Part shown: positions 1 to 64,000 of the stretch, one piece after another
Layout: each line of letters opens with the position of its first letter
How positions within the stretch are numbered: position 1 is the stretch's first letter
Source: an uncultured delta proteobacterium
GTDB lineage: Bacteria > Desulfobacterota > Binatia > DP-6
Direction of reading: 5' to 3'
Assembly (NCBI GenBank): GCA_963851365.1
Contig: CAWKPA010000006.1
Span: 49,353 to 113,352, forward strand
DNA length: 64,000 nt
Program-made: the position numbers and the translations under genes
The notes under the pieces: generated by a model
The model's input: only the letters and a program-made list of their open reading frames with translations
Database searches by the model: none
Told to the model about the DNA's origin: nothing

Positions 1-1
1 C

Positions 2-118
2 GTGAAGGCGGGGGACACCATCTTGTTCGGCAAGTACGCCGGATCCGAGATCAAGATGGACGGTGACGAGCACCTGATCATGCGCGAGGACGACATCCTC
101 GGCGTGGTCGAAAGTTAA
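2..118 (+). CDS. groES: co-chaperonin GroES, C-terminal fragment (5' end outside window)
   Basis: Frame-2 translation reads [38 protein letters not shown]; the stop lies 15 bp before the groEL start. Confidence 0.85.
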
Positions 119-124
119 GGTTGA

Positions 125-1768
<1,644 letters not shown>

Positions 1769-1805
1769 TGCGACGACGTCCCCTCGGGGACGTCGCCGAT
1801 GCCGG

Positions 1806-1844
1806 CACCCGGACGGGTCATCCCGTCCGGGTGCTTGTTTTTTC
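1806..1844 (+). terminator. rho-independent terminator after groEL
   Basis: GC-rich inverted repeat CACCCGGACGGG-tcat-CCCGTCCGGGTG followed by CTTGTTTTTTC. A second hairpin, GACGTCCCC-tcg-GGGACGTC, sits at 1775-1794. Confidence 0.6.
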
Positions 1845-1853
1845 GGCAGTTTC

Positions 1854-1882
1854 TTGACACCGACGACCGCCTTGAGTAGCGT
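1854..1882 (+). promoter_or_regulatory. putative sigma70-like promoter for the ffh operon
   Basis: TTGACA at 1854-1859, a 17-bp spacer, then TAGCGT at 1877-1882, about 30 bp upstream of the ffh ATG. Confidence 0.3.
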
Positions 1883-1911
1883 CCCCTCCTCCCTGGCGCT
1901 GGCCGCACACC

Positions 1912-3246
1912 ATGTTTGAATCACTCGGCGAGAAGTTCGACGGCCTGTGGCGAAAGCTGCAGGGTCAGGGGCGAGTCACCGAGCGCAACATCGAGGATGC
2001 ACTCCGCGAGGTGCGCCTGGCGTTGCTCGAGGCCGACGTCAACGTCGGGGTGGTCCGCGACTTCATCGAGGCGGTCCGCAAGGACGCGCTCGGCCAGGAG
2101 GTGTTGCGCAGCCTCACGCCCGAGCAGCACTTCATCAAGCTCGTCCACCGCGAGCTGATCCGCCTGTTGGGCGAGGTGCCCGCCACCCTCGACCTGGGTG
2201 GCCCGTCGCCCACGGTCCTGATGCTCGTCGGACTGAACGGTGCGGGCAAGACGACCACCACGGCCAAGCTGGCGCGCTACTTGCGCGACGAGCGCGGACG
2301 GCGGCCCTACCTGGTGCCTGCCGACGTGTATCGACCGGCCGCCATCCAGCAACTCGAAACGCTCGGGCGCCAGCTCGACGTGCCGGTGCACGCCGTGTCC
2401 CCAGGGTCGGATCCGGTGGCCATTGCACGCAGCGCGGTCGCAGCGGCACGCGCGAGCGGGGCCGACACGGTCCTGATCGACACCGCGGGCCGGCAGACCG
2501 TCGACGATGAGCTCATGGCCGAGCTCGCCCGGATGCGCGCCGCGGTGGAGCCACGGCAGGTGCTGCTGGTGGCCGACGCCATGACGGGCCAGGACGCCGT
2601 GGCCACCGCCCAGGGATTCCTCGCCCGCCTGCCGCTCTCCGGCGTCGTCCTCACCAAGATCGAGGGCGACGCGCGCGGCGGCGCGGCGCTGTCGCTGCGG
2701 TCGGTCACTGGAAAGCCGATCCTGTTCGTCGGCACCGGCGAGAAACTCGACGCCCTCGAAGCCTTCTACCCGGATCGCATCGCGTCCCGCATCCTCGGCA
2801 TGGGCGACATGATGTCGCTCATCGAGCGCGCGGAGCGGGCGTACGATCGCACGAAGGCCAGCGAGATCCAGAAGAAGCTCAAGAAGAACGAGTTCGACCT
2901 CGAGGACTTTCGCGACCAGCTACGGGCAGTGCGGCGCATGGGGTCCATGACCGACCTCCTCGGCATGATTCCCGGCGTCAAGAAGCTCTTCCGCGGCGCC
3001 GACCTCGGCGAAGCCGAGGGAGAGCTCAAGCGCGTCGAGGCCATCATCGACTCGATGACCAAAGAGGAGCGCCGCAACATCCACATCCTCAACGCCAACC
3101 GCCGCAAGCGCATCGCCGGCGGCAGCGGCACCTCGGTGTCCGAGGTCAACCGACTGTTGAAGCAGTTCACCCAGACCAAGAAAGTACTGAAGAAGCTCAG
3201 CTCCGGTCCGATGATGCAGGGCCTGCCACCCGGCCTCGGGCGCTGA
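1912..3246 (+). CDS. ffh: signal recognition particle protein Ffh
   Basis: 444 aa with a GTPase NG domain ([15 protein letters not shown]) and an M domain; the classic ffh-rpsP-rimM-trmD-rplS neighbourhood follows. Confidence 0.95.
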
Positions 3247-3265
3247 GCGGGAGACATCGCCACCC

Positions 3266-3550
3266 ATGGTCAAGATTCGCCTCGCCCGCCACGGCAGCAA
3301 GAAGCGCCCGTTCTATCGCATCGTCGTCGCCGACTCCGAATCGCCTCGCGACGGCCGGTTCATCGAACAAGTCGGCCTGTACGACCCCACGCGCTCCCCG
3401 GTGTTCGTGCGGATCGACGCCGCGAAAGTCGCCGCCTGGCGGGCCAAGGGGGCACAGCCCACGCAGACCGTCCGGCAGCTCATCGACCAGGCAATCGGCA
3501 AGACCCCCTCCGCAGACGCCGTCGTCAGCCCGGCCGAAGCGGGCGCCTGA
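3266..3550 (+). CDS. rpsP: 30S ribosomal protein S16
   Basis: Begins [24 protein letters not shown], which is the S16 signature. Confidence 0.95.
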
Positions 3551-3587
3551 GCGCCGCGGCCGCGTGGGGCTCCACGAGGAGCGCCGC

Positions 3588-3824
3588 ATGAAGGATACGG
3601 TCATCTATTTGGCGAAGCAGCTGGTGAACCGCCCCGACGACGTCGAGGTGAAGGAAATGCAGTCGGACACCACGACGGTGCTCGAATTGCGCGTGGCCCG
3701 GGAAGACATCGGCCGCGTGATCGGCAAGCAGGGGCGAACGGCGAAATCGATCCGCACCATCCTGAACGCGATCGCGTCACGATCCAATCGCAAGGTCGTC
3801 CTCGAAATCATCGAAGAGAAGTGA
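3588..3824 (+). CDS. KH-domain RNA-binding protein (UPF0109/YlqC-like)
   Basis: The motif VIGKQGRTAKSIRTIL is present, and the gene sits at the conserved position between rpsP and rimM. A GAGGAG Shine-Dalgarno precedes the ATG at 3588; the ORF track begins the frame at 3564. Confidence 0.8.
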   Translation: MKDTVIYLAKQLVNRPDDVEVKEMQSDTTTVLELRVAREDIGRVIGKQGRTAKSIRTILNAIASRSNRKVVLEIIEEK

Positions 3825-3828
3825 CGGC

Positions 3829-4353
3829 ATGACGGCCGCCGACGTCGGCACCGCGGTCTCGGTGGGCCAAATCGTCGGGGCGCACGCGCTGCGCGGTTGG
3901 GTGCGCCTGCGGCCCTACCAGACGCTCACCGCGAGCCTGGTGGCCGGGGGGCGGGTCTTCCTCGAGCGGGATGGCGTCCGCCGGGAGGCCCGCGTGACCC
4001 ACGCCGCCCCGCACGGGCAGGGTCTGGTGCTGCTCGGACTGGAGGGCGTGACCGATCGCACCACCGCCGAAGCACTGCGCGGCACCACGGTCCTGGTGCC
4101 CGGAGAGGACCTGCCGCCGCTCGGAGCCGACGAATACTGGCACCACGAGGTCCTCGGCTTCACGGTCGAGACCGTCGCGGGGGAGCCGATCGGGACCATC
4201 ACGGCTACCATGCACAACGGCCTGCACGACGTCTGGGAGGTCCGTGCCGACGGGCACGAGCATCTGATCCCGGTGGTCGCCGAGGTGGTCCGCGCCATCG
4301 ACAAGGAGGCCCGGCGCGTCCGCATCGAGCCGCTCCCGGGCCTGTTGGACTGA
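3829..4353 (+). CDS. rimM: 16S rRNA processing protein RimM
   Basis: 174 aa with RimM/PRC-barrel-like sequence (VGQIVGAHALRGWVRL); operon position matches. Confidence 0.9.
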   Translation: MTAADVGTAVSVGQIVGAHALRGWVRLRPYQTLTASLVAGGRVFLERDGVRREARVTHAAPHGQGLVLLGLEGVTDRTTAEALRGTTVLVPGEDLPPLGADEYWHHEVLGFTVETVAGEPIGTITATMHNGLHDVWEVRADGHEHLIPVVAEVVRAIDKEARRVRIEPLPGLLD

Positions 4354-4355
4354 CC

Positions 4356-5088
4356 CTGCGCGCCCACGTCATCACGCTCTTTCCCGAGACTCTTCGGGGG
4401 CGCGCTGGCCACCGGGCCCCTCAAACGGGCGCGCGAGCTGGGCGTGCTCGAAGTCTGGCTCCACCAGCTCCGCGACTATGCCACGGGCCGGCACCTCCAG
4501 GCCGACGACGTGCCGTACGGCGGCGGCCAGGGCATGGTGCTCAAGCCCGAACCGCTGGTCACCGCCATCGAAGGGGTGTCGGAGGCGGAGCGGCCACATC
4601 GTGTGCTGCTGGCGGCACGAGGGGCCCGCTTCGACCAGCATCGCGCGGCGGCGCTCGCCCGCGAGGAGAACCTGCTTCTGGTGTGCGGGCGGTACGAAGG
4701 CGTCGACGAGCGGGTGAGCGACTGGGTCGACGAAGAGCTGTCGATCGGCGATTACGTGCTGAGCGGCGGCGAGCTCGCGACGCTCGTGGTGCTCGATGCG
4801 ATCGCCCGGCTGCTGCCCGGCGTGCTCGGGAACCTCGCGTCTGCCCCGGACGACTCGTTCGCCACCGGGCTGCTCGAACACCCCCACTACACCCGCCCAT
4901 GGAACTTCCGGGATCGCGCCGTGCCGCCGGTGCTCGGCTCCGGCAACCACGAGGCGATCCGGCGCTGGCGGCGCGAGGAGGCGCTCCGCACCACCCTGGC
5001 CCGCCGTCCGGACCTGCTGCGCTCGGCACCGCTCGACGCCGCGGACCGGGCTTTTCTGCGCAGCCTCGGATGGCAGGACGATGGCTGA
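4356..5088 (+). CDS. trmD: tRNA (guanine37-N1)-methyltransferase TrmD, apparently frameshifted near 4389
   Basis: The N-terminal motif HVITLFPE is in frame 0. The rest of the protein ([30 protein letters not shown] ... YGGGQGMV ... [10 protein letters not shown] ... [11 protein letters not shown] ... [11 protein letters not shown]) is in frame 1, running from about 4390 to the stop at 5088. No canonical start codon lies in frame 0. Confidence 0.75.
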
Positions 5089-5641
5089 CCTCTACCTCGC
5101 CCTGCTCCACCACCCGGTCTACGACAAGACCGGCGCCGTCGTGACCACGGCCGTCACCAACCTCGACGTCCACGACCTGGCGCGGCAAGCGCGGACGTTC
5201 GGCGTGCGGGCCTTCTACGTGTGTACACCGGTGCCGACCCTGCGCCGCCTGGTCGCCCGCATCATGCGACACTGGGACTCGGGGCCGGGGGCCACCTACA
5301 ACGTCAACCGCCGTGAAGCCCTGGCGCTGGTGCGGCTCGCTCCGGAGCTCGATGCCGCCATCGCCGAGATCGAGCGGGAGACAGGCCGGCTTCCCAGGCT
5401 GATCGCCACCTCGGCCCGCAACGGCCCCTCCCGTCTGCCGTACGTCGCGTTGCGGGCGCGGCTCGCCGCCCCGGGTCCCCCGGAGCTGCTCATCTTCGGC
5501 ACCGGCTGGGGCCTGGCCGCGGAGGTGATGGACCGGGTCGATGACGTCCTCGAACCCATCTCCGGCACCGGGGACTGGAACCATCTGTCGGTCCGGGCCG
5601 CGTCCGCCATCATACTTGACCGGCTGCGCAGCGAGCGATAG
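5081..5641 (+). CDS. conserved protein between trmD and rplS (possible SPOUT-like fold)
   Basis: 186 aa beginning [35 protein letters not shown]; the ATG overlaps the trmD stop by 8 bp. The SPOUT-like call is a recollection-based guess only. Confidence 0.5.
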
Positions 5642-5655
5642 ACCTTCCCGGTTCC

Positions 5656-6081
5656 ATGAACCCGATCGACCGCATCGAGGCCGAGCAGCTCCGCAAGGAC
5701 GTCCCCACCTTCCGGCCGGGGGACACCGTCCGGGTCCACGTCCGGGTGGTCGAGGGCGACAAGGAGCGCATTCAGGTCTTCGAAGGCACCGTCCTCGGGC
5801 GCTCGGGTGGCGCCATCCGGGAAACGTTCACGGTCCGCAAGACTTCGTACGGGGTGGGCGTCGAACGCATCTTTCCGGTGCACTCGCCACGCATCGACCG
5901 GATAGACGTCGTCATGCGGGGTGCGGTGCGTCGCGCCAAGCTGTACTATCTGCGCGAACGGTCCGGCCGGGCGGCCCGTGTCACGGAAGACACGCGCCAG
6001 AAGGTGACCGGGGCCGGCAAAGGTCGCGGCGAGGTTTCCCAACCCGCCGCCCCCGCAGTCGAGTCGCCCGAGAACCCGTAA
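5656..6081 (+). CDS. rplS: 50S ribosomal protein L19
   Basis: Contains the L19 signature [29 protein letters not shown], followed by an extended C-terminal tail. Confidence 0.95.
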
Positions 6082-6091
6082 TCGGGCCCCG

Positions 6092-6460
6092 TCACCCCGG
6101 CACGGCGGCCACCACCCCCCGCTCCTTGGTCATGCGCGAGCGGCCCTCGAAGACCGCGCCTTCCTGAATCACGAGACCCTTCGCCTCCACGTCACCGAAG
6201 AGTCTCCCGCCGGCGCACACCTCGACTCGCGAGGCGCCGAGCACCTCGCCCCGCACCTCGCCGAGCACCACCAGCTTGTCGGCCCGCACCGTGGCGTGCA
6301 CGACGGCCTGCGGCCCCACCACCAGGAGATCGGCGGCGCTGACCTCGCCCTGCAGCTTACCCTCGACCCGGGTCGCCTGCACGAATGATATCTTGCCAGT
6401 CACCTCGGCATCTTGCCCGAGCGACACGCGAACGTCGTCCCACACGGTTGCACCTCCCAC
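6092..6460 (-). CDS. bactofilin-family (CcmA/DUF583) cytoskeletal protein
   Basis: 122 aa with repetitive beta-helical bactofilin-like sequence (GEVRGEVLGASRVEVCAGGRLFGDVEA...). Confidence 0.75.
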   Translation of the reverse strand: MGGATVWDDVRVSLGQDAEVTGKISFVQATRVEGKLQGEVSAADLLVVGPQAVVHATVRADKLVVLGEVRGEVLGASRVEVCAGGRLFGDVEAKGLVIQEGAVFEGRSRMTKERGVVAAVPG

Positions 6461-6532
6461 GTCCTCGACCCCTCCCGACGGCGGCGCAGTATAGGGACCT
6501 GACGGCGGGCTGTAAATGTCGCGCCGCGGAAT

Positions 6533-7534
6533 TCAGACGGGCGGCGCGGCGGATTCGGCGTCGGGCGGGAAGACGTGGCACGCGACGGCGCGCCCGGTGG
6601 CGCCCGCGACGAGAGGGGGCACCATTCGCCGGCAGATGTCGATCGCGCTGGGGCAGCGGGGATGGAATGCGCAACCCGCGGGTGGCGACGACGGATCGGG
6701 CGCCTCCGCGCCGGCGATCGCCGGCATGGGCCTGTGCCGGCGATGCGGGTCCGGGGTCGGGACGGCGGCCAACAGCGTCCGAGTATAGGGGTGGCGGGGG
6801 TCGTCGTAGACCTCCTGCCGTGTCCCGACCTCGACCAGCTTGCCGAGATACATGATCGCCACCCGATCGCTCAGGTGCTCCACGACACGCAGGTCGTGGG
6901 AGATGAAGAGCAGCGTGAGCCCGAGTCGCCGCTTGAGGTCCTGCAGGAGATTCAGGATCTGCGCCTGGATGGAGACATCGAGCGCCGACACCGCCTCGTC
7001 GGCGACGATGAAGCGCGGCTCCACCGCGAGCGCGCGGGCGATGCCGATGCGCTGCCGCTGGCCGCCGCTGAACTCGTGGGGATAGCGGTCGCCCGCATCC
7101 TGCGGCAGCCCCACCAACGCGAGCAGCGCGCGGACCCGTTCCCGGCGCTCCTCGCGCGTCCCGATCCGATGAACGAGGAGCCCTTCCCCGACGATGTCCG
7201 CGACCCGCAGGCGTGGGTTCAGGGAGCCATACGGATCCTGGAAGACGATCTGCATGGCGCGCCGCACCGCGCGCAGGTCGTCGCCTCCGAGTCCGCGGAG
7301 CGAGCGGCCCTCGAACAGGACGTCGCCGGCCGTGGGCTCGATCAGCCGGAGCACCAGGCGCCCCAGCGTCGACTTGCCGCAGCCCGACTCGCCCACCAGA
7401 CCGAGGGTCTCCCCGGCCGCGATCGCAAGCGACACGCCATCGACCGCACGAACCACCGCGCGCGGTCGGCCGAACAGGCCGCGCCCGACGGGGAAGTGCT
7501 TGTGCACATCCAGGACTTCGACGAGCAGGTTCAT
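6533..7534 (-). CDS. oligopeptide/dipeptide ABC transporter ATP-binding protein (OppF/DppF-like)
   Basis: Walker [10 protein letters not shown], signature LSGGQRQR, Walker B and a C-terminal Opp-type extension. The true start is the internal [10 protein letters not shown]; the ATG overlaps the upstream stop in an ATGA. Confidence 0.85.
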
Positions 7535-8487
7535 GCCCGGATGCACGCTACCCGGTGCCCGGGGTCGCGTTCCTCGAGGGGGGGCACGACGGCGGCGCAC
7601 GCCTCCACCTGGCGGGAACAGCGCTCGCGAAACGCGCAGCCCGGCGGCAGGCTCGTGAGGCTCGGCACCTGGCCGGGGATGGTCTCGAGCCGTTCGCGAC
7701 GCTGGCCCAGCGCAGGCATCGCACGCAGAAGCGCCTGGGTATAGGGGTGCCGCGGCCGGGCGAACAGCTCGTCGACTGGAGCCTGCTCGACGATGCGGCC
7801 CGCATACATGATCGCCACCTCGTCCGCCTGCTCGGCCACCACGCCCAGGTCGTGTGTGATCAAGATCATGGCCATGCCGTGCCGCGCGCGCAGCTCGCGG
7901 AGCAGCGCCAGGATCTCGGCCTGGATCGTCACGTCGAGCGCCGTCGTCGGCTCGTCGGCCAGCAGCACCGCGGGCTCGCACGCGATGGCGACGGCGATCA
8001 TCACCCGCTGGCGCATGCCGCCCGACAGCTGGTGCGGGTAGTCCCGTGCGCGCCGCGCCGGATCGGGGATGCCCACCTCGCGCAGCAGCCCGATGGCGCG
8101 CGCCCAGGCCTCGCGGCGCGACACCGGCTGGTGCAAGGCGACCGCCTCGGCAATCTGGCTGCCGGCCGTGAGCACCGGGTTCAGCGCGGTCATGGGCTCC
8201 TGGAAGATCATCGCCAGTTCGGCGCCGCGCAAGGCGCGCATCTCGGGCTCCGGGAGCGCCAGCAGTTCGCGACCCGCGAGCCGGATGCTTCCCCCGGCGA
8301 TGCGGCCGGGAGGTGGCACCAGGCGCATGATGCAGAGCGCGGTCATGCTCTTGCCGCACCCGGATTCGCCGACGAGCCCGAGCGTGCGCCCGCGGGCGAG
8401 CGAGAACGTCACGCCGTCGACCGCGCGCGCGTCACCCGCCTCGGTCGGGAAGACCATGCGCAGGTCGCGCACCTCGAGGAGCGACAT
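7531..8487 (-). CDS. oligopeptide/dipeptide ABC transporter ATP-binding protein (OppD/DppD-like)
   Basis: [18 protein letters not shown] and [10 protein letters not shown] motifs. The true start is the internal [13 protein letters not shown], not the upstream R-rich extension. Confidence 0.85.
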
Positions 8488-9260
8488 CACCCGGCGGGGA
8501 CGGCGGCCGGCAGCGGCATCACCCGCCGGGTGGACGGTGGCGCGAACAGCCCGTCGTCCAGCAGAACGTTGGTCTCGACCTCGTCGTACGCCAGGCGGGC
8601 GCCCGAGCCGACCAGCGGCGCAGCGACGTCGAGGGCATGCGGGAACCCGTTGCGGTAGTCGTCGAACGCGACGGCGAAGGTGGTCGTCCCGTTGCGTTGC
8701 TCCTCCGCCCGGCGCGGCTCCAGCGTGCGCCCGTCGAACCAGACCCGCTGCTCGCCGTCTTCCAGCGGCACGATCACCAGCCACCGCGCGTCCGGCGCCC
8801 GCTCGAGCCGCGGCTTTGCGTGCGGTACCCGAGCCGGGGGGAGGCCCATCAGGATGTCGACCAGGTCGGCCACCGACACGGGCGCTCCGAGGAACCGCCC
8901 GAGATTGAGGGGCGTCGCCTCGCCTTCATAACGCATCTCCTCCGACGGCGAGTAGGCCCACAGTAGATCGCGCTGCGTCCCGACCGCCAGGACGAGCCCG
9001 AACGGCGACATGACGTCCATGCGCACCGCGGCGGGCCGCCGGACCAGGACGGCCTGACGCGTCCACATCCCCGCCACACCGGCCTTGAGACGCGCACGGG
9101 CGCGGAGTGAGGACAGCGACTCCCGGCGTGCCGCCACGCCGCCCAGCAACCGGACAGCCGACACCCCTTCGATCTCGAGCGGGGGCAACGGGCGCACCGC
9201 GGCGCACCCTGTGAACGCCAGCGCCACGAGCGCCGCGCCCCACCGCCCGGGCACCGTCAC
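8487..9260 (-). CDS. lipoprotein (possible LolB-like outer-membrane lipoprotein)
   Basis: Signal peptide with a lipobox (ALAFTGC). The stop overlaps the oppD-like start; the fold assignment is a guess. Confidence 0.5.
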
Positions 9261-11011
9261 AGCCGTGCGTCGCTCAGGCTGCTGCTGCCGCCCAACGCCT
9301 GAATCTTGCCCTTCAGCCGTTCGATCTGGGGGGCTTCCTTGGAGCGCAGCAGGGCGTCGTGGTAGACACGGACCGCCGCATCGCTCCGGCCGAGCCGCTC
9401 GTAGGCGTCGCCGAGGTGCTCGACGACCGTGGCATCCTCGCCCGCCAACTCGACCGCGCGCTCCAACTGCTCGACCGCACGCGGGTAATCGCCGCGCTGG
9501 AAGTACACCCAGCCGAGGCTGTCGATGTAGATGCCCTCGTTCGGCTGTAGCTCCAGCGCACGCCGGATCAGTCGCTCCGCCTCGTCGAGCTGGATACCCA
9601 GATCCGCGAGGGAATACCCGAGGTAATTGAGCGCCGGCGCGTTGCGCGGGTTGATCTCGATGGCCCGCCGCATCTCCGTCAGCGAGCGCTCTTTCTGATT
9701 GGCCTCGTCGTAGGCCGCCCCGAGACTGAAGCGGAAGCGGTCGTTGTCGGGCGCCTGCGTCACCATCTGCTCGAGGAGGGTCACTGCGCGATCGTACTGC
9801 TTCTCCTGGCGGTAGAGCGACGCCAGGTACGCCATCAGATCGAGGTCGCCCGGGCGCTGGCGGAGCGCCTCCTCGAGCACCTGCATCGCCGCCTTCGGAT
9901 CGTCCTTCTGGAGGAGGTAGGCGCGGCGAACCTGCGCATCGACGAAGTAATCGGAGTCGGCGGGGATCTGCGCGAACCCGTCGAGCGCCCGCCGCGCCTG
10001 GCCCATCTCGGCCTGCACGGAGGCCAGGTAGTAGCGGACACGGACGTCGTCGGGCGCGGCCGCGAGCACCAGGCTGAACTCAGTGGCCGCCCGCTCGAGC
10101 TGCCCCTTCTCGAAGTAGACCAGCCCCATCTTGGTGCGCGCCTCGCGCGGATCGGCGTCGACCTTCTCCATCTCGCGAAACTGTGCCAGGGCCTCGTCCA
10201 GCCGGCGCTGGCCGGCATAGAGCCCGCCAAGGCGATTGCGCGCGGCGGCGCTCTGCGGGTTCTGCGCCAGGATGCGCTCGTACAGCGCCTCGGCCTTCTG
10301 CGGACGGCCCTGCAACTCGTACGTCACCGCGAGGTCGGCGAGCACCAGCTCGGACTGCGGGCTGATCTTGAGCGCCTCCAGATAGTACCGCTCGGCCTGC
10401 TCGAGCTGACCGGACGCGGCGTAGAGGCGCGCCAGGTAGTAGTAGCCGAGCAGCGAGCCCGGGTTGCGGTCGAGCAACCGCCGAAGCGAGGCGATCGCGC
10501 GGTCCGTCTGTCCCTCCTTGCCGTAGAGCGCGCCGAGGTAGAGGTACGCCTCCTGCTGGTCGGGGTCGATCGCCAGCAGTCGCTCGTAGCCGGCGATGGC
10601 GTCCTTGTCGCGCCCGAGCGCGGTATCGATGCCTGCCTGGAGCGCGAGCGCATCCAGGTTGTCCGGCTGGCGGGCGAGGACCGCCTCGCACTGTTTCCGC
10701 CCGTCGGCGAGCCGTCCCGTCCGGACGTAGAGGGACGCCAACCGCAGCCGCAACATCGGCGTGTCCGGGTCGGCCTTCACCGCCTCCTCGAACGCCGACA
10801 CCGCCGTGTCGATGTCGTTCTGCTGCAGCGCCGCCTCGCCACGCACGAACGCCCCCATCGGGACGGCGTCCGCGGGGAGCGGAACCGGTGCGCCCATCCT
10901 CGCCCGCCCGAGCAAGCGTGAGCGGACACTCGCGCAACCGCCCGCCATGGCCAGCGCCAGCACCAGAATGGCGGCGTTGCGAAGGAGCATGATGGGTCTG
11001 GCGGCTACCAT
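9257..11011 (-). CDS. TPR-repeat lipoprotein
   Basis: About 585 aa of tandem TPR-like repeats (many ...A...Y..LG..Y... units) behind a signal peptide with lipobox LAMAGGC. Confidence 0.8.
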   Translation of the reverse strand: MVAARPIMLLRNAAILVLALAMAGGCASVRSRLLGRARMGAPVPLPADAVPMGAFVRGEAALQQNDIDTAVSAFEEAVKADPDTPMLRLRLASLYVRTGRLADGRKQCEAVLARQPDNLDALALQAGIDTALGRDKDAIAGYERLLAIDPDQQEAYLYLGALYGKEGQTDRAIASLRRLLDRNPGSLLGYYYLARLYAASGQLEQAERYYLEALKISPQSELVLADLAVTYELQGRPQKAEALYERILAQNPQSAAARNRLGGLYAGQRRLDEALAQFREMEKVDADPREARTKMGLVYFEKGQLERAATEFSLVLAAAPDDVRVRYYLASVQAEMGQARRALDGFAQIPADSDYFVDAQVRRAYLLQKDDPKAAMQVLEEALRQRPGDLDLMAYLASLYRQEKQYDRAVTLLEQMVTQAPDNDRFRFSLGAAYDEANQKERSLTEMRRAIEINPRNAPALNYLGYSLADLGIQLDEAERLIRRALELQPNEGIYIDSLGWVYFQRGDYPRAVEQLERAVELAGEDATVVEHLGDAYERLGRSDAAVRVYHDALLRSKEAPQIERLKGKIQALGGSSSLSDARL

Positions 11012-11038
11012 GGCGAACGGCCCCTCGAAACGCAATCC

Positions 11039-11497
11039 TCAGCCGGTTCGCCGCGGCCGGCGGCGCGGCGGCGGGCCGCCCTGCTGCGCGCCGATCCAGA
11101 CGGCGCCGCCCCGGAAGTGTTCCTTCTTCCAGATCGGCACGATCTCCTTCAGTCGATCGATCAGCCAGTGGCAGGCTTCGAACGCTTCGGTCCGATGCGC
11201 CGCGCTGACCGCGATGCCGACGCTGGCTTCCCCGACGGGCACCACACCGATCCGGTGCACCATGGCGACGCGCCGGATCGGCCACCGCCGCCGGGCCGTG
11301 CGGGCGAGTCGGCGCATTTCGCGCACGGCCATGCTGGCGAACGCTTCGTACTCCAGGCGGGTCACCCGTCGCCCGGCGTTCTCGTCGCGCGTGGTGCCGA
11401 GGAAGAGCACCGAGGCGCCCGCAGCCGGATCGCCCACCGCCGCCAGCAGGCGAGCGGGGTCGATCGCGACGGCGTCGATCGCGCACAGCTCAGCCAC
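11039..11497 (-). CDS. moaE: molybdopterin synthase catalytic subunit MoaE
   Basis: MoaE motifs HRIGVVPVGEASVGIAVSAAHR and PIWKKEHF. Confidence 0.85.
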   Translation of the reverse strand: MAELCAIDAVAIDPARLLAAVGDPAAGASVLFLGTTRDENAGRRVTRLEYEAFASMAVREMRRLARTARRRWPIRRVAMVHRIGVVPVGEASVGIAVSAAHRTEAFEACHWLIDRLKEIVPIWKKEHFRGGAVWIGAQQGGPPPRRRPRRTG

Positions 11498-11726
11498 CGC
11501 TCACCGGCGGGAATACGGCCATCTCGTCGCCGTCGACGAGCCTGTGGTCGGGCGCGACGTAGCGCTCGTTGACGGCGAGGCGCACCTGCACGCGCCCGGC
11601 GACCGGATGGGTCCGCGCCACGGCGTCCCACAGCGCGCCGGCGGTGGTGCCGGCGCGCACGCTGCGCTCCTCGCCGGGCCCGAGGTGCTCCCGCAGCGAG
11701 GCGAAGTACCGCACCCGCACCCGCAC
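11490..11726 (-). CDS. moaD: molybdopterin synthase sulfur-carrier subunit MoaD
   Basis: 78-aa ThiS/MoaD-like protein ending in GG; overlaps the moaE start. Confidence 0.8.
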   Translation of the reverse strand: MRVRVRYFASLREHLGPGEERSVRAGTTAGALWDAVARTHPVAGRVQVRLAVNERYVAPDHRLVDGDEMAVFPPVSGG

Positions 11727-11727
11727 G

Positions 11728-12231
11728 CTACCCCCGCACCAGGGCGACCATGTGGCCGAGCGCCGGGAGCAGCAACTGCCGCAACGCGAGGTCGACGGCG
11801 TGGGTCGAGCCGGGCAGCGCGGCCACCACCGTTCGTCCGGCGACGCCGGCGACGGCGCGCGACAACATGGCCCGCGGACCGATCTCGGCGAAGGAGAGCG
11901 ATCGGAACAGCTCGCCGAAGCCGTCGATGCGCTTGTCGAGCAGGTCCAGCACGACCTCGTACGTGGTGTCCCGGCGCGCCAGGCCCGTCCCCCCCGTGAG
12001 GATCACCGCGTCGGCTTCGCCGGCCACCAGGGCGTCGAGCCGGGGCCGCAGCCGCGCGGGCTCGTCGGGCAGGATGTCGTGGCTCGAGACACGGTGCCCG
12101 GCCTCTTCGAGCAGCGCCCGGATGCGAGCACCGCTGGCGTCGGTGTCGACCGTCCGCGTATCGCTCACCGTGACGATGGCGCACGCGAGCGAAACCGTCC
12201 CGCCGCCGGAATGCGGGGGATCGCTCACCAC
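11728..12231 (-). CDS. moaB: molybdenum cofactor biosynthesis protein MoaB/MogA family
   Basis: Motifs IVTVSDTRT, VILTGGTGLARRD and GSTHAVDLA. Likely GTG start at 12231 or 12228; the longer track ORF (to 12477) is an upstream extension. Confidence 0.8.
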   Translation of the reverse strand: MVSDPPHSGGGTVSLACAIVTVSDTRTVDTDASGARIRALLEEAGHRVSSHDILPDEPARLRPRLDALVAGEADAVILTGGTGLARRDTTYEVVLDLLDKRIDGFGELFRSLSFAEIGPRAMLSRAVAGVAGRTVVAALPGSTHAVDLALRQLLLPALGHMVALVRG

Positions 12232-12440
12232 GTGCGCCTCGGCGCCGGTTCCACCTTGGACGCGCACGGGGTCCCGCACTGCTGGCACACGTACTCGTGC
12301 TTCTCGCCGTCGAGCAGCACCAGCAGCAGCCGCTTGCGCACGGGCATGGCCTGCCGGCAGCGCGGACAATGCAGCAGGCTCGCCTCGAGCGACCCGTAGG
12401 CATCGGCGGCGGGCCCGCGCGGCGGGGGGTTCGGCACCAT
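12225..12440 (-). CDS. small zinc-ribbon protein (hypothetical)
   Basis: 71 aa with HCPRC ... CQQCG, a CxxC-x22-CxxC motif. Its stop overlaps the moaB GTG start; high-GC3 codon usage. Confidence 0.4.
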   Translation of the reverse strand: MVPNPPPRGPAADAYGSLEASLLHCPRCRQAMPVRKRLLLVLLDGEKHEYVCQQCGTPCASKVEPAPRRTW

Positions 12441-12468
12441 CTCCCTCCGATCTAGCGAGCGGGGCGAT

Positions 12469-13548
12469 GTGCGGCAATCACGACACCACCTGGCCAAGAC
12501 CGGGACACACTGCTATGCCCCGCAGCGCGTGGGCCGCATCGGCAAGCTGCTGGCGAGCCTGGTCGTGGGAGGCGCCTTCCTCTACCTGGCGTTCCGGGAC
12601 GTTCGGCTCGACCAGCTACGCCAGGCGTTCGGCCATCTCGATCTCCGCTGGCTGCTCCCGGCGGTCGCGATCAGCCTGCTCATCCAGGTGTTCCGCGCCT
12701 GGCGCTGGCAACTCCTCCTCCGCCCGCTGGCCCACGTGCCGTTCGGCACGTTGTGGGTGGTGGCCAGCGTCGCCTACATGGCCATCAACGTGCTGCCGAT
12801 TCGGATGGGCGAGGTGGTGCGCCCGTGGCTGCTGTCGCGGCGCTCGCACATCCGGTTCTCGAGCGTCGTCGGGAACCTCATCGTCGAGAAGACCGTCGAC
12901 TCCGCGGTGATCGTCTTCTACATCCTCCTCGGCCTGCTGACGACGCGGAACCTGCCGGGCTGGGTGCGCAGCGGCGCCATGGTGCCCGCGCTGGCCTTCG
13001 CCGCGCTCGCGGTGCTCGTCGTGCTACTGTGGTGGCGCGGCGAGCGCTTCGTCGAACGCTGGGTGACGCGTATTCTGCCGGCCCGGATCGGCACCCGCGT
13101 GGTCGAGATCGCGGGCTCCCTCGTCGACGGCATGCGCGTGCTCGGCGACCCGCGCCTGGTGCAGGCGGTTTTCGTGGTGTCGCTCGGGCTCTGGTTTCTG
13201 CCCATCCTCTCCAGCTGGGTGATGATCCAGGCCTTCGACATCGAGGCCCCCTTCAACGCCGCGCTCGCCGTCTTCATCCTGATCGGCTTCGGCACCGCGC
13301 TCCCGCAGCTGCCGGGCATGGTCGGCACCTACCAGCTCGCGTGTGTCTGGGCGCTCGGGCTCTTCGGCGTGCCGCAGGCCGAGGCGCTCGCGTATGGCAT
13401 CGTGCTCAACGCCGTGCAGCTCGCCACTCTGGTGGCCCAGGGCCTGGTGGCCCTGCCCCTCGCGGGGGTGTCGGTCGGCGACCTGCTCCGGGCCCAGCCG
13501 GCCGAGACGGGGACGCCGGCCGAGCGCGCGGGCGCGGGTTGCAGCTGA
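12469..13548 (+). CDS. UPF0104/flippase-like (lysylphosphatidylglycerol-synthase TM-region-like) membrane protein
   Basis: 359 aa with about 8 predicted TM helices in a pattern typical of the LPG-synthase TM / DUF2156 family. Confidence 0.65.
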   Translation: MRQSRHHLAKTGTHCYAPQRVGRIGKLLASLVVGGAFLYLAFRDVRLDQLRQAFGHLDLRWLLPAVAISLLIQVFRAWRWQLLLRPLAHVPFGTLWVVASVAYMAINVLPIRMGEVVRPWLLSRRSHIRFSSVVGNLIVEKTVDSAVIVFYILLGLLTTRNLPGWVRSGAMVPALAFAALAVLVVLLWWRGERFVERWVTRILPARIGTRVVEIAGSLVDGMRVLGDPRLVQAVFVVSLGLWFLPILSSWVMIQAFDIEAPFNAALAVFILIGFGTALPQLPGMVGTYQLACVWALGLFGVPQAEALAYGIVLNAVQLATLVAQGLVALPLAGVSVGDLLRAQPAETGTPAERAGAGCS

Positions 13549-13579
13549 CCGCGGGCGCGGTCTAGACCGAGCGTTCGCC

Positions 13580-14890
13580 GTGCCCAGCGTCTACATCGAA
13601 ACCTACGGCTGCCAGATGAACGTGGCCGACACCGAGCTCATGCTCGGTCACCTGACGGCCCACGGCTGGCAGCGCGTCGACCACCCCGATGCCGCCGACG
13701 CGATCCTGCTCAACACGTGCGCCATCCGCGAGCATGCCGAGGCCCGCGTCCTCGGACGGCTGGGTGACCTGGCGCGGTACAAGGCCCGCCGGCCCTCGGT
13801 GCGGCTGGGCCTAACGGGCTGTATGGCGCAGCACCTGCGCCAGACGCTGCGGGAACGGGCCCCGCAGGTCGATCTCCTGATCGGACCGGACGGGTACCGC
13901 CACCTCCCGGCCCTCCTCGCAGGCGATGACGACGTCGACCCTCATGTCGGCCTGCGACTCGGTGGCGACGAGACCTACGCCGATCTGCCCGTCGCTCGAG
14001 CTCCGGGCGTCCGCGCCTGGGTGACCGTGATGCGTGGGTGCGACCGCTTCTGCACCTTCTGCGTGGTGCCCTACGTGCGCGGGCGGGAGCGCAGCCTCCC
14101 GGCGTCGACGCTGCTGGAGCAGGTCCGGAGCGCCGTCGACGCGGGCGCGCGCGAGATCGTCTTCCTCGGACAAACGGTCAACGCCTATCGCCACGACGGC
14201 TGGGACTTCGCACGCCTCCTGCGCGCCGCCGCCGCCGTGCCGGGCGTGGCACGCCTGCGCTTCACCTCGCCGCATCCTTCCGACATGAGCGAGTCGCTGA
14301 TCGACGTCATGGCCGAGTGCGCCGCCGTGATGCCGCAGCTGCATCTGCCGGTGCAGTCGGGATCCAACCCGGTGTTGGCGCGCATGGCGCGCGACTACTG
14401 CATCGCCGACTACGAAGCACTGGTGGCGCGGCTGCGCACCCGAGTGCCCGGAATCGCGCTCTCCACCGATGTCATCGTCGGCTTCCCCGGCGAGACCGAC
14501 GACGACTTCGCGGCCACCGAGGCGCTCCTCCAGCGCATCCGTTACGATGCCGCGTTCCTCTTCCGGTACTCGGCCCGGGAGGGCACGCGGGCGGACAAGT
14601 GGGCGGACGACGTGCCGGACGCGGAGAAGGCCCGCCGGCTCGAGCGGCTCATCGCCCTACAGGAGCAGATCTCGGCCGAGCGGTACCGTCGGTGGATCGG
14701 CGACGAGGTCGAGGTGCTCGTCGAGGGCCCCGCCCGGCGGCCCGACGGCTGGATGATCGGCAAGTCTGCGGATATGAAAACGGTCGTGCTTCCCGGGCCC
14801 GTGGCCCCGGGGACGCTGGTGCAGGTGCGCGTGGAGGCTGCCACGTCGCACACGCTCACGGGACGACAGGCGGGACGGGAGGTCGCATGA
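13580..14890 (+). CDS. miaB: tRNA-2-methylthio-N6-dimethylallyladenosine synthase MiaB
   Basis: YIETYGCQMN N-terminal cluster, radical-SAM motif MRGCDRFCTFC, and a TRAM domain. GTG start at 13580. Confidence 0.9.
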   Translation: MPSVYIETYGCQMNVADTELMLGHLTAHGWQRVDHPDAADAILLNTCAIREHAEARVLGRLGDLARYKARRPSVRLGLTGCMAQHLRQTLRERAPQVDLLIGPDGYRHLPALLAGDDDVDPHVGLRLGGDETYADLPVARAPGVRAWVTVMRGCDRFCTFCVVPYVRGRERSLPASTLLEQVRSAVDAGAREIVFLGQTVNAYRHDGWDFARLLRAAAAVPGVARLRFTSPHPSDMSESLIDVMAECAAVMPQLHLPVQSGSNPVLARMARDYCIADYEALVARLRTRVPGIALSTDVIVGFPGETDDDFAATEALLQRIRYDAAFLFRYSAREGTRADKWADDVPDAEKARRLERLIALQEQISAERYRRWIGDEVEVLVEGPARRPDGWMIGKSADMKTVVLPGPVAPGTLVQVRVEAATSHTLTGRQAGREVA

Positions 14891-15324
14891 ACGGACGCGC
14901 GGTAACGGCCATCATCGGGATCATCACGCTGATCCTGGGGGGCTATGGCATCAGCTATCCGGACCGGGTCCTGCAGTGGGTGGGGTTCGACCTCCTCACC
15001 TCGAATCGGCAGGCCGGGTTGGCGGAGGCACGCGCCGTATACGGCGGCTTCTTCATCGTCCTCGGCCTCTTCACGCTGTGGGCGGCCACCGCCCCGCGGC
15101 GCCACCGCGGCCAGCTGCGGTTGCTCGGCTGCCTGTGGCTCGGGCTCTTCGGCGGTCGCATGGTGGGGATCGCCATCGACGGCAACGCCGGTCTCCTCAA
15201 CAACATCGCGGCCGCGTTCGAGGCGATCATCGGGAGCCTGCTGCTCGCGGCGCCCTACTTGACCGACCCCGACGACGAGGAGGTCGTCGCGGAACCGGCC
15301 ACGGCGGTGCCGCCGGACGCCTGA
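14887..15324 (+). CDS. small integral membrane protein (hypothetical)
   Basis: 145 aa with 4 hydrophobic helices; the ATG overlaps the miaB stop in an ATGA. Confidence 0.55.
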   Translation: MNGRAVTAIIGIITLILGGYGISYPDRVLQWVGFDLLTSNRQAGLAEARAVYGGFFIVLGLFTLWAATAPRRHRGQLRLLGCLWLGLFGGRMVGIAIDGNAGLLNNIAAAFEAIIGSLLLAAPYLTDPDDEEVVAEPATAVPPDA

Positions 15325-15369
15325 GCACGGGTTGCCGGGCGGTCTAACGAGGGGTAGGTTTCGCCCGCC

Positions 15370-17152
15370 ATGGCTACGCAGAACATCCCCCAGACCAGCT
15401 CTCCCAGTAAGAATCCCGCGCTCAACGCCTGGGTCGAAGAGTGTGCCCACCTCTGCAAGCCCGACCGTATCCACTGGGTCGACGGCTCGCAGGCGGAGAT
15501 CGACCAGCTGGTCGCGGAGATGCTCGCCAGCGGCACGCTGCACCGCCTGAACCCCGAGCAGTATCCGAATTGCTACCTCCACCGCTCGGACCCCTCCGAC
15601 GTCGCGCGCACGGAGCACCTCACCTTCATCTGCACCGAGCGCCAAGAGGACACCGGGCCCGACGAACAACTGGATGGCGCCGGCGGACGCCAAGCGAAAG
15701 GTGGGCGCGCTGTTCGACGGCGCCATGCGCGGCCGCACCATGTACGTGGTGCCGTACGTGATGGGGCCGCTCGGTTCCGCGATCTCGAAGGTCGGCGTCG
15801 AGATCACCGACAGCGCCTATGTCGTCGCGAACATGCGCATCATGACGCGCATGGGACGCGCCGCGCTCGAGCAGCTGGGCTCGGACGGCACGTTCGTCAA
15901 GGGTCTGCACTCGCTAGGCGACCTGTCGCCGGAGCGACGGTTCATCGTCCACTTCCCGGAAGAGAAGCTGATCTGGAGCGTCGGCTCGGGCTACGGCGGC
16001 AACGCGCTGCTCGGCAAGAAGTGCTTCGCGCTGCGTATCGCCTCGGTTCAGGCCAAGGAGGAGGGCTGGCTCGCGGAGCACATGCTGATCCTCGGCCTGG
16101 AGAGCCCGCAGGGCGAAACCACCTATATCGCCGCCGCATTCCCCAGCGCATGCGGCAAGACCAACCTGGCCATGCTGGTGCCGCCGGCATCGCAGCCGGG
16201 CTGGAAGATCTGGACGGTCGGCGACGACATCGCCTGGATGCGGCCGGGGCCGGACGGGCGGCTGTGGGCGATCAACCCCGAGGCGGGATTCTTCGGCGTC
16301 GCGCCGGGCACGTCGTCCAAGACCAACCCGAACGCCATCGCGAGCCTGCGAGCCAACTCCATCTTCACCAACGTCGCGGTGACCGACGACGGCCTCCCGT
16401 GGTGGGAAGGCTTCGACGGCGAGGTACCGGCGCGGCTGACGGACTGGCGGGGCCAGCCGTGGACCCGCGGCAGCACGGAGAAGGCCGCGCACCCGAACTC
16501 GCGGTTCACCGCGCCGGCGCGTCAATGCCCGTCGATCTCGCCGCACTGGGAAGATGCCAAGGGCGTGCCGATCAGCGCCTTCCTGTTCGGCGGCCGCCGG
16601 GCGCGTGTGGCGCCGCTCGTGCTCGAGGCACGCGACTGGGCGCACGGCGTGTTCGTCGGCGCGGCGGTCGCATCCGAGACCACCGCGGCGCAGACCGGCG
16701 CCGTCGGCGTGGTGCGGCGCGATCCCATGGCGATGCTGCCCTTCTGCGGCTACAACATGGCCGACTATTGGGCGCACTGGTTGCGGCTCGGGCCGACGCT
16801 GGCGAACCCGCCGCGCATTTTCCACGTCAACTGGTTCAAGCAGGACGCCGGTGGCAACTTCCTCTGGCCAGGCTTCGGCGAGAACGTGCGCGTGCTGCGG
16901 TGGGTGGCGGAGCGGTGTGCGGGCAAAGGGAAGGCGGTCGAGTCGCCGATCGGCTGGCTGCCCGCCGAGAATGCCCTCGACACCGCCGGCCTCTCGGTCA
17001 GCCCCGACACCATGCGGGAGCTGCTCGCCGTCGACCCGGCGGACTGGCGCGTGGAGGCGGAGAGCCTGGCCGAATTCTTCGCCAAGTTCGGCGACCGCCT
17101 GCCGCCAGAACTCGAGCGGCAGCGACAGGACCTGCTCGCGCGAGTCGGCTGA
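15370..17152 (+). CDS. pckG: phosphoenolpyruvate carboxykinase (GTP), apparently frameshifted near 15660
   Basis: The N-terminus up to [13 protein letters not shown] is in frame 1. The continuation [32 protein letters not shown] ... [11 protein letters not shown] ... CGKTNLAML ... FHVNWF is in frame 2. One extra base in the GGGCCCG run at 15655-15661 accounts for the shift. Confidence 0.85.
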
Positions 17153-17165
17153 GCCGCGCCCACCG

Positions 17166-17927
17166 CTAGCGACGCGCGCTCTGGGCGTGGTGCATTTCGC
17201 GCGCCAGGCGCCCGAACACCCCTACACCGTCCGCACCGAGGGTCGGGCCCACCTGCACCGCCTGCGCGCCCTTTGTCAGCGCACGGGTGACGTCCCAGCC
17301 CGAACCGATGCCGCCGCGCGCGATCACGTCGAGCGGGGCCCGCACCGCGAGGAGCAGCTTCTCGAACTCGGTGAACTCGTTGCGCACCACGACGGCCCGG
17401 GCGCCGCCGTCGATCAGCGCTTCGACCACGGCGCGATGGGGGAGCGGGCAGCGTTCCGGCAGCCGCACCCAGACGGGGACGGCGCTCGCCGCCGCCATGG
17501 CGCCCACCAGCGTGCGCAACGTCGCGAGGTCCTCGCAGGGGGCGATGGTGGCCTCGACCCAGGACTCGCCGAGATGGGCCTCGATCGCCGCCACGCCGGC
17601 ATCGGCGAAGACGCGCGCCAGCGTGGTGAACTCGTCGAGCGTGCCCCCGGCCACGCTGGCCACGACCGGCGGGCCGCCGGCGCCGGCCAGCTCGCCCGCG
17701 ACGGGCGCGAGCTTGTCGACGCCCGGGTTCTTCAGCGAGCGGAACTCCGGATGGACGAAGGGATGCACCGTGGCCGTCCGCAGCACCACGGCGCCGGTCT
17801 GGGACCGGGCGAGCGCCTTCAGCTCGCCCATCGACGTCACCGATCCGGCGGCGTTCATGGCGGCGAACGGCAGCGACACCCCTCCGGCATTGACCGCCCA
17901 GGCGGCAGCATCCGACACGCGGGTCAT
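17166..17927 (-). CDS. dihydroorotate-dehydrogenase-like (DHOD family TIM-barrel) protein
   Basis: 253 aa with NAAG, NPG and C-terminal GGIGSGWDV ... AQAVQVGP motifs of the DHOD/DHPD-like family. The ATG overlaps the upstream stop in an ATGA. Confidence 0.6.
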   Translation of the reverse strand: MTRVSDAAAWAVNAGGVSLPFAAMNAAGSVTSMGELKALARSQTGAVVLRTATVHPFVHPEFRSLKNPGVDKLAPVAGELAGAGGPPVVASVAGGTLDEFTTLARVFADAGVAAIEAHLGESWVEATIAPCEDLATLRTLVGAMAAASAVPVWVRLPERCPLPHRAVVEALIDGGARAVVVRNEFTEFEKLLLAVRAPLDVIARGGIGSGWDVTRALTKGAQAVQVGPTLGADGVGVFGRLAREMHHAQSARR

Positions 17928-19363
17928 GGCTCCCGCACCTCGATCGTCACTTCCACGAAGTCCGCCGCCCGGGCATCCCAGCGGAACGCTCGCGTCTCGG
18001 CCGCCTCCCAGGCATCGGAGATGACGACGTAGGTCACGTCGGGATACGCGGGTTCGCCGTCGAAGAGCGCACGGGCGCGGTCCTCGGCCGAGAAATACGC
18101 CCCGCTCTTCGGATGCGAGTGGTAGAGCACCGCGAGGCGTTCGCCCGCGCGCTCGGCTGCATCGAGCAGCTCGTACGCGTCGGCCCGCGGCGTGTACGCG
18201 CTCTCCGCCGTTCGCGTGTAGACCAGGGGCTCCCGGGCATGGAGCTCGTTCTGCACGTTGACGAAACGAATCACCCGCTGGCTCGCCCCGTCCACCACCG
18301 CCCCGCAGCACTCCTCCGCACCCGTCTCGCGCGCATGCGCCACCAGGGCGTCGAGCGTCGGGCGCGCCAGCACGAGTGGCGGCAGCCGGCTGTCGCGCTC
18401 GCGGCGGACGCGCGCCCGGATCACCCGCGCCAGGGTGTCGTTGCGCGGCGTCGGAACACCCCGGCGCGCGCCCTCGCGCACCAGGTGACCGGTGATGGCC
18501 TCGATCTCGGTGGGACGCCCGCGCTCCAGGTCCTGCAGCATCGAGGACCGGTGCCCCGCCGTGGGCGGCAACAGCGTCCCGTAGAAGTGCCGGCGATAGC
18601 TGGCGGCGTCCGGCCACGGCAGGGCGACGCCCGCCGCGCCCGCGACGGCCATCGCCTCGTCGAGCACGCCGTCCATGAGGGCGCGCGTGTCGGGATCCGC
18701 CGCCAGGTGCCCGTACGGCACGCCGAGCAGCGCACCCAGCGGGTTCAGCGCCGCGTTGTAGAGCGCCTTCGCCCACAACTCGGCCGTGATCGCGTCGGTG
18801 GCCCGTGCGGGGATGCCGGCCGCGGCGAGCATCTCCGCCCACCGCGCGGCCGCCGCCACGCGCGCGGCGTCGCGCGAATCGGGGCTTCCGATCAGGACTG
18901 GGGCCGCCTCGACGGTGACACGCACGCGGCCGGGCGCGAGTATCTCCGCGCCGAAGATCACACGCCCGCCGAGCACTCGCGACGCGCCGACGATCGCCGC
19001 GGCGCGCTCCAGATTGCCGAGACCATTCTGCAACGAGAGCAGATGCCCGTCCGTCGCCAGCCGCTTCTCGATCGCGAAGGCCATGGCGGCCGTGTCCCAG
19101 GACTTGACGGTGAGGAAGACGGCCGTAAAGGTGTCGCGCAACGCCAATACGTCGGGCACGCAGTCGAGTCCGCGCACATGGTGGTCGCCGAAGCATCCCT
19201 CGATGCGCAGCCCGTCGCGCCGGATGGCGTCGAGGTGCGCCACCCGACCGACCAGCGTGACCGGCCAGCCGCGCGCCGCGAGCAGCCCGCCGATGACCGA
19301 GCCGACCGCCCCGGCGCCCGCAATCAGGATCGGTCCTGCCGGCATGGTCTGGCGTTCCGTCAT
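17924..19363 (-). CDS. 2-dehydropantoate 2-reductase (PanE/ApbA) fused to a C-terminal JAMM/MPN+ metalloprotease domain
   Basis: N-terminus has the Rossmann motif IAGAGAVGS and KPR-like sequence over about 310 aa. The C-terminal ~150 aa carry EECCG ... YHSHPKSGAYFSAED, which matches the JAMM motif E-x(n)-HxH-x7-S-xxD. Confidence 0.7.
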   Translation of the reverse strand: MTERQTMPAGPILIAGAGAVGSVIGGLLAARGWPVTLVGRVAHLDAIRRDGLRIEGCFGDHHVRGLDCVPDVLALRDTFTAVFLTVKSWDTAAMAFAIEKRLATDGHLLSLQNGLGNLERAAAIVGASRVLGGRVIFGAEILAPGRVRVTVEAAPVLIGSPDSRDAARVAAAARWAEMLAAAGIPARATDAITAELWAKALYNAALNPLGALLGVPYGHLAADPDTRALMDGVLDEAMAVAGAAGVALPWPDAASYRRHFYGTLLPPTAGHRSSMLQDLERGRPTEIEAITGHLVREGARRGVPTPRNDTLARVIRARVRRERDSRLPPLVLARPTLDALVAHARETGAEECCGAVVDGASQRVIRFVNVQNELHAREPLVYTRTAESAYTPRADAYELLDAAERAGERLAVLYHSHPKSGAYFSAEDRARALFDGEPAYPDVTYVVISDAWEAAETRAFRWDARAADFVEVTIEVREP

Positions 19364-19460
19364 CGGCGTCCGACGATAGATGCCGGGTCCCTGCCCTACA
19401 AGCGCATGGCGGCCGGGACCTCGATTGACGGCACGCGGAGCCGCCGTCTATCGTCTCGTC

Positions 19461-20582
19461 GTGATTCGCCCCGATCGGCTGAAACGGTTCTTCCTCGACC
19501 TGGTCGGAATCGACAGCATCTCGCGGTGCGAGGGCCGCCTCGCCGCCCGCCTGGTCGACGAATTGCGCGACCTCGGCGCCACGATCACGTTCGACCGCGC
19601 GCACGAAGCCGTCGGCGGCGAGGTTGGCAACATGGTGGCCCGCATTCCCGGCACCACGGCGGCGCCACCATTTCTGCTCTGCGCGCACATGGACACGGTG
19701 GAGCCGGGCCTCGGCGTTCGAGCGGTCGACGAGGGCGACGTGGTGCGGAGCGACGGCACCACCGTGCTCGGCGGTGACGACAAATCGGGCATCGCCATCG
19801 CCTGCGAAGCGGTCCGCGCGGCTCGCGAACGCGGGGTGCCGCATCCGCCCGTGGATCTGGTGTTCACCATCTGCGAGGAGCTCGGACTGCTCGGGGCGCG
19901 ACACCTCGACATCACGCTCGTCGGCGCCCGCCGCGGGCTGGTCTTCGACAGCGACTCGCCGGGCGTCGTCTTCACCCGCGCCCCGGGCTCGCACGCGCTC
20001 GAGGCCGTGGTACACGGTCGCGCCGCGCATGCCGGGATGGCGCCCGAGCAGGGCGTGAACGCCATCCAGGTGGCGTCGGAGGCGATCGCCGCCATGCGTC
20101 TCGGCCGCATCGACCCCGAGACGACGGCCAACGTCGGTCTGATTCGGGGCGGCCGCGCCATCAACATCGTGCCCGACGAGGTGCGGCTGCGCGGCGAGGC
20201 CCGCAGCCACGACTTGGCACGCCTCGACGCGCAGTGCAGGCACATGCGCGGCTGCCTGGAGGCGGCGGTGGCACGTCACCCCGGCGCGCGGCTCGACCTC
20301 CGGATCGACCCGCTGTACCAGCCGATGGCGATCCCGGACGACGCGCCGGTCCTGCAGGTGCTCCGAGCCGGGGCCGCGGCCGCGGGCCACACCGTCCGCG
20401 CCGCTGCCATGGGCGGGGGGTGCGATGCCAACGTCCTCAACCGTCTCGGCTTCGAGGTGGTGAATCTCGGGACCGGCATGCGCGATATCCACACCACCAG
20501 CGAGTGGGTGCGGGTGAGCGACATGGTGGCCGCCGCCGAGGTCACGCTGGCGACGCTGGAGGTGGCGGCGACGGCGCGCTAG
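19461..20582 (+). CDS. M20-family metallopeptidase (peptidase T/tripeptidase-like)
   Basis: Metal-binding motifs HMDTV and GGDDKSGIA. GTG start at 19461; the gene is divergent from the panE fusion. Confidence 0.8.
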   Translation: MIRPDRLKRFFLDLVGIDSISRCEGRLAARLVDELRDLGATITFDRAHEAVGGEVGNMVARIPGTTAAPPFLLCAHMDTVEPGLGVRAVDEGDVVRSDGTTVLGGDDKSGIAIACEAVRAARERGVPHPPVDLVFTICEELGLLGARHLDITLVGARRGLVFDSDSPGVVFTRAPGSHALEAVVHGRAAHAGMAPEQGVNAIQVASEAIAAMRLGRIDPETTANVGLIRGGRAINIVPDEVRLRGEARSHDLARLDAQCRHMRGCLEAAVARHPGARLDLRIDPLYQPMAIPDDAPVLQVLRAGAAAAGHTVRAAAMGGGCDANVLNRLGFEVVNLGTGMRDIHTTSEWVRVSDMVAAAEVTLATLEVAATAR

Positions 20583-21544
20583 CTCGCTGTCGCCTCCCCG
20601 GCGTCGGCAGCCGGCCCCGCCCGCAGTCGAGGCAGTTCCGCTCCAGACGCCAAGAACACCAGCGCTCCGACCACGCCCCCGAGGGCCGTCAGCAGCCACC
20701 AGAGCAGGCCCATGACGACCGCCACCGACGCATCGACGCCGAGGACGCCGAGAAGCCACAGATAGCCTCCCTCGCGCACGCCGAACCCGCCGATGCTGAT
20801 CGGCAGCGCCATCATCAGGCTCAGGATCGGGTGCATGACCAGGCAATAGGAGAAGGGAATCGCCGCGCCGGCGGCCCGACCCAGCAGATACTGCACGCCC
20901 ACCTGCGAGAGATGGAAGAGGAGCGAGAGCGCCGCCACCCGCAAGAGCATCCCGCGGTCGCGCCAGAACGGCGCAAGGTCCTGTTCCACGTGCCTGCGGA
21001 GACGATTGCCCGGCGGCAGAACGCGGACGAGGCGCGGACACATCCACCAGGCCACGACCAGCGCGAGTCCGCCGGCGATCATCGCCATGCTGAGGAGCCG
21101 CGGCAGCCGATAGCCTGGGAACGCCAATAGCGCCGCCGCACCGAGCGCCATCAAGATCGCGAGTCCGCTGATGCGGTCGAAGACGACCGAGTTGAGCGCC
21201 AGCCCAGGGCGCCGCCCGCCGGCCAGATAGAGCCCGCGGGCGACGTCGCCACCGATGGTACTGAGCCCGAAAACGTTGAGGAACATGCCGATGAAGTAGT
21301 AGCGCGCGTAGGCTCCGAGCGGGCGTGTCAGCCCGACCGACGACCCGAGCAGCCACCACTTGACGCCGCTCAGGACCTGCCCGGCGAGGAACAGCGCGAT
21401 GGGCGGCACCAGCGCGGGCAACCGCACCCCGGCCCCCGCCGCCCAGAGATCGCCCCGATCCACGGCGCCGAGGATCCAGGCCACCACGGCGACGCTGATC
21501 GCGGCCCGCAGCGCCCACTGTGCGATCGCGCGCGGCGGAGGCAT
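20579..21544 (-). CDS. UPF0104/flippase-like membrane protein (second paralog)
   Basis: 321 aa, multi-TM, with the same family pattern as the 12469..13548 protein. The true start is the internal MPPPRAIAQW at 21544. Confidence 0.65.
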   Translation of the reverse strand: MPPPRAIAQWALRAAISVAVVAWILGAVDRGDLWAAGAGVRLPALVPPIALFLAGQVLSGVKWWLLGSSVGLTRPLGAYARYYFIGMFLNVFGLSTIGGDVARGLYLAGGRRPGLALNSVVFDRISGLAILMALGAAALLAFPGYRLPRLLSMAMIAGGLALVVAWWMCPRLVRVLPPGNRLRRHVEQDLAPFWRDRGMLLRVAALSLLFHLSQVGVQYLLGRAAGAAIPFSYCLVMHPILSLMMALPISIGGFGVREGGYLWLLGVLGVDASVAVVMGLLWWLLTALGGVVGALVFLASGAELPRLRAGPAADAGEATAS

Positions 21545-21637
21545 CGGCGGATTTTGCCCGGTGCCGTGCCGCTTTCCAATCGCGCCCGAACGGGGCTTTC
21601 TTGACTTTGTCGGGCGCGGCCGAGTAAGCGCTCGCCG

Positions 21638-22948
21638 ATGCCAGGGGTGGACCGACGGGACGGAGCGGACCTGATCGTGGTCGGTGGAAGCGTGGGCGGG
21701 CTCGCGGCCGCCGTCACCGCAGCCGACCGCGGGTGCCATGTGGTCGTCGTCGAGCGCACCAAAGAGCTGGGCGGCGGCGCGGCGGCCGCGGGCGAAGCCG
21801 TGATCGCCGCTGGATCCCGGTGGCAGCGCGAGGCGGGCATCGAGGACGACGCCGCCCGGCTCGCCGCCGACCTCCTGGGCGCCGGCGCCCCGGCGGGGCG
21901 CGCGCCGCTGCTTCACGCCCTGGCCAACCAGAGCGCGGTCCTCGTCGAGTGGCTGGCCGATCGCTGCGGCACCACCCTCCAGCTGGTCCCTCCGAACCCC
22001 GCGACGCCGGGTCCGGCGCGGCGGCACGCCGCCGAGCAAGGCGGCGCCAGTCTGGTCGCCGCCCTGGCGCGGTTGGTCAGCCGACACCACCGGATCCGCG
22101 TGCGGCTGGCGACCGAGGCCACGGGGCTCCTGCGCGATGAGGGCGGCGGTGTCACGGGTGTCGCCGTCAAAGGTGACCGGCGCAGTCCGCCGACGGTCTC
22201 CGGCCGCGTGCTGTTGGCGTGCGGCGGCTTCGCGGCCGACGACGCACTGGTCGCCGAGCATTGCCCGAGCGCGGCGGGGCTGCCGGTGGGCGGCACGACC
22301 ACCGCGAGCGGCGACGGCCTGCGCTTCGCGCTTGCCGCCGGCGCTCGCACCGCGGGGCTCGACCGCTGCGCGGTGACGGCGCTCCTCGCCCTGCCTGTCC
22401 AGCTCGCGGCTCCCGCCGCCATGCTCGCCCTCGGCGCCGTGCTGGTGAACCAGGCGGGACAGCGCTTTGCCAGCGCCACCGACGACGGGCCGGCGCTCGC
22501 CGGCGAAGTACGCGCGCAGCCGGGGCACATGGCCTACCTGGTGTTCGACGACCGCATCGCCACCGTCGTCGGCGCCGACCCGTTCGTCGAGCACGTCCTG
22601 CTGCCGCGGGCAGCACGCCGCGGCGCGACCACCGCCGATCTGGCGAAACAGTTCGAGCTCGACCCGGAGGGCATCGCGGACTCCGTCGCCGCCACCACGC
22701 TCGTCCCGCCGTTGCGCGCCATCCGTGTCACCGGCGCGCGGCTGCGCACGCTCGGCGGCGTCGTCGTCGACGCACAGGCGCGGGTCCTCGACGCCGCTGG
22801 TCAGCCCATCTCCGGGCTGTACGCCGCCGGGGGCGTCGTCGAGTCACTCGGCGTGGAGCCGGACCTCGTGGCGCTGCACGCGCTCGGGCTGGGGCGCCTC
22901 GCGGCGCTCGACGTCATCGCGGTCGCAGCGGCCGCCGCCGACGCCTGA
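21638..22948 (+). CDS. FAD-dependent oxidoreductase (fumarate-reductase/KstD-like flavoprotein)
   Basis: N-terminal FAD-binding motif VVGGSVGGLAAA ... VVVVE and a C-terminal LYAAGGV motif. Confidence 0.7.
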   Translation: MPGVDRRDGADLIVVGGSVGGLAAAVTAADRGCHVVVVERTKELGGGAAAAGEAVIAAGSRWQREAGIEDDAARLAADLLGAGAPAGRAPLLHALANQSAVLVEWLADRCGTTLQLVPPNPATPGPARRHAAEQGGASLVAALARLVSRHHRIRVRLATEATGLLRDEGGGVTGVAVKGDRRSPPTVSGRVLLACGGFAADDALVAEHCPSAAGLPVGGTTTASGDGLRFALAAGARTAGLDRCAVTALLALPVQLAAPAAMLALGAVLVNQAGQRFASATDDGPALAGEVRAQPGHMAYLVFDDRIATVVGADPFVEHVLLPRAARRGATTADLAKQFELDPEGIADSVAATTLVPPLRAIRVTGARLRTLGGVVVDAQARVLDAAGQPISGLYAAGGVVESLGVEPDLVALHALGLGRLAALDVIAVAAAAADA

Positions 22949-22949
22949 G

Positions 22950-23180
22950 TCAGTGCGCCCGCTGCCGCGGCTGCCGCGCCGCGCCCGGCGTCACGCACAG
23001 GTTCACCAGGGCGAAGAACAGTTCGTCGATCGACTGGTAGACCCAGGGAGAGCTGCCGCCGGGCTCGTGGAAGTCGTCCGCCCGCGGGCTCCAGCCACGC
23101 AGGTCGTCGCCATACACGGGGTAGACCCCCGCGCCCACACGCAGGTAGGTGTGCGGTTGTTCGGCAAACGCGCGGTTCAT
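22950..23180 (-). CDS. small hypothetical protein
   Basis: 76 aa (MNRAFAEQPHTYLRVGAGVYPVYGDDLRGW...). The ATG overlaps the acyltransferase stop in an ATGA; it fills an otherwise 228-bp convergent gap. Confidence 0.35.
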   Translation of the reverse strand: MNRAFAEQPHTYLRVGAGVYPVYGDDLRGWSPRADDFHEPGGSSPWVYQSIDELFFALVNLCVTPGAARQPRQRAH

Positions 23181-24049
23181 CCGAAGAACACCGATCGGCG
23201 TCGATTCTTGAGCCGGGTGACCATGCCCTGCAAGCGCCGGCGAACCCGGACCGCCTCGTCGTGCGCCTCCCGGAACGGTCCGTCACCGGACGCGCGCAGC
23301 CGCATGGGGGCGCCGAAAGCAATGAACCACTTGGTGGGAAGCGGGAGAGCGCCCAGCGGCCCGAGCAGGGGGAAGAACGGGGTGAGCGGCAGATACGGCA
23401 CGCCGAGCGTCTTGCCCACGCTCTCCACCCGGCCGACCAGCGGGTAGATCTCTTCGGCGCCGACCACTGCGACGGGGACCACCGGCACGTCGCACTGCAC
23501 GGCGAGCCGGGCGAAACCCGGGCTGAACGCCCGGAGACGATAGCGCTCGCTGAACGGCTTCGCGACGCCCGAGACACCCTCGGGGAAGAGCAGCACGGCC
23601 TCGCCACGGTCGAGCAACGCGCGCGCGTTCTCTCGGCTGGCGACGACGCCCCCCACCCGGCGATAGAAGGTGTCCAGCGGCGCGACGCCTTCGACGAAGC
23701 GATCGTAGAGAAACCGCACCGCACGACGCCGGAGCGTATCGACCGCGGTGACGATCATCGCACCGTCGAACGGCAAGGCGCCCGAGTGGTTGGCCACCAG
23801 CAACACGGGCCCGCAGACCGGCACACGCGACGCCCCCGTCACCGCGACGCGCCAGTAGCGATCGTGCAGGAAGCGGCACGCGGGCATCATGGCCTGGCGG
23901 AACTCGAGGTCGAAGCCGAACGGGTCCGCGGGCGCGGCGCGCCGTGCCCCCGGCGCGTCGACCGCCACCGTCGTCGCCGGCTCGTTCACGCCCATGCCTC
24001 CGCTCTGCACGTCCAGCCTCTCGGGGTCGCCTATAGCCCGGGCATCCAA
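23177..24049 (-). CDS. 1-acyl-sn-glycerol-3-phosphate / lysophospholipid acyltransferase (PlsC family)
   Basis: Acyltransferase motifs VANHSGALPFDG and LLFPEG. Confidence 0.75.
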   Translation of the reverse strand: MDARAIGDPERLDVQSGGMGVNEPATTVAVDAPGARRAAPADPFGFDLEFRQAMMPACRFLHDRYWRVAVTGASRVPVCGPVLLVANHSGALPFDGAMIVTAVDTLRRRAVRFLYDRFVEGVAPLDTFYRRVGGVVASRENARALLDRGEAVLLFPEGVSGVAKPFSERYRLRAFSPGFARLAVQCDVPVVPVAVVGAEEIYPLVGRVESVGKTLGVPYLPLTPFFPLLGPLGALPLPTKWFIAFGAPMRLRASGDGPFREAHDEAVRVRRRLQGMVTRLKNRRRSVFFG

Positions 24050-24076
24050 CCAGGCACAAGGCAGCGTGCGGGAATT

Positions 24077-24493
24077 TCAGTCGAACGCAACCGTGGCCGT
24101 GCCGATGACGAGGCGCTCACCGTCGTCGCTCTCGAGCCAGACGTCGATCTCGGCGGTCCGCGCGGCGGCGTCGGTGTGCGTCACGGCGCCGCAGAGGCGG
24201 ATGGTCTTGTCCGGCAGGACCAGACCGCGGAACGTGGTGCCCAGGCGACGCAGCCGTCCCGGCCCGGCCCAGCCGTCGATCAGCGCCGTGAGGAGCCCCA
24301 TGCTCATGTTACCCGGGGTGATCATGCCCGGCAGCCCCTCGCGGCGGGCCGCCTCGTCGTCCGTGAAGCGGGGGAAGTAGTGATCGACCGCGCGCGCGTA
24401 CGCGCGGACCTGGTCCTTCGCCAGGAAGTGCTCGACCGGCCCCAGGTCGTCGCCCTCGACGACGTCGTCGAATCGGAGAGGCGCCACCGTCAC
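24077..24493 (-). CDS. MaoC-like (R)-specific enoyl-CoA hydratase/dehydratase, hotdog fold
   Basis: 138 aa with MaoC dehydratase sequence (GLPGMITPGNMSMGLL...). Confidence 0.8.
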   Translation of the reverse strand: MTVAPLRFDDVVEGDDLGPVEHFLAKDQVRAYARAVDHYFPRFTDDEAARREGLPGMITPGNMSMGLLTALIDGWAGPGRLRRLGTTFRGLVLPDKTIRLCGAVTHTDAAARTAEIDVWLESDDGERLVIGTATVAFD

Positions 24494-24927
24494 TCCCCCC
24501 CGCGATACATCATGCGGTTGTCGACGGTGGCGACCACCTCGTCGCGTTGATTCGTCAGGGTGACGCGGACCACCACGAACACCATGCTGCCGCTGCGACC
24601 CGTCTTCTCGTAGATGTCGTGCAGGGTGGATACGACGGTGATGCGGTCGCCTGGCCGGATCGGCACGCCGAAATCGATGTCCTTACCGGCATCGAAGCTG
24701 ACCCGCGATCGCAGGTCATCGGGAAGCGTGTCCGGGAAGAACGTACGCCCCCGGAAGCGCACGCAGTACGTCGGATGCGCGATCAGGTCGTCGCCGGGCT
24801 CGACATAGCACCGATGGCTTTCCCCGAGCGCCCGAGCAAAGGCGATGAGTTCCTCGGCGGGCACGGGGGGGTACTCGGTCCGGTCGAACTCCCGGTCGAG
24901 GATGCTGCGATCGAACTCGAGTGCCAT
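24490..24927 (-). CDS. MaoC-N-like hotdog protein (HadA-like partner subunit)
   Basis: 145 aa (MALEFDRSILDREF...). Its stop overlaps the catalytic MaoC start, giving a heterodimer-style pair. Confidence 0.65.
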   Translation of the reverse strand: MALEFDRSILDREFDRTEYPPVPAEELIAFARALGESHRCYVEPGDDLIAHPTYCVRFRGRTFFPDTLPDDLRSRVSFDAGKDIDFGVPIRPGDRITVVSTLHDIYEKTGRSGSMVFVVVRVTLTNQRDEVVATVDNRMMYRGGE

Positions 24928-24973
24928 GCGCCCCGGGACGCTAGGCAATCGACCGCCGCCTGGCAAGCGCGCG

Positions 24974-25162
24974 TCAGGCCAGGCCCCGCGGCTCGGAATC
25001 TCCCAGGAGCACGAGCGCGTTGAACGCCGCCTCCCATCGGCCCGCACGAGCATACGCCTCGATGGCGCTCGGCGTGATGCAGATGCTCCCGCCGGAACAT
25101 TCCCAGATCTCGACTTGGCGACCCGCGATCCAGATGCGCCGCCCCCGCTCTTCGACAATCAT
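24974..25162 (-). CDS. small hypothetical protein
   Basis: 62 aa (MIVEERGRRIWIAGRQVEIWECSGGSICITPSAIEAYARAGRWEAAF...); tightly linked to flanking genes in the same operon. Confidence 0.4.
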   Translation of the reverse strand: MIVEERGRRIWIAGRQVEIWECSGGSICITPSAIEAYARAGRWEAAFNALVLLGDSEPRGLA

Positions 25163-25182
25163 GTGCCGACTCCCCCAGGCGG

Positions 25183-25362
25183 TCACGCCGCTACGGTGGC
25201 GCGGGTGGCGTCCAGATCGAAACGCACGCCGCGGAAGTTGCCGCAAAGCTGCACCCGCCCGGAGTTCACCAGATGCACGACCGTGGCCACTACTTCGGCG
25301 TCGGTCTCTGCGATCTCGGACACGATCTCCACCAGGTCAAGCAACGTCGACTGTATCGCCAT
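25183..25362 (-). CDS. small hypothetical protein
   Basis: 59 aa (MAIQSTLLDLVEIVSEIAETDAEVVATVVHLVNSGRVQLCGNF...). A strong AAGGGAGGG Shine-Dalgarno precedes the ATG. Confidence 0.5.
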   Translation of the reverse strand: MAIQSTLLDLVEIVSEIAETDAEVVATVVHLVNSGRVQLCGNFRGVRFDLDATRATVAA

Positions 25363-25575
25363 CGTCCTGCCCTCCCTTTCGGCTACCCGATCCCCAAGCA
25401 ACTTCGGAGCCAGGCGTCCGGGAGAACCCGAGGCAGCCGGGAACGGCAGCGACCGGTCGCGGCAAGTCTCTGATTTCCCGACTGTTCCTCCACCACCCCC
25501 GCGATTCCGGCCGAACGCCCCGCGGTGCATCCGGCTGCAACGCGACTGCCACATCGCTGTGCAGGGGTGTTGGAA

Positions 25576-26532
25576 CTACACGACAGGTGTCGCCGAGGAC
25601 GGCGGGAACCGGATGTATTCGTCGATCAGCAGGAGCGCCAGCTCGGTACCGTCGGGCACCGTGTCGCCGAGTCTGCCACGCCGCCGGAGGTCGCCGAGCA
25701 GGTCCCGCATGATCCGCTCGCGGGTGAGGTCGTCGCCGTGCTCGGCGACCAGGCGCCGCTCGGCCTCGTCGCCGAAGCAGTACGCCTTCCACGAGACGGA
25801 GAACCGGATGTCGTCCCAGTGGTACCGGGCGACGGCGTCGTCGGCGGCGCCCACCCGCCAGCGATCGTTGCCATCGAACGTGAGTCGCATGCCGATCGCG
25901 AAGGCCGGCATGGCCGGGGCCGTCTCGGCTACCCGGTCGACGCCGTGGAACACGCTGTCGGTGTCGATGACGACTGCGGTGTTGTGCGCCGCCGGCACCG
26001 TGGCCGGCGGGCCGGCCGCGCCGTCGGGGTAGAAGGCGAAGTCGCCGCCGCGGCAGTCCCGGAACCACGACACCGCGGTCGCGATCGGCATGCGCCAGTG
26101 GTCGAAGAGCCCCGAGTGATGCATCACCACCAGCAGCCACTCGGGGTCCTTGGTGCGATTGGCGCCGCGAAACTCCGGGACGTCGGTGTGGACGGCCAAC
26201 TCCTGGCCGGGCACTAGGAGATTCGCGTACACGATCGCAGGCACGATCACCGGGCGGTCGTAGAGGGCGCGCGCCGCCGCCAGGAACTCCTCGTGCCAGA
26301 GAAACCCTTCGATGCCGTCGACCACCGGACGGTCGTAGGCGTACGTTTCGCGGAAGTAGTTGGTGCGCACCGCGAGCTGGTCGAACGTCTCCCGGCGCCC
26401 GAAGCGCCCGCCGGTGCGGATGTAGTTCATCGCGGCGTCGTGACGCTGGTAGAGCCCGCGGCCCAGCTCCTCCTCGATCGGCTGCTGGCCGTACATGCCG
26501 TAGCTGCCGAACTCCTCGCAGAGCCGGATCAT
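25576..26532 (-). CDS. hypothetical protein (possibly a metal-dependent oxygenase-like fold)
   Basis: 318 aa with protein-like composition and HTDVPEF / MHHSGLFDH motifs. No confident family assignment. Confidence 0.5.
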   Translation of the reverse strand: MIRLCEEFGSYGMYGQQPIEEELGRGLYQRHDAAMNYIRTGGRFGRRETFDQLAVRTNYFRETYAYDRPVVDGIEGFLWHEEFLAAARALYDRPVIVPAIVYANLLVPGQELAVHTDVPEFRGANRTKDPEWLLVVMHHSGLFDHWRMPIATAVSWFRDCRGGDFAFYPDGAAGPPATVPAAHNTAVVIDTDSVFHGVDRVAETAPAMPAFAIGMRLTFDGNDRWRVGAADDAVARYHWDDIRFSVSWKAYCFGDEAERRLVAEHGDDLTRERIMRDLLGDLRRRGRLGDTVPDGTELALLLIDEYIRFPPSSATPVV

Positions 26533-26642
26533 CGCCTCGGCGCCAGCAGCGGACAGGAGGGCGGGGAGATGCGTGTAGTGTGCGGGCACGGCAGAACTAT
26601 GGCACGACGGAACCCGGCGCGGGAAGCCGTCCCATCCCACGG

Positions 26643-29600
26643 TCACCAGGTGTCCACGCACGGTCGTTTCCGGCCGGTACGCGGGGGCGGCGGCGGCAGC
26701 GCACGGAGCGCGGTGCTCAAGCGCGTCCGCGTCTCGGCCGGGTCGATGACGTCGTCGATCTCGAACACCGACGCCATGTTGATGCCCTTGCCGTGCTCGT
26801 ACGCGCGCGCCACCATCTCCTCGAAGGCGGCGCGGCGGGCAGCGGGGTCCGCGATGGCCTCCAGCTCGCGGCGATAGCCGAGCTTCACCGCCCCTTCGAG
26901 GCCCATGCCGCCGAACTCGCCGGTCGGCCACGCGACGGTGAACACCGGGACGTGGAAGCTGCCGCCCGCCATGGCCTGCGCGCCGAGCCCGTAGCCCTTG
27001 CGCAGCACGACGGTGAAGATCGGCACCGTGACGCTGGCACCGACCACGAAGAGCCGGCAGCAATGGCGCACGAGCGCCGTCCTCTCCGCCTCGGGTCCCA
27101 CCATGATGCCGGGCGTGTCGCACAGCATCAGCACCGGCAGGTCGAAGGCGTCGCAGAGCTGGAGAAAGCGCGCCGCCTTGTCGGCGCCGTCGGCGTCGAT
27201 GGCGCCGCCGAGATGCGTCGGGTCGTTGGCGATCAGGCCCATCGGCCGGCCCTCGACGCGAATCAGCGCCGTCACCATGCCCCGGCCGAAGCGGTGGCGC
27301 AGCTCGAGCACCGAACCCTCGTCGGCCAGCGTGTCGATCACCGCGCGGACGTCGTAGGCGCGCAGCCGGTTCTCGGGGATCAGGTGGCGGAGCCGGCGCT
27401 GGTCGGCACACGTCCAATCCACCACCGGCCCCTGGAAGTACGCGAGGTATCGCTGCGCGACCCGGACCGCCTCCGCCTCGTCCGCCACCAGGACGTCGAC
27501 GACGCCGTTCGGCGCCTGCACCGACATCGGACCGACTTCCTCCGGCCGGAACACACCGAGCCCGCCGCCTTCGATCATGGCCGGCCCGCCCATGCCGACG
27601 TTGGCGTCGCGCGTCGCGATCACCACGTCGCACGAGCCGAGCAGCGCCGCATTGCCCGCGAAGCAGCGCCCCGCGACGACGCCGACCAGCGGCACCAGCC
27701 CGCTCAGGCGGCCGAAGAGGTGGAACGCCATCGTGTCGAGTCCGGCCACCCCCGGCCCGTCGCTGTCCCCGGGTCGCCCGCCGCCGCCCTCGGCGAAGAG
27801 CACGACCGGCAGGCGCCACTGCGCGGCGAGCTCGAACACGCGGTCCTTCTTGCGGTGGTTGTGCAGCCCCTGGGTGCCGGCGAGCACCGTGTAGTCGTAG
27901 GCCACCACCAGGCAGCGGGCGCGCTCCAGCCCCACGAGACTGCCGTTCACGCGCCCGATGCCGGTCACCAGCCCGTCGGCCGGCGTCCGCGCGATCAGAT
28001 CGTCGAGCGCGCGCCGGCGGCGCTGCGCCGCGACCACCAGCGAGCCGTACTCGACGAAGGAGCCCGGGTCGCACAGCTCCTCCACGTTCTCCCGCGCCGT
28101 CCGCCGGCCGCTCGCATGCCGGCGGGCCACCGCTTCGGGACGCGCGGCGTCCCGCGTGATCGCCTGGCGGCTGAGCACCTCCTCGAGATCGGGCCGCCTG
28201 GCGTCGAGGTCGACAACCCCGACGCTCCCGGTCGCGGCCACGCCGACGTCGCCCTCCTCGACGAAGGCGAGCGCGCTCCCTTCGAGCACCGTGTCGCCCA
28301 GCGCAACCAGGAAGCGCCGGACGACGCCGGCCACCGTGGAGGCGACGACGTGCTCCATCTTCATCGCCTCCAAGACCAGCAGCGGCTGTCCCGCGTGCAC
28401 CGGCTCGCCCTCACGGACTTCGACGCTCACCACGCTGCCCTGCATCGGCGCCGTCACCACTGCCGTGCCGGCCGGCGCCTCCGGGGCGCCGCCCGCCGCG
28501 GCGGGGGATGCGGCGGCCTTCCCGTGCGTCAGGACGGCCAGCGGATCGAGCGCATCGACGCGCGCGCCGGCCAACGCCGCCCCGCCCCCGGGCGCGGGCG
28601 CGCCCGGGACCGCGTCGTCCGCCGGGCCGATCAGCTCGGCGGCGTGCGCTTCGACGAAGCCGGTGTGCACCCGGTGCGCCGCCACGTCGGGGTGGCGCAG
28701 CAGGCGGCGCAGGAACGGCAGGTTGGTGGCGACCCCGGCGACGGCGCACTCGTCCGCCGCGCGAGCCGCCCGCGCCACCGCATCGGGGAACGCGCGCGAC
28801 GTGCTGTGCGCGACGATCTTCGCCAGCAGCGCGTCGAAGCGGGGATGCACGCGGGCGCCCGCACGCATCGCCGTGTCGACGCGGATCCCGGGGCCGCTCG
28901 GCAGCTCGAACGTCGTGACGACGCCGATCGACGGCCGCACGCCGCCCGCGGCATCGATCGTCTCCGCATTGACGCGCAGCTGAATCGCGAAGCCGCGGGG
29001 CGGCGGCGGCGCCGTCTCTGCCAGCTCGAGGCGATCCAGCGTCAGACCGCTCGCCAGCTCGAGCTGCAGCCGGACCAGGTCGATGCCGGTCACCGCCTCG
29101 GTGACCGTATGCTCGACCTGCAGGCGCGGGTTCACCTCCAGGAACGCGATCGCCGCATCGTCCCCCGGATCGGTCGCATCGACCAGGAACTCGACGGTGG
29201 CGAGGTTGTCGAGCCGCACCGCCCGGGCCAGAGCCAGCGCGGCCTCGAGCAGGCGCGCCCGCACGCCGTGGACCAGGCCAGGGCTGGGCGCCACCTCGAC
29301 GATCTTCTGGTGCCGGCGCTGCAGGCTGCACTCGCGCTCCCACAGATGGGTGACGGCGCCGCTGCCGTCGCCCGCCACCTGCACCTCGAGGTGCCGCGCG
29401 CGCGGCAACAGCCGCTCGACATAGAGCGCGCCGTCGCCGAAGGCCTGACGCGCCTCGGAGCGGCAGCGCGCCACCGCCTCGTCGACCTCGTCCGGCCGCG
29501 ACACCACCCGCATCCCGCGCCCGCCGCCCCCGACCACCGCCTTCACCACCGCGACGCCGCCGGGCCCGAGGGACGCGAGAAACGCGCGCACCTCGTCCGC

Positions 29601-30017
29601 GCCGACCGGAGCGGTCGACCCTGGCAACACCGGGACGCCCTGCTCCGCCGCCGTCGCACGGGCCCGCAATTTGTCGCCGAAGAGCTCGAGCAACTCCGGC
29701 CGCGGGCCGACGAACGCGATGCCGGCATCCGCGCACAGGCGGGCAAAGCCGGCGTGCTCGGACAGGAACCCCCAGCCGGGGTGAACCGCGTCGCAGCCGG
29801 CGTCGCGCGCCACGGCCACCAGCTGCGCGGCGTCGAGGTAGGCCGCCGGGCCGTCGCCATCGAGCGCGCGTACGTCGGGCACGTGGCGCACGTGCGGCGC
29901 GTCGGCGTCGTCCCGCGCGTGGACGGCGACGGCGTGGATGCCCAGCTCGGCCGCCGCCCGCGCGACGCGTACGGCGACCTCGCCGCGGTTGGCGATGAGA
30001 AGGCGCGTTGGAAGCAC
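26643..30017 (-). CDS. single-chain biotin-dependent acyl-CoA carboxylase (BC-BCCP-CT; long-chain acyl-CoA carboxylase-like)
   Basis: 1124 aa. The biotin carboxylase domain begins LLIANRGEVAVRVARAAAELG. The biotinyl domain carries EAMKMEH. The C-terminal carboxyltransferase domain has GGGRPGDSDG ... MGGPAMIEGGGLG. GTG start at 30017. Confidence 0.9.
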   Translation of the reverse strand: MLPTRLLIANRGEVAVRVARAAAELGIHAVAVHARDDADAPHVRHVPDVRALDGDGPAAYLDAAQLVAVARDAGCDAVHPGWGFLSEHAGFARLCADAGIAFVGPRPELLELFGDKLRARATAAEQGVPVLPGSTAPVGADEVRAFLASLGPGGVAVVKAVVGGGGRGMRVVSRPDEVDEAVARCRSEARQAFGDGALYVERLLPRARHLEVQVAGDGSGAVTHLWERECSLQRRHQKIVEVAPSPGLVHGVRARLLEAALALARAVRLDNLATVEFLVDATDPGDDAAIAFLEVNPRLQVEHTVTEAVTGIDLVRLQLELASGLTLDRLELAETAPPPPRGFAIQLRVNAETIDAAGGVRPSIGVVTTFELPSGPGIRVDTAMRAGARVHPRFDALLAKIVAHSTSRAFPDAVARAARAADECAVAGVATNLPFLRRLLRHPDVAAHRVHTGFVEAHAAELIGPADDAVPGAPAPGGGAALAGARVDALDPLAVLTHGKAAASPAAAGGAPEAPAGTAVVTAPMQGSVVSVEVREGEPVHAGQPLLVLEAMKMEHVVASTVAGVVRRFLVALGDTVLEGSALAFVEEGDVGVAATGSVGVVDLDARRPDLEEVLSRQAITRDAARPEAVARRHASGRRTARENVEELCDPGSFVEYGSLVVAAQRRRRALDDLIARTPADGLVTGIGRVNGSLVGLERARCLVVAYDYTVLAGTQGLHNHRKKDRVFELAAQWRLPVVLFAEGGGGRPGDSDGPGVAGLDTMAFHLFGRLSGLVPLVGVVAGRCFAGNAALLGSCDVVIATRDANVGMGGPAMIEGGGLGVFRPEEVGPMSVQAPNGVVDVLVADEAEAVRVAQRYLAYFQGPVVDWTCADQRRLRHLIPENRLRAYDVRAVIDTLADEGSVLELRHRFGRGMVTALIRVEGRPMGLIANDPTHLGGAIDADGADKAARFLQLCDAFDLPVLMLCDTPGIMVGPEAERTALVRHCCRLFVVGASVTVPIFTVVLRKGYGLGAQAMAGGSFHVPVFTVAWPTGEFGGMGLEGAVKLGYRRELEAIADPAARRAAFEEMVARAYEHGKGINMASVFEIDDVIDPAETRTRLSTALRALPPPPPRTGRKRPCVDTW

Positions 30018-31231
30018 TAGCCGCCATCCGCCCAGAAGGCCTCGACGTGCTCGAGGTCCCAGACGAACTCGTGCACCTCGACCGCGCGGCCGCCCGCGAA
30101 GCGGATGCGCAGGCACGTCGGGTTGTCGAGGACGCGCCCGTCCGGACGCCGGCCATGACCTCGAAAGAAGACGACCCCCTCGCGGTCGTCGGCGAGGACG
30201 CCCTCGACATTTAGCCGGAAGGTGCCCTCTGTGAGGGCGAGCACGCGTCCCAGGAACGCGAGGATGGCGTCGTGACCGGTGTGGTCGCCGGCGAGCGCCC
30301 CGCGCCGGCCCGGGAAATGCCAGGTGGCGTCGGGCGCGAAGGCCGCCCGAATCGCGTCGACATCGCCGGCCCGGAAGGCGTCGAACAGCGCGCGGATGCG
30401 CGCCACGTTCGGGTGGGCGGGCCGCACGAGGGCCGGCGCCCGGTCGGCGACGAGCGCCACGAGCGGCCCCAGCTTGGGCGGCGACGCCTCCAGCGTCACG
30501 CGCACGCCGTGCCCGTCGATCGCCTCGGAGCACACGGGCCCGATCGACGCGACGACGATCCGATTCAGCGCCGCACGCAGCGCCTCCGCGTCGGGCGCGA
30601 TCCGAAAGAGGTGCGCCACCTGCACCGCGCTGGTGAACACGGCCACGTCCAGCGCGCCCGCGACGAGCCCGGCGGCGGCGCGGTGCAACGGCCCGACGTC
30701 CTCGGGGAGGGCCCAGCGGTAGACCGGCACGCGGAGCGCGCGGAGCCCGCGTGCCGCGATCGCGTCGAGCAAGGCGGTGGGCGGGGCGCCGTACTCCTGC
30801 ACGGCCACCAGGCTTCCCGGGGGCAGCGACAAACCGTCGAGCACGGCCAGCGCTTCGCGCCAGGTGTGGGGCGCGGGCACCGGGCGGGCGCCGGCCACGT
30901 CCAGCTCGCGCAGCGCCGCCAGCGGCTTCGGGCCTCGCGCCACGACGGGGACGCGGCGCAGGCCGTCCAGGAGGCGGGGCGCCGCATCGCCCGCTGCCGC
31001 AGCCATGGCCCGGGTGCCGACGCCGGTCAGCAGGATCACCGCACCGAGGTCGCCGCGGTCGAAGTGGTCGATCAGCGCCTGCGTCGGACCACGCTCCGGG
31101 AGCTGCGCCTCGCGGAGTGCGGGCGCGCTCACGAGGGAGGCGCCGTGTCGGGCGAAGAGCTTCGCCATCTCGTCCGCGCGTCGCGCCTCGAAGGCGACGA
31201 TCCGGACCCCGTCGAGTGCCGCCGGATTCAT
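30017..31231 (-). CDS. HemD-like (uroporphyrinogen-III synthase fold) protein fused to a SnoaL-like/NTF2-like domain
   Basis: 404 aa. The N-terminal ~260 aa have two HemD-like half-repeats (ILLTGVGT... and VAVFTSAVQV...). The C-terminal ~130 aa look like a SnoaL/ketosteroid-isomerase-like domain. TAG stop at 30017-30019; the final G is shared with the carboxylase GTG. Confidence 0.55.
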   Translation of the reverse strand: MNPAALDGVRIVAFEARRADEMAKLFARHGASLVSAPALREAQLPERGPTQALIDHFDRGDLGAVILLTGVGTRAMAAAAGDAAPRLLDGLRRVPVVARGPKPLAALRELDVAGARPVPAPHTWREALAVLDGLSLPPGSLVAVQEYGAPPTALLDAIAARGLRALRVPVYRWALPEDVGPLHRAAAGLVAGALDVAVFTSAVQVAHLFRIAPDAEALRAALNRIVVASIGPVCSEAIDGHGVRVTLEASPPKLGPLVALVADRAPALVRPAHPNVARIRALFDAFRAGDVDAIRAAFAPDATWHFPGRRGALAGDHTGHDAILAFLGRVLALTEGTFRLNVEGVLADDREGVVFFRGHGRRPDGRVLDNPTCLRIRFAGGRAVEVHEFVWDLEHVEAFWADGG

Positions 31232-31313
31232 GCGGCACCCTGGTCGGCGACGGGGGAGCCTGTCAACCCGACGCGCGCTTGCTCGCGGTGCCCGGTCGGG
31301 ACAGTTTGCCCCG

Positions 31314-32465
31314 ATGAGTACGCCGTCCCGCGACCTCCGCGCGCTCGCCCGCGGGCTCCGTCCACTGATCGAGGCCGAGGTGGCCGCGGCCGACCAGGCG
31401 CTGACGCTCAGCCGGCCGCTCGTCGACGCCTTCGCACGGACGGGCCTGCTGCACCTGATGGTGCCGCGGGACTTCGGGGGCGACGAGGCGGACCCCAGCA
31501 CCATCCTCGACGTGTTCGCCGACGTCACCCATGCCGACGGGTCGGTCGGGTGGACGCTGATGGCGAACGCCAGCTCGACCGCCTACGTGTCGTTCCTCGA
31601 CCGCGCGGCCGGCGCCGCGATGGTGCAGGGCGAGCCCTACGGCTGCTCGGCCGGCATGTACTCGCCCATGGGGGGACAGGCCCACAAGGAGGGCGCCACC
31701 TTCCGCGTCACGGGCAACTACCAGTTCGGCAGCGGCTGCGCGCACGCGACGTATTTCGGCGGCGGCGGGTTCGAGTACGAGGACGGCAACATGGCGCCGC
31801 TCGACCCGGTCACCGGCTTTCCGGCGATGCGCTGCTACTACGTGCCCCGCGATCGCGTCGAGCTACGCGGCAACTGGGACACGCTGGGGCTCCGGGGCAC
31901 CGGCAGCTTCGACTACCACGTGCCGGAGCAAGTGGTGGAGGAGGGATGGACGTTCCCGCTCCTCCAGGCGGAGGTGCGGACCGGCGGGCCGCTCTTTCAC
32001 CTCGGCCCGATCGCGCTGGCCGGCCTCGGCCACGCCGGCTGGGCGATCGGTCTCGGCCTACGAGCGCTCGACGAGATCGAGGACGTCGTGAAGGGCGGGC
32101 GCATGCGCCTCGGCCAGACCATGTTGAAGGACCAACAGGTCTTCCAGCGCGAGCTGGGCGTGCAGCGCCAGGCGATGCGCGCGGTCACGCTCCTGGCGCA
32201 CGACAGCTTCGGCCGGGCGTACGACTGGGTGTCGCAGGGCAATCCCCTCACGAAAGGCGTGCTCGACGACACCCGGGCGGCCACGAGCTGGGTGACGCGC
32301 GTCGCGGAGGAGGCCGTGCTCTTCGCCTACCGGAACGCGGGGAGCGTCGGACTCCGCAACCCGAGTCGCGTGCAACGGTGCCTGCGCGACATGCTCACGG
32401 GCGGGCGCCACGTGTTCGTCGACGACAAGAACTTCGAGGACGCCGTCCAGCCACGCCTGAGCTGA
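31314..32465 (+). CDS. acyl-CoA dehydrogenase family protein (HsaA/DszC-like)
   Basis: 383 aa with ACAD-like sequence in the middle and C-terminal domains. Confidence 0.7.
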   Translation: MSTPSRDLRALARGLRPLIEAEVAAADQALTLSRPLVDAFARTGLLHLMVPRDFGGDEADPSTILDVFADVTHADGSVGWTLMANASSTAYVSFLDRAAGAAMVQGEPYGCSAGMYSPMGGQAHKEGATFRVTGNYQFGSGCAHATYFGGGGFEYEDGNMAPLDPVTGFPAMRCYYVPRDRVELRGNWDTLGLRGTGSFDYHVPEQVVEEGWTFPLLQAEVRTGGPLFHLGPIALAGLGHAGWAIGLGLRALDEIEDVVKGGRMRLGQTMLKDQQVFQRELGVQRQAMRAVTLLAHDSFGRAYDWVSQGNPLTKGVLDDTRAATSWVTRVAEEAVLFAYRNAGSVGLRNPSRVQRCLRDMLTGGRHVFVDDKNFEDAVQPRLS

Positions 32466-32503
32466 AGCGCCCTCACCTTGCGCGCCGCTCCCTGCGATCG
32501 CAC

Positions 32504-34669
32504 TCATTGCAGGTAGCCGAGCGCTTCGAGCGCGCGGCGGCGCTCGGGGTCCACCGGGGCGGCAGGCGGTTCCTTGGTCAGACGGCCGCCGACGACGTCG
32601 CACGAGCGCCGCAGGCCGTCGATGTAGATGGCGCCGAGCTTTGCGAGCGCCGGCTGCTCCGCGGCCAGATCATGCTGCTGGTCCGGATCGGAGTCGACGG
32701 CGTAGACGGCGACCCGGTCTCCCTGCGCGATCCAGGTGTGTCCTCCCATGCGCAGCAGCGTCTCACGGATGTTCAAGAACAGGTTCTCGGCAAACGCCAT
32801 GGGAACACGCGGGGCCGGACGGCCTTCGAGAAGCGGGGCGAAGCTGGCGCCGCGGAAGCTGGCGGGCTGCGGGACGCCGGCCAGCTCGAGGATGGTCGGG
32901 GCCAGGTCGACGAGGGAGACGATGTCGGGAACACGGCGACCGCCGGTGGCCAAGCGCGGGTGCCGCATGACCAGCGGGACATCCACCTGCTCGCGGTAGA
33001 CCGTGTACCCATGGCCGAACTGGCCGTGCTCCCAGAACTCCTCGCCGTGGTCCGACGTGATGACGACCAGGGTGTTCTCGAGGATGCCACGGCGCTCGAG
33101 CGCCCGCAGAAAACCGCCCAGCAGCTCGTCCGTGTAGCGGAGTCCTTCGTCATACGCCGCCGCAAACCAGTCCGCCTGCCCGCCCTCCGGGCCGGGCGCC
33201 CAGCGCCCCGCCACGTGCGGCGGCACCTTGTAGACCGCGTGCGGCTGGTAGGTGTGCAGGAAGAAGAAGAACGGCCGGTTCGCATGCGCGTCGATCCACG
33301 ATCGCGCGTGGGCGATCCCCTCGGGGAAACGGCCGAGCGGCGCGGCCGCGTCGGGCAGGAGTTCGCGATAGCGGTCGAATCCCCGGTCGAAGCCCATGTC
33401 GGGGTCGATCAAGCCGTCCTCGGTTACGGCGCCCGTGGCCCAGCCGGCGGCCGCGAACGCCTCGGCGAGCGTGGTGACCGTGGGCGGCAGACGCATGCCG
33501 GGCCCTAGGACGCGATGCGCGCAGGGATGCAGTGCGGTCAGCATCGACATGTGCGACCCCGCGGTCGACGGGAACGTCGACGTCGCGCGTTCGAAGATCA
33601 CTCCCTGCGCTGCGAAGGCATCCAGCAGCGGCGACGTCTCGCGGTGATACCCGTGGAGACTCAGGTGATCCGCACGCACCGTGTCGAGCGAGATGAGGAG
33701 GACGTTCGGCTGCGGACGATCGTCCCGGTCGGGAGCGATCAGCACGGGCGCGCCCCACACCGGGAAGCCGAGGGGCGCGCCGTCCCCTTCGGTGACCGCG
33801 TCGAGCACGATCGCCGTCTCGCGGCCGGCGAAGCTGCTCAGGTCGACCTCGGCGCCCAGCCACCCCCGGGCGGCGATCCGGCGCACGGGGTCGATCCGTC
33901 GCGACCACACGACGGTGCCGGTCGCACCGGGCGGCCCTGCCCGAACGCGAAACGTCGTCGGAGGGCTGGGCCCACTCCATCCCGGCACCGCAACGCCGAA
34001 GGAGACGACGAGCCCCTCCCCCGCGCGCGGGACGAGCGGCTCGAGTTCGACCACCGCACTCGTTCGCGCGCCCGACCAGGCATGCACGACCGCGAGCGCC
34101 CGGCGGCCACGATCGAGGGGACCCAACCGTACGGGGACGTGCTCCGGAAACGACGACACGTAGACGGCCTCCTGCGGCACCCCGCGAACGGCTGCCGTTC
34201 CATCCGCAGCGCCCAAGACGCGAAAGTCCCGATAGACGCTCGGCTGCGCGTCGCCGACCGGGACACCGCTGGCGGCGAGCGAGGGCAGGTCGGCCAGAAG
34301 CTGCGCGACCCGCCGCGCGCCGGCCGTCGCGACGAGGCGCGCTTCCGCGCTCCCGCTCCGCAGTGTGAGCACTTCGGGCACGAGCAGCGCGGGCCCGTCG
34401 GCGACGGGACCACGGTCGTCGAGCGTGCCGCTCGTGTCGAGCCGCATGCGCACCACCGCGCTCCGCGGCACCGTCACGGTCGACGCCGCAACCAGCCGCC
34501 GCTCGGGACACCCCGACGCCGGGCGCGTCTCGCCACCCGGCTCGAGCGCGCAGTGCGTGAACGACGCCTCGACAGCGGCCGGTCGACGCACGGACAAGCG
34601 CGCGCCGGCGGTGTCGGCGCCGAGGACGCCGAGGGCGAGCATCCCGGCCTGGAAAGAGCGTATCCGCAC
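32504..34669 (-). CDS. sulfatase-like hydrolase/transferase (alkaline-phosphatase superfamily) with N-terminal extra domain
   Basis: The C-terminal ~420 aa carry LLISLDTVRADHL, FPSTAGSHMSMLT and ITSDHGE. The N-terminal ~300 aa form a non-catalytic domain behind a signal peptide. Confidence 0.75.
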   Translation of the reverse strand: MRIRSFQAGMLALGVLGADTAGARLSVRRPAAVEASFTHCALEPGGETRPASGCPERRLVAASTVTVPRSAVVRMRLDTSGTLDDRGPVADGPALLVPEVLTLRSGSAEARLVATAGARRVAQLLADLPSLAASGVPVGDAQPSVYRDFRVLGAADGTAAVRGVPQEAVYVSSFPEHVPVRLGPLDRGRRALAVVHAWSGARTSAVVELEPLVPRAGEGLVVSFGVAVPGWSGPSPPTTFRVRAGPPGATGTVVWSRRIDPVRRIAARGWLGAEVDLSSFAGRETAIVLDAVTEGDGAPLGFPVWGAPVLIAPDRDDRPQPNVLLISLDTVRADHLSLHGYHRETSPLLDAFAAQGVIFERATSTFPSTAGSHMSMLTALHPCAHRVLGPGMRLPPTVTTLAEAFAAAGWATGAVTEDGLIDPDMGFDRGFDRYRELLPDAAAPLGRFPEGIAHARSWIDAHANRPFFFFLHTYQPHAVYKVPPHVAGRWAPGPEGGQADWFAAAYDEGLRYTDELLGGFLRALERRGILENTLVVITSDHGEEFWEHGQFGHGYTVYREQVDVPLVMRHPRLATGGRRVPDIVSLVDLAPTILELAGVPQPASFRGASFAPLLEGRPAPRVPMAFAENLFLNIRETLLRMGGHTWIAQGDRVAVYAVDSDPDQQHDLAAEQPALAKLGAIYIDGLRRSCDVVGGRLTKEPPAAPVDPERRRALEALGYLQ

Positions 34670-34792
34670 GACGTCCGCAGTCCTTCCCGGTCGCCCCGTG
34701 GGCTACGTTCGCGGGGCGAGACCCGTCAAGACGCGGCGTGGCAGCCGGCGCGCCGACGTGGCGGAACCGCCCGGCGGCAGCGTCACGTGCGT

Positions 34793-34915
34793 ACGGCGCC
34801 CCGCAGGGGCGAGCGTCTCGCCGAACTGGGCTGGAGCCCGCAGCCCATCGTGGGCATCGGCATTCGCCGCCTGATCGGGGCACGGCTGCAGGCGGAATCG
34901 GGACGCAGCAGATGA
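34793..34915 (+). pseudogene. 5' fragment of a cyclopropane-fatty-acyl-phospholipid synthase paralog
   Basis: Translation ...TAPRRGERLAELGWSPQPIVGIGIRRLIGARLQAESGRSR* is collinear with the N-terminus of the intact cfa at 44064 (NTAPRAVERFAERGWIPRPLVRLGIRRMIGDRLDAESRRD). Nucleotide identity is about 75% over ~120 bp. Confidence 0.5.
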
Positions 34916-34993
34916 GAATTCGAAAGGGCGATGTGCCGGTCAAGCCCTGGGCGAGAGCAGCACGTGTGACCGCGCCTCGTTCAGCCCGCCTTG

Positions 34994-35600
34994 CTACCTG
35001 CGGCGCCCGCTGGTGGCGATCGCCGCCGCCAGCTCGCGCGCGAACCGCGCCAGCGCCCGGTTGAGCGCCGTCACCGCCGCGTCGCCCCCGGAGCCGGTGC
35101 CTGGCTCCGTGATCACCGACTTGCCCTGCGCGACGACGGCGCCCGATTCCGGCTCCCGAATGCTCCAGTCGGCGGTCAACATGGCGGTGCCGGCCGCGTC
35201 GGTCTCGAACGCCCTGACGTCGACGCGCACGGCGGCATCCAGGGGCTTGCTGACCCGCCAGGGATAGTCGGCCACGATCGCCCCGCCGAGCGCCTGGGAG
35301 AGGTCCTCGTTGAGCGGCGCGGATGAACTGCTTGCGCAGCGGCTCGGCCCACCGCTCGCCCTCGGCATACTCGATGCGCGTGCCGTCGACGCGCGTCACG
35401 AGACCGGGACGGCTCAGATAGCCTGGAATGGTGACCGGTCCGAGGCCGACGCTGAGACCGCCGGCCAACTGCACCGGCGCGTCGGCGACGGCGGCGAGCG
35501 TGTAGTAACGGGTACGGTCGGGACGCGCCCGGAAAAGGCAGCCGGACAGGCTGGTGGCCAGCAGGAGGGCGACCACGGCTGCGCGCTCGTGGTGCCTCAT
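34994..35600 (-). CDS. PqiC/YmbA-like (DUF330) ABC-transport auxiliary lipoprotein, apparent frameshift near 35315
   Basis: The N-terminus (lipobox LSGC, RYYTLAAV ... EYAEGERWAEPLRKQFIRA) runs in one frame. The C-terminus (PLNEDLSQALGGAIVADYPWRVSKPLDAAVRVDVRAFETD...) runs in another. The combined length is about 200 aa, typical for PqiC. Confidence 0.7.
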
Positions 35601-36562
35601 GGTTTCGGCCTCCCGGTCAGGATCGCGTTGGGGTTGCGATCGAGGTAGTCCGCCAGATCGCGGAAGGTGCGCGCGGTCTCGCCCAGCTCGGCGAGGGTGC
35701 TGGTCAGCTCGACCACGAGCGGCGCATCGGGATCGAGGAAGGAGTGGGCGCGCGTCAAGGTCTGATCGAGCTGCGGCTCGAGCCGGCGCAGGACATGCTC
35801 GAGGGTGGCGAGGGAGGCGCGCGCCTGGACCACCGTGGTGTCGAGGCCCTTGAGCGTGTTCCCGAGGTCCGGCTCGAGCGAGTCGGTCGCCTTACGCACC
35901 GAGGCCAGCGTGTCGCGCAGCGCGGCGAGCGTGTCCTCGATCTTGGGCGAGCGGGCGAGCTTGTCCACGCCGTCGAGGGTGCTGCGGGCGGAGGCCATCA
36001 GGCCCTCCAGGTCGAGCGTCTCCACCCGCTTCATCACCGTGTCGAAGGTCTGCATGGCCCGCTCGATGGTGGTGGGCATGGCGGGGACTTCGAGTATGTC
36101 GGGCTGCCCCGCGAGCTCGAACACGAGAGGCGAGTCCGGAAAGAAGTCCAGGCCCACGTAGAGCACGCCGGTGACGAAGCTCTCGGTTTGGAGCTGGGCG
36201 CGGAGCCCGGCGGCGATCAGCTCGTCGAGACGCTGGCGATCGAGGCGCCAGGGCCGCCCCTGGTATCCGGAGACCGTATCGACGTCGATCGTGTACCAGA
36301 CCGGGATGCGAATGTCGGCCAGCGATGCGCCCGGCAGGCCCAGCTTGATGCCTGACACCGACCCGACCGGCACGCCCCGGAACTTGACCGGCGCGCCCAG
36401 CACCAGACCCTTCACCGACCCCGCGAAATACGTGACCAGCTTGATCTCGTGGCGGAAGAAGCTTCCCGAGCCGAACACCAGGAGGGCGGCGACGGCCAGC
36501 GCCGCAGCGCCCAGCACGAAGGCGCCGACCAGCAGCGGATTGCCTCGGCGGCCGCGGCTCAC
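35597..36562 (-). CDS. MCE-family (MlaD/PqiB-like) periplasmic substrate-binding protein
   Basis: N-terminal TM helix followed by an MCE domain (VKGLVLGAPVKFRGVPVGSVSGIKL). The GTG start overlaps the mlaF stop. Confidence 0.85.
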   Translation of the reverse strand: MSRGRRGNPLLVGAFVLGAAALAVAALLVFGSGSFFRHEIKLVTYFAGSVKGLVLGAPVKFRGVPVGSVSGIKLGLPGASLADIRIPVWYTIDVDTVSGYQGRPWRLDRQRLDELIAAGLRAQLQTESFVTGVLYVGLDFFPDSPLVFELAGQPDILEVPAMPTTIERAMQTFDTVMKRVETLDLEGLMASARSTLDGVDKLARSPKIEDTLAALRDTLASVRKATDSLEPDLGNTLKGLDTTVVQARASLATLEHVLRRLEPQLDQTLTRAHSFLDPDAPLVVELTSTLAELGETARTFRDLADYLDRNPNAILTGRPKP

Positions 36563-37341
36563 GGCTGCGCTCCCGGCCGCGCTTCCTCCCCACCGCGGGT
36601 GAGGAACTGGTGGACGCGCTCGTTCGGGGGATGGTCGCGCAGCGCGCGGGGATTACCGTGCGCGGTCATGGTGCGAACCTCCGTGTCGAGAAAGATACAG
36701 TCGTCCCCGATCGAGAAGATGCTGGGCAACTCGTGCGACACCATCACCACCGTGGCGCCCAGGCTGTCACGCAGCGACAAGATCAGGTCGTCGAGCAGCC
36801 GCGAGCTGATTGGGTCGAGCCCGGCCGACGGCTCGTCGAAGAAGAGCACCTCGGGATCGAGCGCGATGGCGCGTGCGAGAGCGGCGCGCTTCTGCATGCC
36901 GCCGCTGATCTCGGACGGGTAGTGGTCCTCGAAGCCGCGCAACCCGACCAGCGCCAGCTTGACCTGGGCGACCTGCCGGATCTCCGCCGGGGAGAGATCG
37001 GTGAACTGCCCGAGGGGCAGACCGACGTTCTCCGCCAGGGTCATCGCGCTCCACAGGGCGCTGCCCTGGAAGGTGATGCCGAACCGGCTGCGCAGCTCGT
37101 CCCGTTTCTCCTCCGGGGCGGCGGTGAAGTCGACGTCGCCGTACCATACCGACCCCTTCGCCGGCTCGTTGAGGCCGATCAGGTGGCGGAACAGCGTGCT
37201 CTTCCCGCACCCGCTGCCCCCCATGATGAAGAAGATGTCGCCGCGCTGCACGGTGAAGGCGAGGTCGCGCATGACGACGAAGTCACCGAACGCCATGGTG
37301 AGGTCCTTGACGCCGATGTGCATGTCTTTGGCCTCGGCCAC
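36559..37341 (-). CDS. ABC transporter ATP-binding protein (MlaF-like)
   Basis: Walker A GGSGCGKST, signature SGGMQKR and Walker B LFFDEP. Confidence 0.85.
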   Translation of the reverse strand: MAEAKDMHIGVKDLTMAFGDFVVMRDLAFTVQRGDIFFIMGGSGCGKSTLFRHLIGLNEPAKGSVWYGDVDFTAAPEEKRDELRSRFGITFQGSALWSAMTLAENVGLPLGQFTDLSPAEIRQVAQVKLALVGLRGFEDHYPSEISGGMQKRAALARAIALDPEVLFFDEPSAGLDPISSRLLDDLILSLRDSLGATVVMVSHELPSIFSIGDDCIFLDTEVRTMTAHGNPRALRDHPPNERVHQFLTRGGEEARPGAQP

Positions 37342-37342
37342 G

Positions 37343-38494
37343 TCAGATTCCGAGCACGTTCGTGACGACGGCCAGGATGCCGTCGAGGGCAATGATCCAG
37401 ACGATGCCGAGCACCACGGCCGAGGTCGCCGCCAGCCCGACCGCCGCCGCGTCGCGGCCACAGGTCACGCCGCGCATGCATCCCGCGATCGCCACCAGGA
37501 CGCCGAAGAGCAGGCTCTTGCCGACGCCGATGCCGATGTCCGTCAGGCCGATCGCTCCCCTGGTCTCCTGCCAGTACAGCATGGGCCCCTGGCCCAGCAT
37601 GCCGATCCCGACCGCCGCGCCGCCCAGCATGCCGATCACGTCGGCGTAGCAGCAGAGGAGCGGCATCATGAGGGAGAGGGCCAGCATGCGCGGCAGAACC
37701 AGGAAGTCCATGGGCGGCACCGCCATGGTGGAGAGTGCCTCGATCTCCTGGTTCACCTGCATGGTGCCGAGCTCCGCGGCGAAGCCGGAGCCGGTGCGTC
37801 CCGCCATGATGATCCCCGTCATGATGGGCGCCAGCTCGCGCACGGTGGCGATGGCGACCAGATCGGCCACGTAGATGCTGGCGCCGAAGCGTTCGAGCTG
37901 CACGGCGCCGACGAAGGCGATGATGAGGCCGACCAGGAAGTTGATCAGCGTGACGATGCCCAGCGCGTTGGGCCCGCTCTCCTGCAGCACGATCATGACG
38001 TCGCGCCACTGGAAGACCGCCGCGCCGCGGAGAAAGCGCCCGAACGACAGCGTGGCCTCGCCCAGGAACCGGGTCGCCGCCTTCGTCCCCTCCCATGCGC
38101 CTTGCGCCGCGGTGCCGACACGCGCCAGCCACGGCGGTGGCGGCGCCGCACGGGCATCGGTCTTCTCGGGCACCGCGGTGGCCAGCGCCAGGAGGCGTTG
38201 CAGTCCTGCGGGCAGGCCGTCGGGTCGGATCGCGATCGTGCGCTGTGTGCACAGCGTGGCGATCCGGTCCAGCACGGCGAGGCCCGAGCTGTCCCACGCG
38301 GTGAGCCCGGTGGTGTCGAAGCTGACTGTGCGGGGCGACGGCGGGGCGGCAAGCGCCTGCTCGACCGGCGCCGTCGAGGGCAAACCGTCGCGCAGGCGCC
38401 ACTTGCCGGCGAGTCGCACCACCAGGGTGTCGCCGTCGCGGCGTGTGTCGAGCGTCGCCGTCGCTGGCACTGCGCTGGCTGCGGATGCCCTCAT
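37343..38494 (-). CDS. MlaE-family ABC permease with N-terminal STAS domain
   Basis: N-terminal ~110 aa look STAS/anti-sigma-antagonist-like (TLVVRLAGKWRL ... FDTTGLTAWDSSGLAVL). The C-terminal MlaE permease has about 5 TM helices. A GGGGAGA Shine-Dalgarno precedes the start. Confidence 0.8.
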   Translation of the reverse strand: MRASAASAVPATATLDTRRDGDTLVVRLAGKWRLRDGLPSTAPVEQALAAPPSPRTVSFDTTGLTAWDSSGLAVLDRIATLCTQRTIAIRPDGLPAGLQRLLALATAVPEKTDARAAPPPPWLARVGTAAQGAWEGTKAATRFLGEATLSFGRFLRGAAVFQWRDVMIVLQESGPNALGIVTLINFLVGLIIAFVGAVQLERFGASIYVADLVAIATVRELAPIMTGIIMAGRTGSGFAAELGTMQVNQEIEALSTMAVPPMDFLVLPRMLALSLMMPLLCCYADVIGMLGGAAVGIGMLGQGPMLYWQETRGAIGLTDIGIGVGKSLLFGVLVAIAGCMRGVTCGRDAAAVGLAATSAVVLGIVWIIALDGILAVVTNVLGI

Positions 38495-39063
38495 ATGGTC
38501 TCCCCAGCAGACCGGACTTCGCGTTTCTCGCCGCCGATCGGAAGCGCCGCTGGGTGTCGTGCACGCGCTTGCCGTCCCGCGGCCCTGTCGGTTGGCCGGT
38601 GAACAAGGCGCCGAGTCCGACGACGACACGCTGGCGCGCCTTCTCGCCGCCAAGCGAGGTACGCTGTGCGAGCGCGTGCGTCAAGTGTTCGCCACAACCG
38701 ACGAAGTCCGCCCGGTCGCATTCGCGTCCTACCGCTTCGGCAGCGCCTTCCTGCATGCCGGTTTCGCTGCCTGAGGTTCGTGGACGATGGCGCCACCGGC
38801 AGGCGGGGACGAACCGTCCACGCGCATGCGGTCGCGACATCGGCTCGTCCCTTCGGGGCCATGTCGCTGGGCAGCCCGTGCCTGCCGCCCGCTGCAGGCG
38901 CAGACTCGTCCGGCGGCGCTAGCGGGGGTGACGACGCGGCCGTCAGCCCGGCGGCACGAGGTCAGCGATTGACGGAGCCCCCGTCTGGTCGCTAGCCTCG
39001 GCAACTGCCTTGCTGCGGAATGCCCGGGGGTGCCATCCGGGCTGAAGCAGAGCCGATGCTTTC

Positions 39064-41361
39064 ATGATGCAGGCAATCCCCCGTCGCATCGAAGGACAAC
39101 GGGGCCACCGGCTCACCGAGCGTTCCGCGAGCAGACGGTCGCATGCGTTGGTACGGGTCGCCTTGGTGCTCTGCGTGCTACTCGTCCTCTGGTCGGCGGC
39201 TCTGGCCGCCTCGCCCGCTGCCGAATCCAACGCGGAGGACCTCCATCCGCTCCGGCCCGCCGACACGACGAGCCCCCAGGCGACGCTGCAGGGCTTCCAG
39301 GAGCACATGCGGGAAGTGGTGCGGGGGTGGCACGCCCGTCTGCCGCCCGCCGACCTCGATCGTGTGATCTCCAAGGCGTTGGACGCTCTCGACTTGAGCG
39401 GACTTCCGCCATCCGAGCGCGTGGACCAGGGTGCGGAGCGGGCCATCATTCTGCTGGACATTCTCGGCCGCATCGAGCTGCCGCCGCTCGCTGAGATTCC
39501 CGACGCTGCGGCCGTCGAGGCCAGCGCCCTGCACCGATGGACCATCCCGGACACCGAGATCACCATCGCCCGCACCGAAGAGGGCCCGGAGGCCGGCCGT
39601 TTCCAGTTCACCTGGCCCACCGTGCAGCAGCTCCCGGCATTCTACGAGCTCGCCAATCGCCTCCCGCCCAAGCGGGACTCCCTGGCCGGGTTCTACGAGG
39701 AATGGTCTTATGCGCCCGGCCCCTGGGTCCCCTCGGGCTGGACGACGAACCTGCCCGAGTTCGCCTACGTCGTCGTCTGGCATCAGCGGCTCTGGCAGTG
39801 GTTGGCGGCGTTTGCTGCGCTGGCGCTCACGGCAGCCGTGATCGTGCTGGCGTACCGCGTCGCTCGAAAGATCGATCGGGCTCGCGGCGACGGCGGGCGG
39901 ACAGGTCATTTCGCGCGGCTGGTCGCCACGGTCTTCACGATCGCGCTTCTCCAGCTCGCCACCCGCCTCCTCGACGACGCCGTCAACTTGACCGGGCAGC
40001 GCCTGTTCGTGGTGAACGGCGCCCTACGTGTCGTGCTCTACGTCGCCGTCGGTTGGCTGATCCTGTTCGGCCTGGACGCCCTCGGCGCCGCCGTCATCCG
40101 CCTGCGGGATTCTCGTCCAAGCAGCATCGATGCGCATCTGGTGCGGGTCGTCGGGCGCCTGCTCGCCATCGTCACCGTCGTCTGCCTGATCGTGTGGGTG
40201 GCCGAGTCGTTCGGCATCCCGGCGACGCCGCTGATCGCCAGCCTCGGCGTCGGCGGCCTCGCCATCGCGCTGGCCGTGCGGCCCACGCTCGAGAACGTCA
40301 TTGGCGGCTTGATCCTCTTCGCCGACAAACCGGTCCGCGTCGGCGACTTCTGCCAGTACGGCGACGCCGTCGGCACGGTCGAGGAGATCGGCCTGCGGTC
40401 GACGCGGATCCGCTCCCTGGAGCGGAGCACCGTCACCATTCCCAACGCCGAGTTCTCCCATATGCAGCTGGACAACTTCTCGAAGCGGGACCTGCGGCTG
40501 CTGAACATCGTGCTCCAGCTTCGGTACGAGACGACGGCCGAGCAGATGCGCTGGATCCTCGCCACACTGCGCGAGCTCCTGCTCGGCCATCCAATGGTCA
40601 TCCCGGAGCCGGCACGGGTCCGCCTGGTCGACTTCGGCGCCTACTCGAAGAACGTCGAGATGTTCGCCTACCTCCGCTGCCAGGATCAGGACGCCTTCCT
40701 CGCCATCAAGGAGGACCTCCTGCTGCGGATCGAGGACGTCATCGAACAGGGGGGCAGCGGCTTCGCCTTCCCCTCGCAGACGGCCTACTTCGCCCGGGAC
40801 GGGGGCCTGGACGCAGAGCGCCGGGACGCTGCCCAGGCCCAGGTCGGCCAGTGGCGCGCGCGCGGCCGCCTCCCGTTCCCGGACTTCGAGGCGAACGAGC
40901 GCGACCGGCTGAAGGACGTGCTCGACTACCCGCCGAGGGGCTCGCCGCACTACGAGCCGCCCCGGCCCGCCGTCGAGCGGGAGGTCGCGAGGGTGTCGTC
41001 AACCTTCGCGGTGGAGGATCTGGCAGATCTTCCCGCACTGGTCGCGAAGCTGCGGGGCGGAAATGCGCTTGCTCAGCACCTCTCGATCCAGCTCTCGGCC
41101 GAGACGCAAGAGCTGCTGTCGCGCTACGAAGGGGGCGCGGACGCAGCTCTGAAGAAGGCGCTCGTCCGGGAGCTGAACGCCGTGATCCGTGGCCCGTCCC
41201 TCTACGACGAGGATCGCTTCGACAAGGTCGATCTCGCCCCGGAGACCGAGGCGCTGCTCGGGCGGGCGCCGGAGGGCGAGGATCTGCGGCGCCTCAACCT
41301 GCTGCTGCTGCAGGACGCCTACCCGGCGGAGCTGTCGCGCCGGAAGGTCGTGGCGAGGTGA
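39064..41361 (+). CDS. mechanosensitive ion channel (MscS family, large form)
   Basis: 765 aa. N-terminal signal and periplasmic region, then a TM region with the MscS core LGVGGLAIALAVRPTLENVIGGLILFADKPVRVGDF ... TIPNAEF. Confidence 0.85.
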   Translation: MMQAIPRRIEGQRGHRLTERSASRRSHALVRVALVLCVLLVLWSAALAASPAAESNAEDLHPLRPADTTSPQATLQGFQEHMREVVRGWHARLPPADLDRVISKALDALDLSGLPPSERVDQGAERAIILLDILGRIELPPLAEIPDAAAVEASALHRWTIPDTEITIARTEEGPEAGRFQFTWPTVQQLPAFYELANRLPPKRDSLAGFYEEWSYAPGPWVPSGWTTNLPEFAYVVVWHQRLWQWLAAFAALALTAAVIVLAYRVARKIDRARGDGGRTGHFARLVATVFTIALLQLATRLLDDAVNLTGQRLFVVNGALRVVLYVAVGWLILFGLDALGAAVIRLRDSRPSSIDAHLVRVVGRLLAIVTVVCLIVWVAESFGIPATPLIASLGVGGLAIALAVRPTLENVIGGLILFADKPVRVGDFCQYGDAVGTVEEIGLRSTRIRSLERSTVTIPNAEFSHMQLDNFSKRDLRLLNIVLQLRYETTAEQMRWILATLRELLLGHPMVIPEPARVRLVDFGAYSKNVEMFAYLRCQDQDAFLAIKEDLLLRIEDVIEQGGSGFAFPSQTAYFARDGGLDAERRDAAQAQVGQWRARGRLPFPDFEANERDRLKDVLDYPPRGSPHYEPPRPAVEREVARVSSTFAVEDLADLPALVAKLRGGNALAQHLSIQLSAETQELLSRYEGGADAALKKALVRELNAVIRGPSLYDEDRFDKVDLAPETEALLGRAPEGEDLRRLNLLLLQDAYPAELSRRKVVAR
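41308..41358. repeat. direct repeat copy 1 (3' end of mscS)
   Basis: CTGCAGGACGCCTACCCGGCGGAGCTGTCGCGCCGGAAGGTCGTGGCGAGG; about 88% identical to copy 2 at 42505-42555. Confidence 0.6.
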
Positions 41362-41534
41362 GGCGCAGGTGCGCGCAGCCGCGACAACGGTTCAGGCACC
41401 GCGGCTCGCCGCACAGCGCGAGCCGCTCATCCGCGATGGAGCAGCCGACATCGCCAACGCCGCCCCGCACGAATTCGGTGATCCGCACCGGTCTCCGGGG
41501 CCGTGGTTCTCCGCTGCCCGTGCCTGAGCGGTAG

Positions 41535-42416
41535 GTGGTACAGATGGATTACCGTCGGAAGTTCGTCATCGAGCCCGGGCAGAAGGTGCGGCTGCGCAGG
41601 ATCGATCCTGCCTACACCGGGAAGCACGAGTCGCGCGAGGCGGCGCTGCCGAGAATCCAGGAGCACCTCGCGCGGCTCACCGCGCTCCAGTACCTGCTCT
41701 ATGCGGACGGCAACCAATCGCTCCTGGTCGTCCTGCAGGCGCTCGACGCGGGCGGCAAGGACGGCGTGGTGCGCCACGTGTTCAACGCCATGAACCCGCA
41801 GGGCACGTCGGTGTTCGGTTTCAAGCAGCCGAGCAAGGTGGAGGCGGCGCACGACTTCCTCTGGCGGGCGCACCAGCGCACGCCCGGGAGGGGGGAGGTC
41901 GTCATCTTCAACCGCTCGCACTACGAGGACGTGCTCGTGGTGCGGGTCCACAAGCTGCTGCCGAAGTCGGTCTGGTCGAAGCGCTACGAGCTCATCAACG
42001 ACTTCGAGAAGATGCTCCACGAGAACGGGACACGCATCGTGAAGCTCTATCTCCACATCAGCCCGGAAGAGCAGCTCGCCCGCTTCCACGAGCGGCTCGA
42101 GGATCCCGCGCGCCAGTGGAAGATCAGCGAGTCCGACTACTCGGAGCGCGAGCTGTGGCCCGCCTACGTCGAGGCGTTCGAGGAGGCCATGGAACGGACG
42201 AGCACGCGGCACGCGCCGTGGTACGTCATCCCCGCCAACCACAAGTGGTTCCGCGACCTCGCGATCTCGGCGATCATCGCCGACACGATGGATGAGATGG
42301 GGCTCCGGCTGCCGCCGACGCGGGTGGACGTCGCGGAGATGCGGCGCAAGTATCACGCCGCCGCGCTGGAGCAGGCGCGCCGGGACGGGCGGCGGGCGGG
42401 ACGCAAGAGGAACTAA
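41535..42416 (+). CDS. ppk2: polyphosphate kinase 2 (PPK2)
   Basis: 293 aa with PPK2 Walker-like motif LQALDAGGKDG and lid motifs. Confidence 0.9.
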   Translation: MVQMDYRRKFVIEPGQKVRLRRIDPAYTGKHESREAALPRIQEHLARLTALQYLLYADGNQSLLVVLQALDAGGKDGVVRHVFNAMNPQGTSVFGFKQPSKVEAAHDFLWRAHQRTPGRGEVVIFNRSHYEDVLVVRVHKLLPKSVWSKRYELINDFEKMLHENGTRIVKLYLHISPEEQLARFHERLEDPARQWKISESDYSERELWPAYVEAFEEAMERTSTRHAPWYVIPANHKWFRDLAISAIIADTMDEMGLRLPPTRVDVAEMRRKYHAAALEQARRDGRRAGRKRN

Positions 42417-42504
42417 GGCCACATCCCCCTGATCACGCGCGGGCCGCACTCCTGGCGGAGGGGCCGGAGGACGCCGGCTCCCGGCTTGGCGAGGGGACGG
42501 TACC

Positions 42505-42555
42505 CTGCAGGACGCCTCCTCGGCGGAGCTGTCCCACAGGAAGGTCGTGGCGAGG
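42505..42555. repeat. direct repeat copy 2 (degenerate copy of mscS 3' end)
   Basis: CTGCAGGACGCCTCCTCGGCGGAGCTGTCCCACAGGAAGGTCGTGGCGAGG, 90 bp downstream of the ppk2 stop. Confidence 0.6.
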
Positions 42556-42612
42556 CGACGACCACGCGGTCCGCCGTGTCGAGGAACGGCCGGCAGCGTT
42601 CGCCACGCGCGG

Positions 42613-43791
42613 CTACTTCGCGATGGTGATGGGGATACTCGCATCCTGGACCGCCTGGACGGTCGTCTGGAAGAGGACGTTGAGGATGGCGAACGACTGT
42701 CGGTCCCAGCGGGTGTCGTTCACGCTGTAGTGCTTGCTCCGATACTCGATCGACGGGACGTTGCCGCTGGGGCCCGAGCCGGTGACGTTGATCTTGAGCG
42801 TGAACGGGGGGCTCGGTGCGGTCTCCTGGAGCCAAGGGTTCGGGGGGACCTCGTAGCCCTCGTCGAGATCGATGCCCAGTGCGAGGAAGCCGAGAATCTG
42901 CATCAGGCTCCGCAGCTTGATCGCCCCCTCGAGCGCCACGCCGCTCGCTGGGTGGAGGGAGAGGTGAACGAAGCCGGCAGGATTCCTCTTGATCCGCTCG
43001 TTCAGCTGGAAGCGCTCCAGGTCGGTGAGCGACATCGGGTCGACGTTGGTCACGATGACGCGACCCGCCTCGAGCCGCGTCAGTTCGAAGCCGCCATCGG
43101 CCTTCTGGCGCCACCGCAGGCCCTTGTCGAAACCGTTGTTGATGTCCTCGGCGCGCGGGATGGCCCTCAAGTCGGCAACGAGAATGTCTTCGAAGACGAG
43201 GGCGCGAACGAACAGCTGCCGGGATTCGTTGAGCGCCTGGAGAATCGAGGCGATCCGGCGGAACTCCTCGTACTCCTGCGGGCGCCGGGGGTCGTTCTCG
43301 ATGAAACGTACGAAGCGGCCGTCCTCGGCCTGGACCTCGATGCCGGCCGCCATGATTCGCATGGCCTGGTCGATGCGGGTGCCCTGGAACACGACGAACT
43401 CGAACGTGCTGTCCGGGAACGGTGTTGCGATGCGCTTGGTGAACTCTTCGCCTGTGATGGGCAGGATGCTGAAGGTAGGATTCTCCGAGGAGCTGGCGCC
43501 GATGTTGATATCGAGGAAGTTGGACTTGGCCGCCTGGGTGAGCTGGCCACCGGCCCCGGCCGTCGTCGTCCAGTCGAAAGTCGCGGCGATGCTGGAGGTG
43601 GTGGTGAAGTGCACCGATTCGCCGTGGTGCAGGCGGGCGATGTTGAGGAGGAGCAGCTTCTCGTCGAGGGACTTGGCGACCTCGTCGTAGCTCAGCACCT
43701 GCCGCTCCAGCACCGGTGGCCCGAGACAGCCGGCCAGAAGCAAGGCGAGCGAGACGAGGCCCAACGGGAGCGCCATGCATCGATCATGCAT
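42613..43791 (-). CDS. lipoprotein of unknown function
   Basis: About 392 aa with signal peptide and lipobox LLLAGC. Confidence 0.6.
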   Translation of the reverse strand: MHDRCMALPLGLVSLALLLAGCLGPPVLERQVLSYDEVAKSLDEKLLLLNIARLHHGESVHFTTTSSIAATFDWTTTAGAGGQLTQAAKSNFLDINIGASSSENPTFSILPITGEEFTKRIATPFPDSTFEFVVFQGTRIDQAMRIMAAGIEVQAEDGRFVRFIENDPRRPQEYEEFRRIASILQALNESRQLFVRALVFEDILVADLRAIPRAEDINNGFDKGLRWRQKADGGFELTRLEAGRVIVTNVDPMSLTDLERFQLNERIKRNPAGFVHLSLHPASGVALEGAIKLRSLMQILGFLALGIDLDEGYEVPPNPWLQETAPSPPFTLKINVTGSGPSGNVPSIEYRSKHYSVNDTRWDRQSFAILNVLFQTTVQAVQDASIPITIAK

Positions 43792-43874
43792 CGTTCCCAC
43801 GATCCCCGACCGTCCCGCGCGTCGGCGATCGCATCCACTCCCCTCCGAGCAACCCTCCAGCATGGCCTGGAGCG

Positions 43875-43891
43875 GTGTGCCTGGTGCACAC
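43875..43891. promoter_or_regulatory. palindromic putative operator in divergent lipoprotein/cfa intergenic region
   Basis: GTGTGC-ctggt-GCACAC: 6-bp perfect inverted arms with a 5-bp spacer. Confidence 0.2.
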
Positions 43892-44063
43892 ACCGCTTCG
43901 TTACTCTCTTACTGCAACGCGGATGGGAGGTAAAAGACCGGATCGCGGCTCCGCCCGTTGTGGCGATGCCACATGGCCCACACCGGCCCGCGCCGGCAGA
44001 GGAGGGCGCGCGCAGTCCGCAACGGACTTGAACGAGGCGCAGCCGCCTGCGAAACATCGGGAC

Positions 44064-45158
44064 ATGGCGACGCCCGCGATCGGGGACCCGGCGTCCCGAT
44101 CCGCTGCAACGAACACGGCGCCACGCGCGGTCGAGCGTTTCGCCGAGCGGGGCTGGATCCCGCGGCCGCTCGTCCGCCTGGGCATCCGCCGGATGATCGG
44201 GGATCGGCTCGACGCCGAATCCCGCCGCGACCCGACAGCGCGGCGCCGCGAGCTGCTCGCCGCCATGCGCGCCGCGCCGATCGCGATCCACACGTCGGAC
44301 GCGAACGTGCAGCACTACGAGGTGCCGGCTGCCTTCTTCCAGCACGTGCTCGGCCCGCGGCTCAAGTACAGCGCCTGCTTCTGGCCCGACGGCGTCCACA
44401 CGTTGGCCGCGGCCGAGGAGGCGATGCTCGCACTCACCTGCGAACGCGCCGGTATCGCCGACGGCCAGCATGTGCTCGACCTGGGCTGCGGCTGGGGCTC
44501 CCTCACCAGATGGCTCCTGGAGCGGTACCCGCACTGCCGCGTCACGGCGGTCTCGAACTCGGCGTCGCAGCGCGCCTGGATTGCCGCCGATCTCGCCGCC
44601 CGCGGGCTCGCGGACCGCGCGACGCTGGTCACGGCCGACATGAACCGCTTCGACCCCGCACGCCGCTTCGACCGCGTCTGCTCGATCGAGATGTTCGAGC
44701 ACATGCGGAACTGGGAAGTGCTGCTCGGGCGGATCGCCGCCTGGATCGAGCCGGACGGACGGCTCTTCGCCCACGTGTTCGCCCACCGGACCTTCGCCTA
44801 CCCATACGAAGTCGACGGCGACGGCGACTGGATGGCCCGCCACTTCTTCACCGGCGGCCTGATGCCGGCGCACGACCTCTTCGCCGCCTTCGACCGCGAC
44901 CTGGCGGTGGAGGCCTCGTGGCAGGTGGCGGGCCCACACTACGCCCGCACCTGCGAAGCGTGGCTCGCGAACCTCGACGCCGCACGCGACGCCGTGCTGC
45001 CGGTGCTCGCGGCAACCTACGGGCCGGCAGCCGCAGCGCGCTGGCTGAACCGCTGGCGCCTCTTCTTTCTCGCCTGCGCCGAGCTGTTCGCCTTCGGGGG
45101 CGGCGACGAGTGGCTCGTGTCGCACCACCGGTTGCGGCTGGTCAGCCGAACATGCTGA
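44064..45158 (+). CDS. cfa: cyclopropane-fatty-acyl-phospholipid synthase family SAM-dependent methyltransferase
   Basis: 364 aa with SAM-binding motif VLDLGCGWG and CFA/mycolic-acid methyltransferase-like sequence throughout. Confidence 0.85.
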   Translation: MATPAIGDPASRSAATNTAPRAVERFAERGWIPRPLVRLGIRRMIGDRLDAESRRDPTARRRELLAAMRAAPIAIHTSDANVQHYEVPAAFFQHVLGPRLKYSACFWPDGVHTLAAAEEAMLALTCERAGIADGQHVLDLGCGWGSLTRWLLERYPHCRVTAVSNSASQRAWIAADLAARGLADRATLVTADMNRFDPARRFDRVCSIEMFEHMRNWEVLLGRIAAWIEPDGRLFAHVFAHRTFAYPYEVDGDGDWMARHFFTGGLMPAHDLFAAFDRDLAVEASWQVAGPHYARTCEAWLANLDAARDAVLPVLAATYGPAAAARWLNRWRLFFLACAELFAFGGGDEWLVSHHRLRLVSRTC

Positions 45159-45358
45159 AACGCGCCCCCATGGGGACGAACGACGGCGCCTGCGACTACG
45201 GGCCACTGGCGGGGCTGATCGGCACCTGGACCGGCGACAAGGGCGTCGACGTGGCCCCCGAGCCGGAGGGGGAGTCGCGCAGCCCCTACTTCGAGACCAT
45301 CACTTTCGAGGCGGCCGGCGACGTCACCGACGAGAACGATCTGGCCCGCACGCGGTGA
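45152..45358 (+). CDS. small protein with nitrobindin/FABP-like N-terminal motif (short or truncated)
   Basis: 68 aa (GPLAGLIGTWTGDKG ... YFETITFEAAGDV). Its stop overlaps the GTG of the next gene in a GTGA; nitrobindin-like proteins are normally about 160-200 aa. Confidence 0.35.
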   Translation: MLKRAPMGTNDGACDYGPLAGLIGTWTGDKGVDVAPEPEGESRSPYFETITFEAAGDVTDENDLARTR

Positions 45359-46287
45359 CCGTCGTGGGCGGCGGCCGTGCGGCCGATCCGCACCGCGCCG
45401 CCCTCGCGGCGATCGCCGTCGCGGTCCTGGTGTGGTCGCTCAGCAACGTCGCCATCAAAGCGACGAGCGTCACCGGGCTGGTGGCCTCGTTCTGGAGGTT
45501 GTGGATCGCCGTGCCTGTGCTCTGGGTCGCCGTGCTGGCGACGCCGTCGGCCCGCGCCGAGCTGGGCGTCGGGTTCCGGCAGGCCAGCCTGGTCGGCGGC
45601 CTGCTCTTCGGGCTGCACCAGATCCTGTTCTTCAGCGCGCTCAAGCTGACCAGCGTGGCGACCGTGTCCATGATCGGCGCGTTGCAGCCGGCGCTCGTGC
45701 TGGTGGTGGCCGGACCGCTCTTCGGCGAACGGATCACCCGCGCGACGGCGGCGTGGACCGCCGTCGCGCTCGCCGGCACGCTGCTGGTGGTCCTCGGCGG
45801 CACGAGCGTTCCCGGGCGGACGCTGGCGGGCGACCTCATCGCCGCGGCCAACCTGGTGGTCTTCACCGCCTATTTCCTCGCCTCCAAGCACCTCCGCGCG
45901 CGCGTCCGGGCGCTCGCCTATGTCTGCGGCCTCACGTCGGTGGCGGCGGTCGTCGTGGGCGCCGCGGCGCTGGCGCACGGCGAGACGCTCGGCAGCCCGC
46001 ACGGAGCCGACTGGGCGCTCCTCGGCTTCATCGCACTCGTCCCGGGGACCCTGGGGCACCTGCTGATCAACTGGGCGCATCCCCCCGCGCCCGCGATGAT
46101 CAGCTCGGTGATGCTGCTCGGCGTACCGGTGCTGTCGCCGCTGTTGGCAACCGCGCTGCTGGCGGAGCCGCTGGGCGCCCTCCAGCTCGCCGGCGGCGCC
46201 GCGGTGTTGCTCGCCGTCGGACGGCTCGTCACGATGCCGCCACGCACCGACCTGGCGGAAGGCGTTGCCGAAGCGGACGCGCCCTGA
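45355..46287 (+). CDS. EamA/DMT-family transporter
   Basis: 310 aa with 10 TM helices in two EamA-like repeats. Confidence 0.8.
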   Translation: MTVVGGGRAADPHRAALAAIAVAVLVWSLSNVAIKATSVTGLVASFWRLWIAVPVLWVAVLATPSARAELGVGFRQASLVGGLLFGLHQILFFSALKLTSVATVSMIGALQPALVLVVAGPLFGERITRATAAWTAVALAGTLLVVLGGTSVPGRTLAGDLIAAANLVVFTAYFLASKHLRARVRALAYVCGLTSVAAVVVGAAALAHGETLGSPHGADWALLGFIALVPGTLGHLLINWAHPPAPAMISSVMLLGVPVLSPLLATALLAEPLGALQLAGGAAVLLAVGRLVTMPPRTDLAEGVAEADAP

Positions 46288-46331
46288 GGACGACTCGCGC
46301 CACACGAGCTGGCCCGCTAGGCTTCCGTTCC

Positions 46332-47123
46332 ATGTCGCCCGCCGAAGTGGAGACGCTGCGCGCGCTGGCCGTGCGCCTCGCCGCCCAGGCGGCGGCGGTG
46401 CACCGGGCCGGGCTCGGGCGCAACCTCCAGGTGGAAACCAAGGGCTCGCCGACCGACCATGTGAGCGAGGTCGACCGCGACGCCGAACGGCTCGTCGTGG
46501 ACGGTATCGCGGCGGCGCGGCCGCACGACGGCATCCTGGGTGAGGAAGGCAGCGCGCGGCCCGGCACGTCGGGCGTGCGGTGGATCGTCGACCCGCTCGA
46601 CGGCACCACCAACTACCTCTACGGCTTCCCCGCTTGGTCGGTGTCGATCGGCGTCGAGGTCGACGGCATACCCACGGTCGGCGTCGTGCACGATTCGGTC
46701 CACGACCTCTGCTACGCCGGCGTGCGCGGCGGCGGCGCGACGTGCAACGGGCGGCCGACCCGCGTGCGCCCCTGCGCCGATCTCCGCATGGCGCTGGTCG
46801 CCACGGGCTTTCAATACCGCGCGACCGTCCGCGCTCGGCAGGCGGCGACGCTGGCGGCCGTGCTGCCGGCCGTGCGCGACGTCCGCCGCGGCGGATCGGC
46901 GGCGCTCGACCTGTGCTGGGTGGCGGCGGGCCACGTCGACGCGTTCTACGAGGCGGCGCTCGCGGAATGGGACGTCGCCGGGGGGATGGTGGTCGCTGAG
47001 GCCGCCGGCGCCGAGATCCGCCGGATCGAGGTTCCGGACGGTCCGTCGCCCTTGGTGGTCGCGACACACCCGGGATTGATGACCGCACTCCTCGACCTGC
47101 TGCACGCCAGCGGGGCTTTCTGA
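46332..47123 (+). CDS. inositol monophosphatase family protein (SuhB/CysQ-like)
   Basis: IMPase motifs WIVDPLDGTTNY and ATGFQY. Confidence 0.85.
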   Translation: MSPAEVETLRALAVRLAAQAAAVHRAGLGRNLQVETKGSPTDHVSEVDRDAERLVVDGIAAARPHDGILGEEGSARPGTSGVRWIVDPLDGTTNYLYGFPAWSVSIGVEVDGIPTVGVVHDSVHDLCYAGVRGGGATCNGRPTRVRPCADLRMALVATGFQYRATVRARQAATLAAVLPAVRDVRRGGSAALDLCWVAAGHVDAFYEAALAEWDVAGGMVVAEAAGAEIRRIEVPDGPSPLVVATHPGLMTALLDLLHASGAF

Positions 47124-47191
47124 GACCCACGATCGCATACGGGGCGGCGCGGATTGACTCCGCGGCGCGACTCGGGTCTGCATAGCGCCGC

Positions 47192-47809
47192 ATGTCGATC
47201 ACGCCCCGCTCCGCACCTGGTCCCGTCGCGCGGACCCTCGGGAAGCTCTGGCTGCGACTGTTCGGCTGGCGGGTGGAGGGGCGTCTGCCGCATCACCCCT
47301 GCGCCGTGGTCATCGCCGCCCCGCACACGTCGAACTGGGACCTGCCCTTCATGCTGGCGGTGTCCTGGGTGCTCGGCGTCCGGCCGGCGTGGCTCGGCAA
47401 GCACCGGCTGTTCCGGCCACCGTTCGGCGGCCTGATGCGCTGGCTCGGCGGCGTCCCGGTCGATCGCCGCGCGCCGGGCGGCATGGTCGCGGAGGCCGCC
47501 GCCCGCCTCCGCGAGGCGGATCGCCTCATGCTGGTGGTTCCGCCATCCGGAACGCGCAGTCGGGCCCCGCGCTGGAAGTCCGGGTTCTACCACATCGCCC
47601 GGACCGCCGAGGTGCCGATCCTCTGCACGTTCCTCGACTACCGCCGCCGCGTGGGAGGGATCGGCCCGACCGTCGCGCCGACCGGCGACATCGCCGCCGA
47701 CATGAAGGTCATCCGCGCGTTCTACGAGCCGATCCGGGGGCGCCGCCCGGCGCAGGCAACGCCCGTGCGCCTCGCGGAGGAGGACGGCGCGGCCGCCGAA
47801 CGGGCCTGA
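47192..47809 (+). CDS. lysophospholipid acyltransferase-like protein (PlsC family)
   Basis: HxxxxD acyltransferase motif APHTSNWD. Confidence 0.7.
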   Translation: MSITPRSAPGPVARTLGKLWLRLFGWRVEGRLPHHPCAVVIAAPHTSNWDLPFMLAVSWVLGVRPAWLGKHRLFRPPFGGLMRWLGGVPVDRRAPGGMVAEAAARLREADRLMLVVPPSGTRSRAPRWKSGFYHIARTAEVPILCTFLDYRRRVGGIGPTVAPTGDIAADMKVIRAFYEPIRGRRPAQATPVRLAEEDGAAAERA

Positions 47810-47819
47810 GCCGCCCCGC

Positions 47820-49919
47820 TCACTCCGCGCGCAACACCTCGCGCCGGCAGCGCCACGGCCCGACGGCGCCGACGCGCATCCGGTCAGCGCCGCTGCCGAT
47901 CACGAGAGCCGTCTCGAGCGACGCCGTATCCGCGCCGGCACACGCCGTGGGCCGGGCGATGGTCGCGCGCCGCGCCATGACGACGACGCGGACGCGTTCC
48001 CGGCGCGGGCGCGGGCGATGCAGCACGACGCGCAACCGCGGCTCGACCCCGCGGGCGGTCACGAACACGGCCACCTTCTTCTTGCGTTTGCGCGGCGACG
48101 GCGCCAGCGGCCACGATGCTCCGCTGGTCGCGACCAGTTCGCCGGCACCACCGACCTCGTCGAGCAGATCGGCGACGACGACCGTCGCGTCCTCGAGCGC
48201 CATGGTGGGCGGCAGCGACATCACGCCTTTCAGGCGGAGCCGACCTCGGCGCGGCCGGGCGAGCCCAGCGGCGCGGCCGCGCACGGTGAGCCCGGTCACC
48301 TCACCGGGCGTCGGCGGAGTCCAACCGCCGCCGCCGTGCGGCGGCACCCGGCTGCCGCAGAACGTCACGTCGAAGCCCGAGAACGGCGCGCCGCCCGCGA
48401 CCGCCGACGACGGGGTGCACCCGAAGCCGCCCGCGATGTCGTCGTACTGCCACGCGTACGCCGCCGGACACGCGGTCCGGAAGACCACGAAATACGGCGC
48501 TCCGCCGCCGGCGAGCGTCGCCGCGTCGAGCCACGCCTGGTTCGTCACACCCGCCCCGGCCGAGTACAGCGTCAGCGCGGCGCTGGTGTCCGACTCGCAT
48601 CTCCCCAGGCCACTCTCCGTCGGGGGCATGCACAGGTGGGACACCTGCTGGACGGTCATCGTCCCGTCGTTCACCGGGTACGTGGCGGTCTGGCAGGTGT
48701 AGCCCAACGCGCCGGCGAAATAGCCACCGCCCTTCTGCGCGGTCAGATAGCCGCCGCACGGGGTGCCGTCGGGAAGCGGAACGTAGTCGAGCGGCTCCCC
48801 CCCGCAATTCTTCACTTCGCCCGTCGCCGCATCCGTCCAGCCTCGCTCGTTGAAGTGCGGGATGGTCGACTGCGGCGGCTGCGTGTGCAGGCAGACGCCC
48901 TGGCCGGGCGGCAGGGTGTAGGTCGACGCGAAGGTGGGCTGGACGAACTGCGTTCCGGCCTTGCAATCGAGCTGCGAGAAGGCCGTGGGCACCGCCTGAT
49001 TGGGCGATGCCTGGGCCGTACCATCCACCATGTTCTTGGCGCAGTAGAGGTCCAGGTTCGTCACCCGACCACCGTTCGAGCCGCACGTCCACGTCTCGGT
49101 GCGCTCGGTGGCGCACCCGAGCGCGGCCGGCGGATCGGGCCGCTGGCAGCGGGTGCACGGGTCCAGGCACCCGATCACGTCGCCGCCCTCGAGGACCTGC
49201 AGCGGCGCTGGACACGACGCGTCGAGGTCCGACATGCAGCCTGCCGTGTCGCATGCGACGACGTCGGTCGTGCCGGACACCACCTGCCCGCCGCCGATCG
49301 GCGTTGCCGAGGTCTCGACATTGTACCCGGCCGCCAGACTGACGTCGTAGTTCACGGCGTCCGCCGTCGAAGTGACTTCGAACTGCGTGACCGGGTTGGT
49401 CGGCGATCCGCCCCCGTTCCCGGCGCTGCAGTCGAGCAATTGCCGGCCGGAGTTGTCGGTGTCGAAGCACGCCCCCGTGCGACACGAGAGCGTGGCGGGC
49501 GACGCCGACGCATCGAGTGCGCACCCCGTACGAGGCCAGAACGTGCCCGACTCCCACGCCTGCGGCATGCAGAACACGGCGGCCGTGACGCACTTGTCGT
49601 CGGCGCCGCAGGGGGCGCCGCCCGGGCAGTCCGTCGCCGTCGCGCAGGTGCAGAGCCCCGAGTCCGCGTCGCACGCCCCGGACGGGCAGTCCGTGTTCGA
49701 CGCGCACATGCCGGCGAGCGCCCAATTGCCGGACTGCGGCGGATGGGATGCCGGGTCGCTCACGCTGCGCTGGGCGATCCAGATCGGCTCGGCGCAGGCG
49801 CTGCGCAGCGTGTAGGTGTACTGGGTCGCCGGGTCGCATTGCGCCCGCGCACCGGCCGCCCACCCGACGACGCCCAGCCCGAGCGCGATCCCCACCATGC
49901 CCCCGCGAGCGTCCCACAT
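47820..49919 (-). CDS. secreted cysteine-rich thaumatin-like protein with C-terminal extension
   Basis: Signal peptide. Thaumatin-family landmarks are YTYTLRSACAEPIWIAQ (compare ATFTITNNCPYTVWAA), FWPRTGC ... SCRTGAC..DCS..GGG.P.T.FEV.....NYDVSLAAGYN, and a C-terminal ACPAAYAWQYDD ... FDVTFC. There are at least 30 Cys and a ~140-aa basic C-terminal tail. Confidence 0.65.
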   Translation of the reverse strand: MWDARGGMVGIALGLGVVGWAAGARAQCDPATQYTYTLRSACAEPIWIAQRSVSDPASHPPQSGNWALAGMCASNTDCPSGACDADSGLCTCATATDCPGGAPCGADDKCVTAAVFCMPQAWESGTFWPRTGCALDASASPATLSCRTGACFDTDNSGRQLLDCSAGNGGGSPTNPVTQFEVTSTADAVNYDVSLAAGYNVETSATPIGGGQVVSGTTDVVACDTAGCMSDLDASCPAPLQVLEGGDVIGCLDPCTRCQRPDPPAALGCATERTETWTCGSNGGRVTNLDLYCAKNMVDGTAQASPNQAVPTAFSQLDCKAGTQFVQPTFASTYTLPPGQGVCLHTQPPQSTIPHFNERGWTDAATGEVKNCGGEPLDYVPLPDGTPCGGYLTAQKGGGYFAGALGYTCQTATYPVNDGTMTVQQVSHLCMPPTESGLGRCESDTSAALTLYSAGAGVTNQAWLDAATLAGGGAPYFVVFRTACPAAYAWQYDDIAGGFGCTPSSAVAGGAPFSGFDVTFCGSRVPPHGGGGWTPPTPGEVTGLTVRGRAAGLARPRRGRLRLKGVMSLPPTMALEDATVVVADLLDEVGGAGELVATSGASWPLAPSPRKRKKKVAVFVTARGVEPRLRVVLHRPRPRRERVRVVVMARRATIARPTACAGADTASLETALVIGSGADRMRVGAVGPWRCRREVLRAE

Positions 49920-50032
49920 GGGGCTATTCTGCTACGTGCTGCCCGTGCCGAATCCTAGGGGGTCGCGCCGGATTACTCGGGCGCGGTTGACCACGGGCGC
50001 GGGTCCATCGCGCGCCGCCGAACGCCTACCGC

Positions 50033-51385
50033 TCAGCGTCCGAGGCGTCGCACGATCTCGCGGTGACGGGCGCGCGTCAACGGATACGTGCGCGCCAGGA
50101 CGGCACCGATCGCCAGGAACACGGCCGGACCCGCCGCCGTCATCCAGCGGATCGCCTGGCGCGCCGTCTCGGTCTGCTCGCCGCCCTTCCGGTACCCGAG
50201 CAGGTCGAGGATGCCGAGGACGAGGAACACCGCGACGGCGCCGCCCAGCTTGCGCAGGAAGGTGAACATGCCGTTGTAGAGCCCCTCGCGCCGCTCGCCG
50301 CTCTCCAGCTCGTCTTCGTCGATCACTTCGCCGAGCATCGCCCACGGCATCAAGTCGACCGCGGCGAATCCCACGCCGATCAACGGCACGGAGAGGAAGA
50401 CCACCCAGGACGGCCAGCTCGGCTGCACGAGGCCGAGGCCGAGGCTGCACACGATCCACCACGACGACGCGACGACGAACACCTCGGCCTTGTCGCGCCC
50501 CCGCGCCGCACGCAGCCAGAACGGCAGCGCGCCGATCACCGCCACCAGGAACACCACCATCAGCGGCTCGAATTCCCCGGAGCGACCGAGCCAGAAGCTG
50601 ACGTAGAGAATGAGCAGCGCGCTCGCCAGGTCCATCCCGATCCGGCCCATGATGTAGATCGCGGTGAGGCGCATGAAGGTGCGCTGGCGAAATGCGAGGC
50701 GGAACCCGTCCAGCAGGCCGCCCGCAGCAGGCCGCCCCCCGAACTCGGGTCGCTCGAAGGTCACGCGATGGACGGCGAACCACGGCAGTGCGAGCGCGAC
50801 GCCGTAGACGAGACCGGCGGCGGCGAAGCCGGTCCGCCCGCCGCCGAACGCCTCGGCGATCGGGCGGACGGCCAGCGCCGCGAAGATGCCCAGATTCGCG
50901 CCGACCGCGCGATAGGTGTGGAGCGATGTCCGCGCGTCGTACCCGAGAGCCATCTCGGGAATCAGCGCCAGGTACGGCACGGAGAGCACTGTCATCGCCG
51001 TGGTGACGAGGCAGTAGACGACCGCGTAGTACGCGAAGCGCCCCCATTCCGACGCGATGCCCGGATCCGCCCACACGAGCGCGAACGCCGCGCCGTACGG
51101 CAGCGCGCCGAGCAGCAGCCAGGGACGCCGCCGGCCCCACCGCGAGCGCGTCCGGTCGGAGATGCGTCCCATGATCGGGTCGGTGACGGCGTCGACGGCG
51201 CGACCCGCCAGCGGCACGAGCCCCGCCAGCAGCGGTCGCAGGTCAGCCACCTGCACCAGGAAGTAACTCGCGTAGATGAGGGAGAACGCGGCGAGCGCCG
51301 TGTTGGTGCTGAGGTCGCCCAGCGCGAAGACCGCCTTCCGGACGGGTCCGAGCTGCGGCGACGACCCGGCGGGTCCGCGGGTCAT
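50033..51385 (-). CDS. MFS transporter (GPH/MelB-like sugar:cation symporter family)
   Basis: 450 aa with 12 TM helices; includes the GPH-like motif DRTRSRWGRRRPW. Confidence 0.8.
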   Translation of the reverse strand: MTRGPAGSSPQLGPVRKAVFALGDLSTNTALAAFSLIYASYFLVQVADLRPLLAGLVPLAGRAVDAVTDPIMGRISDRTRSRWGRRRPWLLLGALPYGAAFALVWADPGIASEWGRFAYYAVVYCLVTTAMTVLSVPYLALIPEMALGYDARTSLHTYRAVGANLGIFAALAVRPIAEAFGGGRTGFAAAGLVYGVALALPWFAVHRVTFERPEFGGRPAAGGLLDGFRLAFRQRTFMRLTAIYIMGRIGMDLASALLILYVSFWLGRSGEFEPLMVVFLVAVIGALPFWLRAARGRDKAEVFVVASSWWIVCSLGLGLVQPSWPSWVVFLSVPLIGVGFAAVDLMPWAMLGEVIDEDELESGERREGLYNGMFTFLRKLGGAVAVFLVLGILDLLGYRKGGEQTETARQAIRWMTAAGPAVFLAIGAVLARTYPLTRARHREIVRRLGR

Positions 51386-51543
51386 GGGCTCGGCCGTGTG
51401 CCCGAGGGTGTCCCCTCGGGGCGCGGCGTCGCCGCAGGGCCCTGCGTCACCGCCGGAGCCTTCGCATCGGCCGGCGCGGCTGTCAACGGCGACGCGCCGG
51501 ACAGCAGATCGGCGCGAGCCGCCCGCCGCTGGTCCTCCGGGCG

Positions 51544-52434
51544 ATGATGGTCTACCCAGACCGGATGGCAGGACGACTGGAGCATCGGGTGGCCGTCGTG
51601 ACGGGCGGCGGGAACGGCATCGGGCGCGCGACCGTGCTGCGCTTCGTCGCCGAGGGGGCCCGCGTGCTGGTCGCGGATCTCAACGTCGAGACGGGCGAAG
51701 AGACGATCGCCCTGGTGGAGCGGGCGGGGCACGGCGGGCAGGCCCGCTTCCTCCGCACCGACGTCGCCGACGAGGCGCAGGTGCGAGCAGCCATCGAAGG
51801 CGCGCACCACGCCTGGGGCCGCCTCGACTGCGTGTTCAACAACGCCGGCGTCGGCGGCGCCGTGGGGCCGATCACGCACCTCCGGGTGGAGGACTGGGAC
51901 TTCACCATGGCCGTGCTGCTCCGCAGCGTCTTCCTCGGCATGAAGCACGGCGCGCGGATCATGAAAGCGCAGGGCCGCGGCGGCGTCATCCTGAGCACGG
52001 CGTCGGTGGCGGGGCTGTCCGGCGGCGACGGCCCGCAGGCGTACTCGGCCGCCAAAGCGGCCGTCATCAACCTGACACGCGCCGTGGCGCTGGAACTGGC
52101 GGCGGACTGCATCCGGGTGAACTGCATCTGTCCCGGGGGCATCAACACGCCGCTGCTGCACCGCGGCAGCCCCGACGCGATCGCACAAATGCTGGACCGT
52201 GCGCAGCCGTGGCCGGAGCACGGACGGGCGGAGGACATTGCCGCCGCCGCGCTGTATCTGGCCAGCGACGACGCCCGCTTCGTCACCGGCGAAGCGCTGG
52301 TGGTGGACGGTGGTCTCACCTGCGGGGGAGGCAACAGCCTACGCCGGCAACCCGGCGCCGACGGGCCGATGCAGATGGTGGGCGTCGACCGCGGCTCGAC
52401 GGGCGAGCCCAGCACGCTCGGCCCGATCGAGTAG
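51544..52434 (+). CDS. SDR-family short-chain dehydrogenase/reductase
   Basis: Cofactor motif TGGGNGIG, NNAG, and catalytic YSAAK. Confidence 0.85.
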   Translation: MMVYPDRMAGRLEHRVAVVTGGGNGIGRATVLRFVAEGARVLVADLNVETGEETIALVERAGHGGQARFLRTDVADEAQVRAAIEGAHHAWGRLDCVFNNAGVGGAVGPITHLRVEDWDFTMAVLLRSVFLGMKHGARIMKAQGRGGVILSTASVAGLSGGDGPQAYSAAKAAVINLTRAVALELAADCIRVNCICPGGINTPLLHRGSPDAIAQMLDRAQPWPEHGRAEDIAAAALYLASDDARFVTGEALVVDGGLTCGGGNSLRRQPGADGPMQMVGVDRGSTGEPSTLGPIE

Positions 52435-52446
52435 GAGGCGCACGGC

Positions 52447-53187
52447 ATGCTGAGTCTCGCGACTTCGTCATCCTTGATGGATTCCCTGCAGGCGCTCTGC
52501 ACCGCGCATCTCCCGCTCCCCGTGCGGGCCTCCGACTGGCGCGCCGTGAAGGCGTACCTCGAACCGGAGGACCTGACCGTGTACCGCTCGCTCCTGCCCC
52601 GCCCGCTCGCGATGCCGGCGCAGCCGCTCGTCCTCGTCGAGTTCGCCGAGGTGTCCCCTACCTGGCACGAGGGCATCGTCAGCCTCGCGTGTCGCGCCGG
52701 CGACGCCGAGGGCTGGCACGGTCTCTACTGGGCGATCGACTCGTGGTTCCCGTATGCCTTCGGGTTGCTCGTCGGCTATCCGAAGTTCATGGCCGATCGC
52801 ATGACCCTGACCCGCGACGACGCACGCTGGCGCGGCAGCGTCGTCCACGGGGGCCGCACGCAACTGTCGCTCGAGGGAGCTGCGGGTGACGATGCCGCCC
52901 GCTCCCCCGCCCAGGAGGCGCTGCTGGCCCAGCTCGGCGGCCCGGCGACCGAGCGCCCCTATTTCCTGCAGGTCCCGGCAGGCCGTGGTCCGTGGATCAA
53001 CCGGCTGACCTACACGGAGACGATCTCCTGCCCGCTCGAGCAGCGCCCCTGCCGGGTCACGCTGCGCTGCGACTCCGACGAGCCGTGGGCCGCGTTGTTC
53101 CCGAACGGCATCGCCACCGGCGCGGGCAAGCTCCTCGAGACGCGGGGCAGCGGCTTCGGCTGGCTCACCTCCCAGCGCGTCGCCTAG
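52447..53187 (+). CDS. hypothetical protein, possibly acetoacetate-decarboxylase-like fold
   Basis: 246 aa. It contains a GYPK motif that I recall as typical of the ADC family; family assignment is tentative. Confidence 0.4.
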   Translation: MLSLATSSSLMDSLQALCTAHLPLPVRASDWRAVKAYLEPEDLTVYRSLLPRPLAMPAQPLVLVEFAEVSPTWHEGIVSLACRAGDAEGWHGLYWAIDSWFPYAFGLLVGYPKFMADRMTLTRDDARWRGSVVHGGRTQLSLEGAAGDDAARSPAQEALLAQLGGPATERPYFLQVPAGRGPWINRLTYTETISCPLEQRPCRVTLRCDSDEPWAALFPNGIATGAGKLLETRGSGFGWLTSQRVA

Positions 53188-53232
53188 ACGTCGGCCGGCC
53201 GGGCGCTGGCGGTTCCCCCGGCGCGCGGCGGC

Positions 53233-53595
53233 GTGCATACTGCGCAGCCGCCGCGACGGCCGGCGAGTCGCGTGCGCGAGGAGGGAATCGTGGCGAACGG
53301 GTTCACCGTCGAGGTGCTGCCAGGGAACGTGATCGATGACATGGTCGGCAAGATTCGCGAGGCGGCGGGGCAGCCGGGCGCGGCGGCGGCGGTCGCCCGG
53401 TGGCGCGCCGAGCACGGACGCGAGCTGTGGCACGGGCGGGGCCACGATTTCGCCGTCGTCGGCCAGACGCTGATGTACCTGCACGACGCCCCGGATGGGA
53501 CGCTGGTTCCGCACTCGCGGTATCCCGACGGCACCGAGAAGATCTACACGGACGACGCCCACGCCGGGGAGGCCTGGGCGCCGGACGACGCGTGA
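53233..53595 (+). CDS. hypothetical protein
   Basis: About 100-120 aa ORF with coding-like composition (VANGFTVEVLPGNVIDDMVGKIREA...). The true start is uncertain. Confidence 0.3.
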   Translation: MHTAQPPRRPASRVREEGIVANGFTVEVLPGNVIDDMVGKIREAAGQPGAAAAVARWRAEHGRELWHGRGHDFAVVGQTLMYLHDAPDGTLVPHSRYPDGTEKIYTDDAHAGEAWAPDDA

Positions 53596-53653
53596 GGGGT
53601 GCGCGCGTTGGCCTCGCCGCGCCCGGAGGGGTACTGAAGACGGGGAGGTCGTC

Positions 53654-54088
53654 ATGAAAGCACTCGACACGGACAAGGCCGTCGCCGCCCTCAATGCAAT
53701 CCTGGAGATCGAGCTCGCGGGCGTCGTCCGCTACATGCACTACTCCTTCATGATCTACGGCCACGCCCGCATCCCGATCGTGAAGTGGATGCGCGCGCAG
53801 GCCGACGAGTCCCTGCTGCACGCCGCCGAGGCCGGCGAGTTCGTGACGGCGCTCGGCGGCCACCCGTCGCTGGCGATCGGGAAGCTCCTCGAGACCCGCC
53901 ATCACGACATCGACAACATCCTGCAGGAGGCGCTGGAGCACGAGTCGACCGGGCTGGCGCGCTATCGCGAGCTCCTCGAGGTCGCGCGGGACGCGAGCAT
54001 CTCGCTCGAGGAGTACGCCCGCAAGATGATCGCGAGCGAGGAGATGCACGTCGCGGAAGTCCAGAAGATGTTGCGCCGGCCCTCTTGA
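53654..54088 (+). CDS. bacterioferritin-like (ferritin-like diiron superfamily) protein
   Basis: 144 aa with ferritin-like helices (LNAILEIELAGVVRYMHYSFMIYG ... ESLLHAAEAGEFV ... EEMHVAEVQKML). A GGGGAGG Shine-Dalgarno precedes the ATG. Confidence 0.75.
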   Translation: MKALDTDKAVAALNAILEIELAGVVRYMHYSFMIYGHARIPIVKWMRAQADESLLHAAEAGEFVTALGGHPSLAIGKLLETRHHDIDNILQEALEHESTGLARYRELLEVARDASISLEEYARKMIASEEMHVAEVQKMLRRPS

Positions 54089-54124
54089 ACCGGGGGCCGG
54101 GTCGGTGGTACCTCCGCCGCCCCC

Positions 54125-54820
54125 GTGGGATTTCTCTCCGCCAGCACCAGCGTCGTCCGCTTCGTCGCCGCCGCGCCGGCGCGCATCGAGCGCGAGGCGA
54201 TCGCGCAGGCGGTGACCCGGCACGCGTTCCGTGAAGCCGAACTCGGCGATCCGCGCTACACGTCGGGCTGGATCGCGATGCACGATCCGCTGCTCACCAC
54301 GTTCACCCCCGCCGACCTCTTCTTTCACCAGTATCTGGTGGCCGGGTTCCGCTTCGACACCCGTCTGGTGCCGCCGAAGCTCCTCATGTTGGAGCGACGA
54401 CGTCTGGAACGCGAGCGCGCGGAGGCACGCGGGGTCCAGTGGGTGTCGGCCGCGGAACGCAAGGAGATCAAGGAAGAGATCGCCGCGCGGCTGATCGCCC
54501 AAGCGCTGCCGTCCCCTCGCCTGCTGGAGGTGGTCTGGAATCTGGAAACGGGGCGGGTCTACTTCAGCGGCAAGGTGCGTGCCGCCCGCGAGGCGTTCGC
54601 CGAGTGTTTCCGGCGGACGTTCGGCATCACGCCGGTGCCGCTGATCCCATACCTGGCCGCCGAGCATCTCGGGCTCGGCGAAGGCGCCGTCCAGGCGGTG
54701 CGTGGCGTCGAACCGGCCAGCCTCACCGCGACGGAACCGCCGGTCCATGAGCGCCGCGAGGTCGAGCCGGTCGGATTGCCGCCGGTCGAGGCCCGTCACG
54801 AGGGGGAGCTGTTCGAATGA
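54125..54820 (+). CDS. rdgC: recombination-associated protein RdgC, N-terminal part
   Basis: Collinear with the E. coli RdgC N-terminal ~180 aa (SAAERKEIKEEIAARLIAQALP ... LLEVVWNLETGRVYFSG ... VRAAREAFAECFRRTFGITPVPLIP), followed by about 50 extra aa. Confidence 0.6.
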   Translation: MGFLSASTSVVRFVAAAPARIEREAIAQAVTRHAFREAELGDPRYTSGWIAMHDPLLTTFTPADLFFHQYLVAGFRFDTRLVPPKLLMLERRRLERERAEARGVQWVSAAERKEIKEEIAARLIAQALPSPRLLEVVWNLETGRVYFSGKVRAAREAFAECFRRTFGITPVPLIPYLAAEHLGLGEGAVQAVRGVEPASLTATEPPVHERREVEPVGLPPVEARHEGELFE

Positions 54821-55362
54821 ACGAGGACTTCCTGGCCGTCGTGCAGGCGAAGCGCTTCCTCGGGCGGGAGTTCCTCACCTGGCTGGTCCACCGCATCGAG
54901 GAAGGCGGCGGGCGCATGGAGCACGACGGCACGATCATCGAGCTGACGCTCGGCGATCGGGTCGTGCTCGCCGGCACCGGGCCCGACGGGGCGCGCCTCA
55001 CCGTCGCCGGCGAGGGCGACCTGCGCCCCGAGATCGGCGCCGGGCTGCGGCGTGGCAAGCTGCTCGATCAGGCGAAGCTGGCGATCACGCGCGGCGAGCG
55101 CCGCTGGGAGCTGTCGCTCGACGGCGGCTTCCTCACCTACGACGGGCTCCGCTGCCCGGCGCTCGGCGACCGTGACCGCAACCCGAAGGAAGACCCGCGC
55201 GCCGCCCTCGAGAACGACCTCTTCCTGCGCGTCGCCGACATGGAGTCGGCGATCGACGTGCTGGACCGCCTGTTCGCGGAATTCTGCCGGGCGCGCGGGT
55301 CGTCCAGCTGGAGTCGCGAGACGCTACCGGCGCTGCGCGCGTGGGTCGACGGGCTGCGCTGA
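54817..55362 (+). CDS. rdgC: recombination-associated protein RdgC, C-terminal part
   Basis: Collinear with the RdgC C-terminal third (FLTWLVHRIEEGGG ... KLAITRGERRWELSLDGGFLTYDGL ... LFLRVADMESAIDVLDRLF). The ATG overlaps the upstream stop in an ATGA. Confidence 0.6.
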   Translation: MNEDFLAVVQAKRFLGREFLTWLVHRIEEGGGRMEHDGTIIELTLGDRVVLAGTGPDGARLTVAGEGDLRPEIGAGLRRGKLLDQAKLAITRGERRWELSLDGGFLTYDGLRCPALGDRDRNPKEDPRAALENDLFLRVADMESAIDVLDRLFAEFCRARGSSSWSRETLPALRAWVDGLR

Positions 55363-55405
55363 CGCGACGGCGGAGGGGCATCGGCGCCGCAGCCCCTTCC
55401 GGACC

Positions 55406-55915
55406 CTACAGGATCCGCTGCCAGTAGCCCACGTCGACCCAACGGCCGAGTTTGCATCCCACCTCTTTCAGGTGCGCCACCTGCTCCAGGCCGCAGCGCT
55501 CGTGGAGCGCGACGCTCGCCGGATTCGGCAGCGCGATGCCCCCGATGACCGTATGGACGCCGCGCGCCCGGAGGATGGGGAACAGCTCCCCATAGAGCCG
55601 TGAACCGATGCCCAGCCCGACGTGCAGGCGGTCCAAGTAGACCGTGATCTCGGTCGCGAAGCGATAGGCGGAGCGCGCGTGCCAGGGCGTGGCATAGGCG
55701 TAGCCGACGACCCGTCCCTCGAGCTCGGCGATCAGCCAAGGCAACCCAACCGAATCCACCCGCTCGATCCGCCGCGCCATCTCCGCCGCATCGACCGGCT
55801 CCTCTTCGAACGTCACCACCGTGTCCGTGACGTAGCGGTTGTAGATGCGGACCACCGCTTCCGCGTCCGCCACGGTGGCGGCGCGGACCGCCGGCGGCCC
55901 CGGCCTGGTAGTCAC
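55406..55915 (-). CDS. GNAT-family N-acetyltransferase (phosphinothricin-acetyltransferase-like)
   Basis: 169 aa with GNAT fold motifs (RVVGYAYA ... GLGIGSRLYGEL). GTG start at 55915. Confidence 0.8.
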   Translation of the reverse strand: MTTRPGPPAVRAATVADAEAVVRIYNRYVTDTVVTFEEEPVDAAEMARRIERVDSVGLPWLIAELEGRVVGYAYATPWHARSAYRFATEITVYLDRLHVGLGIGSRLYGELFPILRARGVHTVIGGIALPNPASVALHERCGLEQVAHLKEVGCKLGRWVDVGYWQRIL

Positions 55916-56037
55916 GGGCGCATGCTCCTGTCTGCCCCCATCGAGTCGCTGGCTCGAACGTAAGGCAAGGCCTGAGGCGATGTCCATGATCGTCCCGGGG
56001 TGCGCCCGAACGCTCGGCTCGGTATAGGGTGACGGCG

Positions 56038-57213
56038 ATGTCGACCTTTCCCGAGTTCGTCCCCCCGCGCCGCCTGCTCCTCGGCCCCGGACCGTCGCAG
56101 GTCCACCCACGGGTCTTGCTCGCGATGGCCGCGCCGTTGCTCGGGCATCTCGACCCGGTCTTCCTCGCCATGATGGAGGAGGTGCAGGGAATGCTCCGGA
56201 CGGTGTTCGGCACGGCGAACCCCATCACCATCCCGATCTCGGGGACCGGGAGCGCGGGCATGGAATCCTGCCTGGTCAACCTGATCGAGCCGGGGGACCG
56301 GGTGGTCGTCGGGGTGAACGGCGTCTTCGGCGGGCGCATGGCCGAGGTGGCCGAGCGCGCCGGCGCGACGGTGGTGCGCGTCGAGGCGCCATGGGGCACG
56401 ATCGTGCGCCCCGAGCGGGTGGCCGAAGCGCTCCGCGGCTCCGGTCGCGTGAAGCTGGTCGCCGTGGTGCACGCCGAGACATCCACCGGCGCCTGGCAGC
56501 CGCTCGAGGAGATCGGCCGCCTGGCGCACGAGCACGAAGCGCTCTTCGTGGTCGACTGCGTCACGTCGCTCGGGGGCGTGCCGGTCGACGTCGACGCGCG
56601 GGGCATCGACGCCGCCTACAGCGGCACGCAGAAGTGCCTGTCGTGTCCCCCCGGCCTGGCGCCCGTCACGTTCGGTGCGCGCGCGCTCGCCGCCATCGAG
56701 CGGCGACGGACGAAGGTGCAGAGCTGGTACCTCGACGTCGGACTGCTGGCCCAATACTGGGGGACCGACCGCGTCTACCACCACACCGCGCCCATTTCGA
56801 TGACCTACGCCCTGCGCGAAGCGCTCCGGCTCGTGCTGGAGGAGGGGCTCCCCGACCGCTTCGCCCGGCACGCCCGCAACCACCGGGCGCTCGCCGCGGG
56901 CCTCGCCGCGCTCGGGCTGTCGCTGGCCAGCGAGGAGGGCCGGCGCCTGCCCATGCTGAACGCCGTCACCGTGCCCGACGGCGTCGACGAGGCCCGCGTG
57001 CGCCGGACCCTGCTCGATCGGAACGGGATCGAGATCGGGGGTGGACTGGGCCCGATGAAGGGCGTGGTGTGGCGGATCGGCCTGATGGGTGAATCGAGCC
57101 GACCCGAGCACGTTTTCGCGGTTCTCGCGGCCCTCGAGGACGCGCTGCGTGCCGAGGGCCGATCGCTCACGCCCGGCGCGTCGCTGGCTGCCGCCCAGGC
57201 CGAGTACGCCTGA
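56038..57213 (+). CDS. class-V aminotransferase (alanine-glyoxylate/serine-pyruvate aminotransferase-like)
   Basis: PLP-lysine motif SGTQKCL with AGXT-family sequence. An alternative GTG start lies at 56029. Confidence 0.85.
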   Translation: MSTFPEFVPPRRLLLGPGPSQVHPRVLLAMAAPLLGHLDPVFLAMMEEVQGMLRTVFGTANPITIPISGTGSAGMESCLVNLIEPGDRVVVGVNGVFGGRMAEVAERAGATVVRVEAPWGTIVRPERVAEALRGSGRVKLVAVVHAETSTGAWQPLEEIGRLAHEHEALFVVDCVTSLGGVPVDVDARGIDAAYSGTQKCLSCPPGLAPVTFGARALAAIERRRTKVQSWYLDVGLLAQYWGTDRVYHHTAPISMTYALREALRLVLEEGLPDRFARHARNHRALAAGLAALGLSLASEEGRRLPMLNAVTVPDGVDEARVRRTLLDRNGIEIGGGLGPMKGVVWRIGLMGESSRPEHVFAVLAALEDALRAEGRSLTPGASLAAAQAEYA

Positions 57214-57328
57214 AGCACTCGGCACCGGCGATCGCCCGCGGCGGTCGGTCCCCCAGGCGCGCGCGCCTACCCGAGAGCCCGGGCCCTTCCATACCCCTCG
57301 CCTCTTGCTTTCCCAAGAACGTCAGACA

Positions 57329-58870
57329 TCACGTCTGCAATTCGAGGTCGCCCGGTTGCCAGGTCTGGTCGAACCAGGGTTCCAGCGGCCCATACAGCCG
57401 CAGAATGAGGTTGTACCCCTTGCCCGGCATCGTCTGCACCCAGTTCGACTCGTTGCCCGCCGGCGCCTTCGGCCCGAACCAGATGGTCGCGCCGCCGTCC
57501 GCGTTCTTCTTCAGTCCGGGAACGTTGCTGTCCGTCCCAGCCGACTTCTGATCGGTCGGAAGCAGCGAGCGCGTCTGGTTGTCGTAGACCGTGAAGGCCC
57601 AGAAGTCCGTCGCGGGAATCGGCCCGGGCAACGTCACCGTATAGGTGCGACCGCCGTCGAGGTAGTTCCCGGCCGCATCGCGAAAGGCCAGCGCATAGGC
57701 CGAACCGGTGCCCGGCTTCGCTTCGCTCATGGCGGGCGTGATGCCGGTGGCGAGGTAGAAGAACATCGCCTCGGCGTCGAGCAGTCGCTCCGCACCCGAG
57801 AGGAACTGGTAGCTGCCCCCGACGAACGGCGTGAGCCATTGCCGGTCCTTGAATATCCGGGTGCTGGGATCGCGCGACGCGAATGCGTTCGAGCGAGCGT
57901 AGGCATTGCCCACCGCCACCGCTTCCGTCAACGTCTTCTTCAGCCGCGCGTCCGGCGCGAACGGCTGCCCCTTGCGGATTCCGATGGCTGCGTACAGGCC
58001 CACGGTGTCCGGGTCCACCCAGTCGGCGGGCTCGTTCTGCACCACGGCATTCAGCTCCTCGTAGAAGCTGAAATCGTTGGCGCTGATGGTGTTGAACTTG
58101 ACGCCCGAGAGGTCGACGAAATTCGTCGCCGGGGGCTCGGCAGCCTGGGACAACGGGAACACCCCGGCGTTCGCCTTGACACTGGCAGTCGCGGCGGCGA
58201 GATCGCCCTTCTCGACGAACACACGATAGAAGATCAGCAGTCGGTTGGTGCGCGGCTTCGCGACGTTGAAGCCCTTCTCCGGCAGCGTTCCCTGGTAACC
58301 CGGGGGCACGAAGAGATAGGCCCCGCCCGCGCCCTTGTCGGGCCCCGTCAGTCCCACGTCGGTGACCCAGCGGAAGTCGGCGTCGTCCACGGGGCCGAGT
58401 ACGCGCGGCGGCACCCGCACAACCATCGGCCCGTCCTTCAGATCGACGCACATGAGGACATAGACGGTGGTGGTGTTGGGCGTCAGGAACAGCGAGCGGG
58501 CGTCCATCAGCTGCTCGGTGATGCCGATGCCGCCGTTCGGCCTGACACCCGCCGCTTCCAGGCCGCGACAGATCGCGTACACCGAGGTGGCCGACATGCC
58601 CTTGACGAACACGTCGATGCCGCGATTGAAATCGATCTGGTCGTAGGCCAGCTGGACCGTCGCCGGATCGGGCGCGCCGTCCTTGAAGCGCAGCGTGCCG
58701 ATGCGCGTCTCGACCGTGTCGGGCGTCGTGATCTTCGCCGGTACGTCAGGCGCGTACTTCGGCGAAGCGACGGGCGCACCACCGGGCGTTTGCGCATCGC
58801 TTGCAGCCGCGGTGATCACGATCGCCGCGGCGCACATCACGCAGAGCAGTCGTCGCCGATGTGATCTCAT
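57329..58870 (-). CDS. secreted DUF1254/DUF1214-domain protein
   Basis: 513 aa with a signal peptide and the paired DUF1254 / DUF1214 architecture. Confidence 0.7.
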   Translation of the reverse strand: MRSHRRRLLCVMCAAAIVITAAASDAQTPGGAPVASPKYAPDVPAKITTPDTVETRIGTLRFKDGAPDPATVQLAYDQIDFNRGIDVFVKGMSATSVYAICRGLEAAGVRPNGGIGITEQLMDARSLFLTPNTTTVYVLMCVDLKDGPMVVRVPPRVLGPVDDADFRWVTDVGLTGPDKGAGGAYLFVPPGYQGTLPEKGFNVAKPRTNRLLIFYRVFVEKGDLAAATASVKANAGVFPLSQAAEPPATNFVDLSGVKFNTISANDFSFYEELNAVVQNEPADWVDPDTVGLYAAIGIRKGQPFAPDARLKKTLTEAVAVGNAYARSNAFASRDPSTRIFKDRQWLTPFVGGSYQFLSGAERLLDAEAMFFYLATGITPAMSEAKPGTGSAYALAFRDAAGNYLDGGRTYTVTLPGPIPATDFWAFTVYDNQTRSLLPTDQKSAGTDSNVPGLKKNADGGATIWFGPKAPAGNESNWVQTMPGKGYNLILRLYGPLEPWFDQTWQPGDLELQT

Positions 58871-58948
58871 CCTGCGCTTCCTTCCTTCGCTGGCTCATGG
58901 ACGCTTCCTGGGTGGGTGCGAGTGCTTGGACTTCCACATCCTGGGCGT

Positions 58949-59635
58949 TCACGTGGATTTGCCCTGCGCCACCAACACCGCGGCGAGTTCGCGGGGCTGG
59001 AAGGTGAAGACCGCATGTTCGGAGGCGATCTCGACCGGTGCCACGCCGAGACGCGCCGCCATCTCGCGCTGTTTCGCGGGCGGTATGATCTTGTCCTCCG
59101 TGCAGAGCACATAGGTGCGGGCCACGTCGGGAAGCAACCGGCTGGGCCAGGGCTGTTCCAACGCTGCCCAGCCCTGGGGACGCTGCGTGGCTCTGAGGAA
59201 GGCAAGATACGCCTCCCGCTCTTCCGGTGGCGCCAGCGAGGCCAGCATCTCCAGGTCAAACGACCGGCAGCCGTTGCCGTCGTCACGTGAGACCGACAGC
59301 ATCGTCTCGCGAACATCGGCGCCAACGACATCTGCGATCGAGCGCCCCGGCTCGGGAACGACCGCCGTCACATAGACCAGACGGTCGACGGGAGTCCGAC
59401 CGGGCACGAGCGAGATCGTCGCGCCGCCCGCCGAATGGCCGACCACCACGACCGGCCCTTCGATCCCGACCATCGCCTCGACCACCGTCCTGGCGTAATC
59501 GTCGAGTGTCGCCGCCGGGTCCGTGCACGGCAGGTCGACCGCGATGGCACGGTGACCGTGCGCCTCGAGCAAGGGAATCACCGGCGCCAGTTCGGCGGGG
59601 CTGCCGAACGCACCGTGGACGAGAACGAAGGTCGC
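58949..59635 (-). CDS. alpha/beta-hydrolase (esterase) family protein
   Basis: Nucleophile elbow GHSAGG and HGAFG oxyanion region; about 228 aa. Confidence 0.8.
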   Translation of the reverse strand, partial: ATFVLVHGAFGSPAELAPVIPLLEAHGHRAIAVDLPCTDPAATLDDYARTVVEAMVGIEGPVVVVGHSAGGATISLVPGRTPVDRLVYVTAVVPEPGRSIADVVGADVRETMLSVSRDDGNGCRSFDLEMLASLAPPEEREAYLAFLRATQRPQGWAALEQPWPSRLLPDVARTYVLCTEDKIIPPAKQREMAARLGVAPVEIASEHAVFTFQPRELAAVLVAQGKST

Positions 59636-59752
59636 CATCTCGATCACCTCTGCGAACAGGGGCTTAGCATCAGTGTGGTGACAGGCATGTGTCCTCGATC
59701 ACCGACACCCGTTTTCCGCTCGTCATGCCTACCGCCTTCCGATGGGCGTCCG

Positions 59753-59886
59753 CCCAACGGACTTGGCGCTCAACTGAGTGGCACAGGCCGCCGACGGTCG
59801 CTGAGGCACCCATGTTGAATGCCAGAAGGCCATCAGGGTCGATCGGAACGCGCCGTGCCACGTCAGCTGCAGCGCCTTGTTGGGCT
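59753..59886. repeat. attC-like integron recombination site (3' of methyltransferase cassette)
   Basis: Bounded by GCCCAAC (59753-59759) and GTTGGGC (59880-59886). The internal arms TTGGCGCTCAACTGAGTGGCAC and GTGCCACGTCAGCTGCAGCGCCTT form a long imperfect hairpin. Total length 134 bp. Confidence 0.6.
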
Positions 59887-59923
59887 GCATGCGCGGCCCT
59901 GAGCCGAGATTGGGAAGGCACGG

Positions 59924-60736
59924 CTACGACTTCGTTCCCGCCACGATGTGTGCTGGCGATTGGAACTCGACTGTTCCGGCGGCCGTGACATAACGGCTCA
60001 GCGCGTGCTCGGCTTCCTCGAGGATCTGCTGAATCTGCTCCTCTGGCAGGACAACTCCCATCACGGGTAGCCACCCGCGAAGATCTGCTTCCACCATTGT
60101 GCGGACGCTCGGGAAACGCGCTGTTCCGTAATGGGTTGTGATGTCGACGGACTCGACGCCAGCGCTCCGGAAGAGCCCGTCAAGTTCCGTGGGATCGCCG
60201 AGCACGAACGGGGCGCGAAGGGCTTCGGCCGCCTCCGAGCCTGCAACTCGCTCGAGGAGGTCCACCTCGATCGGGTACGCCTCGGACCTTTCGAGGGATT
60301 CCCAAACGGCCACGGCTATCCGACCTCCCGGGACGAGCACTCGTGTCATCTCGCGAAGCGCTGCACTTCGATCCGTGAAGAACATCAAGCCGAACTGGCT
60401 GACGACTGCGTTGAAGGAGCATTCGTCGTAGGGGAGGGATTCTGCAACACCTTCCTGCCATCGGACACCAGGTTCGAGGCGTTCGGCTACTACGAGCATC
60501 CCGGGATTCGGATCGACGCCAGCCACGAATCCCTGCGACCCCACACGCGACGCAGCCTCCCGCGCGAGAACCCCCGTCCCGCACGCCACGTCGAGCACGC
60601 GGTCGCCGGCGCGAACCTGCGCGACGTCCACGACACGCAGGGCCCATTGCTCGAATAGGGCTGGTACGTGGAGCTCCTCGTAGGCTGACGCTGCTGCGAT
60701 TCCCTCTTCGAACGCAGAACTCACGGCGTTCTCCAT
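59924..60736 (-). CDS. class I SAM-dependent methyltransferase (UbiE/COQ5-like); integron cassette ORF
   Basis: SAM-binding motifs VLDVACGTG and LVPGGRIAV. The ATG lies 3 nt after a GTTGGGC core on the coding strand. Confidence 0.8.
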   Translation of the reverse strand: MENAVSSAFEEGIAAASAYEELHVPALFEQWALRVVDVAQVRAGDRVLDVACGTGVLAREAASRVGSQGFVAGVDPNPGMLVVAERLEPGVRWQEGVAESLPYDECSFNAVVSQFGLMFFTDRSAALREMTRVLVPGGRIAVAVWESLERSEAYPIEVDLLERVAGSEAAEALRAPFVLGDPTELDGLFRSAGVESVDITTHYGTARFPSVRTMVEADLRGWLPVMGVVLPEEQIQQILEEAEHALSRYVTAAGTVEFQSPAHIVAGTKS

Positions 60737-60739
60737 GCC

Positions 60740-60803
60740 GCCCAACGTTCCGGTTCAGCGGCGGGCCGCGCAGCGGACCGTCCGCTGCAACCGGTTGTTA
60801 TGT
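60740..60803. repeat. attC-like integron recombination site
   Basis: GCCCAAC (60740-60746) to GTTATGT (60797-60803), 64 bp. Internal perfect palindrome GCAGCGGAC-g-GTCCGCTGC. About 85% identical to the site at 63715-63777. Confidence 0.6.
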
Positions 60804-60823
60804 GATTCGCTCGGTACGGTCCG

Positions 60824-62117
60824 GGGACATAGGTAACACTTCAGTCCGGAGACATGGGTGACACTTTGAGGGCAGTGGAGGCACCGCAGGAGGTGCCTCA
60901 TGCCCTGGAGGGAGACGACACCCATGCATCAACGCACCCTGTTCATAGCTGATCATCTGCGCGGCGCCCGCTCGGTGACGGAGCTCTGCGCCGAGTACGG
61001 CATCTCCCGCAAGACGGCCTACAAGTGGATCGATCGCTACATCCGGCGCGGGCCACTGGGCCTCGAGGATCGCTCCCGCCGGCCCCGCGGTACCCCTACC
61101 GCAACGCCCGCCCCGATCGTTGACGCGCTGATCGCGCTGCGCCAACGGCATCCGACCTGGGGCCCGAAGAAACTGGTGGCCTACCTGCACCGCCGTCACC
61201 CCACGTGGTCGCTGCCGGGCCGCTCGGCTACCGCCGCGCTGCTCAAGCGCCGCGGGTTGATCCGCCGCCGCACCCCACGACGCGTGATCGGCCATCCCGG
61301 CAAGCCCAACGCGTTGATCGTGGCACCGAACCAGGTCTGGTGCGCGGACTTCAAGGGCCAGTTTCGGATGGGCAACGGGCGGTACTGCTATCCGCTCACC
61401 GTGACCGATGGCTTCAGCCGCTACCTCCTCGGCTGCCACGGCCTGGCGAGCACCGCCGTCCAGGGCGCCAAGCCCGTCTTCACGCGGCTGTTTCAGGAGT
61501 ACGGGCTGCCGCAGTACATCCGCAGCGACAACGGCGTCCCGTTCGCCACCAATACCCTGGCGCGGCTCTCGCGACTGTCGGCGTGGTGGGTGCGGCTCGG
61601 CATCCTCCCCCAGCTCATCGAACCCGGGCGACCGCAGCAGAACGGGCGGCACGAGCGCATGCACCGGACGCTGAAGCAGGAAGCCACCCGGCCCCCGGCC
61701 GCCGCGATGCCCTCGCAGCAACAGCGGTTCGATCGCTTCCGCCGCGAGTTCAACGAGGAGCGCCCTCATGAAGCCCTGGACCAGCAGACGCCCGCGGCCG
61801 TGTATCAGCCATCGCCCCGGCCAATGCCGAGCAAGCTGCCTCCGCTCGAGTATCCCGATCGCTTCGAAGTCCGCTACGTCAGCGCCAACGGGGGCATCCG
61901 CTGGAACAAGGCCTGGGTGAACGTGTCCACAACCTGCATCGGCGAGTACGTCGGCCTCGACGAGATCGACGACGGGATCTGGAACGTGTACTTCGGGCGC
62001 TTGCGACTCGGCCGCCTCTTGGAACGATCGATGAAGATCGAGGACGCCTATGGGAGACTCTATCGGCACCGGCGACTGTTACCCATGTCCTCGGACTAAT
62101 CTGTCACCCATGTCCTC
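60824..62117 (+). mobile_element. IS481-family insertion sequence
   Basis: About 1.29 kb. The left end has tandem GACATAGGTAACAC / GACATGGGTGACAC. The right end has the inverted copies CTGTTACCCATGTCC / CTGTCACCCATGTCC. It encodes one DDE transposase. Confidence 0.8.
60900..62099 (+). CDS. IS481-family DDE transposase
   Basis: 399 aa with an N-terminal HTH (SRKTAYKWIDRY) and an integrase-core DDE domain (CADFKG ... RSDNG ... QQNGRHER). Confidence 0.85.
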   Translation: MPWRETTPMHQRTLFIADHLRGARSVTELCAEYGISRKTAYKWIDRYIRRGPLGLEDRSRRPRGTPTATPAPIVDALIALRQRHPTWGPKKLVAYLHRRHPTWSLPGRSATAALLKRRGLIRRRTPRRVIGHPGKPNALIVAPNQVWCADFKGQFRMGNGRYCYPLTVTDGFSRYLLGCHGLASTAVQGAKPVFTRLFQEYGLPQYIRSDNGVPFATNTLARLSRLSAWWVRLGILPQLIEPGRPQQNGRHERMHRTLKQEATRPPAAAMPSQQQRFDRFRREFNEERPHEALDQQTPAAVYQPSPRPMPSKLPPLEYPDRFEVRYVSANGGIRWNKAWVNVSTTCIGEYVGLDEIDDGIWNVYFGRLRLGRLLERSMKIEDAYGRLYRHRRLLPMSSD

Positions 62118-62123
62118 ACCCGC

Positions 62124-62619
<496 letters not shown>

Positions 62620-62647
62620 TCACCGCCTCCAACACCCCGAGGTCTCC

Positions 62648-62755
62648 GCCTAACGCCCTGGCGGCTCAGCGGCCGCCGGAGTCGAAGCTAGCACGCCTTG
62701 CGCCGCGGCGGTCAATGCAGTACCGACCGAGGGCCGCTGTAGCCGCGAGTTCGAC
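62648..62755. repeat. attC-like integron recombination site
   Basis: GCCTAAC (62648-62654) to GTTCGAC (62749-62755), 108 bp. The coding strand ends in the canonical GTTAGGC; the arms are complementary. Confidence 0.55.
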
Positions 62756-62762
62756 GTGCCGA

Positions 62763-63083
62763 TCATGACGTGAGTCCTGGCACAACCTCTGACCAGATTC
62801 GCTCCGCTACAGCTTGATACTTCTCGGGTGGGCCGGCGGTCGCGGCGTCGAACCACCCGACGAACTCCTCATGCACTACGCGTCTGACGTCGTGCACGGA
62901 GCGGCAGTCGCGGAGTCGCGGCAGGATCGTGCCTGCCTCCGGCTCGTACTCGTCGGTATTGTCCTCGAACTTGACCCCGACGGGGTCCTCACTGAACAGA
63001 ATGCTGCTAAGGCGCTCGTAAGCAATTTCGTACTGGTGCCTCAGTTGATCGCGCCGCTTCCGAACATCGTCGCTTGCGCTCAC
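62763..63083 (-). CDS. hypothetical protein; integron cassette ORF
   Basis: 106 aa (..SILFSEDPVGVKFEDNTDEYEPEAGTILPRL..) with a GTG start; bracketed by attC-like sites. Confidence 0.5.
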   Translation of the reverse strand: MSASDDVRKRRDQLRHQYEIAYERLSSILFSEDPVGVKFEDNTDEYEPEAGTILPRLRDCRSVHDVRRVVHEEFVGWFDAATAGPPEKYQAVAERIWSEVVPGLTS

Positions 63084-63098
63084 TCGGAGTCCTCGTCC

Positions 63099-63212
63099 GT
63101 CGAACGATGGCCGCTAAGCCGCGGCCGCGCGTGAGGCTACCACGACGCGTGTCGAGCACAGCTGCTCGCGTGGCTGATGCCCGCGGCCGTCAGCTTCAGC
63201 GGCTTGTTGGGC
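63099..63212. repeat. attC-like integron recombination site
   Basis: GTCGAAC (63099-63105) to GTTGGGC (63206-63212), 114 bp. The AAGCCGC / GCGGCTT and GGCCGCG arms pair. The 3' end resembles the site at 59753-59886. Confidence 0.55.
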
Positions 63213-63231
63213 GGCATGCCTGGGGAGGACG

Positions 63232-63672
63232 TCAGCTCGCGGAGTTCCAGATGTCGCGATGAAGCTTCCACTGTTCACCCTCTCGCTTCCAGACCACTAC
63301 GTAGCGACCCTCCGTGACCTTTCCGTCCTTGGCAACGAGCCGGACGATTCCGGTCTCGCACGCAAGATCGCCCGACGATTCAACCTGGGCCGTCTGCAGA
63401 GTGAGATCCTTGACCCCCGTGCTGATGGTGGCTTGCCAAGCGGCCGCGATGGCTGCGCGGCCGGATGCGATGGGTGCGCCTGGAGCGATGACTTGTGCGT
63501 CTTCTGTGTAGAGTTCAGCGACCGCGCGAGCGTCGCCGCGAAGGAACGCAGCGATGAATGCGCGGTTTCCGGATTCAACTGCTTCGCGAACTGAATCAGC
63601 ATAGGCAGAGTGACTGAACAGCATGCACACGGCGGCGAGCCACCCTGCCAGGAGTCTCGTTAATCTCGTCAT
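63232..63672 (-). CDS. secreted SnoaL-like/NTF2-like (DUF4440-type) protein; integron cassette ORF
   Basis: Signal peptide ending SAYA. The SnoaL-like sequence is DAQVIAPGAPIASGRAAIAAAW ... RYVVVWKREGEQWKL. An AGGAAAGGAG Shine-Dalgarno precedes the ATG. Confidence 0.65.
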   Translation of the reverse strand: MTRLTRLLAGWLAAVCMLFSHSAYADSVREAVESGNRAFIAAFLRGDARAVAELYTEDAQVIAPGAPIASGRAAIAAAWQATISTGVKDLTLQTAQVESSGDLACETGIVRLVAKDGKVTEGRYVVVWKREGEQWKLHRDIWNSAS

Positions 63673-63714
63673 TTCTTGTCTCCTTTCCTCGAACGAGAAG
63701 GCGATGGCGATGGC

Positions 63715-63777
63715 GCCCAACGACCTGGCGGTTCAGCGGCGGCGCGCAGCGCCGTCCGCTGCAAGCGCGGGTTATGC
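63715..63777. repeat. attC-like integron recombination site
   Basis: GCCCAAC (63715-63721) to GTTATGC (63771-63777), 63 bp. On the coding strand it reads GCATAAC ... GTTGGGC, with nested stems GCAGCGG/CCGCTGA and CGGCGC/GCGCCG. It overlaps the stop codon of the upstream ORF. Confidence 0.6.
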
Positions 63778-64000
63778 GGCCTCGATCTCCTTGAGTGTTG
63801 TCCCCTTCGCGTTCTTCCACGCGATGAGACCGTTCGCATGCCCCCCGTGAACAACTGATGCCGCCGCGCTCGGACTCGCGAACTCGACATCGCGAATGAA
63901 TACAAGAGCACCCGCCTCTTCGACAAGCAATCCGTCGTTCCGTAGTTGATCACGCGCCTGTCGCGGAATCGGGTACTTCTCAGTCGAGGGGCGTTCTCGT
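63772..64000 (-). CDS. hypothetical protein, 3' part (5' end beyond window)
   Basis: The minus-strand frame ends ...KYPIPRQARDQLRNDGLLVEEAGALVFIRDVEFASPSAAASVVHGGHANGLIAWKNAKGTTLKEIEAA* with protein-like composition. It is not in the supplied ORF track because no start lies in the window. Confidence 0.4.
   Translation of the reverse strand, partial: RERPSTEKYPIPRQARDQLRNDGLLVEEAGALVFIRDVEFASPSAAASVVHGGHANGLIAWKNAKGTTLKEIEAA

Follow-up and report, generated by a model that had tools for sequence, protein, structure and literature searches.

A gene fusion is one of the more dependable clues to joint protein function that sequence alone can offer. The 64-kb stretch of DNA analysed here (the window) comes from Binatia, which are widespread in soil and sediment and of which we know no cultured member. 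One of its open reading frames (ORFs) joins a ketopantoate reductase (KPR)-family enzyme to a JAMM metalloprotease domain. The locus raises two questions, namely whether the fusion is genuine, and what a reductase and a peptidase might do on the same polypeptide.

Layout and origin of the fusion gene

The uninterrupted ORF lies at 17924..19363 on the minus strand, with its stop codon at 17924-17926, and encodes 479 residues. The sequence-only reading of this DNA had described it as a single KPR::JAMM protein, and the ORF listing together with the Pfam and NCBIfam searches bore this out. The protein starts with the ApbA N-terminal Rossmann domain (aa 12-159; 18887..19330, minus strand; PF02558, 110 bits), placed also by the PanE alignment, followed by the ApbA_C domain (aa 192-317; 18413..18790, minus strand; PF08546, 118 bits). 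The C-terminal part is a Prok-JAB (JAMM/MPN+; MEROPS M67) domain (aa 335-479; 17927..18361, minus strand), for which Pfam PF14464 gave 66.6 bits (cut-off 25) over residues 335-461 and profile searches matched the PDB entries 2KCQ and 2KKS. The junction between the two parts (aa 321-337, RERDSRLPPLVLARPTL; 18353..18403, minus strand) was defined by nucleotide and protein alignments and the AF2 model. In this model, the final KPR helix passes directly into the first JAB strand, with a pLDDT of 89-97 at the junction. The model of the whole fusion (mean pLDDT 91.7, pTM 0.86) has no disordered linker, and the protein is predicted to be compact. A Foldseek search against the PDB found no chain covering both domains, and tblastn of the fusion against PLSDB yielded no plasmid homologue with both domains, the matches being KPR-only with identities of at most 38%. 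The fused KPR-JAMM protein is a new domain architecture built from known families.

It had been suggested that the fusion could stem from a lost stop codon or an indel, given other frame problems in the window. Such a problem does exist, as the sequence GGGCCC at 15655-15660 gives the PEPCK gene one C too many, a probable homopolymer indel. The worry about an artefact is therefore reasonable. The parent genes share a 13-nt overlap in relatives, which an overlooked stop codon or indel might falsely join, and public databases hold false fusions of the KPR-JAB pair. However, the evidence for the fusion ORF goes against an artefact. The same in-frame junction is shared by at least six contigs of other samples, comprising P0002-P0006, which are 78-90% identical to the window fusion and come from different JGI and ENA samples, and L090, the ORF of which runs open to the contig end. 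In addition, a Logan contig from an independent assembly encodes an identical protein (P0001), protein alignment revealed that the amino-acid sequence across the junction is conserved in the fused homologues, and the change at the junction is 5 nt, unlike a homopolymer slip. The fusion is genuine and naturally fixed, not an indel artefact, and we regard a false joining of two overlapping genes as highly improbable.

A search for the same fusion in other genomes detected, besides P0002-P0006 and L090, a second fused lineage (P0007/P0011) represented by 22 contigs with about 53% identity (51-55%). Three further candidates from the representative search, P0393, P0433 and P0500, were rejected as additional fused lineages, as their translations are frameshift-garbled. 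P0122, a 154-aa JAB protein 78% identical to the window domain, was considered as a stand-alone split sister and likewise rejected. Its contig extends just 8 nt further upstream, in an open reading frame (..RVMPPLTLAR), indicating that P0122 is a truncated fused gene.

The split relatives, as seen in the syntenic split loci L005 and L006, encode the KPR-family protein (329 aa) and the JAB protein (~155 aa) in two different frames that share 13 nt. Alignment against these two split orthologues revealed a 5-nt gap at the overlap in the window lineage. The missing 5 nt join the KPR and JAB frames, and the start Met of JAB is now a Leu. In the second fused lineage, the KPR stop codon was lost in frame, and in NJ trees the two fused lineages branch within separate clades of split genes. 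As the mutations differ, the fusion arose twice. An overlap of 4 or 13 nt is seen in 16 of the 24 split loci, which comprise the 22 GTDB split loci as well as L005 and L006. The view that orthologues always encode the two domains separately fits the majority (22 split against one fused among the GTDB loci), whereas two lineages are truly fused.

Active sites of the two domains

The reductase part matched TIGR00745 with 240 bits against a cut-off of 141, and the nucleotide-binding GxGxxG motif is present as GAGAVGS at aa 16-22. Alignment puts N113, K199, N207, S274 and E286 at the positions of Asn98, Lys176, Asn184, Ser244 and Glu256 of E. coli PanE. These five catalytic or 2-oxo-acid-anchoring residues are invariant in the alignment of E. 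coli PanE and 10 Binatia homologues. Two other positions of the pocket differ: Y217 takes the place of PanE Asn194 and H271 that of Asn241, both being nearly invariant in the Binatia subfamily. In PanE, Asn194 and Asn241 are the ligands of the ketopantoate 4-hydroxyl (residue roles according to PMC10127515). As judged from the aligned positions, the 2-oxo-acid ligands are kept and both ligands of the 4-hydroxyl are replaced, so that the substrate might be ketopantoate or another 2-oxo acid. The NCBIfam equivalog cut-offs were all missed, the best score being 178 bits against 252 for NF005091. In the Foldseek comparison with the PDB, D-mandelate dehydrogenases resemble the reductase as closely as proven KPRs do. 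No panB, panC or panD gene was seen within the 64-kb window.

The JAMM motif was earlier called intact, and the alignment with 2KCQ and 2KKS agrees. The motif consists of E351 (in EECCG) and H415-S-H417-x7-S425-x2-D428, and careful alignment found all metal ligands in place. Between its Glu and HxH, the JAB subfamily conserves additional residues, namely N-x-Q-x-x-L-H, R and Y. The same subfamily motifs are found in a 51% identical JAB at locus L019, which lies in an operon of ThiS-ThiF, PALP (CysM-like), JAB and rhodanese genes. Such a neighbourhood, with genes for a ThiS/MoaD-type carrier and an E1-like enzyme, is missing from the fusion operon and from 79 of the 80 related loci, whereas L019 has the full operon. 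Searching the ThiF, CysM and rhodanese homologues of L019 by tblastn against all loci and the whole window returned only L019 itself. A PADLOC scan gave no match to a defence-system JAB (Cap3-like).

The operon and the 64-kb window contain no sulfur-carrier, E1-like or rhodanese gene except a moaD-moaE pair. The moaD gene (78 aa, C-terminus ...PPVSGG; 11490..11726, minus strand) overlaps moaE (11039-11497), and both are assigned by synteny with L006, the genes of which match Pfam ThiS and MoaE. It lies ~6.2 kb from the 3' end of the fusion ORF, in accordance with the earlier estimate of about 6 kb, and its product is a possible in-trans substrate for the JAB domain. In this genome, the link to moaD is weaker than the sequence-only reading implied, because MoaD already ends in Gly-Gly. 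Across the lineage it becomes stronger, because the C-termini of the orthologues end in GGA, GGR, GGC or GG plus 10 aa; such proteins with residues past GG would be candidate substrates that need a peptidase of this kind. Over the 80 loci, a search for ubiquitin-like ORFs near JAB by ORF clustering, a GG-end filter and a MoaD HMM identified only moaD, in 7 loci. Taken together, the operon context of L019 and the extended GG ends of the relatives' MoaD proteins suggest that the JAB domain is most likely a C-terminal hydrolase of sulfur carriers.

Neighbouring genes and the conserved pair

Downstream of the fusion lies a DHOD-like TIM-barrel gene of 253 aa (17166..17927, minus strand; ORF listing; PF01180, 32 bits; AF2 pLDDT 92). 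Its ATG, within CCATGACC, overlaps the TGA of the fusion by 4 nt (ATGA), consistent with the 4-bp overlap noticed before, and the gene is translationally coupled to the fusion through this overlap. Structural comparison by Foldseek yields a TM of about 0.8 and an E of about 1e-12 at 18-21% identity to class-1 DHODs. However, the catalytic loop N-L-S-C-P-N of DHOD reads H-L-G-E-S-W (family consensus AEPW), with Glu at the position of Cys130 and Trp at that of Asn132. The protein scored 53 bits with NF005574 against a cut-off of 269, and its relatives, about 110 clusters, form a close-knit orphan family that a score gap sets apart from real DHODs. The former label of a DHOD-like oxidoreductase is therefore right as to the fold, but the protein is not a dihydroorotate dehydrogenase, as the catalytic residues are absent.

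On the other side, a divergently transcribed M20 PepT-like peptidase gene (19380..20582, plus strand; TIGR01883, 305 bits against a cut-off of 274) adjoins the operon in 11 of the 14 loci of the window clade. We treat it as context, and its membership in the KPR-JAB unit is putative. A reductive-pyrimidine route in which the DHOD-like protein and M20 would supply beta-alanine for pantothenate was considered and rejected: M20 scores above the cut-off of the PepT-like model, and the DHOD/DPD catalytic residues are absent from the DHOD-like protein.

The four hydrolase and oxidoreductase genes M20, KPR, JAB and DHOD-like are clustered in the window clade, which is in favor of another function for the JAB domain. 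It might be an amidohydrolase of small molecules or peptides, working with the reductase, the DHOD-like flavoenzyme and the M20 peptidase in a catabolic or salvage route, for example in hydrolysis of pantothenate-like or N-acyl compounds or in beta-alanine supply. The lack of a ubiquitin-like gene in the operon and the extra residues N-x-Q-x-x-L-H, R and Y of the subfamily would also fit such an enzyme. However, the same residues occur in the JAB of L019 within a classical ThiS-ThiF/CysM operon, M20 is transcribed away from the operon and missing from 3 of the 14 loci, and the DHOD-like gene is missing throughout the second KPR-JAB clade. Moreover, we know of no JAMM enzyme acting on small-molecule amides. 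We consider an amidohydrolase of this kind improbable.

The survey of gene order covered 80 GTDB species loci with a JAB gene of this subfamily, almost all of them from Binatia. A split KPR gene lies directly upstream of JAB in 22 of the 80 loci and is fused to it in one. In 56 of the 80, JAB has no adjoining KPR, so that any coupling between the two is, as judged by gene order, optional. The flanks of the KPR-JAB loci in clade 2 vary widely by synteny, suggesting that the pair itself is the conserved unit. In the second fused lineage, P0011 accommodates a 62-aa insertion in the linker, as seen by protein alignment, which makes a strictly fixed geometry of the two domains less likely. The conservation of the pair and its twofold fusion hint at a shared pathway, and we see about an even chance that the two domains serve a single one.

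Based on these data, the reading we prefer, and hold to be slightly favored overall, is that the ORF encodes a bifunctional protein that arose from two merged, translationally coupled operon genes of Binatia and the halves of which keep their ancestral chemistry. Both active sites are intact by alignment, and the pair stays together as its flanks change. The C-terminal domain would be a zinc hydrolase of the Mec/HcyD type cutting at the Gly-Gly of ThiS/MoaD-type carriers, where it might either mature GG-X precursors or hydrolyse carrier adducts. The N-terminal part would be an NAD(P)H-dependent 2-oxo-acid reductase with a side-chain pocket unlike that of E. coli PanE. The main effect of the fusion might be to lock two enzymes, which were co-translated even before, into 1:1 expression and probably to keep them physically together. 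The GG-ended MoaD of this genome, the 56 JAB loci without KPR, the residues Tyr194 and His241 (PanE numbering), the equally close resemblance to D-mandelate dehydrogenases, the insertion in P0011, and an operon and window free of sulfur-carrier, E1-like and rhodanese genes apart from moaD-moaE were counted against this preferred reading.

Comparison with known systems

To our knowledge, no 2-mercapto-acid metabolite is known for Binatia, a point that counts against one further reading of the pair. This reading follows from the biosynthesis of the antibiotic chuangxinmycin, where a 2-oxo acid is handled successively by the JAMM protein CxnF/Cxm3 and the KPR-family reductase CxnC/Cxm6 (PMC5925218, PMC12087186, bioRxiv 10.64898/2025.12.11.692455). 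Cxm6 is termed a 2-dehydropantoate reductase and reduces a thione (bioRxiv 10.64898/2025.12.11.692455). The sequence-only reading knew of no pairing of a JAMM domain with a KPR. This needs correction as regards the partnership, since CxnF and CxnC have been described, although no other JAMM-KPR partnership was found in the literature searched. It stands as regards the fused protein, as CxnF and CxnC are separate genes and a single JAMM-KPR polypeptide is undescribed in that literature.

By analogy, the Binatia protein could be a coupled thiolation module of primary metabolism. The JAMM domain, as a "deubiquitinase-like sulfurtransferase", would draw sulfur from a ThiS/MoaD-type thiocarboxylate provided in trans and turn a 2-oxo acid into its 2-thioxo counterpart. 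The fused KPR-family domain would at once reduce this product to a 2-mercapto acid, using NAD(P)H, and the DHOD-like flavoprotein would take over from there. The sole experimentally described JAMM and KPR-family partnership runs in this order (PMC12087186, PMC5925218, bioRxiv 10.64898/2025.12.11.692455), and the E1 that activates the Cxn carrier is likewise encoded elsewhere (PMC5925218). The persistence of the pair across shifting contexts with two fusions, the kinship of the JAB subfamily to JABs of carrier-dependent sulfur transfer, and a reductase that retains the 2-oxo and carboxylate ligands and replaces both 4-hydroxyl ligands would also agree with it. However, no carrier gene was found in or beside the operon, nor an aminotransferase or other source of 2-oxo acids next to it, and the MoaD of the window is a standard partner of MoaE ending in GG. 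In addition, CxnF has 238 aa (PMC5925218) compared with about 150 aa for the JAB domain here, and JAB is found as a single copy away from any KPR in the 56 species loci mentioned above. We therefore regard a thiolation module as possible but unlikely. Its full form, in which a single polypeptide carries sulfur from the carrier through a 2-thioxo to a 2-mercapto acid that feeds a new thiol metabolite or cofactor, with the DHOD-like protein as the next step in one clade, is rather doubtful.

If the Cxn-like logic were true, carrier-protein-dependent thiol biosynthesis would be part of the central metabolism of Binatia, and the fusion would be a natural single-chain enzyme producing 2-mercapto acids. 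If, on the other hand, the halves act independently, the locus would still be an example of how overlapping genes fuse, and a warning that annotations as "2-dehydropantoate 2-reductase" can hide a peptidase domain and an altered substrate pocket.

Similar to the PanE/ApbA reductases (EC 1.1.1.169) of E. coli (1KS9/2OFP), T. kodakarensis (5AYV/5HWS) and R. eutropha (3HWR), the N-terminal part has the same fold and two-domain layout, with a Foldseek TMt of 0.85-0.9, and shares the GxGxxG motif and the equivalents of the five catalytic residues. It differs from them in bearing a C-terminal JAMM domain, and from PanE in having Tyr for Asn194 and His for Asn241. The downstream protein shares the TIM barrel and the C-terminal GG...G.D phosphate-binding motif with class-1 DHODs (L. 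lactis DHODA, 1DOR; T. cruzi, 2E68), whereas it is about 55 residues shorter and has Arg in place of both FMN-contacting Lys residues.

The JAB domain has the Prok-JAB fold and the E...HxH-x7-S-xx-D signature of Mec (with CysO) from M. tuberculosis, HcyD from W. succinogenes and QbsD from P. fluorescens, and its 51% identical relative at L019, with ThiS-ThiF, CysM and rhodanese genes in one operon, connects it with the bacterial JAMM hydrolases of sulfur carriers. In contrast to Mec, HcyD and QbsD, the domain here is fused to a reductase, contains a subfamily-specific insertion of ~10 residues (NxQxxLHA...R..Y), and has no carrier, E1 or cysteine-synthase gene in its operon.

The comparison with CxnF/CxnE/CxnC is one of description and gene order rather than of sequence. 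Both systems encode a JAMM protein along with a KPR-family reductase, the Binatia pair being fused in the window and adjacent in 22 GTDB loci. The Cxn cluster brings its own carrier, CxnE/Cxm4, with a decapeptide after the GG, as well as genes for an aminotransferase, a P450 and a radical-SAM enzyme; none of these lies beside the Binatia pair. The Cxn genes are separate and belong to an actinomycete secondary-metabolite cluster, whereas the Binatia genes are fused or overlapping and reside in a housekeeping region of the chromosome.

The fusion ORF and its neighbours

The window, with a G+C content of about 72%, carries an uninterrupted 479-aa ORF on the minus strand (17924-19363) that joins a ketopantoate-reductase-type (KPR) part to a Prok-JAB (JAB) peptidase part. 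Pfam matches far over the cut-offs were found for ApbA (residues 12-159), ApbA_C (residues 192-317) and Prok-JAB (residues 335-461). The ORF scored 240 bits with the NCBIfam subfamily model TIGR00745 (apbA_panE; cut-off 141) and passed none of the NCBIfam equivalog models; the database label of fused proteins is merely '2-dehydropantoate 2-reductase'. Alignment revealed a complete JAMM motif with intact metal ligands, comprising E351 (in EECCG), H415-S-H417, S425 and D428. The fusion and the DHOD-like gene that overlaps it by 4 nt, as described in the sequence-only reading, are thus present, and the interpretation attached to them holds in part.

That reading allowed for a lost stop codon or an indel, and two observations favour such an assembly or sequencing error. 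The GTP-dependent PEPCK gene (15370-17152, plus strand), 700 bp from the fusion ORF, is split across two frames, as a GGGCCC run (15655-15660) holds one C more than in the orthologue at the homologous locus L006 (...EDTGP|TNNWM...). Either the assembly has a homopolymer indel error at this site or the gene has recently become a pseudogene. In addition, public protein sets hold frameshift-garbled KPR-JAB fusions (P0393, P0433 and P0500), joined via out-of-frame translation stretches; these were rejected as false fusions of indel-rich assemblies, which raise apparent architecture counts. However, a 9-kb Logan contig from a separate assembly encodes the identical fusion protein, and the search of other genomes yielded full-length homologues from other JGI and ENA samples (P0002-P0005; 90, 80, 80 and 78% identity), together with a fragment (P0006) and a copy truncated by the contig end (L090). 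All six share the in-frame junction ...RARVR(R/L)ERD(S/R)(R/V)LPPLVLARPTL..., which in the window differs from split relatives by 5 nt and not by a homopolymer slip. The AlphaFold2 model (68 input sequences; mean pLDDT 91.7, pTM 0.86) is confident throughout, with the final KPR helix (306-326) running directly to the initial JAB strand (330-333). Therefore, the junction is genuine, and an artefact is extremely improbable.

The DHOD-like gene (17166-17927, minus strand; 253 aa) starts at the ATG in CCATGACC, which overlaps the TGA of the fusion by 4 nt and has GGGAG just upstream. The model of its product (pLDDT 92) superposes on class-1 DHODs with a TM-score of about 0.8 at 18-21% identity, whereas the protein is about 55 residues shorter. 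The catalytic loop NLSCPN is replaced by HLGESW, with a conserved Glu and Trp at the positions of Cys130 and Asn132, and both FMN lysines are arginines. The family is tight (some 110 clusters, identities of 49% or more), and scores fall from 188 to 52 bits between it and real DHODs. The product is an orphan enzyme of the DHOD fold and not PyrD.

Conservation and origin of the KPR-JAB pair

A scan with the JAB-domain profile of one genome per GTDB species gave 80 loci, one per genome, almost all in MAGs with a Binatia or 'delta proteobacterium' label. JAB has KPR immediately upstream in 22, is fused to it in one and lies 1.4 kb from it in another; KPR is missing from the 6-kb flank in the other 56. 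The sequence-only reading had asked whether orthologues are always separate genes: most are split (22 versus one fused in GTDB), but two lineages are truly fused. The neighbourhood is stable in the window's clade, where alone the DHOD-like gene adjoins the pair. In a second clade the flanks change locus by locus and the pair stays, the pattern expected if selection holds both genes together. Comparison of these loci indicates that the pairing is conserved and recurrent.

The window and L005 and L006, loci of Binatia-type MAGs, share the order MaoC pair, acyltransferase, 76-aa ORF, FAD-binding gene, LPG_synthase_TM, KPR, JAB and DHOD-like gene, followed by PEPCK, DUF4345, MiaB and mog-moaD-moaE in L006 and the window and by PPK2 in L005; an M20 peptidase gene lies upstream of KPR in L005 and is absent there in L006. 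In L005 and L006, KPR is a separate 329-aa gene that stops 13 nt past the ATG of JAB in a different frame. The window lineage is 5 nt shorter at this overlap, which joins the frames and turns the JAB start Met into Leu. Overlaps of 13 nt occur in 11 of the 24 split pairs compared and of 4 nt in five. The two genes were thus coupled in translation prior to fusing.

The other fused lineage (P0007/P0011, at loci L001, L008 and L061; 51-55% identity) was found on 22 contigs from ENA, JGI and Logan, next to APH kinase and nucleotidyltransferase genes, with the DHOD-like gene absent. In its closest split relative, L021, stop and start share one frame (...GSR*PMPL...), and L001 reads through (...GSKVHQSPAL...), indicating in-frame stop-codon loss. 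In neighbour-joining trees of both domains, the two fused lineages nest in different split-pair clades. The fusion arose at least twice, through different mutations. P0011 (36 member sequences) carries a 186-nt in-frame insertion exactly in the KPR-JAB linker (L008, about 1050-1240), in which inverted repeats occur internally and a Q-x-P-A-L flank is duplicated. The insertion resembles a small mobile repeat that the protein tolerates in the form of a 62-aa linker.

Other features of the window were also recorded. The 76-aa ORF (22950-23180, minus strand) has no family match and comes after the acyltransferase gene both in the window and in L005, L006 and L007. Two paralogous LPG_synthase_TM membrane-protein genes, both in the conserved neighbourhood, lie near mog-moaD-moaE (12469-13548, plus strand) and beside an M20 peptidase gene (20579 to about 21540, minus strand). 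An acyl-CoA carboxylase fusion of 1124 aa (26643-30017, minus strand) combines biotin carboxylase, biotin-carrier and carboxyltransferase domains and adjoins an acyl-CoA-dehydrogenase-like gene. A 699-aa protein (47820-49919, minus strand) includes a domain of the thaumatin family (PF00314, 74 bits), unusual in bacteria. An IS481-type transposase gene (60900-62099, plus strand) and a BrnT toxin gene (62335-62598, minus strand) coincide with a drop in G+C from about 72% to 63%, and probably mark the boundary of mobile or foreign DNA.

Putative activities of the two halves

Among solved structures, the reductase is nearest to R. eutropha 3HWR and to the T. kodakarensis enzyme, a proven KPR, and D-mandelate dehydrogenases are structurally as near as true KPRs. 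Alignment with E. coli PanE revealed that Asn98, Lys176 (2-oxo group), Asn184, Ser244 (carboxylate) and Glu256 are all invariant, while Asn194 and Asn241, whose side chains contact the 4-hydroxyl of ketopantoate-type substrates (PMC10127515), are Tyr and His across the whole Binatia subfamily. Therefore, the domain is predicted to be a functional 2-oxo-acid reductase that uses NAD(P)H, and ketopantoate is not necessarily its substrate.

For the JAB domain, the closest solved structures are 2KCQ and 2KKS, both small MPN proteins from bacteria, and a defence-system scan ruled out a defence-system JAB. The subfamily is single-copy in the surveyed genomes, usually with no ubiquitin-like gene near JAB in the surveyed loci. 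A stand-alone JAB (L006, 9443-9910) is extended at its C-terminus by 155 residues rich in Lys, Ala and Pro, with a composition like that of histone H1; other members lack this tail. The nearest relative found outside the KPR-linked clades (L019; 51% identity) has the same signatures HARETxPxECCG, NxQxxLHA and YHSHP...YFSxED. Its unidirectional operon (3809-7554), in a MAG labelled Sulfotelmatobacter, encodes a ThiS-ThiF fusion, PALP (CysM-like), JAB, a YezD-like small ORF and a tandem-rhodanese protein, the classic carrier-protein-dependent cysteine context of Mec; JAB overlaps PALP by 7 nt. No ThiF-like, CysM-like or rhodanese gene was found in the whole 64-kb window.

The moaD reported near the fusion does exist (11490-11726, minus strand; overlapping moaE), but its product already ends in Gly-Gly, as in L018, and extensions are seen only in relatives. 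The orthologues end in GGA (L006, 15454-15693; L015, 9954-10193), GGR (L014, 6282-6521), GGC (L022, 9819-10067) or GG followed by TGESRVSYH (L078, 9363-9635). In QbsD/QbsE and HcyD/HcyS, a JAMM peptidase takes off the C-terminal extension of the carrier ahead of adenylation. Removal by the JAMM peptidase is likewise needed in CxnF/CxnE (PMC5925218). Extended MoaD forms would require such trimming, and the lineage's single JAB is the obvious candidate MoaD C-terminal peptidase.

Proposed function and comparison with known systems

The fusion protein is genuine, with both active-site motifs intact. We somewhat favour a reading in which each half retains its ancestral activity: the N-terminal half would act as a 2-oxo-acid reductase and the C-terminal half as a hydrolase at the Gly-Gly of ThiS/MoaD-type carriers, and the fusion would fix their equimolar co-expression and association. 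Chances are about even that both halves serve a common pathway. A small-molecule amidase role of JAB is improbable.

The DHOD fold and the families of both domains are already well described, and the evidence on the fusion demands no new chemistry. No PDB structure spans both domains, no plasmid record holds the combination, and in the classic survey of JAB contexts in prokaryotes 'pantoate' never occurs and 'reductase' refers to sulfur-assimilation enzymes. The fusion is a new architecture made of known families, and more than a curiosity, as the pairing is conserved and recurrent. The sequence-only reading knew of no described JAMM-KPR pairing; a literature search on JAMM/Mov34 with ketopantoate/dehydropantoate reductase returned, besides an unrelated match, only the chuangxinmycin cluster, which has both. 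There, CxnF/Cxm3 has two tasks: it matures the carrier CxnE, and it moves the carrier's sulfur onto an alpha-keto acid to give a thione, which the KPR-family CxnC/Cxm6 reduces to a thiol (PMC12087186; PMC5925218; bioRxiv 10.64898/2025.12.11.692455). Coupled chemistry of this type would suit a fused enzyme handling an unstable thione, and the changed 4-hydroxyl pocket agrees with a non-pantoate substrate. However, the pair has neither a dedicated carrier nor an aminotransferase or other partner beside it, and JAB sits apart from any KPR in most species. Coupling of this kind is unlikely here. The farthest-reaching reading, in which one polypeptide would carry out carrier-dependent thiolation in central metabolism as a counterpart of the chuangxinmycin pair, is likewise rather unlikely.

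Follow-up and report, generated by a model that had tools for sequence, protein, structure and literature searches.

We analyzed a 64-kb stretch of DNA (the window) from the genome of an uncultured Binatia/Myxococcota-like bacterium (72% GC). The window contains a row of nine co-directional open reading frames on the minus strand at 22950-31231, which we will call g9 to g1 in the order of reading. The row and the nearby features that we will discuss are:

30017..31231, minus strand: g9, uroporphyrinogen-III synthase (HemD) with an in-frame C-terminal SnoaL-like domain, 404 aa (Pfam)
26643..30017, minus strand: g8, single-chain LCC-type acyl-CoA carboxylase, 1124 aa (Pfam domain order, PDB match, and scores of the CT domain)
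25576..26589, minus strand: g7, Fe(II)/2-oxoglutarate-oxygenase-fold protein, 337 aa (homolog alignment and fold)
25397..25412, minus strand: TGGCTCCGAAGTTGCT, sigma54-type -24/-12 promoter motif (match to TGGCNC-N5-TTGCW)
25183..25362, minus strand: g6, 59-aa protein with a strong Shine-Dalgarno sequence (GGGAGG)
24974..25162, minus strand: g5, 62-aa protein, always found after g6
24490..24927, minus strand: g4, HadA-like single hotdog subunit (FAS1_DH_region, PF13452, 1.7e-16), 145 aa
24077..24493, minus strand: g3, HadB-like MaoC hotdog subunit (Pfam MaoC, PF01575, 3e-8), 138 aa
23177..23995, minus strand: g2, LPLAT-superfamily (PlsC-like) acyltransferase, 272 aa (PF01553, 62 bits versus a cut-off of 23)
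22950..23180, minus strand: g1, conserved 76-aa protein
21638..22948, plus strand: FAD_binding_2 flavoprotein, convergent with the row (Pfam, 1.4e-40)
20579..21544, minus strand: LPG_synthase_TM-family membrane protein (Pfam, 1.6e-33)
31314..32465, plus strand: divergent ACAD-fold protein of the Acyl-CoA_dh_2/HsaA-like type (Pfam, NCBIfam)
43716-45158: cfa-type methyltransferase (CMAS)

The nine reading frames have coding-type GC3 in an ORF check of the window, in agreement with an earlier sequence-only reading of this DNA. The 59-, 62-, 145-, 136-, 272- and 76-aa genes, which include the two tiny proteins noted in that reading, were also called in an independent assembly. The Pfam matches in the row are HEM4 plus SnoaL_2, the BC-BCCP-CT series, FAS1_DH_region, MaoC, and Acyltransferase; g6, g5, and g1 have no Pfam matches. 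The genes had been described as linked by overlapping or nearly touching start and stop codons. This is true of three of the eight junctions, where the stop codon of g9 overlaps the start of g8 (TAGTG), that of g4 the start of g3 (GTGA), and that of g2 the start of g1 (ATGA), but the remaining junctions have gaps of 53, 213, 20, 46, and 81 nt. No terminator-like site above chance was found between the nine genes. Given the shared direction, the three overlaps, and the lack of such sites, all or most of the row may be co-transcribed.

By its sequence, g8 is a genuine LCC-type single-chain carboxylase. Its Pfam layout is Biotin_carb_N (residues 4-109), CPSase_L_D2 (115-329), Biotin_carb_C (346-456), Biotin_lipoyl (520-584), and Carboxyl_trans (633-1107), and its top PDB match is 4rcn_A (MapLCC), with 1103 bits over the full length. 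This confirms the mycobacterial LCC domain order that had been proposed for it. On its own, the CT domain reaches 693 bits against 4rcn and 646 bits against 5fif (LCC), versus at most 242 bits against PCC/12S and at most 145 bits against MCC/GCC. Since the CT domain stands apart from PCC, MCC, and GCC, we do not see the grouping with carboxylases of central metabolism that the sequence-only reading had named as evidence against itself. The ATP-grasp motif GGGGRGM (residues 163-169) and the biotinylation motif EAMKME (residues 550-555) are invariant among three orthologs. Like MapLCC, g8 is one polypeptide of ~1100 aa with the order BC, BCCP, CT and with both motifs kept; unlike MapLCC, it is from an uncultured Binatia/Myxococcota-like lineage. 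By analogy with MapLCC, g8 would carboxylate acyl-CoAs of a wide range of chain lengths at the alpha position, with ATP and bicarbonate as cosubstrates, and so yield (alkyl)malonyl-CoA. LCC-family enzymes take C2-C16 acyl-CoAs at similar kcat (Tran et al. 2015, as summarized in PMC6491548). From its similarity to 4rcn and the description in PMC6491548, g8 may prefer long chains and may form a homohexamer.

A metagenome scan anchored on the LCC gene returned 16 single-chain homologs (50-63% identity), and none of these has g1-g7, g9, or g10 within 10 kb. Their recurring neighbors are acyl-CoA synthetases and SDRs. The context of g8, with hemD upstream and a 2OG oxygenase gene downstream, is not common to the 16 other LCC homologs that we examined.

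We then compared the locus with those of relatives. Only g4-g1, which we will call the module, is conserved lineage-wide. It is part of a backbone that runs abhydrolase, thiolase-like, DUF35, PHP_C, a variable slot, hotdog pair, LPLAT, small ORF, FAD flavoprotein, and LPG_synthase_TM. The FAD_binding_2 flavoprotein has the same position in every module-carrying relative, and the position of the LPG_synthase_TM gene is kept in those relatives whose contigs extend that far. The LCC gene lies upstream of the module in just one clade of five genomes, namely the window and four relatives (L001, L003, L004, and L171). The five loci form one clade in a tree of concatenated HadA, HadB, and LPLAT, which fits a single insertion of LCC. 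In L001, L003, and L004, LCC has the same orientation, with the thiolase/DUF35/PHP_C genes on one side of it and the hotdog/LPLAT genes on the other. None of the thiolase, DUF35, and PHP_C genes occurs anywhere in the 64-kb window.

In a comparison with outgroups that rests on few informative contigs, the module occurs without LCC: the slot is empty in L172, holds a reverse-strand HTH_8 gene in L166-168, and holds a GMC oxidoreductase and a methyltransferase in the P0161 contig. The contents of the slot differ among the LCC-containing loci as well (PemK toxin-antitoxin genes, a glutamate-receptor-type channel, and a ferredoxin), and unrelated genes break the row in L003 and L171. Because the slot also accommodates toxin-antitoxin, channel, and reverse-strand genes, it behaves as a gap between operons. 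Collinearity with the relatives runs past the module into genes for an M20 peptidase, ApbA, JAB, and a DHO_dh-like protein and, in some relatives, PEPCK and MiaB; as the synteny extends into these unrelated housekeeping genes, collinearity here reflects relatedness. No other genome has all nine genes. Conservation of the gene neighborhood, which the sequence-only reading had put forward as a check, largely fails: LCC is found by the hotdog and acyltransferase genes only in the five-genome clade.

The two domains of g9 are as had been proposed: HEM4 (PF02602) matches residues 20-258 (98.9 bits, 3e-28) and SnoaL_2 matches residues 279-386 (2e-18). Among the best 120 homologs, the only full-length match is g9 itself. 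The others are stand-alone HEM4 proteins of ~273 aa whose similarity ends at residues 272-277 of g9, and over its N-terminal 272 residues g9 shares 59-80% identity with HEM4 proteins of this stand-alone kind in related MAGs. One homolog (75% identity) is in a hemD-hemE-hemH-oxidase operon, where URO-D, ferrochelatase, and an amino-oxidase-type gene come after it and ccm genes come before it. In contrast to these HemD proteins, g9 has the additional C-terminal SnoaL_2 domain and adjoins the LCC gene rather than heme genes. We saw the fusion in this genome only, with no second case among those 120 homologs, and it is absent from the loci of all four LCC-containing relatives. Since the close homologs are stand-alone, one of them within a heme operon, and we saw the fusion only here, we argue that g9 is not a component of the pathway, contrary to its earlier nomination as a candidate new one. 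Instead, g9 is a heme-biosynthesis enzyme, and the overlap of its stop codon with the start of g8 would have arisen by chance after a local rearrangement.

The g7 protein had been described as a 318-aa unknown with HTD...HH motifs. Alignment with homologs places its start at the GTG at 26589, so it has 337 aa rather than 318, and it has a double-stranded beta-helix fold with the HxD/E...H iron triad of Fe(II)/2-oxoglutarate oxygenases. R219 and R262-F-S264 are invariant and are candidate 2OG-binding residues. No Pfam model reaches its threshold for g7, and g7 is only 9-20% identical to any solved member among the known Fe(II)/2OG-dependent oxygenases (HygX, EvdO2, bacterial P4H, SnoK, AlkB, PhyH), relative to which it has an additional helical part at the N terminus and is extended by helices at the C terminus. 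The family is unusually well conserved: the homologs that we listed are 56-89% identical, come from several phyla, and are mostly stand-alone. When we scanned GTDB species with g7 as the anchor, 3 of 80 carried the cluster, with g7 next to LCC, and g7 was elsewhere in the other 77. Its neighbors vary, with the commonest family present at 16 of 79 loci, and g7 is missing from L171. We conclude that g7 is a widespread stand-alone 2OG-oxygenase-fold protein.

The 213-nt gap inside the row contains TGGCTCCGAAGTTGCT, which ends 34 nt upstream of the ATG of g6. It is the sole match to TGGCNC-N5-TTGCW on either strand of the window (chance, 0.18). The same motif is found at this position before the g6 homologs in L003, L004, and L171, and there is a near match in L173; L001 lacks the motif and also lacks g6 and g5. 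With its conserved position and the GG-N10-GC of sigma54-dependent promoters, TGGCTCCGAAGTTGCT is a predicted promoter. The g6 family is widespread: 568 representative clusters match at E<=1e-3, and 39 still do so at E<=1e-10. It has the conserved core TLLDLV...EVIATVV.LVNSG.V.L.G. The copies of g6 in L003, L004, and L171 are 69-77% identical, and directly 3' of each is a copy of g5 (52-55% identity, GC3 of 0.79-0.90). The two tiny proteins had also been suggested as new pathway components, which their own sigma54-type promoter and their absence from L001 speak against. The g6-g5 transcription unit may begin at this promoter, and its transcription probably continues into the module in this genome.

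Within the module, g4 is 61-76% identical in all module-carrying relatives and has no NCBIfam match. g4 and g3 are two adjacent single-hotdog genes, which is the gene layout of a heterodimer. As in mycobacterial HadAB/HadBC and in MaoC heterodimers such as ChsH1-ChsH2, the genes overlap and FAS1_DH_region precedes MaoC; the pair is near thiolase-like and DUF35 genes in relatives, as ChsH1/ChsH2 are near Ltp2. The sequences are weakly similar to HadB and to fused HadA/HadB proteins, and the NCBIfam cut-offs for the HadA, HadB, and fused models are not reached (41.9 versus 350, 27.7 versus 203, and 26.5 versus 180 bits). When g3 is aligned to HadB (4rlj_B), GDLNPIH of HadB corresponds to DHYFPRF. 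The position of the catalytic His is Phe in all eight orthologs and that of the Asp varies (H/I/S/Q), so the canonical hydratase-2 Asp/His is absent from g3 in this alignment. Unlike the mycobacterial pairs, g4/g3 are also not in a FAS-II or mycolate context. Because of the missing residues, the scores far below the cut-offs, and this context, the catalytic activity of g4/g3 is uncertain. The suggestion of a HadA/HadB-style dehydratase pair holds for the two hotdog genes but not for the catalytic residues of the B subunit.

The Pfam match of g2 supports the earlier call of a PlsC-type acyltransferase at the level of the superfamily. Its start is at 23995, and an identical 272-aa protein is on record (P0121). 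Like PlsC/LPLAT proteins, including the N-terminal domain of OlsF and the acyltransferase domain of Aas, g2 has the motif I His and FPEG, both invariant (NHSGAxPFDG, with His70), but its Asp is at +7 and not +5, so that motif I is HX6D rather than the canonical HX4D. The NCBIfam matches are weak and sub-threshold (Aas, OlsF, AGP_acyltrn), and g2 is below the cut-off of TIGR00530 (1-acylglycerol-3-phosphate acyltransferase; 27.4 versus 102.95 bits). Another distinction from PlsC/LPLAT is that g2 is always directly followed by a conserved ORF of 69-76 aa. The 76-aa ORF had been noted before, and its conservation now bears it out: g1-like ORFs (66-82% identity) directly follow the acyltransferase in L001, L003, L004, L166, L171, and L172, and a 71-aa ORF is called in the same position in the P0161 contig. 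The likeliest substrates of the module are acyl thioesters or membrane lipids.

In our view, the row is probably a patchwork of separate units, juxtaposed in this lineage, and not one conserved nine-gene pathway. We propose that at least four units, each separable from the others, share one strand here: hemD(::snoaL); LCC; g7; g6/g5 with its promoter; and the g4-g1 module. LCC would have entered the variable slot of the backbone once, in the ancestor of one clade.

We consider it unlikely, on balance, that LCC was instead recruited in the five-genome clade to operons of thiolase/DUF35, hotdog, and LPLAT genes, with hemD, g7, and g6/g5 as bystanders. LCC would then feed a decarboxylative condensation with (alkyl)malonyl-CoA, and the resulting compound would be processed and passed on to a membrane lipid. 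Thiolase-fold enzymes can catalyze Claisen condensations, and the orientation and position of LCC in L001, L003, and L004 are consistent with this idea. Also, the five genomes have diverged to 74-85% identity with LCC still upstream of the module, and functional recruitment, as opposed to inertia, could explain this retention. The neighborhood is lipid-related, with two LPG_synthase_TM genes, Mla transport, an LtaS-type sulfatase, and the CMAS methyltransferase. However, the window has no thiolase, DUF35, or PHP_C gene, the slot resembles an inter-operon gap, outgroups run the module without LCC, and the canonical catalytic dyad is missing from the hotdog pair.

The patchwork also explains the row better, we think, than the carboxylase-centered lipid pathway of the sequence-only reading. 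There, the nine genes are one operon, the HadAB-like pair dehydrates or remodels a carboxylated long-chain acyl-CoA made by LCC, the PlsC-like acyltransferase installs the result, and the HemD::SnoaL fusion, g7, and the tiny proteins are new components. The tight, co-directional spacing with three overlaps, the lack of terminator-like sites, the confirmed LCC type, and the position of LCC in the five-genome clade all suit such an operon. But it is very unlikely given that close HemD homologs are stand-alone (one of them within a heme operon) and that the fusion was seen just once and is lacking in the four LCC-containing relatives; that L171 has no g7 and that g7 lies elsewhere in 77 of 80 species; that g6/g5 have their own predicted promoter and are missing from L001; that in L003 and L171 the row has unrelated genes inside it; that the module is found without LCC, and LCC homologs elsewhere without any of the partners; that g3 lacks the catalytic Asp/His; and that the row has no condensing enzyme able to use alkylmalonyl-CoA. 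We give just as little credence to g8 being a housekeeping acetyl-CoA carboxylase that makes malonyl-CoA for fatty-acid synthesis, with irrelevant neighbors: the intact BC, BCCP, and CT motifs and the C2-C16 range summarized in PMC6491548 would allow it, but the gene is absent from the locus in outgroup relatives.

Two genes outside the row had been mentioned along with it. The divergent gene at 31314..32465 does match Acyl-CoA_dh_2, as expected for something acyl-CoA dehydrogenase-like, but its best NCBIfam matches are two-component flavin monooxygenase types (HsaA, SfnB, and DszC), all under the cut-off. In L001, L003, and L004 no homolog of it adjoins the LCC gene, and it is outside the conserved arrangement. 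The cfa-type methyltransferase, which had been placed 13 kb away, is indeed present, ~12.5 kb from the row.

The nine minus-strand genes of this row, which we number from g9 (5') to g1 (3'), were chosen by codon-position GC and start-codon context (the GC content of the window is 72%). The same small genes were called independently in a public assembly. The row and two other genes discussed here are as follows.

30017-31231, minus strand: g9, 404 aa, HEM4 and SnoaL_2 (Pfam)
26643-30017, minus strand: g8, 1124 aa, BC-BCCP-CT carboxylase (Pfam)
25576-26589, minus strand: g7, 337 aa, 2OG-oxygenase-fold protein
25183-25362, minus strand: g6, 59 aa
24974-25162, minus strand: g5, 62 aa
24490-24927, minus strand: g4, 145 aa, FAS1_DH_region (Pfam)
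24077-24493, minus strand: g3, 138 aa, MaoC (Pfam)
23177-23995, minus strand: g2, 272 aa, Acyltransferase (Pfam)
22950-23180, minus strand: g1, 76 aa
31314-32465, divergent: Acyl-CoA_dh_2 protein
43716-45158: CMAS methyltransferase

The sequence-only reading described these nine genes as a closely linked lipid-metabolism cluster built around the carboxylase. The arrangement is real, but the linkage is looser than claimed: three junctions overlap (g9/g8, TAGTG; g4/g3, GTGA; g2/g1, ATGA), and the remaining gaps are 53, 213, 20, 46, and 81 nt. Pfam bears out most of the domain calls (g9, g8, g4, g3, and g2), and the "unknown" g7 is 337 aa long, not 318 aa. We found no Rfam match in 20000-34000 (E ≤ 0.1), no sigma70 promoter or intrinsic terminator that scored above shuffled sequences, and no repeats other than low-identity, GC-rich chance matches.

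To our knowledge, the in-vivo function of bacterial long-chain acyl-CoA carboxylases (LCCs) is still unclear. A single pathway encoded by the whole row would provide the first physiological role for these enzymes, but the evidence described here makes that unlikely. With g7 as the anchor, a scan that took a single genome from each GTDB species gave 452 relatives, of which we analysed the best 80. At only three of these 80 loci (L001, which is the same as L008; L003; and L004) is g7 close to the LCC and to the genes for the hotdog pair, the acyltransferase, and the 76-aa protein. Four loci whose g7 is equally similar (72-78%; L005, L011, L015, and L076) lack those neighbors, and the commonest family beside g7 elsewhere is present at 16 of 79 loci. 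A metagenome scan anchored on the LCC gave 16 full or near-full single-chain homologs (L083-L098; 50-63% identity). None of these 16 loci has homologs of g1-g7, g9, or g10 (the next gene in our numbering) within 10 kb of the LCC; acyl-CoA synthetases, short-chain dehydrogenases, and ABC transporters recur there instead.

The g2 family is highly conserved (the one match that is 100% identical is from the source genome), and its gene contexts reveal a lineage-wide backbone. The 5' part encodes an abhydrolase, a thiolase-like protein (Thiolase_C_1), a DUF35 protein (zf-ChsH2/OB_ChsH2_C), and PHP_C, and is followed by a variable slot. On the 3' side of the slot are the HadA-like, HadB-like, and acyltransferase genes, an ORF of 69-76 aa, a reverse-strand FAD_binding_2 gene, and LPG_synthase_TM; then a reverse-strand M20 peptidase, ApbA, JAB, and DHO_dh-like genes; and then PEPCK and MiaB. 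Between 24927 and about 13300, the genes of the window follow the same order. What occupies the slot differs from genome to genome.

Contents of the slot in the window and in relatives
L172: empty
L166-168: reverse-strand HTH_8 gene
P0161 contig: GMC oxidoreductase, 174-aa ORF, methyltransferase
L001: 396-aa ORF, LCC, g7, GMC oxidoreductase, 167-aa ORF
L003: LCC, GNAT fragment, g7, g6, g5, GMC, glutamate-receptor-type channel, ferredoxin
L171: LCC, g6, g5, GMC, PemK toxin-antitoxin, channel, ferredoxin (no g7)
Window: LCC, g7, g6, g5

The channel is a prokaryotic ligand-gated ion channel of the glutamate-receptor type; it and the PemK toxin-antitoxin pair lie between the LCC and the hotdog genes (L003 13560-14984; L171 7285-8397 and 5901-6528). 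The abhydrolase, thiolase-like, DUF35, and PHP_C genes lie directly 5' of the slot in relatives (L001 1796-4816; L172 5997-9041; L166 1-1505 and 7930-8574). None of these four genes is present in the whole 64-kb window, so this genome has been rearranged on the 5' side of the LCC.

In a tree of concatenated HadA, HadB, and acyltransferase sequences, the five LCC-bearing loci form one clade (74-85% identity), and the loci without the LCC fall outside it (65-71% identity). The tree argues against a patchy distribution of the LCC among equally related genomes, and it fits a single insertion of the LCC into the slot. Beyond the five-locus clade, g4-g1 is the only conserved unit, and the LCC sits in a variable slot between operons. 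No genome that we examined, besides the window's own, has all nine genes.

We think that the row is probably a mosaic of five parts: hemD (fused to snoaL); an LCC-type carboxylase that would alpha-carboxylate acyl-CoAs; a stand-alone protein with a 2OG-oxygenase fold; a pair of small proteins that would be driven by sigma54; and the conserved module of hotdog pair, LPLAT, and 76-aa protein, which is grouped with FAD_binding_2 and LPG_synthase_TM and would act on membrane lipids or acyl thioesters. Alternatively, the LCC could have become an accessory of the module within the five-genome clade, given that it shares the module's orientation, is retained throughout the clade, and lies in a lipid-rich neighborhood; we consider this rather unlikely. 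A full nine-gene pathway around the carboxylase is very improbable, given that the LCC lies in a variable slot and only g4-g1 is conserved beyond the clade. It is similarly doubtful that the genes jointly make an acyl chain that is carboxylated or branched (mycolate-like) at the alpha position and is then attached to a membrane lipid; in that reading, the non-canonical hotdog heterodimer, which lacks the Asp/His, would carry or bind the acyl chain, and the micro-proteins, controlled by sigma54, would be regulators.

The row as a cluster is of less value than what was observed alongside it. Apart from the corrected annotation, there are three separate leads. The first is the 2OG-oxygenase-fold family, which is very conserved and without a Pfam model; the second is a family of ~60-aa proteins that is widespread and lies behind sigma54-type promoters; and the third is a lineage-wide module of a hotdog pair, an acyltransferase, and a small ORF, in which the canonical catalytic residues are missing from a hotdog subunit.

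The assignment of g8 to the LCC type stands. Its closest solved relative is the LCC of M. avium paratuberculosis (4rcn; 1103 bits, full length). The CT domain alone scores 693 bits against 4rcn and 646 bits against the CT of another single-chain carboxylase (5fif), versus at most 242 bits for PCC beta/12S and at most 145 bits for MCC/GCC beta, which rules out a PCC, MCC, or GCC. In g8 and its orthologs, the ATP-grasp loop (GGGGRGM) and the biotinylation motif (EAMKME) do not vary. According to PMC6491548, which summarises Tran et al. 2015, such LCCs accept C2-C16 substrates, and their Km is far lower for palmitoyl-CoA; by similarity, g8 may have the same preference.

The sequence-only reading proposed g9 as a candidate new component of a lipid pathway. 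Among its 120 best homologs, only g9 itself is full length. The others, 59-80% identical to g9, consist of HEM4 alone; they are about 273 aa long and end at g9 residues 272-277. One of them (75% identical) is the hemD of an operon that continues with hemE, hemH, and an oxidase gene, beside cytochrome c maturation genes. With tblastn, we found no copy of the SnoaL part in any of the loci compared outside the window. Also, the genes 5' of the LCC differ in relatives. Therefore, g9 is most simply a hemD of heme biosynthesis with a genome-specific fusion, moved beside the LCC by rearrangement, and not a novel part of a lipid pathway. The SnoaL_2 part (30406-30020, minus strand) starts at a possible internal GTG (30406). 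The codons at the junction are cleanly in frame, and reading the shifted frames by eye we saw no remnant of a stop codon there. The fusion could be recent or an assembly artefact; we are cautious because related assemblies show split genes. Among related long-read MAG contigs, the LCC is split in L004 (7648-9990) and GpsA is split in L169 (6874-7925), which suggests frameshift errors in those assemblies.

Homologs of g7 number over 2,500, and the 120 that were listed are all without a Pfam domain. Identity to g7 is 58-89% for these best 120 proteins and 56-82% for the 80 genome loci; the sources are MAGs labelled Binatia, Myxococcota, Acidimicrobiia, Chloroflexia, Opitutales, and others. H134-x-D136, H215, and R262-F-S264 are invariant in the alignment, the AlphaFold model built from it has a pLDDT of 90, and the only Pfam match is a marginal one to 2OG-FeII_Oxy_3 (E = 0.12). 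Together, these indicate that g7 is a 2OG-oxygenase-fold protein from an uncurated family. The gene usually stands alone, with variable neighbors.

The g6 gene has a strong Shine-Dalgarno sequence, and its family comprises 568 representative clusters (E ≤ 1e-3), with no Pfam model and a conserved core of TLLDLV...EVIATVV.LVNSG.V.L.G. In L003, L004, and L171, g5 follows directly (52-55% identical). A sigma54-type motif, TGGCTCCGAAGTTGCT (25397-25412, minus strand), ends 34 nt 5' of g6; no other site in the 64-kb window matches TGGCNC-N5-TTGCW (0.18 matches expected by chance). The motif is at the same place in L003 (11237-11252), L004 (11232-11247), and L171 (about 3870), whereas L001, which has no g6, does not have the motif either. 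There is a near match in one unrelated g6-family locus, and a -24/-12 motif (TGGCNC-N5-YTGCT) lies 26-35 nt 5' of every g6-family small gene that we examined. Because the motif is conserved 5' of g6 and absent where g6 is absent, we predict that the row holds an internal sigma54-type promoter tied to g6/g5. Its transcripts may read on into g4-g1 in this genome, as the gap is only 46 nt and has no terminator-like site.

The names "HadAB-style" and "PlsC-type" hold for the fold but not for family membership, given altered motifs and scores below the family cut-offs. g3 can be aligned to HadB (4rlj_B) and to fused MaoC dehydratases, but it lacks HadB's hydratase-2 catalytic Asp/His: "GDLNPIH" in HadB aligns with "DHYFPRF" in g3. 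A Phe replaces the His in 8 of 8 orthologs (including L001, L003, L004, L163, L166, L171, and L172), the Asp position varies, and g3 scores far under the NCBIfam Had cut-offs. g4 is a FAS1_DH_region hotdog of the non-catalytic type. Since g3 lacks the Asp/His, the conserved pair may be non-catalytic or may use other residues. g2 has invariant NHSGAxPFDG (HX6D, with Asp at +7, instead of the canonical HX4D, at +5) and FPEG, and it scores under the PlsC equivalog cut-off. It is almost always followed by the 69-76-aa ORF (g1), with overlapping stop and start codons.

The divergent gene is probably not a true acyl-CoA dehydrogenase: it more closely resembles group-D flavin monooxygenases, and its top NCBIfam matches, all sub-threshold, are flavin monooxygenases of the HsaA, SfnB, and DszC types. 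Envelope and lipid genes are abundant nearby (32504-38653, 12469-13548, and 20579-21544). They include an LtaS/sulfatase-type membrane protein, two LPG_synthase_TM paralogs, and a set of genes for Mla-like ABC lipid transport (MlaE, which carries a STAS domain; the ATPase; MlaD; and an auxiliary lipoprotein).

Follow-up and report, generated by a model that had tools for sequence, protein, structure and literature searches.

How did the closing codons of a mechanosensitive channel gene come to stand a second time, in the same orientation, on the far side of the polyphosphate kinase gene that follows it? The question is raised by one locus in the window, the 64-kb stretch of DNA analyzed here, and the features concerned are collected in Table 1. 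An initial annotation had read the repeat as the footprint of an insertion that duplicated the 3' end of mscS, and it was right in that the repeat is the scar of the rearrangement that put ppk2 behind mscS. We tentatively favor an origin in which a segment was duplicated and the redundant copy was later deleted. A decayed duplication had been only the fallback of the initial annotation; here it ranks first among the readings considered. The duplication and the deletions themselves are what we infer to be most likely from the features described below.

Table 1. Features of the mscS-ppk2 locus (positions in the window)
Feature	Positions	Strand	Remarks
mscS	39064-41361	+	MscS-family mechanosensitive channel gene, 765 aa; PF00924, PF21088, PF21082
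Repeat copy 1 (t1)	41308-41361	+	Last 17 codons and TGA stop of mscS
Spacer x1	41362-41460	.	Joined to copy 1 directly after the mscS stop codon
P-type ATPase relic	41461-41527	+	Eroded 3' end, reads ...HEFGDPHRSPGPWFSAARA*
ppk2	41535-42416	+	PPK2-family polyphosphate kinase; first start GTG 41535, database version ATG 41544
Spacer y'	42417-42504	.	ppk2 to copy 2
Repeat copy 2 (t2)	42505-42558	+	Non-coding relic of the mscS 3' end
Spacer	42559-42612	.	54 nt, from copy 2 to the stop codon of the lipoprotein-like gene, which converges
Lipoprotein-like gene	42613-43893	-	No Pfam family; database version 392 aa from 43791

A repeat search showed that the two copies, 54 nt each and 1197 nt apart from start to start, align without gaps and are identical at 48 of 54 positions (89%). 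The initial annotation had reported a 51-nt version at about 88% identity, for which the count is 46/51 (90%). It had also placed both copies in one reading frame, which proved correct (the translations are LQDAYPAELSRRKVVAR* and LQDASSAELSHRKVVARR), and had put the second about 90 bp past ppk2, where the measured distance is 88 nt after the stop codon. It had allowed that the similarity might fade on realignment, but this did not happen. When the repeat was compared with the 64-kb window by blastn, the E value was 2.7e-15. A 51-nt degenerate pattern that accommodates both copies, searched with at most 3 mismatches, matched two sites, both of them the repeat copies, and had 0 matches in 100 dinucleotide-preserving shuffles. 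Among the other direct repeats in the 64 kb that are 30 nt or longer, none exceeds 78% identity. The repeat is genuine.

Identity between the copies ends sharply at 41307/42504 and at 41362/42559, and beyond these points it is at background, gapped or ungapped. The left flanks gave an alignment score of 15, which was reached by 28 of 200 shuffles, and they do not extend the repeat. The right flanks scored 17, a borderline value that 3 of 200 shuffles also reached; it depends on an alignment with many gaps, at an identity of about 55%. Two further matches were set aside: a 21-nt match between 41360-41380 and 51772-51792 lies inside an SDR gene, does not extend and was judged to be chance, and a match by eye of 42483-42497 to the end of the tail (12/15) is insignificant once the searched offsets are allowed for. 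A dispersed repeat family of the REP or MITE type was also rejected, there being two copies only in 64 kb.

The channel protein is extended by about 190 aa at its C-terminal side and is identical to database protein P0001; its C-terminus, ...LLQDAYPSELSRRK, is conserved among homologues. At five of the six sites that differ between the copies, copy 1 is the same as all 13 relatives, while at the sixth the relatives are split. To judge from this conservation, copy 1 is the working C-terminal end of the channel gene. Because 13/13 relatives side with copy 1 at these five differences, copy 2 is the derived copy. The changes in copy 2 are Y>S, P>S, R>H, the stop codon TGA>CGA and two that are synonymous; thus four of the six alter an amino acid or abolish the stop, and the three replacements fall at conserved residues. 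Its reading frame has a TGA upstream at 42430 and no start codon before a GTG at 42547. Copy 2 is a fragment on the same strand as the intact mscS, which lies 1.2 kb upstream, and it is evolving without constraint. Replacements together with stop loss are the pattern expected of unselected decay and argue for duplication followed by loss. Copy 2 is most likely a functionless, neutrally decaying remnant of the 3' end of a second mscS copy.

The divergence of copy 2 is about 0.11 substitutions per site, compared with a dS of 0.3-0.6 to the nearest relatives. Both copies share the ending VVAR (GTCGTGGCGAGG), which is absent from all sampled relatives, and therefore the duplication postdates the split from all of them. 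Copy 2 had no match among 96 fetched loci.

The possibility was considered that copy 2 has a function, for example in forming an RNA element, acting as a terminator or encoding a small peptide, or that the repeat is an artefact of assembly. Two points count for these readings: copy 2 is free of indels despite 11% substitutions, and the source is a metagenome-assembled contig of 437 kb (NCBI, ENA). However, copy 2 has no Rfam family match and no promoter-like or terminator-like site, it is not covered by any ORF with an upstream start, and its substitutions at conserved residues and in the stop codon are those of neutral decay. Such changes would not be expected in a strain variant of a working gene either. 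Moreover, the longest run of identity between the copies is 17 nt, and an identical run of this length is too short for a k-mer mis-join in assembly. Both function and artefact are very unlikely.

Between the copies lie 1143 bp (41362-42504), which contain ppk2 and a degraded piece of a P-type ATPase gene, its 3' end. The initial annotation had seen only ppk2 and its upstream region there. The assignment of ppk2 is upheld by its profile matches (PF03976, E 1e-72; TIGR03709, E 1e-111), whereas the upstream region itself proved to be the P-type ATPase relic, which had been missed. The kinase has homologues at 84-91% identity, a GC3 of 0.94 and a host-like composition. The relic ends 7 nt ahead of the first possible ppk2 start (GTG 41535) and may carry ppk2 expression signals. 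The nucleotide similarity of the sequence upstream of ppk2 to loci L085 and L100 was above that of all 200 shuffles. Spacer x1 has no significant similarity to the window, to the upstream regions of L084, L085 and L100 or to any fetched locus, and spacer y' has none to the regions downstream of ppk2 in the same three loci or to the remaining window. Searches of both spacers against all fetched loci by tblastx and blastn gave low-complexity noise only.

Relatives carry a P-type ATPase gene, whole or truncated, immediately ahead of ppk2, and ppk2 is in most cases followed by SulP. In L099 the ATPase gene is intact and ends 17 nt ahead of ppk2. A truncated tail is found beside ppk2 in the window, L084, L085 and L100/L101, with about 57 aa kept in L085 and L100 (tblastn E 3e-21 for L085). 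The tail in several genomes indicates that gene-end scars do form and persist around ppk2. The context of ppk2 differs in every relative examined. In L085, L100/L101 and the P0133 contig it adjoins SulP and not Mla, whereas in L084, which carries the closest ppk2 relative (91% aa identity) on a single short contig of 4.8 kb that is itself rearranged, ppk2 converges on ABC_trans_aux and MlaD, with about 80% nucleotide identity to the Mla operon of the window. The latter operon lies immediately left of mscS. The arrangement in L084 thus places ppk2, in a relative, across Mla-mscS with its orientation to the Mla genes unchanged. The dS of ppk2 to L084 is 0.31, as against 0.45-0.83 for neighboring genes, a contrast that is not decisive given the extreme GC3 of ppk2, and recent horizontal transfer was not accepted on this ground. 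A sulfatase present in the window, L097 and L099 was tried as a synteny anchor and rejected, the sulfatases being without detectable mutual similarity.

Out of 5.8 billion proteins, the MscS homologue closest in sequence is 74% identical. The closest relative in the genome collection is at 52% identity, and a metagenome scan gave 10 loci, whose identity is 58-70% when only the C-terminal query is compared and does not exceed 76% across the whole MscS. None of the 13 mscS loci of relatives, in all of which MscS is at most 75-76% identical, has ppk2 downstream or a second copy of the tail. The ppk2 module was therefore probably placed behind mscS in this lineage only. The initial annotation had suggested a search of related genomes for an empty site, and all 13 loci have a single tail. 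Homologues of the lipoprotein-like gene stand in tandem after MscS genes in other genomes, while here the gene is inverted. Scenarios based on inversion, which this orientation suggested, were rejected because they cannot yield a direct repeat in this position.

The leading proposal of the initial annotation was integration of the attL/attR type or gain of a cassette. This was not upheld: there is no recombinase, the composition is host-like, and ppk2 occurs elsewhere without flanking repeats. Remnants of recombinases, which it had suggested might lie between the copies, were sought with Pfam, and no integrase, transposase or other recombinase was found in 41362-42504 or in the scanned ORFs at about 30-53 kb. 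The ends of the segment are absent from the 25 longest inverted-repeat pairs at 39-45 kb, and the composition of the segment shows no foreign signal. A transposon or insertion sequence was rejected because the scanned ORFs include no transposase, the ends of the segment do not appear among those inverted-repeat pairs, and 54 bp were duplicated compared with the usual 2-14 bp. An integron cassette with attC sites was rejected because the repeat is conserved mscS coding sequence, no tyrosine recombinase is nearby and there is one unit; attC-like palindromy of the repeat was judged by eye only.

An att element is expected to leave a repeat that ends at the 3' end of its target gene, and the 54-nt repeat does stop at the mscS stop codon; a recombinase is expected inside, and the content is ppk2 and the ATPase-tail relic. 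In a degraded element of the e14/icd type, the element would have brought its own last 54 bp of mscS, the original end would have become copy 2, and the integrase and most of the element would have been deleted afterwards, leaving ppk2. No other model predicts that the repeat should end precisely at the stop codon, and the anatomy resembles that of icd, e14 and icdC in E. coli K-12 (PMC13626634). Nevertheless it is unlikely. Besides the lack of a recombinase in the 1143-bp segment and the scanned ORFs, the sole cargo would be a housekeeping-type gene with host-like GC3. In relatives ppk2 sits in chromosomal contexts and is never flanked by repeats in the four examined for this (L084, L085, L086 and L099), and the ATPase tail of L099 has no duplicate downstream of ppk2. 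Retention of both att sites with deletion of all but one gene is also unparsimonious. Copy 2 is very probably the dead relic of a rearrangement that was independent of any recombinase.

The absence of recombinase and transposase genes, terminal inverted repeats and composition anomaly also speaks for duplication followed by loss, and the arbitrary length of the relic, 54 nt, fits a deletion end-point, unlike the target duplications made by transposases or end joining. In the ancestor, the ppk2 module, consisting of ppk2 and the truncated tail of the preceding P-type ATPase gene, would have adjoined the Mla operon, as in L084, at a distance of a few kb to the left of mscS. A segmental tandem duplication would then have run from about 170 nt upstream of ppk2 through the mscS stop codon. 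Illegitimate deletions would have removed the redundancy, the left ppk2 copy being lost, and the right unit losing the stretch from 88 nt past ppk2 to 54 nt short of the mscS stop. The net result would be a ppk2 apparently moved behind mscS with its orientation kept, and after it the surviving piece of the lost mscS copy, its last 54 nt.

Several points weigh against this duplication and loss. Three events are required, and the ancestral order ppk2-Mla-mscS is taken from the L084 contig alone, while L085, L100/L101 and the P0133 contig have ppk2 by SulP. No second relic was found: x1 and y' contain no detectable remnants of other mscS or Mla fragments, and left of the Mla operon (33000-35100) there is no detectable homologue of the ppk2 flanks and no trace of the first ppk2 copy. 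The model also demands, as a coincidence, that the duplication end no more than about 2 nt from the mscS stop codon.

A close rival, which we regard as possible, is a one-step insertion that needed no recombinase. A linear or circular fragment with the ppk2 module, originating at another site of the genome or in a relative, would have been joined to the 3' end of mscS, and 54 bp of the target would have been duplicated in the process. The original ppk2, if in the same genome, would have been lost afterwards. Long staggered-break fill-in, replication template switching, and homology-facilitated or double illegitimate recombination are conceivable routes. No other reading requires so few events. 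The ppk2 module clearly derives from another ancestral context, ATPase-ppk2-SulP, and the variable setting of ppk2 among relatives, never behind mscS, is in keeping with insertion. End joining may exist in the group, since a LigD primase-polymerase is encoded near the locus of a relative. However, a target duplication of 54 bp is far longer than those that end joining and transposition usually produce. Neither junction shows visible microhomology, composition and dS carry no foreign signal, and a break at the stop codon would be a coincidence here too. Homology-facilitated illegitimate recombination is itself an established route for the integration of small linear DNA in bacteria (PMC3240628).

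A bolder idea is that the ppk2 module is a small cassette, mobilized in trans, that lands repeatedly at the 3' ends of membrane-transport genes, which we think highly improbable. It is just as doubtful that a P-type ATPase gene (L099), an MFS gene (P0133 contig) and the MscS gene of the window were its targets, and hardly to be credited that the target tail was duplicated or carried off each time, so that the ATPase and mscS relics would be successive att-like scars. If true, it would represent a new kind of gene shuttle without an integrase.

The value of the locus is mainly for the annotation and history of this genome; what it displays is ordinary genome wear and raises no new question. For annotation, the 54-nt copy 2 is neither a gene nor an att site, and ppk2 behind mscS is to be treated as a relocated resident gene and not as an island. 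The locus is also a small, clean example of same-strand relocation of a bacterial gene that leaves datable pseudo-ends.

A parallel exists at ppk2 itself. Like copy 2, the ATPase-tail relic in the window, L085, L100 and L084 consists of the last tens of codons left attached after a gene was deleted, but it lies upstream of ppk2, is common to several lineages, may have been kept for the ppk2 expression signals in it and has no intact counterpart in the window. Homology-facilitated or double illegitimate recombination does not usually leave a duplication of 54 bp, and at mscS-ppk2 no anchor, donor or junction microhomology was found. What these processes share with the locus, as seen in DNA uptake, is a gene-sized insertion beside a chromosomal gene that is independent of a recombinase (PMC3240628). 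At icd in E. coli K-12 there is likewise an intact gene on one side and a C-terminal pseudogene fragment, icdC, in direct orientation on the other (PMC13626634). However, the prophage e14 measures 15 kb, has a site-specific recombination system of its own and is excised on SOS induction, whereas the DNA bounded by mscS ends is 1.1 kb, lacks a recombinase and holds a resident gene of the housekeeping type. Tandem duplication-random loss in animal mitochondria differs in that the present case concerns a bacterial chromosome, with one relic only, an order deduced from one contig and no intermediate. In both, a gene moves without change of strand and a decaying fragment stays in the spacer, and persistent non-coding remnants of this kind are the classical evidence for the duplication-random loss model (PMC5745709).

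A repeat search of 39-45 kb and of the whole window (G+C 70.7%) identified a single outstanding direct repeat, at 41308-41361 and 42505-42558. The copies are 54 nt long, ungapped and 48/54 identical, with a start-to-start distance of 1197 nt (blastn E-value 2.7e-15), and all other direct repeats of at least 30 nt in the 64-kb window are at most 78% identical. When a degenerate 51-nt pattern that spans the differences between the copies was searched at a tolerance of 3 mismatches, these two sites were its only matches, and 100 shuffles gave none. In-register and gapped comparisons showed that identity falls to background at 41307/42504 and 41362/42559. The longest run identical between the copies is 17 nt, which rules out a k-mer mis-assembly. 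The initial annotation had described ppk2 as bracketed by copies of the mscS 3' end, and its repeat coordinates, identity and translations all proved correct.

Features of the locus and of related loci
Feature	Position	Strand	Remarks
MscS-family channel, 765 aa	39064-41361	+	PF00924, PF21088, PF21082
ppk2	41535-42416	+	PF03976 (E 1e-72); TIGR03709 (E 1e-111)
Lipoprotein-like gene	42613-43893	-	without Pfam family
CFA-synthase-like gene			beyond lipoprotein-like gene
Mla operon (MlaE-STAS, MlaF, MlaD, ABC_trans_aux)	34994-38653		left of mscS, divergently transcribed
Sulfatase gene			left of mscS, with Mla operon
Lipoprotein-like homologue, L003	4298-5536		behind MscS gene
Lipoprotein-like homologue, L097	5631-6833		behind MscS gene
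Lipoprotein-like homologue, L098	3077-4279		behind MscS gene

An alignment of 14 homologues showed that proteins of this MscS clade genuinely end in the conserved sequence ...LLQDAYPSELSRRK and a small number of variable residues. This motif closes a ~190-aa C-terminal extension without a Pfam domain (residues ~580-765; window ~40800-41361). The tail DNA was compared with the mscS loci of 13 relatives. At five of the six sites that differ between the copies, the relatives uniformly match copy 1, the 3' end of mscS itself; the sixth site is a synonymous Arg codon at which the relatives split. Copy 2 carries three replacements (Tyr>Ser, Pro>Ser and Arg>His), a lost stop codon (TGA>CGA) and two synonymous differences, and has thus gathered ~0.11 substitutions per site. 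The reading frame of copy 2 has a TGA at 42430, its first start codon after that is a GTG at 42547, and it differs from the ppk2 frame. Copy 2 is therefore a non-coding relic; a function of copy 2 or an artefact, taken together, are very improbable. The lineage-specific ending VVAR (GTCGTGGCGAGG) is common to both copies and absent from every relative, so the duplication must postdate the divergence from every relative sampled. For comparison, dS to the nearest relatives was 0.54-0.59 for mscS, 0.45 for the MlaD fragment and, with L084 as the relative, 0.31 for ppk2.

A search of 5.8 billion proteins gave no MscS homologue closer than 74% identity, so there is no true sister genome to compare; the genome collection has no MscS homologue above 52%. 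mscS has a single tail in 13/13 loci from several lineages (L001-L003, L087-L096), and ppk2 lies behind it in none of them. In L003 (46% identity) and L097/L098 (66%), a homologue of the lipoprotein-like gene lies in tandem behind an MscS gene, which suggests that the two are a conserved partner pair. In the window, the lipoprotein-like gene is inverted and parted from mscS by ppk2.

PPK2 homologues with 83-91% identity sit in differing contexts. In the related locus L099, an intact P-type ATPase gene (7390-9984) ends 17 nt before ppk2. The 'ORFs' of 82 and 52 aa that precede ppk2 in L100/L101 and L085 are the last ~57 residues of that ATPase (L100 5614-5862; L085 2597-2767, tblastn E 3e-21), and the tail reads ...YNLAWMVVEDVAKLGLY...GLHRPAGPRS... 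to the stop. SulP-STAS lies downstream of ppk2 in L100/L101 and L085, and the gene order on the P0133 contig, from another relative, is MFS-ppk2-SulP. The ancestral module appears to be ATPase-ppk2-SulP/STAS. Window ~41461-41527 reads ...HEFGDPHRSPGPWFSAARA and a stop, and at the nucleotide level it is more similar to L085 and L100 than any of 200 shuffles. The 'upstream region' of ppk2 is therefore itself the eroded, decayed 3' gene-end relic of a P-type ATPase, and an ATPase-ppk2-SulP context is where ppk2 was cut out from. The decay series runs from the intact gene of L099, through ~57 codons in L085 and L100/L101, to further erosion in the window and L084. The relic may persist by carrying ppk2 expression signals. 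Neither an ATPase nor a SulP gene was found in the 64-kb window, and the spacers 41362-41460 and 42417-42504 have no match to the window or the loci compared.

The closest ppk2 relative is L084 (91% aa and 90.7% nt identity), with a shorter ATPase relic (about 190-250). Its ppk2 faces, in convergent orientation, ABC_trans_aux and MlaD sequences with ~80% nucleotide identity to the window's Mla operon, and behind these lies an inverted SulP. The window ABC_trans_aux ORF (33150-35600, minus strand) has no stop where the L084 homologue (1494-2617) ends and continues 816 codons, into the sulfatase gene region; in L084, only fragments of MlaD homology are present, directly next to SulP. Rearrangement or frame errors seem to have affected the Mla clusters of both. 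The ppk2 homologue of L086 has an internal duplication (1218-1338/1533-1653, 121 nt, 83% identical, 315 nt apart) and a product of 405 aa.

Two other similarities were noted near copy 1. An 18-nt inverted repeat, 16/18 complementary, joins 41236-41253 in the mscS 3' region to 41484-41501 in the ATPase relic, with copy 1 and the junction between its arms; pairing of the arms in a read-through transcript is one possibility, chance another. A 21-nt match with one mismatch, between 41360-41380 at the junction after the mscS stop and 51772-51792 in a short-chain dehydrogenase coding sequence, does not extend and was judged to be chance.

No evidence of a mobile-element origin was found. Integrase, transposase and other recombinase genes were absent from the segment between the copies and from the ORFs scanned at ~30-53 kb, which are ordinary metabolic and transport genes. 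The segment ends are absent among the inverted repeats listed for 39-45 kb, G+C is even across the region, and the GC3 of ppk2 is host-like (0.94; other ORFs 0.83-0.92). Direct repeats flank ppk2 in none of L084, L085, L086 and L099. Searches for RNA families and for promoter-like and terminator-like sites were likewise negative. The initial reading of a rearrangement scar with a duplicated mscS end holds, but its attL/attR component is unsupported, given the lack of a recombinase and a ppk2 that is host-like and not repeat-flanked elsewhere. An att origin of the e14/icd type (PMC13626634) is the sole model that predicts a repeat edge at the stop codon; however, the tests of recombinase, cargo and recurrence all went against it, and it is improbable. 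The ATPase-ppk2 neighbourhood of L099 contains two DDE transposase genes and a LigD primase-polymerase gene (14524-17362, 19277-20623), so that relatives have transposable elements and are probably capable of end joining.

What must be explained is a same-strand 54-nt mscS fragment that starts 88 nt beyond ppk2 and has the stop codon as its right edge, with ppk2 unchanged in orientation, the neighbours of ppk2 new and no recombinase present. Duplication followed by loss was ranked first, although at slightly less than even probability. If ppk2 originally sat to the left of the Mla operon, the arrangement seen in L084, a tandem duplication would have copied [ppk2 module-Mla-mscS]; the left ppk2 copy would then have been deleted, as would the right Mla-mscS copy except for its last 54 nt. 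These steps would reproduce the present gene order exactly and account for a relic of arbitrary length, and the ATPase relic shows that truncating deletions leave such scars at ppk2. However, three events are required, the scheme rests on one rearranged contig (L084), a search for further relics of the lost copies found none, and the breakpoint would fall at the stop codon by chance. A close rival, possible but doubtful, is a one-step illegitimate insertion in which 54 bp of the target were duplicated. It needs fewer events than duplication and loss, but 54 bp is an unusual length for such a duplication, on the long side, and neither junction shows microhomology.

The finding is useful for annotation and for dating a local gene relocation, and the locus adds another example to a type of feature already known. 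The one-step insertion was compared with the illegitimate recombination route of PMC3240628. For duplication followed by loss, the counterpart is the duplication-random-loss model, which usually draws its evidence from non-coding remnants that persist (PMC5745709), and copy 2 resembles these lasting remnants.

Follow-up and report, generated by a model that had tools for sequence, protein, structure and literature searches.

An expanded bacterial thaumatin-like protein with two conserved disulfide-rich inserts and a C-terminal beta-sandwich module

We analyzed a gene for an expanded thaumatin-like protein (TLP) in a 64-kb window, by which we mean the whole stretch of DNA under analysis, from an uncultured, Candidatus Binatia-like bacterium of soil or sediment. 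The sequence-only reading had placed this gene between acyltransferase and transporter genes, and the two flanking genes are indeed present at the locus (Table 1). The linkage is absent, however, from 19 genome loci and 4 further contigs, which gives no support to an operon or conserved synteny with the two neighbors. No neighboring glycan-utilization genes are conserved across the homolog loci compared. GC3 lies between 0.80 and 1.00 in each 40-codon window of the open reading frame, the C-terminal 175 codons included, and the entire 699-residue frame therefore looks coding. Assemblies of two further sequencing runs contain a protein with no differences, again beside the acyltransferase gene, which excludes an assembly artefact. 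The gene's GC content (0.72) and GC3 (0.91) are in line with those of nearby housekeeping genes (GroEL, Ffh, PEPCK and Mla), and because an Mla system is encoded, the source organism is probably diderm. A scan of 47.5–50.3 kb returned no promoter-like sites and a single terminator-like match, which falls within the coding sequence and is at chance level, while neither tRNAs nor Rfam families were detected anywhere in the window.

Table 1. Features of the expanded TLP gene and its two neighbors, in window coordinates
Feature	Residues	Position	Strand	Remarks
Complete CDS, expanded thaumatin-like protein	699 aa	47820..49919	-	ATG start; stop codon 47820-47822; ORF listing
Predicted Sec-type signal peptide (MWDARGGMVGIALGLGVVGWAAGARA|Q)	1-26	49842..49919	-	Hydrophobic core, then A-x-A-type site, read from sequence
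First beta-strands of thaumatin domain I (YTYTLRSACAEPIWIAQ), preceded by family-conserved Cys28	27-52	49764..49841	-	Model strands E33-40, E46-52
Insert 1, acidic 8-Cys mini-module (C72, 78, 83, 90, 92, 98, 104, 110)	53-112 (60 aa)	49584..49763	-	Outside Pfam and PDB alignments
Central thaumatin core with T126, R130, E181, D192, A197, E202	113-262	49134..49583	-	Pfam and PDB alignments, column statistics
Insert 2, 10-Cys lobe	263-470 (208 aa)	48510..49133	-	Gap between two HMM-matched stretches; replaces ~20 residues of thaumatin domain II
C-terminal thaumatin segment (PYFVVFRTACPAAYAWQYDDIAGGFGC ... FDVTFCGS), D493/D494	471-523	48351..48509	-	Second HMM stretch
Gly/Pro-rich flexible linker	524-539	48303..48350	-	Residues 529-535 pLDDT <50; variable, low-complexity in homologs
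Ig-like beta-sandwich module	540-699 (160 aa)	47823..48302	-	LLDEVGGAGEL motif; conserved Cys660/Cys691 pair, Trp689
PF01553 acyltransferase		47192-47809	+	Convergent with thaumatin-like gene
MFS_2 transporter		50033-51385	-	Upstream of thaumatin-like gene, same strand

The gene product is a Sec-exported member of the TLP superfamily. HMMER matches it to the Pfam Thaumatin model (PF00314) in two collinear stretches (73.6 bits and E = 2.4e-20, with a cut-off of 27.4 bits), and residues 112–280 cover profile positions 31–168. The three landmark blocks that the sequence-only reading had recognized after a signal peptide all align to TLPs in the HMMER output: an N-terminal strand (TYT..SACAEPIWIAQ), a central block (FWPRTGC..CRTGAC..DC..P.TQFEV..NYDVSLAAGYNV..C..GC..DL...CP..LQV) and a C-terminal block (F..ACPAAYAWQYDD..GFGC ... 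FDVTFC). The YTYTLRSACAEPIWIAQ strands align with TFTNNCPNTVWPG of Mal d 2 and Pru av 2, and the PYFVVFRTACPAAYAWQYDDIAGGFGC segment aligns with YSEIFHNACPDAYSYAYDDKRGTFTC of 2ahn. The closest PDB sequence is that of cherry Pru av 2 (2ahn, E = 1.4e-12), and the family profile matches 13 solved TLPs with E-values as low as 1e-23. One form of the PROSITE thaumatin signature finds no match in the window protein, but it also misses five of five plant PR-5 controls and is therefore uninformative. The N-terminus has no lipobox and its first 23 residues have a pLDDT below 50; homologs have comparable hydrophobic N-termini.

The thaumatin-like fold is certain. The AF2 model of the 699-residue protein (pLDDT 91.3, pTM 0.88) contains the domain I beta-sandwich together with domains II and III, which create the inter-domain cleft, and its best structural match is the solved Amycolatopsis TLP (PDB 7p22). 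The profile search and the structure prediction, both proposed alongside the sequence-only reading, thus confirmed the family assignment.

We found that a TLP core of about 225 residues has grown to about 500 by the addition of two conserved disulfide-rich inserts. The protein is about three times the length of plant thaumatins, as had been noted, but the enlargement comes from two separate inserts rather than one. The cysteines of insert 1 are kept in 35–37 of the 36–37 sequences covering the region, and those of insert 2, all ten of them, in 44–47 of 47. Insert 1 is modelled with a pLDDT of 94–97 and insert 2 mostly with 87–97; the latter carries the near-invariant motifs LYCAKN, QASxNQGTxTAF, PCGGY, LGYTCQ and HLCMPPTxSGLGxC, and its conserved residues include Y292, N296, N307, Q308, T310, T312, D318, Y391 and Y407. 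By mean column identity (0.65 for each insert versus 0.70 for the core) and cysteine conservation, the two inserts are as constrained as the core. Every match in the family search carries PF00314 except one short partial match (P0038), and so we found no insert 2 outside a TLP. The window protein has 36 cysteines, of which 34, an even number and nearly all conserved, lie within residues 28–521. HMMER aligns 13 with canonical TLP cysteines (C42, 133, 146, 151, 164, 223, 228, 236, 251, 255, 484, 501 and 521), and the domain II cysteines near the insert 2 junction could not be assigned individually.

We next mapped the acidic cleft by carrying osmotin numbering over through the 4l2j alignment, where the REDDD motif is Arg44, Glu84, Asp97, Asp102 and Asp185. 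The acidic-cleft residues proposed for mapping are retained at three positions (E181, D192 and D494, equivalent to Glu84, Asp97 and Asp185) and replaced at two (Thr126 for Arg44 and Ala197 for Asp102), so that the canonical R-E-D-D-D reads T-E-D-A-D. The full REDDD motif occurs in only 2 of 47 family members and TEDAD in 37, while E181, D192 and D494 are invariant. Residues N190, Y191, N200, W128 and Y488 are near-invariant, and the D493–D494 pair is found in 46 of 46 sequences. The state of position 197 tracks that of position 202: Glu202 is present in 42 of 47 sequences, only where Asp197 is absent, and both members with Asp197 (P0047 and P0048) have Ser202. Of 18 representative eukaryote TLPs, 13 are reported to retain REDDD, or an equivalent motif, in full (Petre et al., PMC3048497), indicating that the motif is typical of TLPs and not strictly defining.

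The C-terminal region had been described as a basic Arg/Lys-rich tail. It is basic (32 Lys and Arg in 160 residues, net charge +18 and pI 11.8, compared to a net charge of −28 for the TLP part), but it is an independently folding domain (pLDDT 95.4) common to hundreds of proteins, and its basic charge is limited to the window protein's subclade (pI 4.8–11.9 across the module family). No Pfam or NCBIfam model matches it. An exhaustive HMMER search placed the module in 503 protein clusters at 50% identity, where it usually forms the very end of proteins of secreted type; a word-indexed profile search gave 2 proteins, probably because low-complexity basic words had flooded its 8000 candidates. 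Of 150 carrier proteins, 125 have the module at their extreme C-terminus, and the N-terminal domains are very diverse and of extracellular type. Among 59 proteins, its partners include F5/8-type-C (14) and NedA-like galactose-binding domains (9), and single proteins combine it with GH17 beta-1,3-glucanase, PKD, Big_1 or CARDB domains. Carriers occur in Binatia and Methylomirabilota MAGs.

As a beta-sandwich found mostly at the extreme C-terminus of diverse extracellular-type proteins, the module resembles the T9SS C-terminal domain and PEP-CTERM. Unlike the T9SS domain, it is about twice as large, also exists as small stand-alone proteins, and comes from MAGs of Binatia and Methylomirabilota, not from Bacteroidota. 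The window protein has no HMM match to, or terminal motif of, the known sorting domains (T9SS C-terminal domain, PEP-CTERM and LPXTG-type). The existence of stand-alone copies makes it improbable that the module serves only as a tag for secretion.

The family has dozens of mostly metagenomic members, and its homologs are located on long bacterial MAG contigs, mostly from Candidatus Binatia. The precomputed annotation assigns PF00314 to each of the 47 homologs in the alignment, and full-length homologs share 55–66% identity with both inserts and the module conserved. In a phylogeny of the kind the sequence-only reading had called for, the expanded family forms its own clade, separate from the TLPs of plants and fungi and from other bacterial ones; this NJ tree, built from 28 sequences and 196 columns with a split support of 79/100, is only indicative. 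Other family members have CBM96, InlB B-repeats or FG-GAP/VCBS repeats in place of the C-terminal module. The C-terminus of one homolog (P0022) looks PEP-CTERM-like by eye (VPEP, a hydrophobic stretch and RRHR), a weak hint that no Pfam or NCBIfam model matches. Tandem TLP paralogs occur on two metagenomic contigs, surrounded by genes for GT2 glycosyltransferase, NAD-epimerase, methyltransferase, sulfotransferase and PEP-mutase.

We propose, with a probability of about 0.5, that the window protein is exported, locked by disulfides and able to bind, and perhaps to cleave, an extracellular polysaccharide, likeliest of the beta-1,3-glucan type, and that its C-terminal module holds it in place. 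After export and disulfide formation (34 cysteines in the TLP part and 2 in the module), the protein would act outside the cytoplasm, most plausibly on a beta-1,3-glucan-type polysaccharide of a fungal or oomycete wall or on a microbial glucan. The ligand would occupy the inter-domain cleft with Glu181, Asp192 and Asp494, and Glu202 may replace the carboxylate lost at the Asp102 position. Insert 2 probably extends domain II and would thereby supply a second cleft wall, analogous to the second domain of GH64 beta-1,3-glucanases. The basic module, opposed to the acidic TLP part, would most likely hold the protein on an anionic surface, either its own envelope or matrix or that of the target.

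The acidic-cleft residues of TLPs and their beta-1,3-glucanase or glucan-binding activity have been described previously (PMC3048497, PMC4360817, PMC11800479, PMC13106811). The partner domains on family members and module proteins (CBM96, F5/8-type-C, NedA-like and GH17) and on a Vicinamibacteria TLP (ricin-B) point to an extracellular, glycan-directed role, and our proposal is supported by the three invariant carboxylates, the co-variation of positions 197 and 202, the charge dipole and the stand-alone modules. Counting against it, the protein lacks two of the five REDDD residues, small TLPs without a proper acidic cleft being inhibitors and not glucanases (PMC3048497), and conserved neighboring glycan-utilization genes are absent. 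A Sec signal alone would deliver the protein only to the periplasm of a probable diderm, and we identified no outer-membrane export route for it; the anchoring role is weakened by the lack of conservation of the module's basic charge. A more ambitious joint proposal is doubtful as a whole: the expanded clade would be a new glycoside-hydrolase-type subfamily, with insert 2 reshaping the thaumatin scaffold into a GH64-like groove of two lobes and Glu202 taking the catalytic role of the carboxylate at the Asp102 position, as a Binatia tool against fungal or oomycete beta-glucan walls, and, separately, the C-terminal beta-sandwich would be a new surface-anchoring or export module of Binatia and Methylomirabilota secreted proteins.

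We also weighed several rival explanations. The TLP scaffold could be a non-catalytic binder that has dispensed with glucanase chemistry and serves as a lectin, an adhesin or an inhibitor of foreign enzymes, comparable to wheat TLXI acting on xylanases. We consider this rather unlikely, since the three cleft carboxylates are invariant and a conserved Glu202 arises just where Asp102 is lost, which looks like acid chemistry that is maintained rather than decayed, and since the small TLXI-type TLPs lack domain II, which is enlarged here.

The protein could instead be self-directed: its task would be to remodel or organize exopolysaccharide or envelope glycan of the producing cell itself, and not to attack other organisms. 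PEP-CTERM signals are linked to exopolysaccharide-producing bacteria, and the PEP-CTERM-like end of one family member would fit such a role, as would the tandem paralogs among glycosyltransferase- and sulfotransferase-type genes and a basic module able to bind an anionic matrix. The GT2-type neighborhood is, however, absent from the window and from loci L001–L019 and L022–L023, and no HMM backs the PEP-CTERM call, leaving this explanation with a small chance. We give a slimmer one to an osmotin-like antifungal toxin that would kill fungi mainly by membrane permeabilization, with the basic module driving membrane attachment. Finally, although reviews describe TLPs as eukaryotic proteins (PMC3048497, PMC13148976) and the top PDB sequence matches are plant TLPs, the gene is very unlikely to be a recent plant or fungal acquisition, a eukaryotic contaminant or a long spurious frame in GC-rich DNA, given the gene's housekeeping-like composition, the family's distinct clade, its homologs on long bacterial contigs and the conservation of inserts and module among them.

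The literature regards TLPs as defence proteins of eukaryotes; a 2011 genome-wide survey (PMC3048497) and a 2026 review (PMC13148976) place them only in plants, animals and fungi. Bacterial TLPs are nonetheless not unknown, and they are less scarce than the earlier view had it, considering the Amycolatopsis structure, the NCBI name 'thaumatin family protein' in MAGs and the dozens of members described here. They are functionally uncharacterized in the searched literature, as had been claimed, and we found no biochemical data on them there. Existing knowledge is not overturned; the value of these results lies in cataloguing and hypothesis generation. They show a deeply divergent TLP, doubled in size, that is retained under strong constraint, sometimes as tandem paralogs, in an uncultured bacterial lineage of soil and sediment. 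Should the protein bind or cleave beta-glucan, it would suggest bacteria–fungus antagonism or glucan scavenging in Binatia, which are known only from genomes, and would offer enzymologists a natural experiment in rebuilding the TLP/GH64 cleft. The breadth of the C-terminal module across clusters, in combination with its lack of a Pfam or NCBIfam model, merits its own family definition.

Compared to the classical long TLP/PR-5 proteins (osmotin, PR-5d, Pru av 2, Mal d 2 and Jun a 3), which have about 205–225 residues and 16 cysteines in 8 disulfides, the window TLP part has about 500 residues and 34 cysteines. It differs further in the exchange of Arg44 for Thr and Asp102 for Ala, the new Glu202, an Ala in place of the Asp of C-x-T-G-D-C, the 60- and 208-residue inserts (a short loop stands in place of the first in classical TLPs), the extra C-terminal domain and the bacterial host. 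The GH64 laminaripentaose-producing beta-1,3-glucanases (PDB 3gd9, 7vtk, 5h9y and 5h4e) are among the closest systems, and the GH64 family model has no sequence match in the window protein. As CAZy GH152 (thaumatin-like beta-1,3-glucanases) was built around TLPs (PMC11800479), membership by sequence is plausible, with the presumed cleft carboxylate Asp102 missing. The Amycolatopsis rifamycinica TLP (7p22) is of ordinary size (220 residues), with neither inserts nor extra module; the family profile does not pick it up at E < 0.01, whereas it does find plant TLPs, which places 7p22 in a different bacterial TLP lineage. Other bacterial TLPs, namely a Vicinamibacteria protein with ricin-B lectin domains (P0254) and a lipoprotein-like class of 320–390 residues (P0243, P0244, P0247 and P0251), are likewise exported and carry additions to the TLP domain, but they keep GRFWPRTGC and VDG[FW] (Arg44 and Asp102), have an insert of at most about 60 residues and fall outside the expanded clade.

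The 699-aa protein encoded by the minus-strand ORF is a predicted exported, heavily disulfide-bonded protein with a thaumatin-like protein (TLP) fold, conserved inserts and a separate C-terminal beta-sandwich. It matches the Pfam Thaumatin model (PF00314) at 73.6 bits (E 2.4e-20; cut-off 27.4 bits) the match being split into two collinear segments (residues 112-280 and about 476-510); an NCBIfam search of the same protein gave no match. The AlphaFold2 model, built from a family alignment of 47 sequences, has a mean pLDDT of 91.3 and a pTM of 0.88, with pLDDT below 50 at residues 1-23 and 529-535 only; TLXI (13.6) and MoHrip2 (13.4) are listed beside it. The three thaumatin landmark blocks proposed by the sequence-only reading were all recovered in HMMER alignments to solved TLPs. 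Because the HMM match is significant and the predicted structure contains the fold, the thaumatin assignment stands.

The GC content of the window is about 72%, so that long ORFs are possible by chance. Within the TLP ORF, GC3 is 0.80-1.00 in each 40-codon interval from start to stop, including the final 175 codons, and the entire ORF, C-terminal part included, therefore looks coding.

Features of the TLP gene and protein, the flanking genes, the tandem paralogs and the osmotin-numbered cleft positions
Feature	Location	Strand	Description
TLP gene	47820..49919	minus	ATG start, 699 aa (ORF listing)
Putative Sec signal peptide	residues 1-26		one Arg, 17 hydrophobic residues, A-R-A before Gln27; by sequence reading
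TLP core, in three pieces	residues 27-52, 113-262, 471-523
Insert 1	residues 53-112		acidic 60-aa module, eight conserved Cys
Insert 2	residues 263-470		208-aa lobe, ten conserved Cys, several near-invariant motifs
Gly/Pro linker	residues 524-539		joins TLP part to C-terminal domain
C-terminal module	residues 540-699; 47823-48302	minus	160-aa beta-sandwich; relatives P0056-P0202
MFS_2 transporter	50033-51385	minus	upstream of TLP gene, same strand, 113-bp gap
PlsC-type acyltransferase	47192-47809	plus	convergent with TLP gene, 10-bp gap
Tandem TLP paralogs, contig L020	10001-12091 and 12161-14218
Tandem TLP paralogs, contig L021	10001-12106 and 12185-14239
Osmotin Arg44	Thr126		family: T 37, S 3, V 3, R 3
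Osmotin Glu84	Glu181		family: E 47/47
Osmotin Asp97	Asp192		family: D 47/47
Osmotin Asp102	Ala197		family: A 40, N 3, S 2, D 2
Osmotin Asp185	Asp494		family: D 46/46

The N-terminal residues look like a Sec signal peptide and contain no lipobox. Cysteine-rich insertion had been read correctly from the sequence, but it takes the form of two inserts and not a single large one. Both are modeled with high confidence and are conserved to about core level (mean column identity of 0.65, versus 0.70 for the core), and in HMMER alignments insert 2 takes the place of about 20 domain II residues of thaumatin. All matches from the full-length search carry a Thaumatin domain except P0038, a short partial match; thus, there is no evidence among these matches for insert 2 outside TLPs.

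The acidic cleft of osmotin comprises Glu84, Asp97, Asp102 and Asp185 (PMC4360817), and the REDDD set, Arg44 plus these four residues, has been associated with the binding of glucans and with glucanase and antifungal activity (PMC3048497, PMC11800479). We moved the osmotin numbering to the window protein through an alignment to the TLP structure 4l2j. Three carboxylates are kept, but Arg44 and Asp102 are replaced, giving T-E-D-A-D. REDDD is retained in only two family members (P0047 and P0048), both with Ser202, while Glu202 is present in 42 of the 47 sequences, none of which has Asp197. This correlation suggests that the lost carboxylate may have been relocated to Glu202.

The C-terminal region had been described as a basic tail. 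Its charge is indeed basic (net +18, pI 11.8; the TLP part has net -28, pI 4.1), but it is a separate domain with many relatives: when 1.84 billion cluster representatives were searched exhaustively with HMMER, 503 matched at E<=1e-3 and 291 at the stricter E<=1e-10. Family pI values range from 4.8 to 11.9, making basic charge a subclade trait. No Pfam or NCBIfam model matches the module, which is a sizeable domain family without either. It is usually the final domain of secreted-type proteins, lying within 15 residues of the C-terminus in 125 of the 150 matches listed. Seventeen of these 150 are small proteins (<=235 aa), scarcely more than the module, and in 6 of the 17 a crude test indicates a hydrophobic leader at the N-terminus. 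Among 59 longer carriers, F5/8-type-C domains occur in 14 and NedA-like galactose-binding domains in 9; GH17, PKD, Big_1, CARDB, beta-helix or propeller domains occur in single proteins each. Carriers are found in both Binatia and Methylomirabilota MAGs, the named examples being Methylomirabilota.

The full-length search returned 53 homologs, nearly all metagenomic, many with 664-730 aa and 43-66% identity. In species-representative genomes, 19 TLP-family loci were found, none of them from the window's own genome (best match 66% identical). Ten are labelled Candidatus Binatia or Binataceae; among the others are Casimicrobiaceae, Geminicoccaceae, a MAG labelled Syntrophus and unclassified proteobacterial MAGs. 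A core-only profile also matches plant PR-5 proteins at 30-38% identity and other bacterial "thaumatin family proteins". In a rough NJ tree, plant, fungal and other bacterial TLPs all fall outside a single clade formed by the expanded family (split support 79/100), with REDDD-bearing members basal. On the question of lateral or ancient origin, this tree speaks against a recent eukaryotic source for the gene, but is too crude for deep history. Bacterial TLPs had been considered scarce; they are documented by PDB 7p22 (Amycolatopsis rifamycinica) and by the NCBI name "thaumatin family protein", and a bare bacterial thaumatin is therefore not new. In the literature searched, we met neither the conserved double-insert architecture nor the module family, nor a cleft that combines T-E-D-A-D with Glu202, and no link between thaumatins and Binatia. 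A different class of bacterial TLPs with 320-390 aa (P0243, P0244, P0247 and P0251) forms its own clade (support 87/100); all four carry a Cys-rich insert of ~60 aa (CCxCS...GCSPYS), their GRFWPRTGC / VDGW motifs are intact, and P0244 and P0247 have lipoprotein-like N-termini.

As the sequence-only reading had placed it, the TLP gene lies between an acyltransferase and a transporter gene. This pair recalls the enterobacterial lplT-aas arrangement of lysophospholipid transporter and acyltransferase, except that here the two are on opposite strands with the TLP gene between them. Neither is linked to a TLP gene in the other loci examined. Two metagenomic contigs contain two full-length expanded paralogs in tandem, 70-80 bp apart. 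The surrounding genes (GT2, NAD-epimerase, methyltransferase, sulfotransferase, split transketolase, PEP-mutase) make up a cluster of surface-glycan or phosphonate-like type. No conserved partner gene emerges across the loci examined, and the TLP gene behaves as a stand-alone unit.

Elsewhere in the window, GC falls from about 0.72 to 0.63-0.66 at an IS-type transposase with rve integrase core and HTH domains (60900-62099, plus), and is highest (0.76) across a 1531-aa ORF (26643-31238, minus) encoding a fused acyl-CoA carboxylase with biotin carboxylase, BCCP and carboxyltransferase in one chain. None of its Pfam domains lies before residue 411, so that translation probably starts at a site downstream of the ORF start. 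An ORF at 17924-19363 (minus) unusually joins ketopantoate reductase (PanE/ApbA) domains to a prokaryotic JAB domain at the C-terminus; alternatively, it may comprise two neighboring genes that appear as a single ORF. A 426-aa ORF (42613-43893, minus) has a coding-type GC3 of 0.88 and no Pfam match at E<=1e-5.

We propose, with a probability of about 0.5, that the TLP would bind, and possibly cleave, a beta-glucan-type polysaccharide in a putatively enlarged cleft outside the cytoplasm, while the module would keep it on a surface. This proposal draws on the retained cleft carboxylates and aromatic residues, and on the carbohydrate-binding partners found across the TLP family and other module carriers. 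That the protein is instead a non-catalytic binder or inhibitor is unlikely, though the best-placed of the alternatives. Remodeling of the cell's own polysaccharide is doubtful, and action as an osmotin-like membrane toxin is improbable. Transfer, contamination or artefact can be set aside as very improbable; two unrelated sequencing runs also yielded the identical protein with the same downstream acyltransferase gene on assembly, and the gene's composition agrees with its housekeeping surroundings (GroEL, Ffh, PEPCK, Mla). Binding of a beta-glucan-type polysaccharide is further suggested by comparison with the GH64 beta-1,3-glucanases, which the expanded TLP resembles in size and shape.
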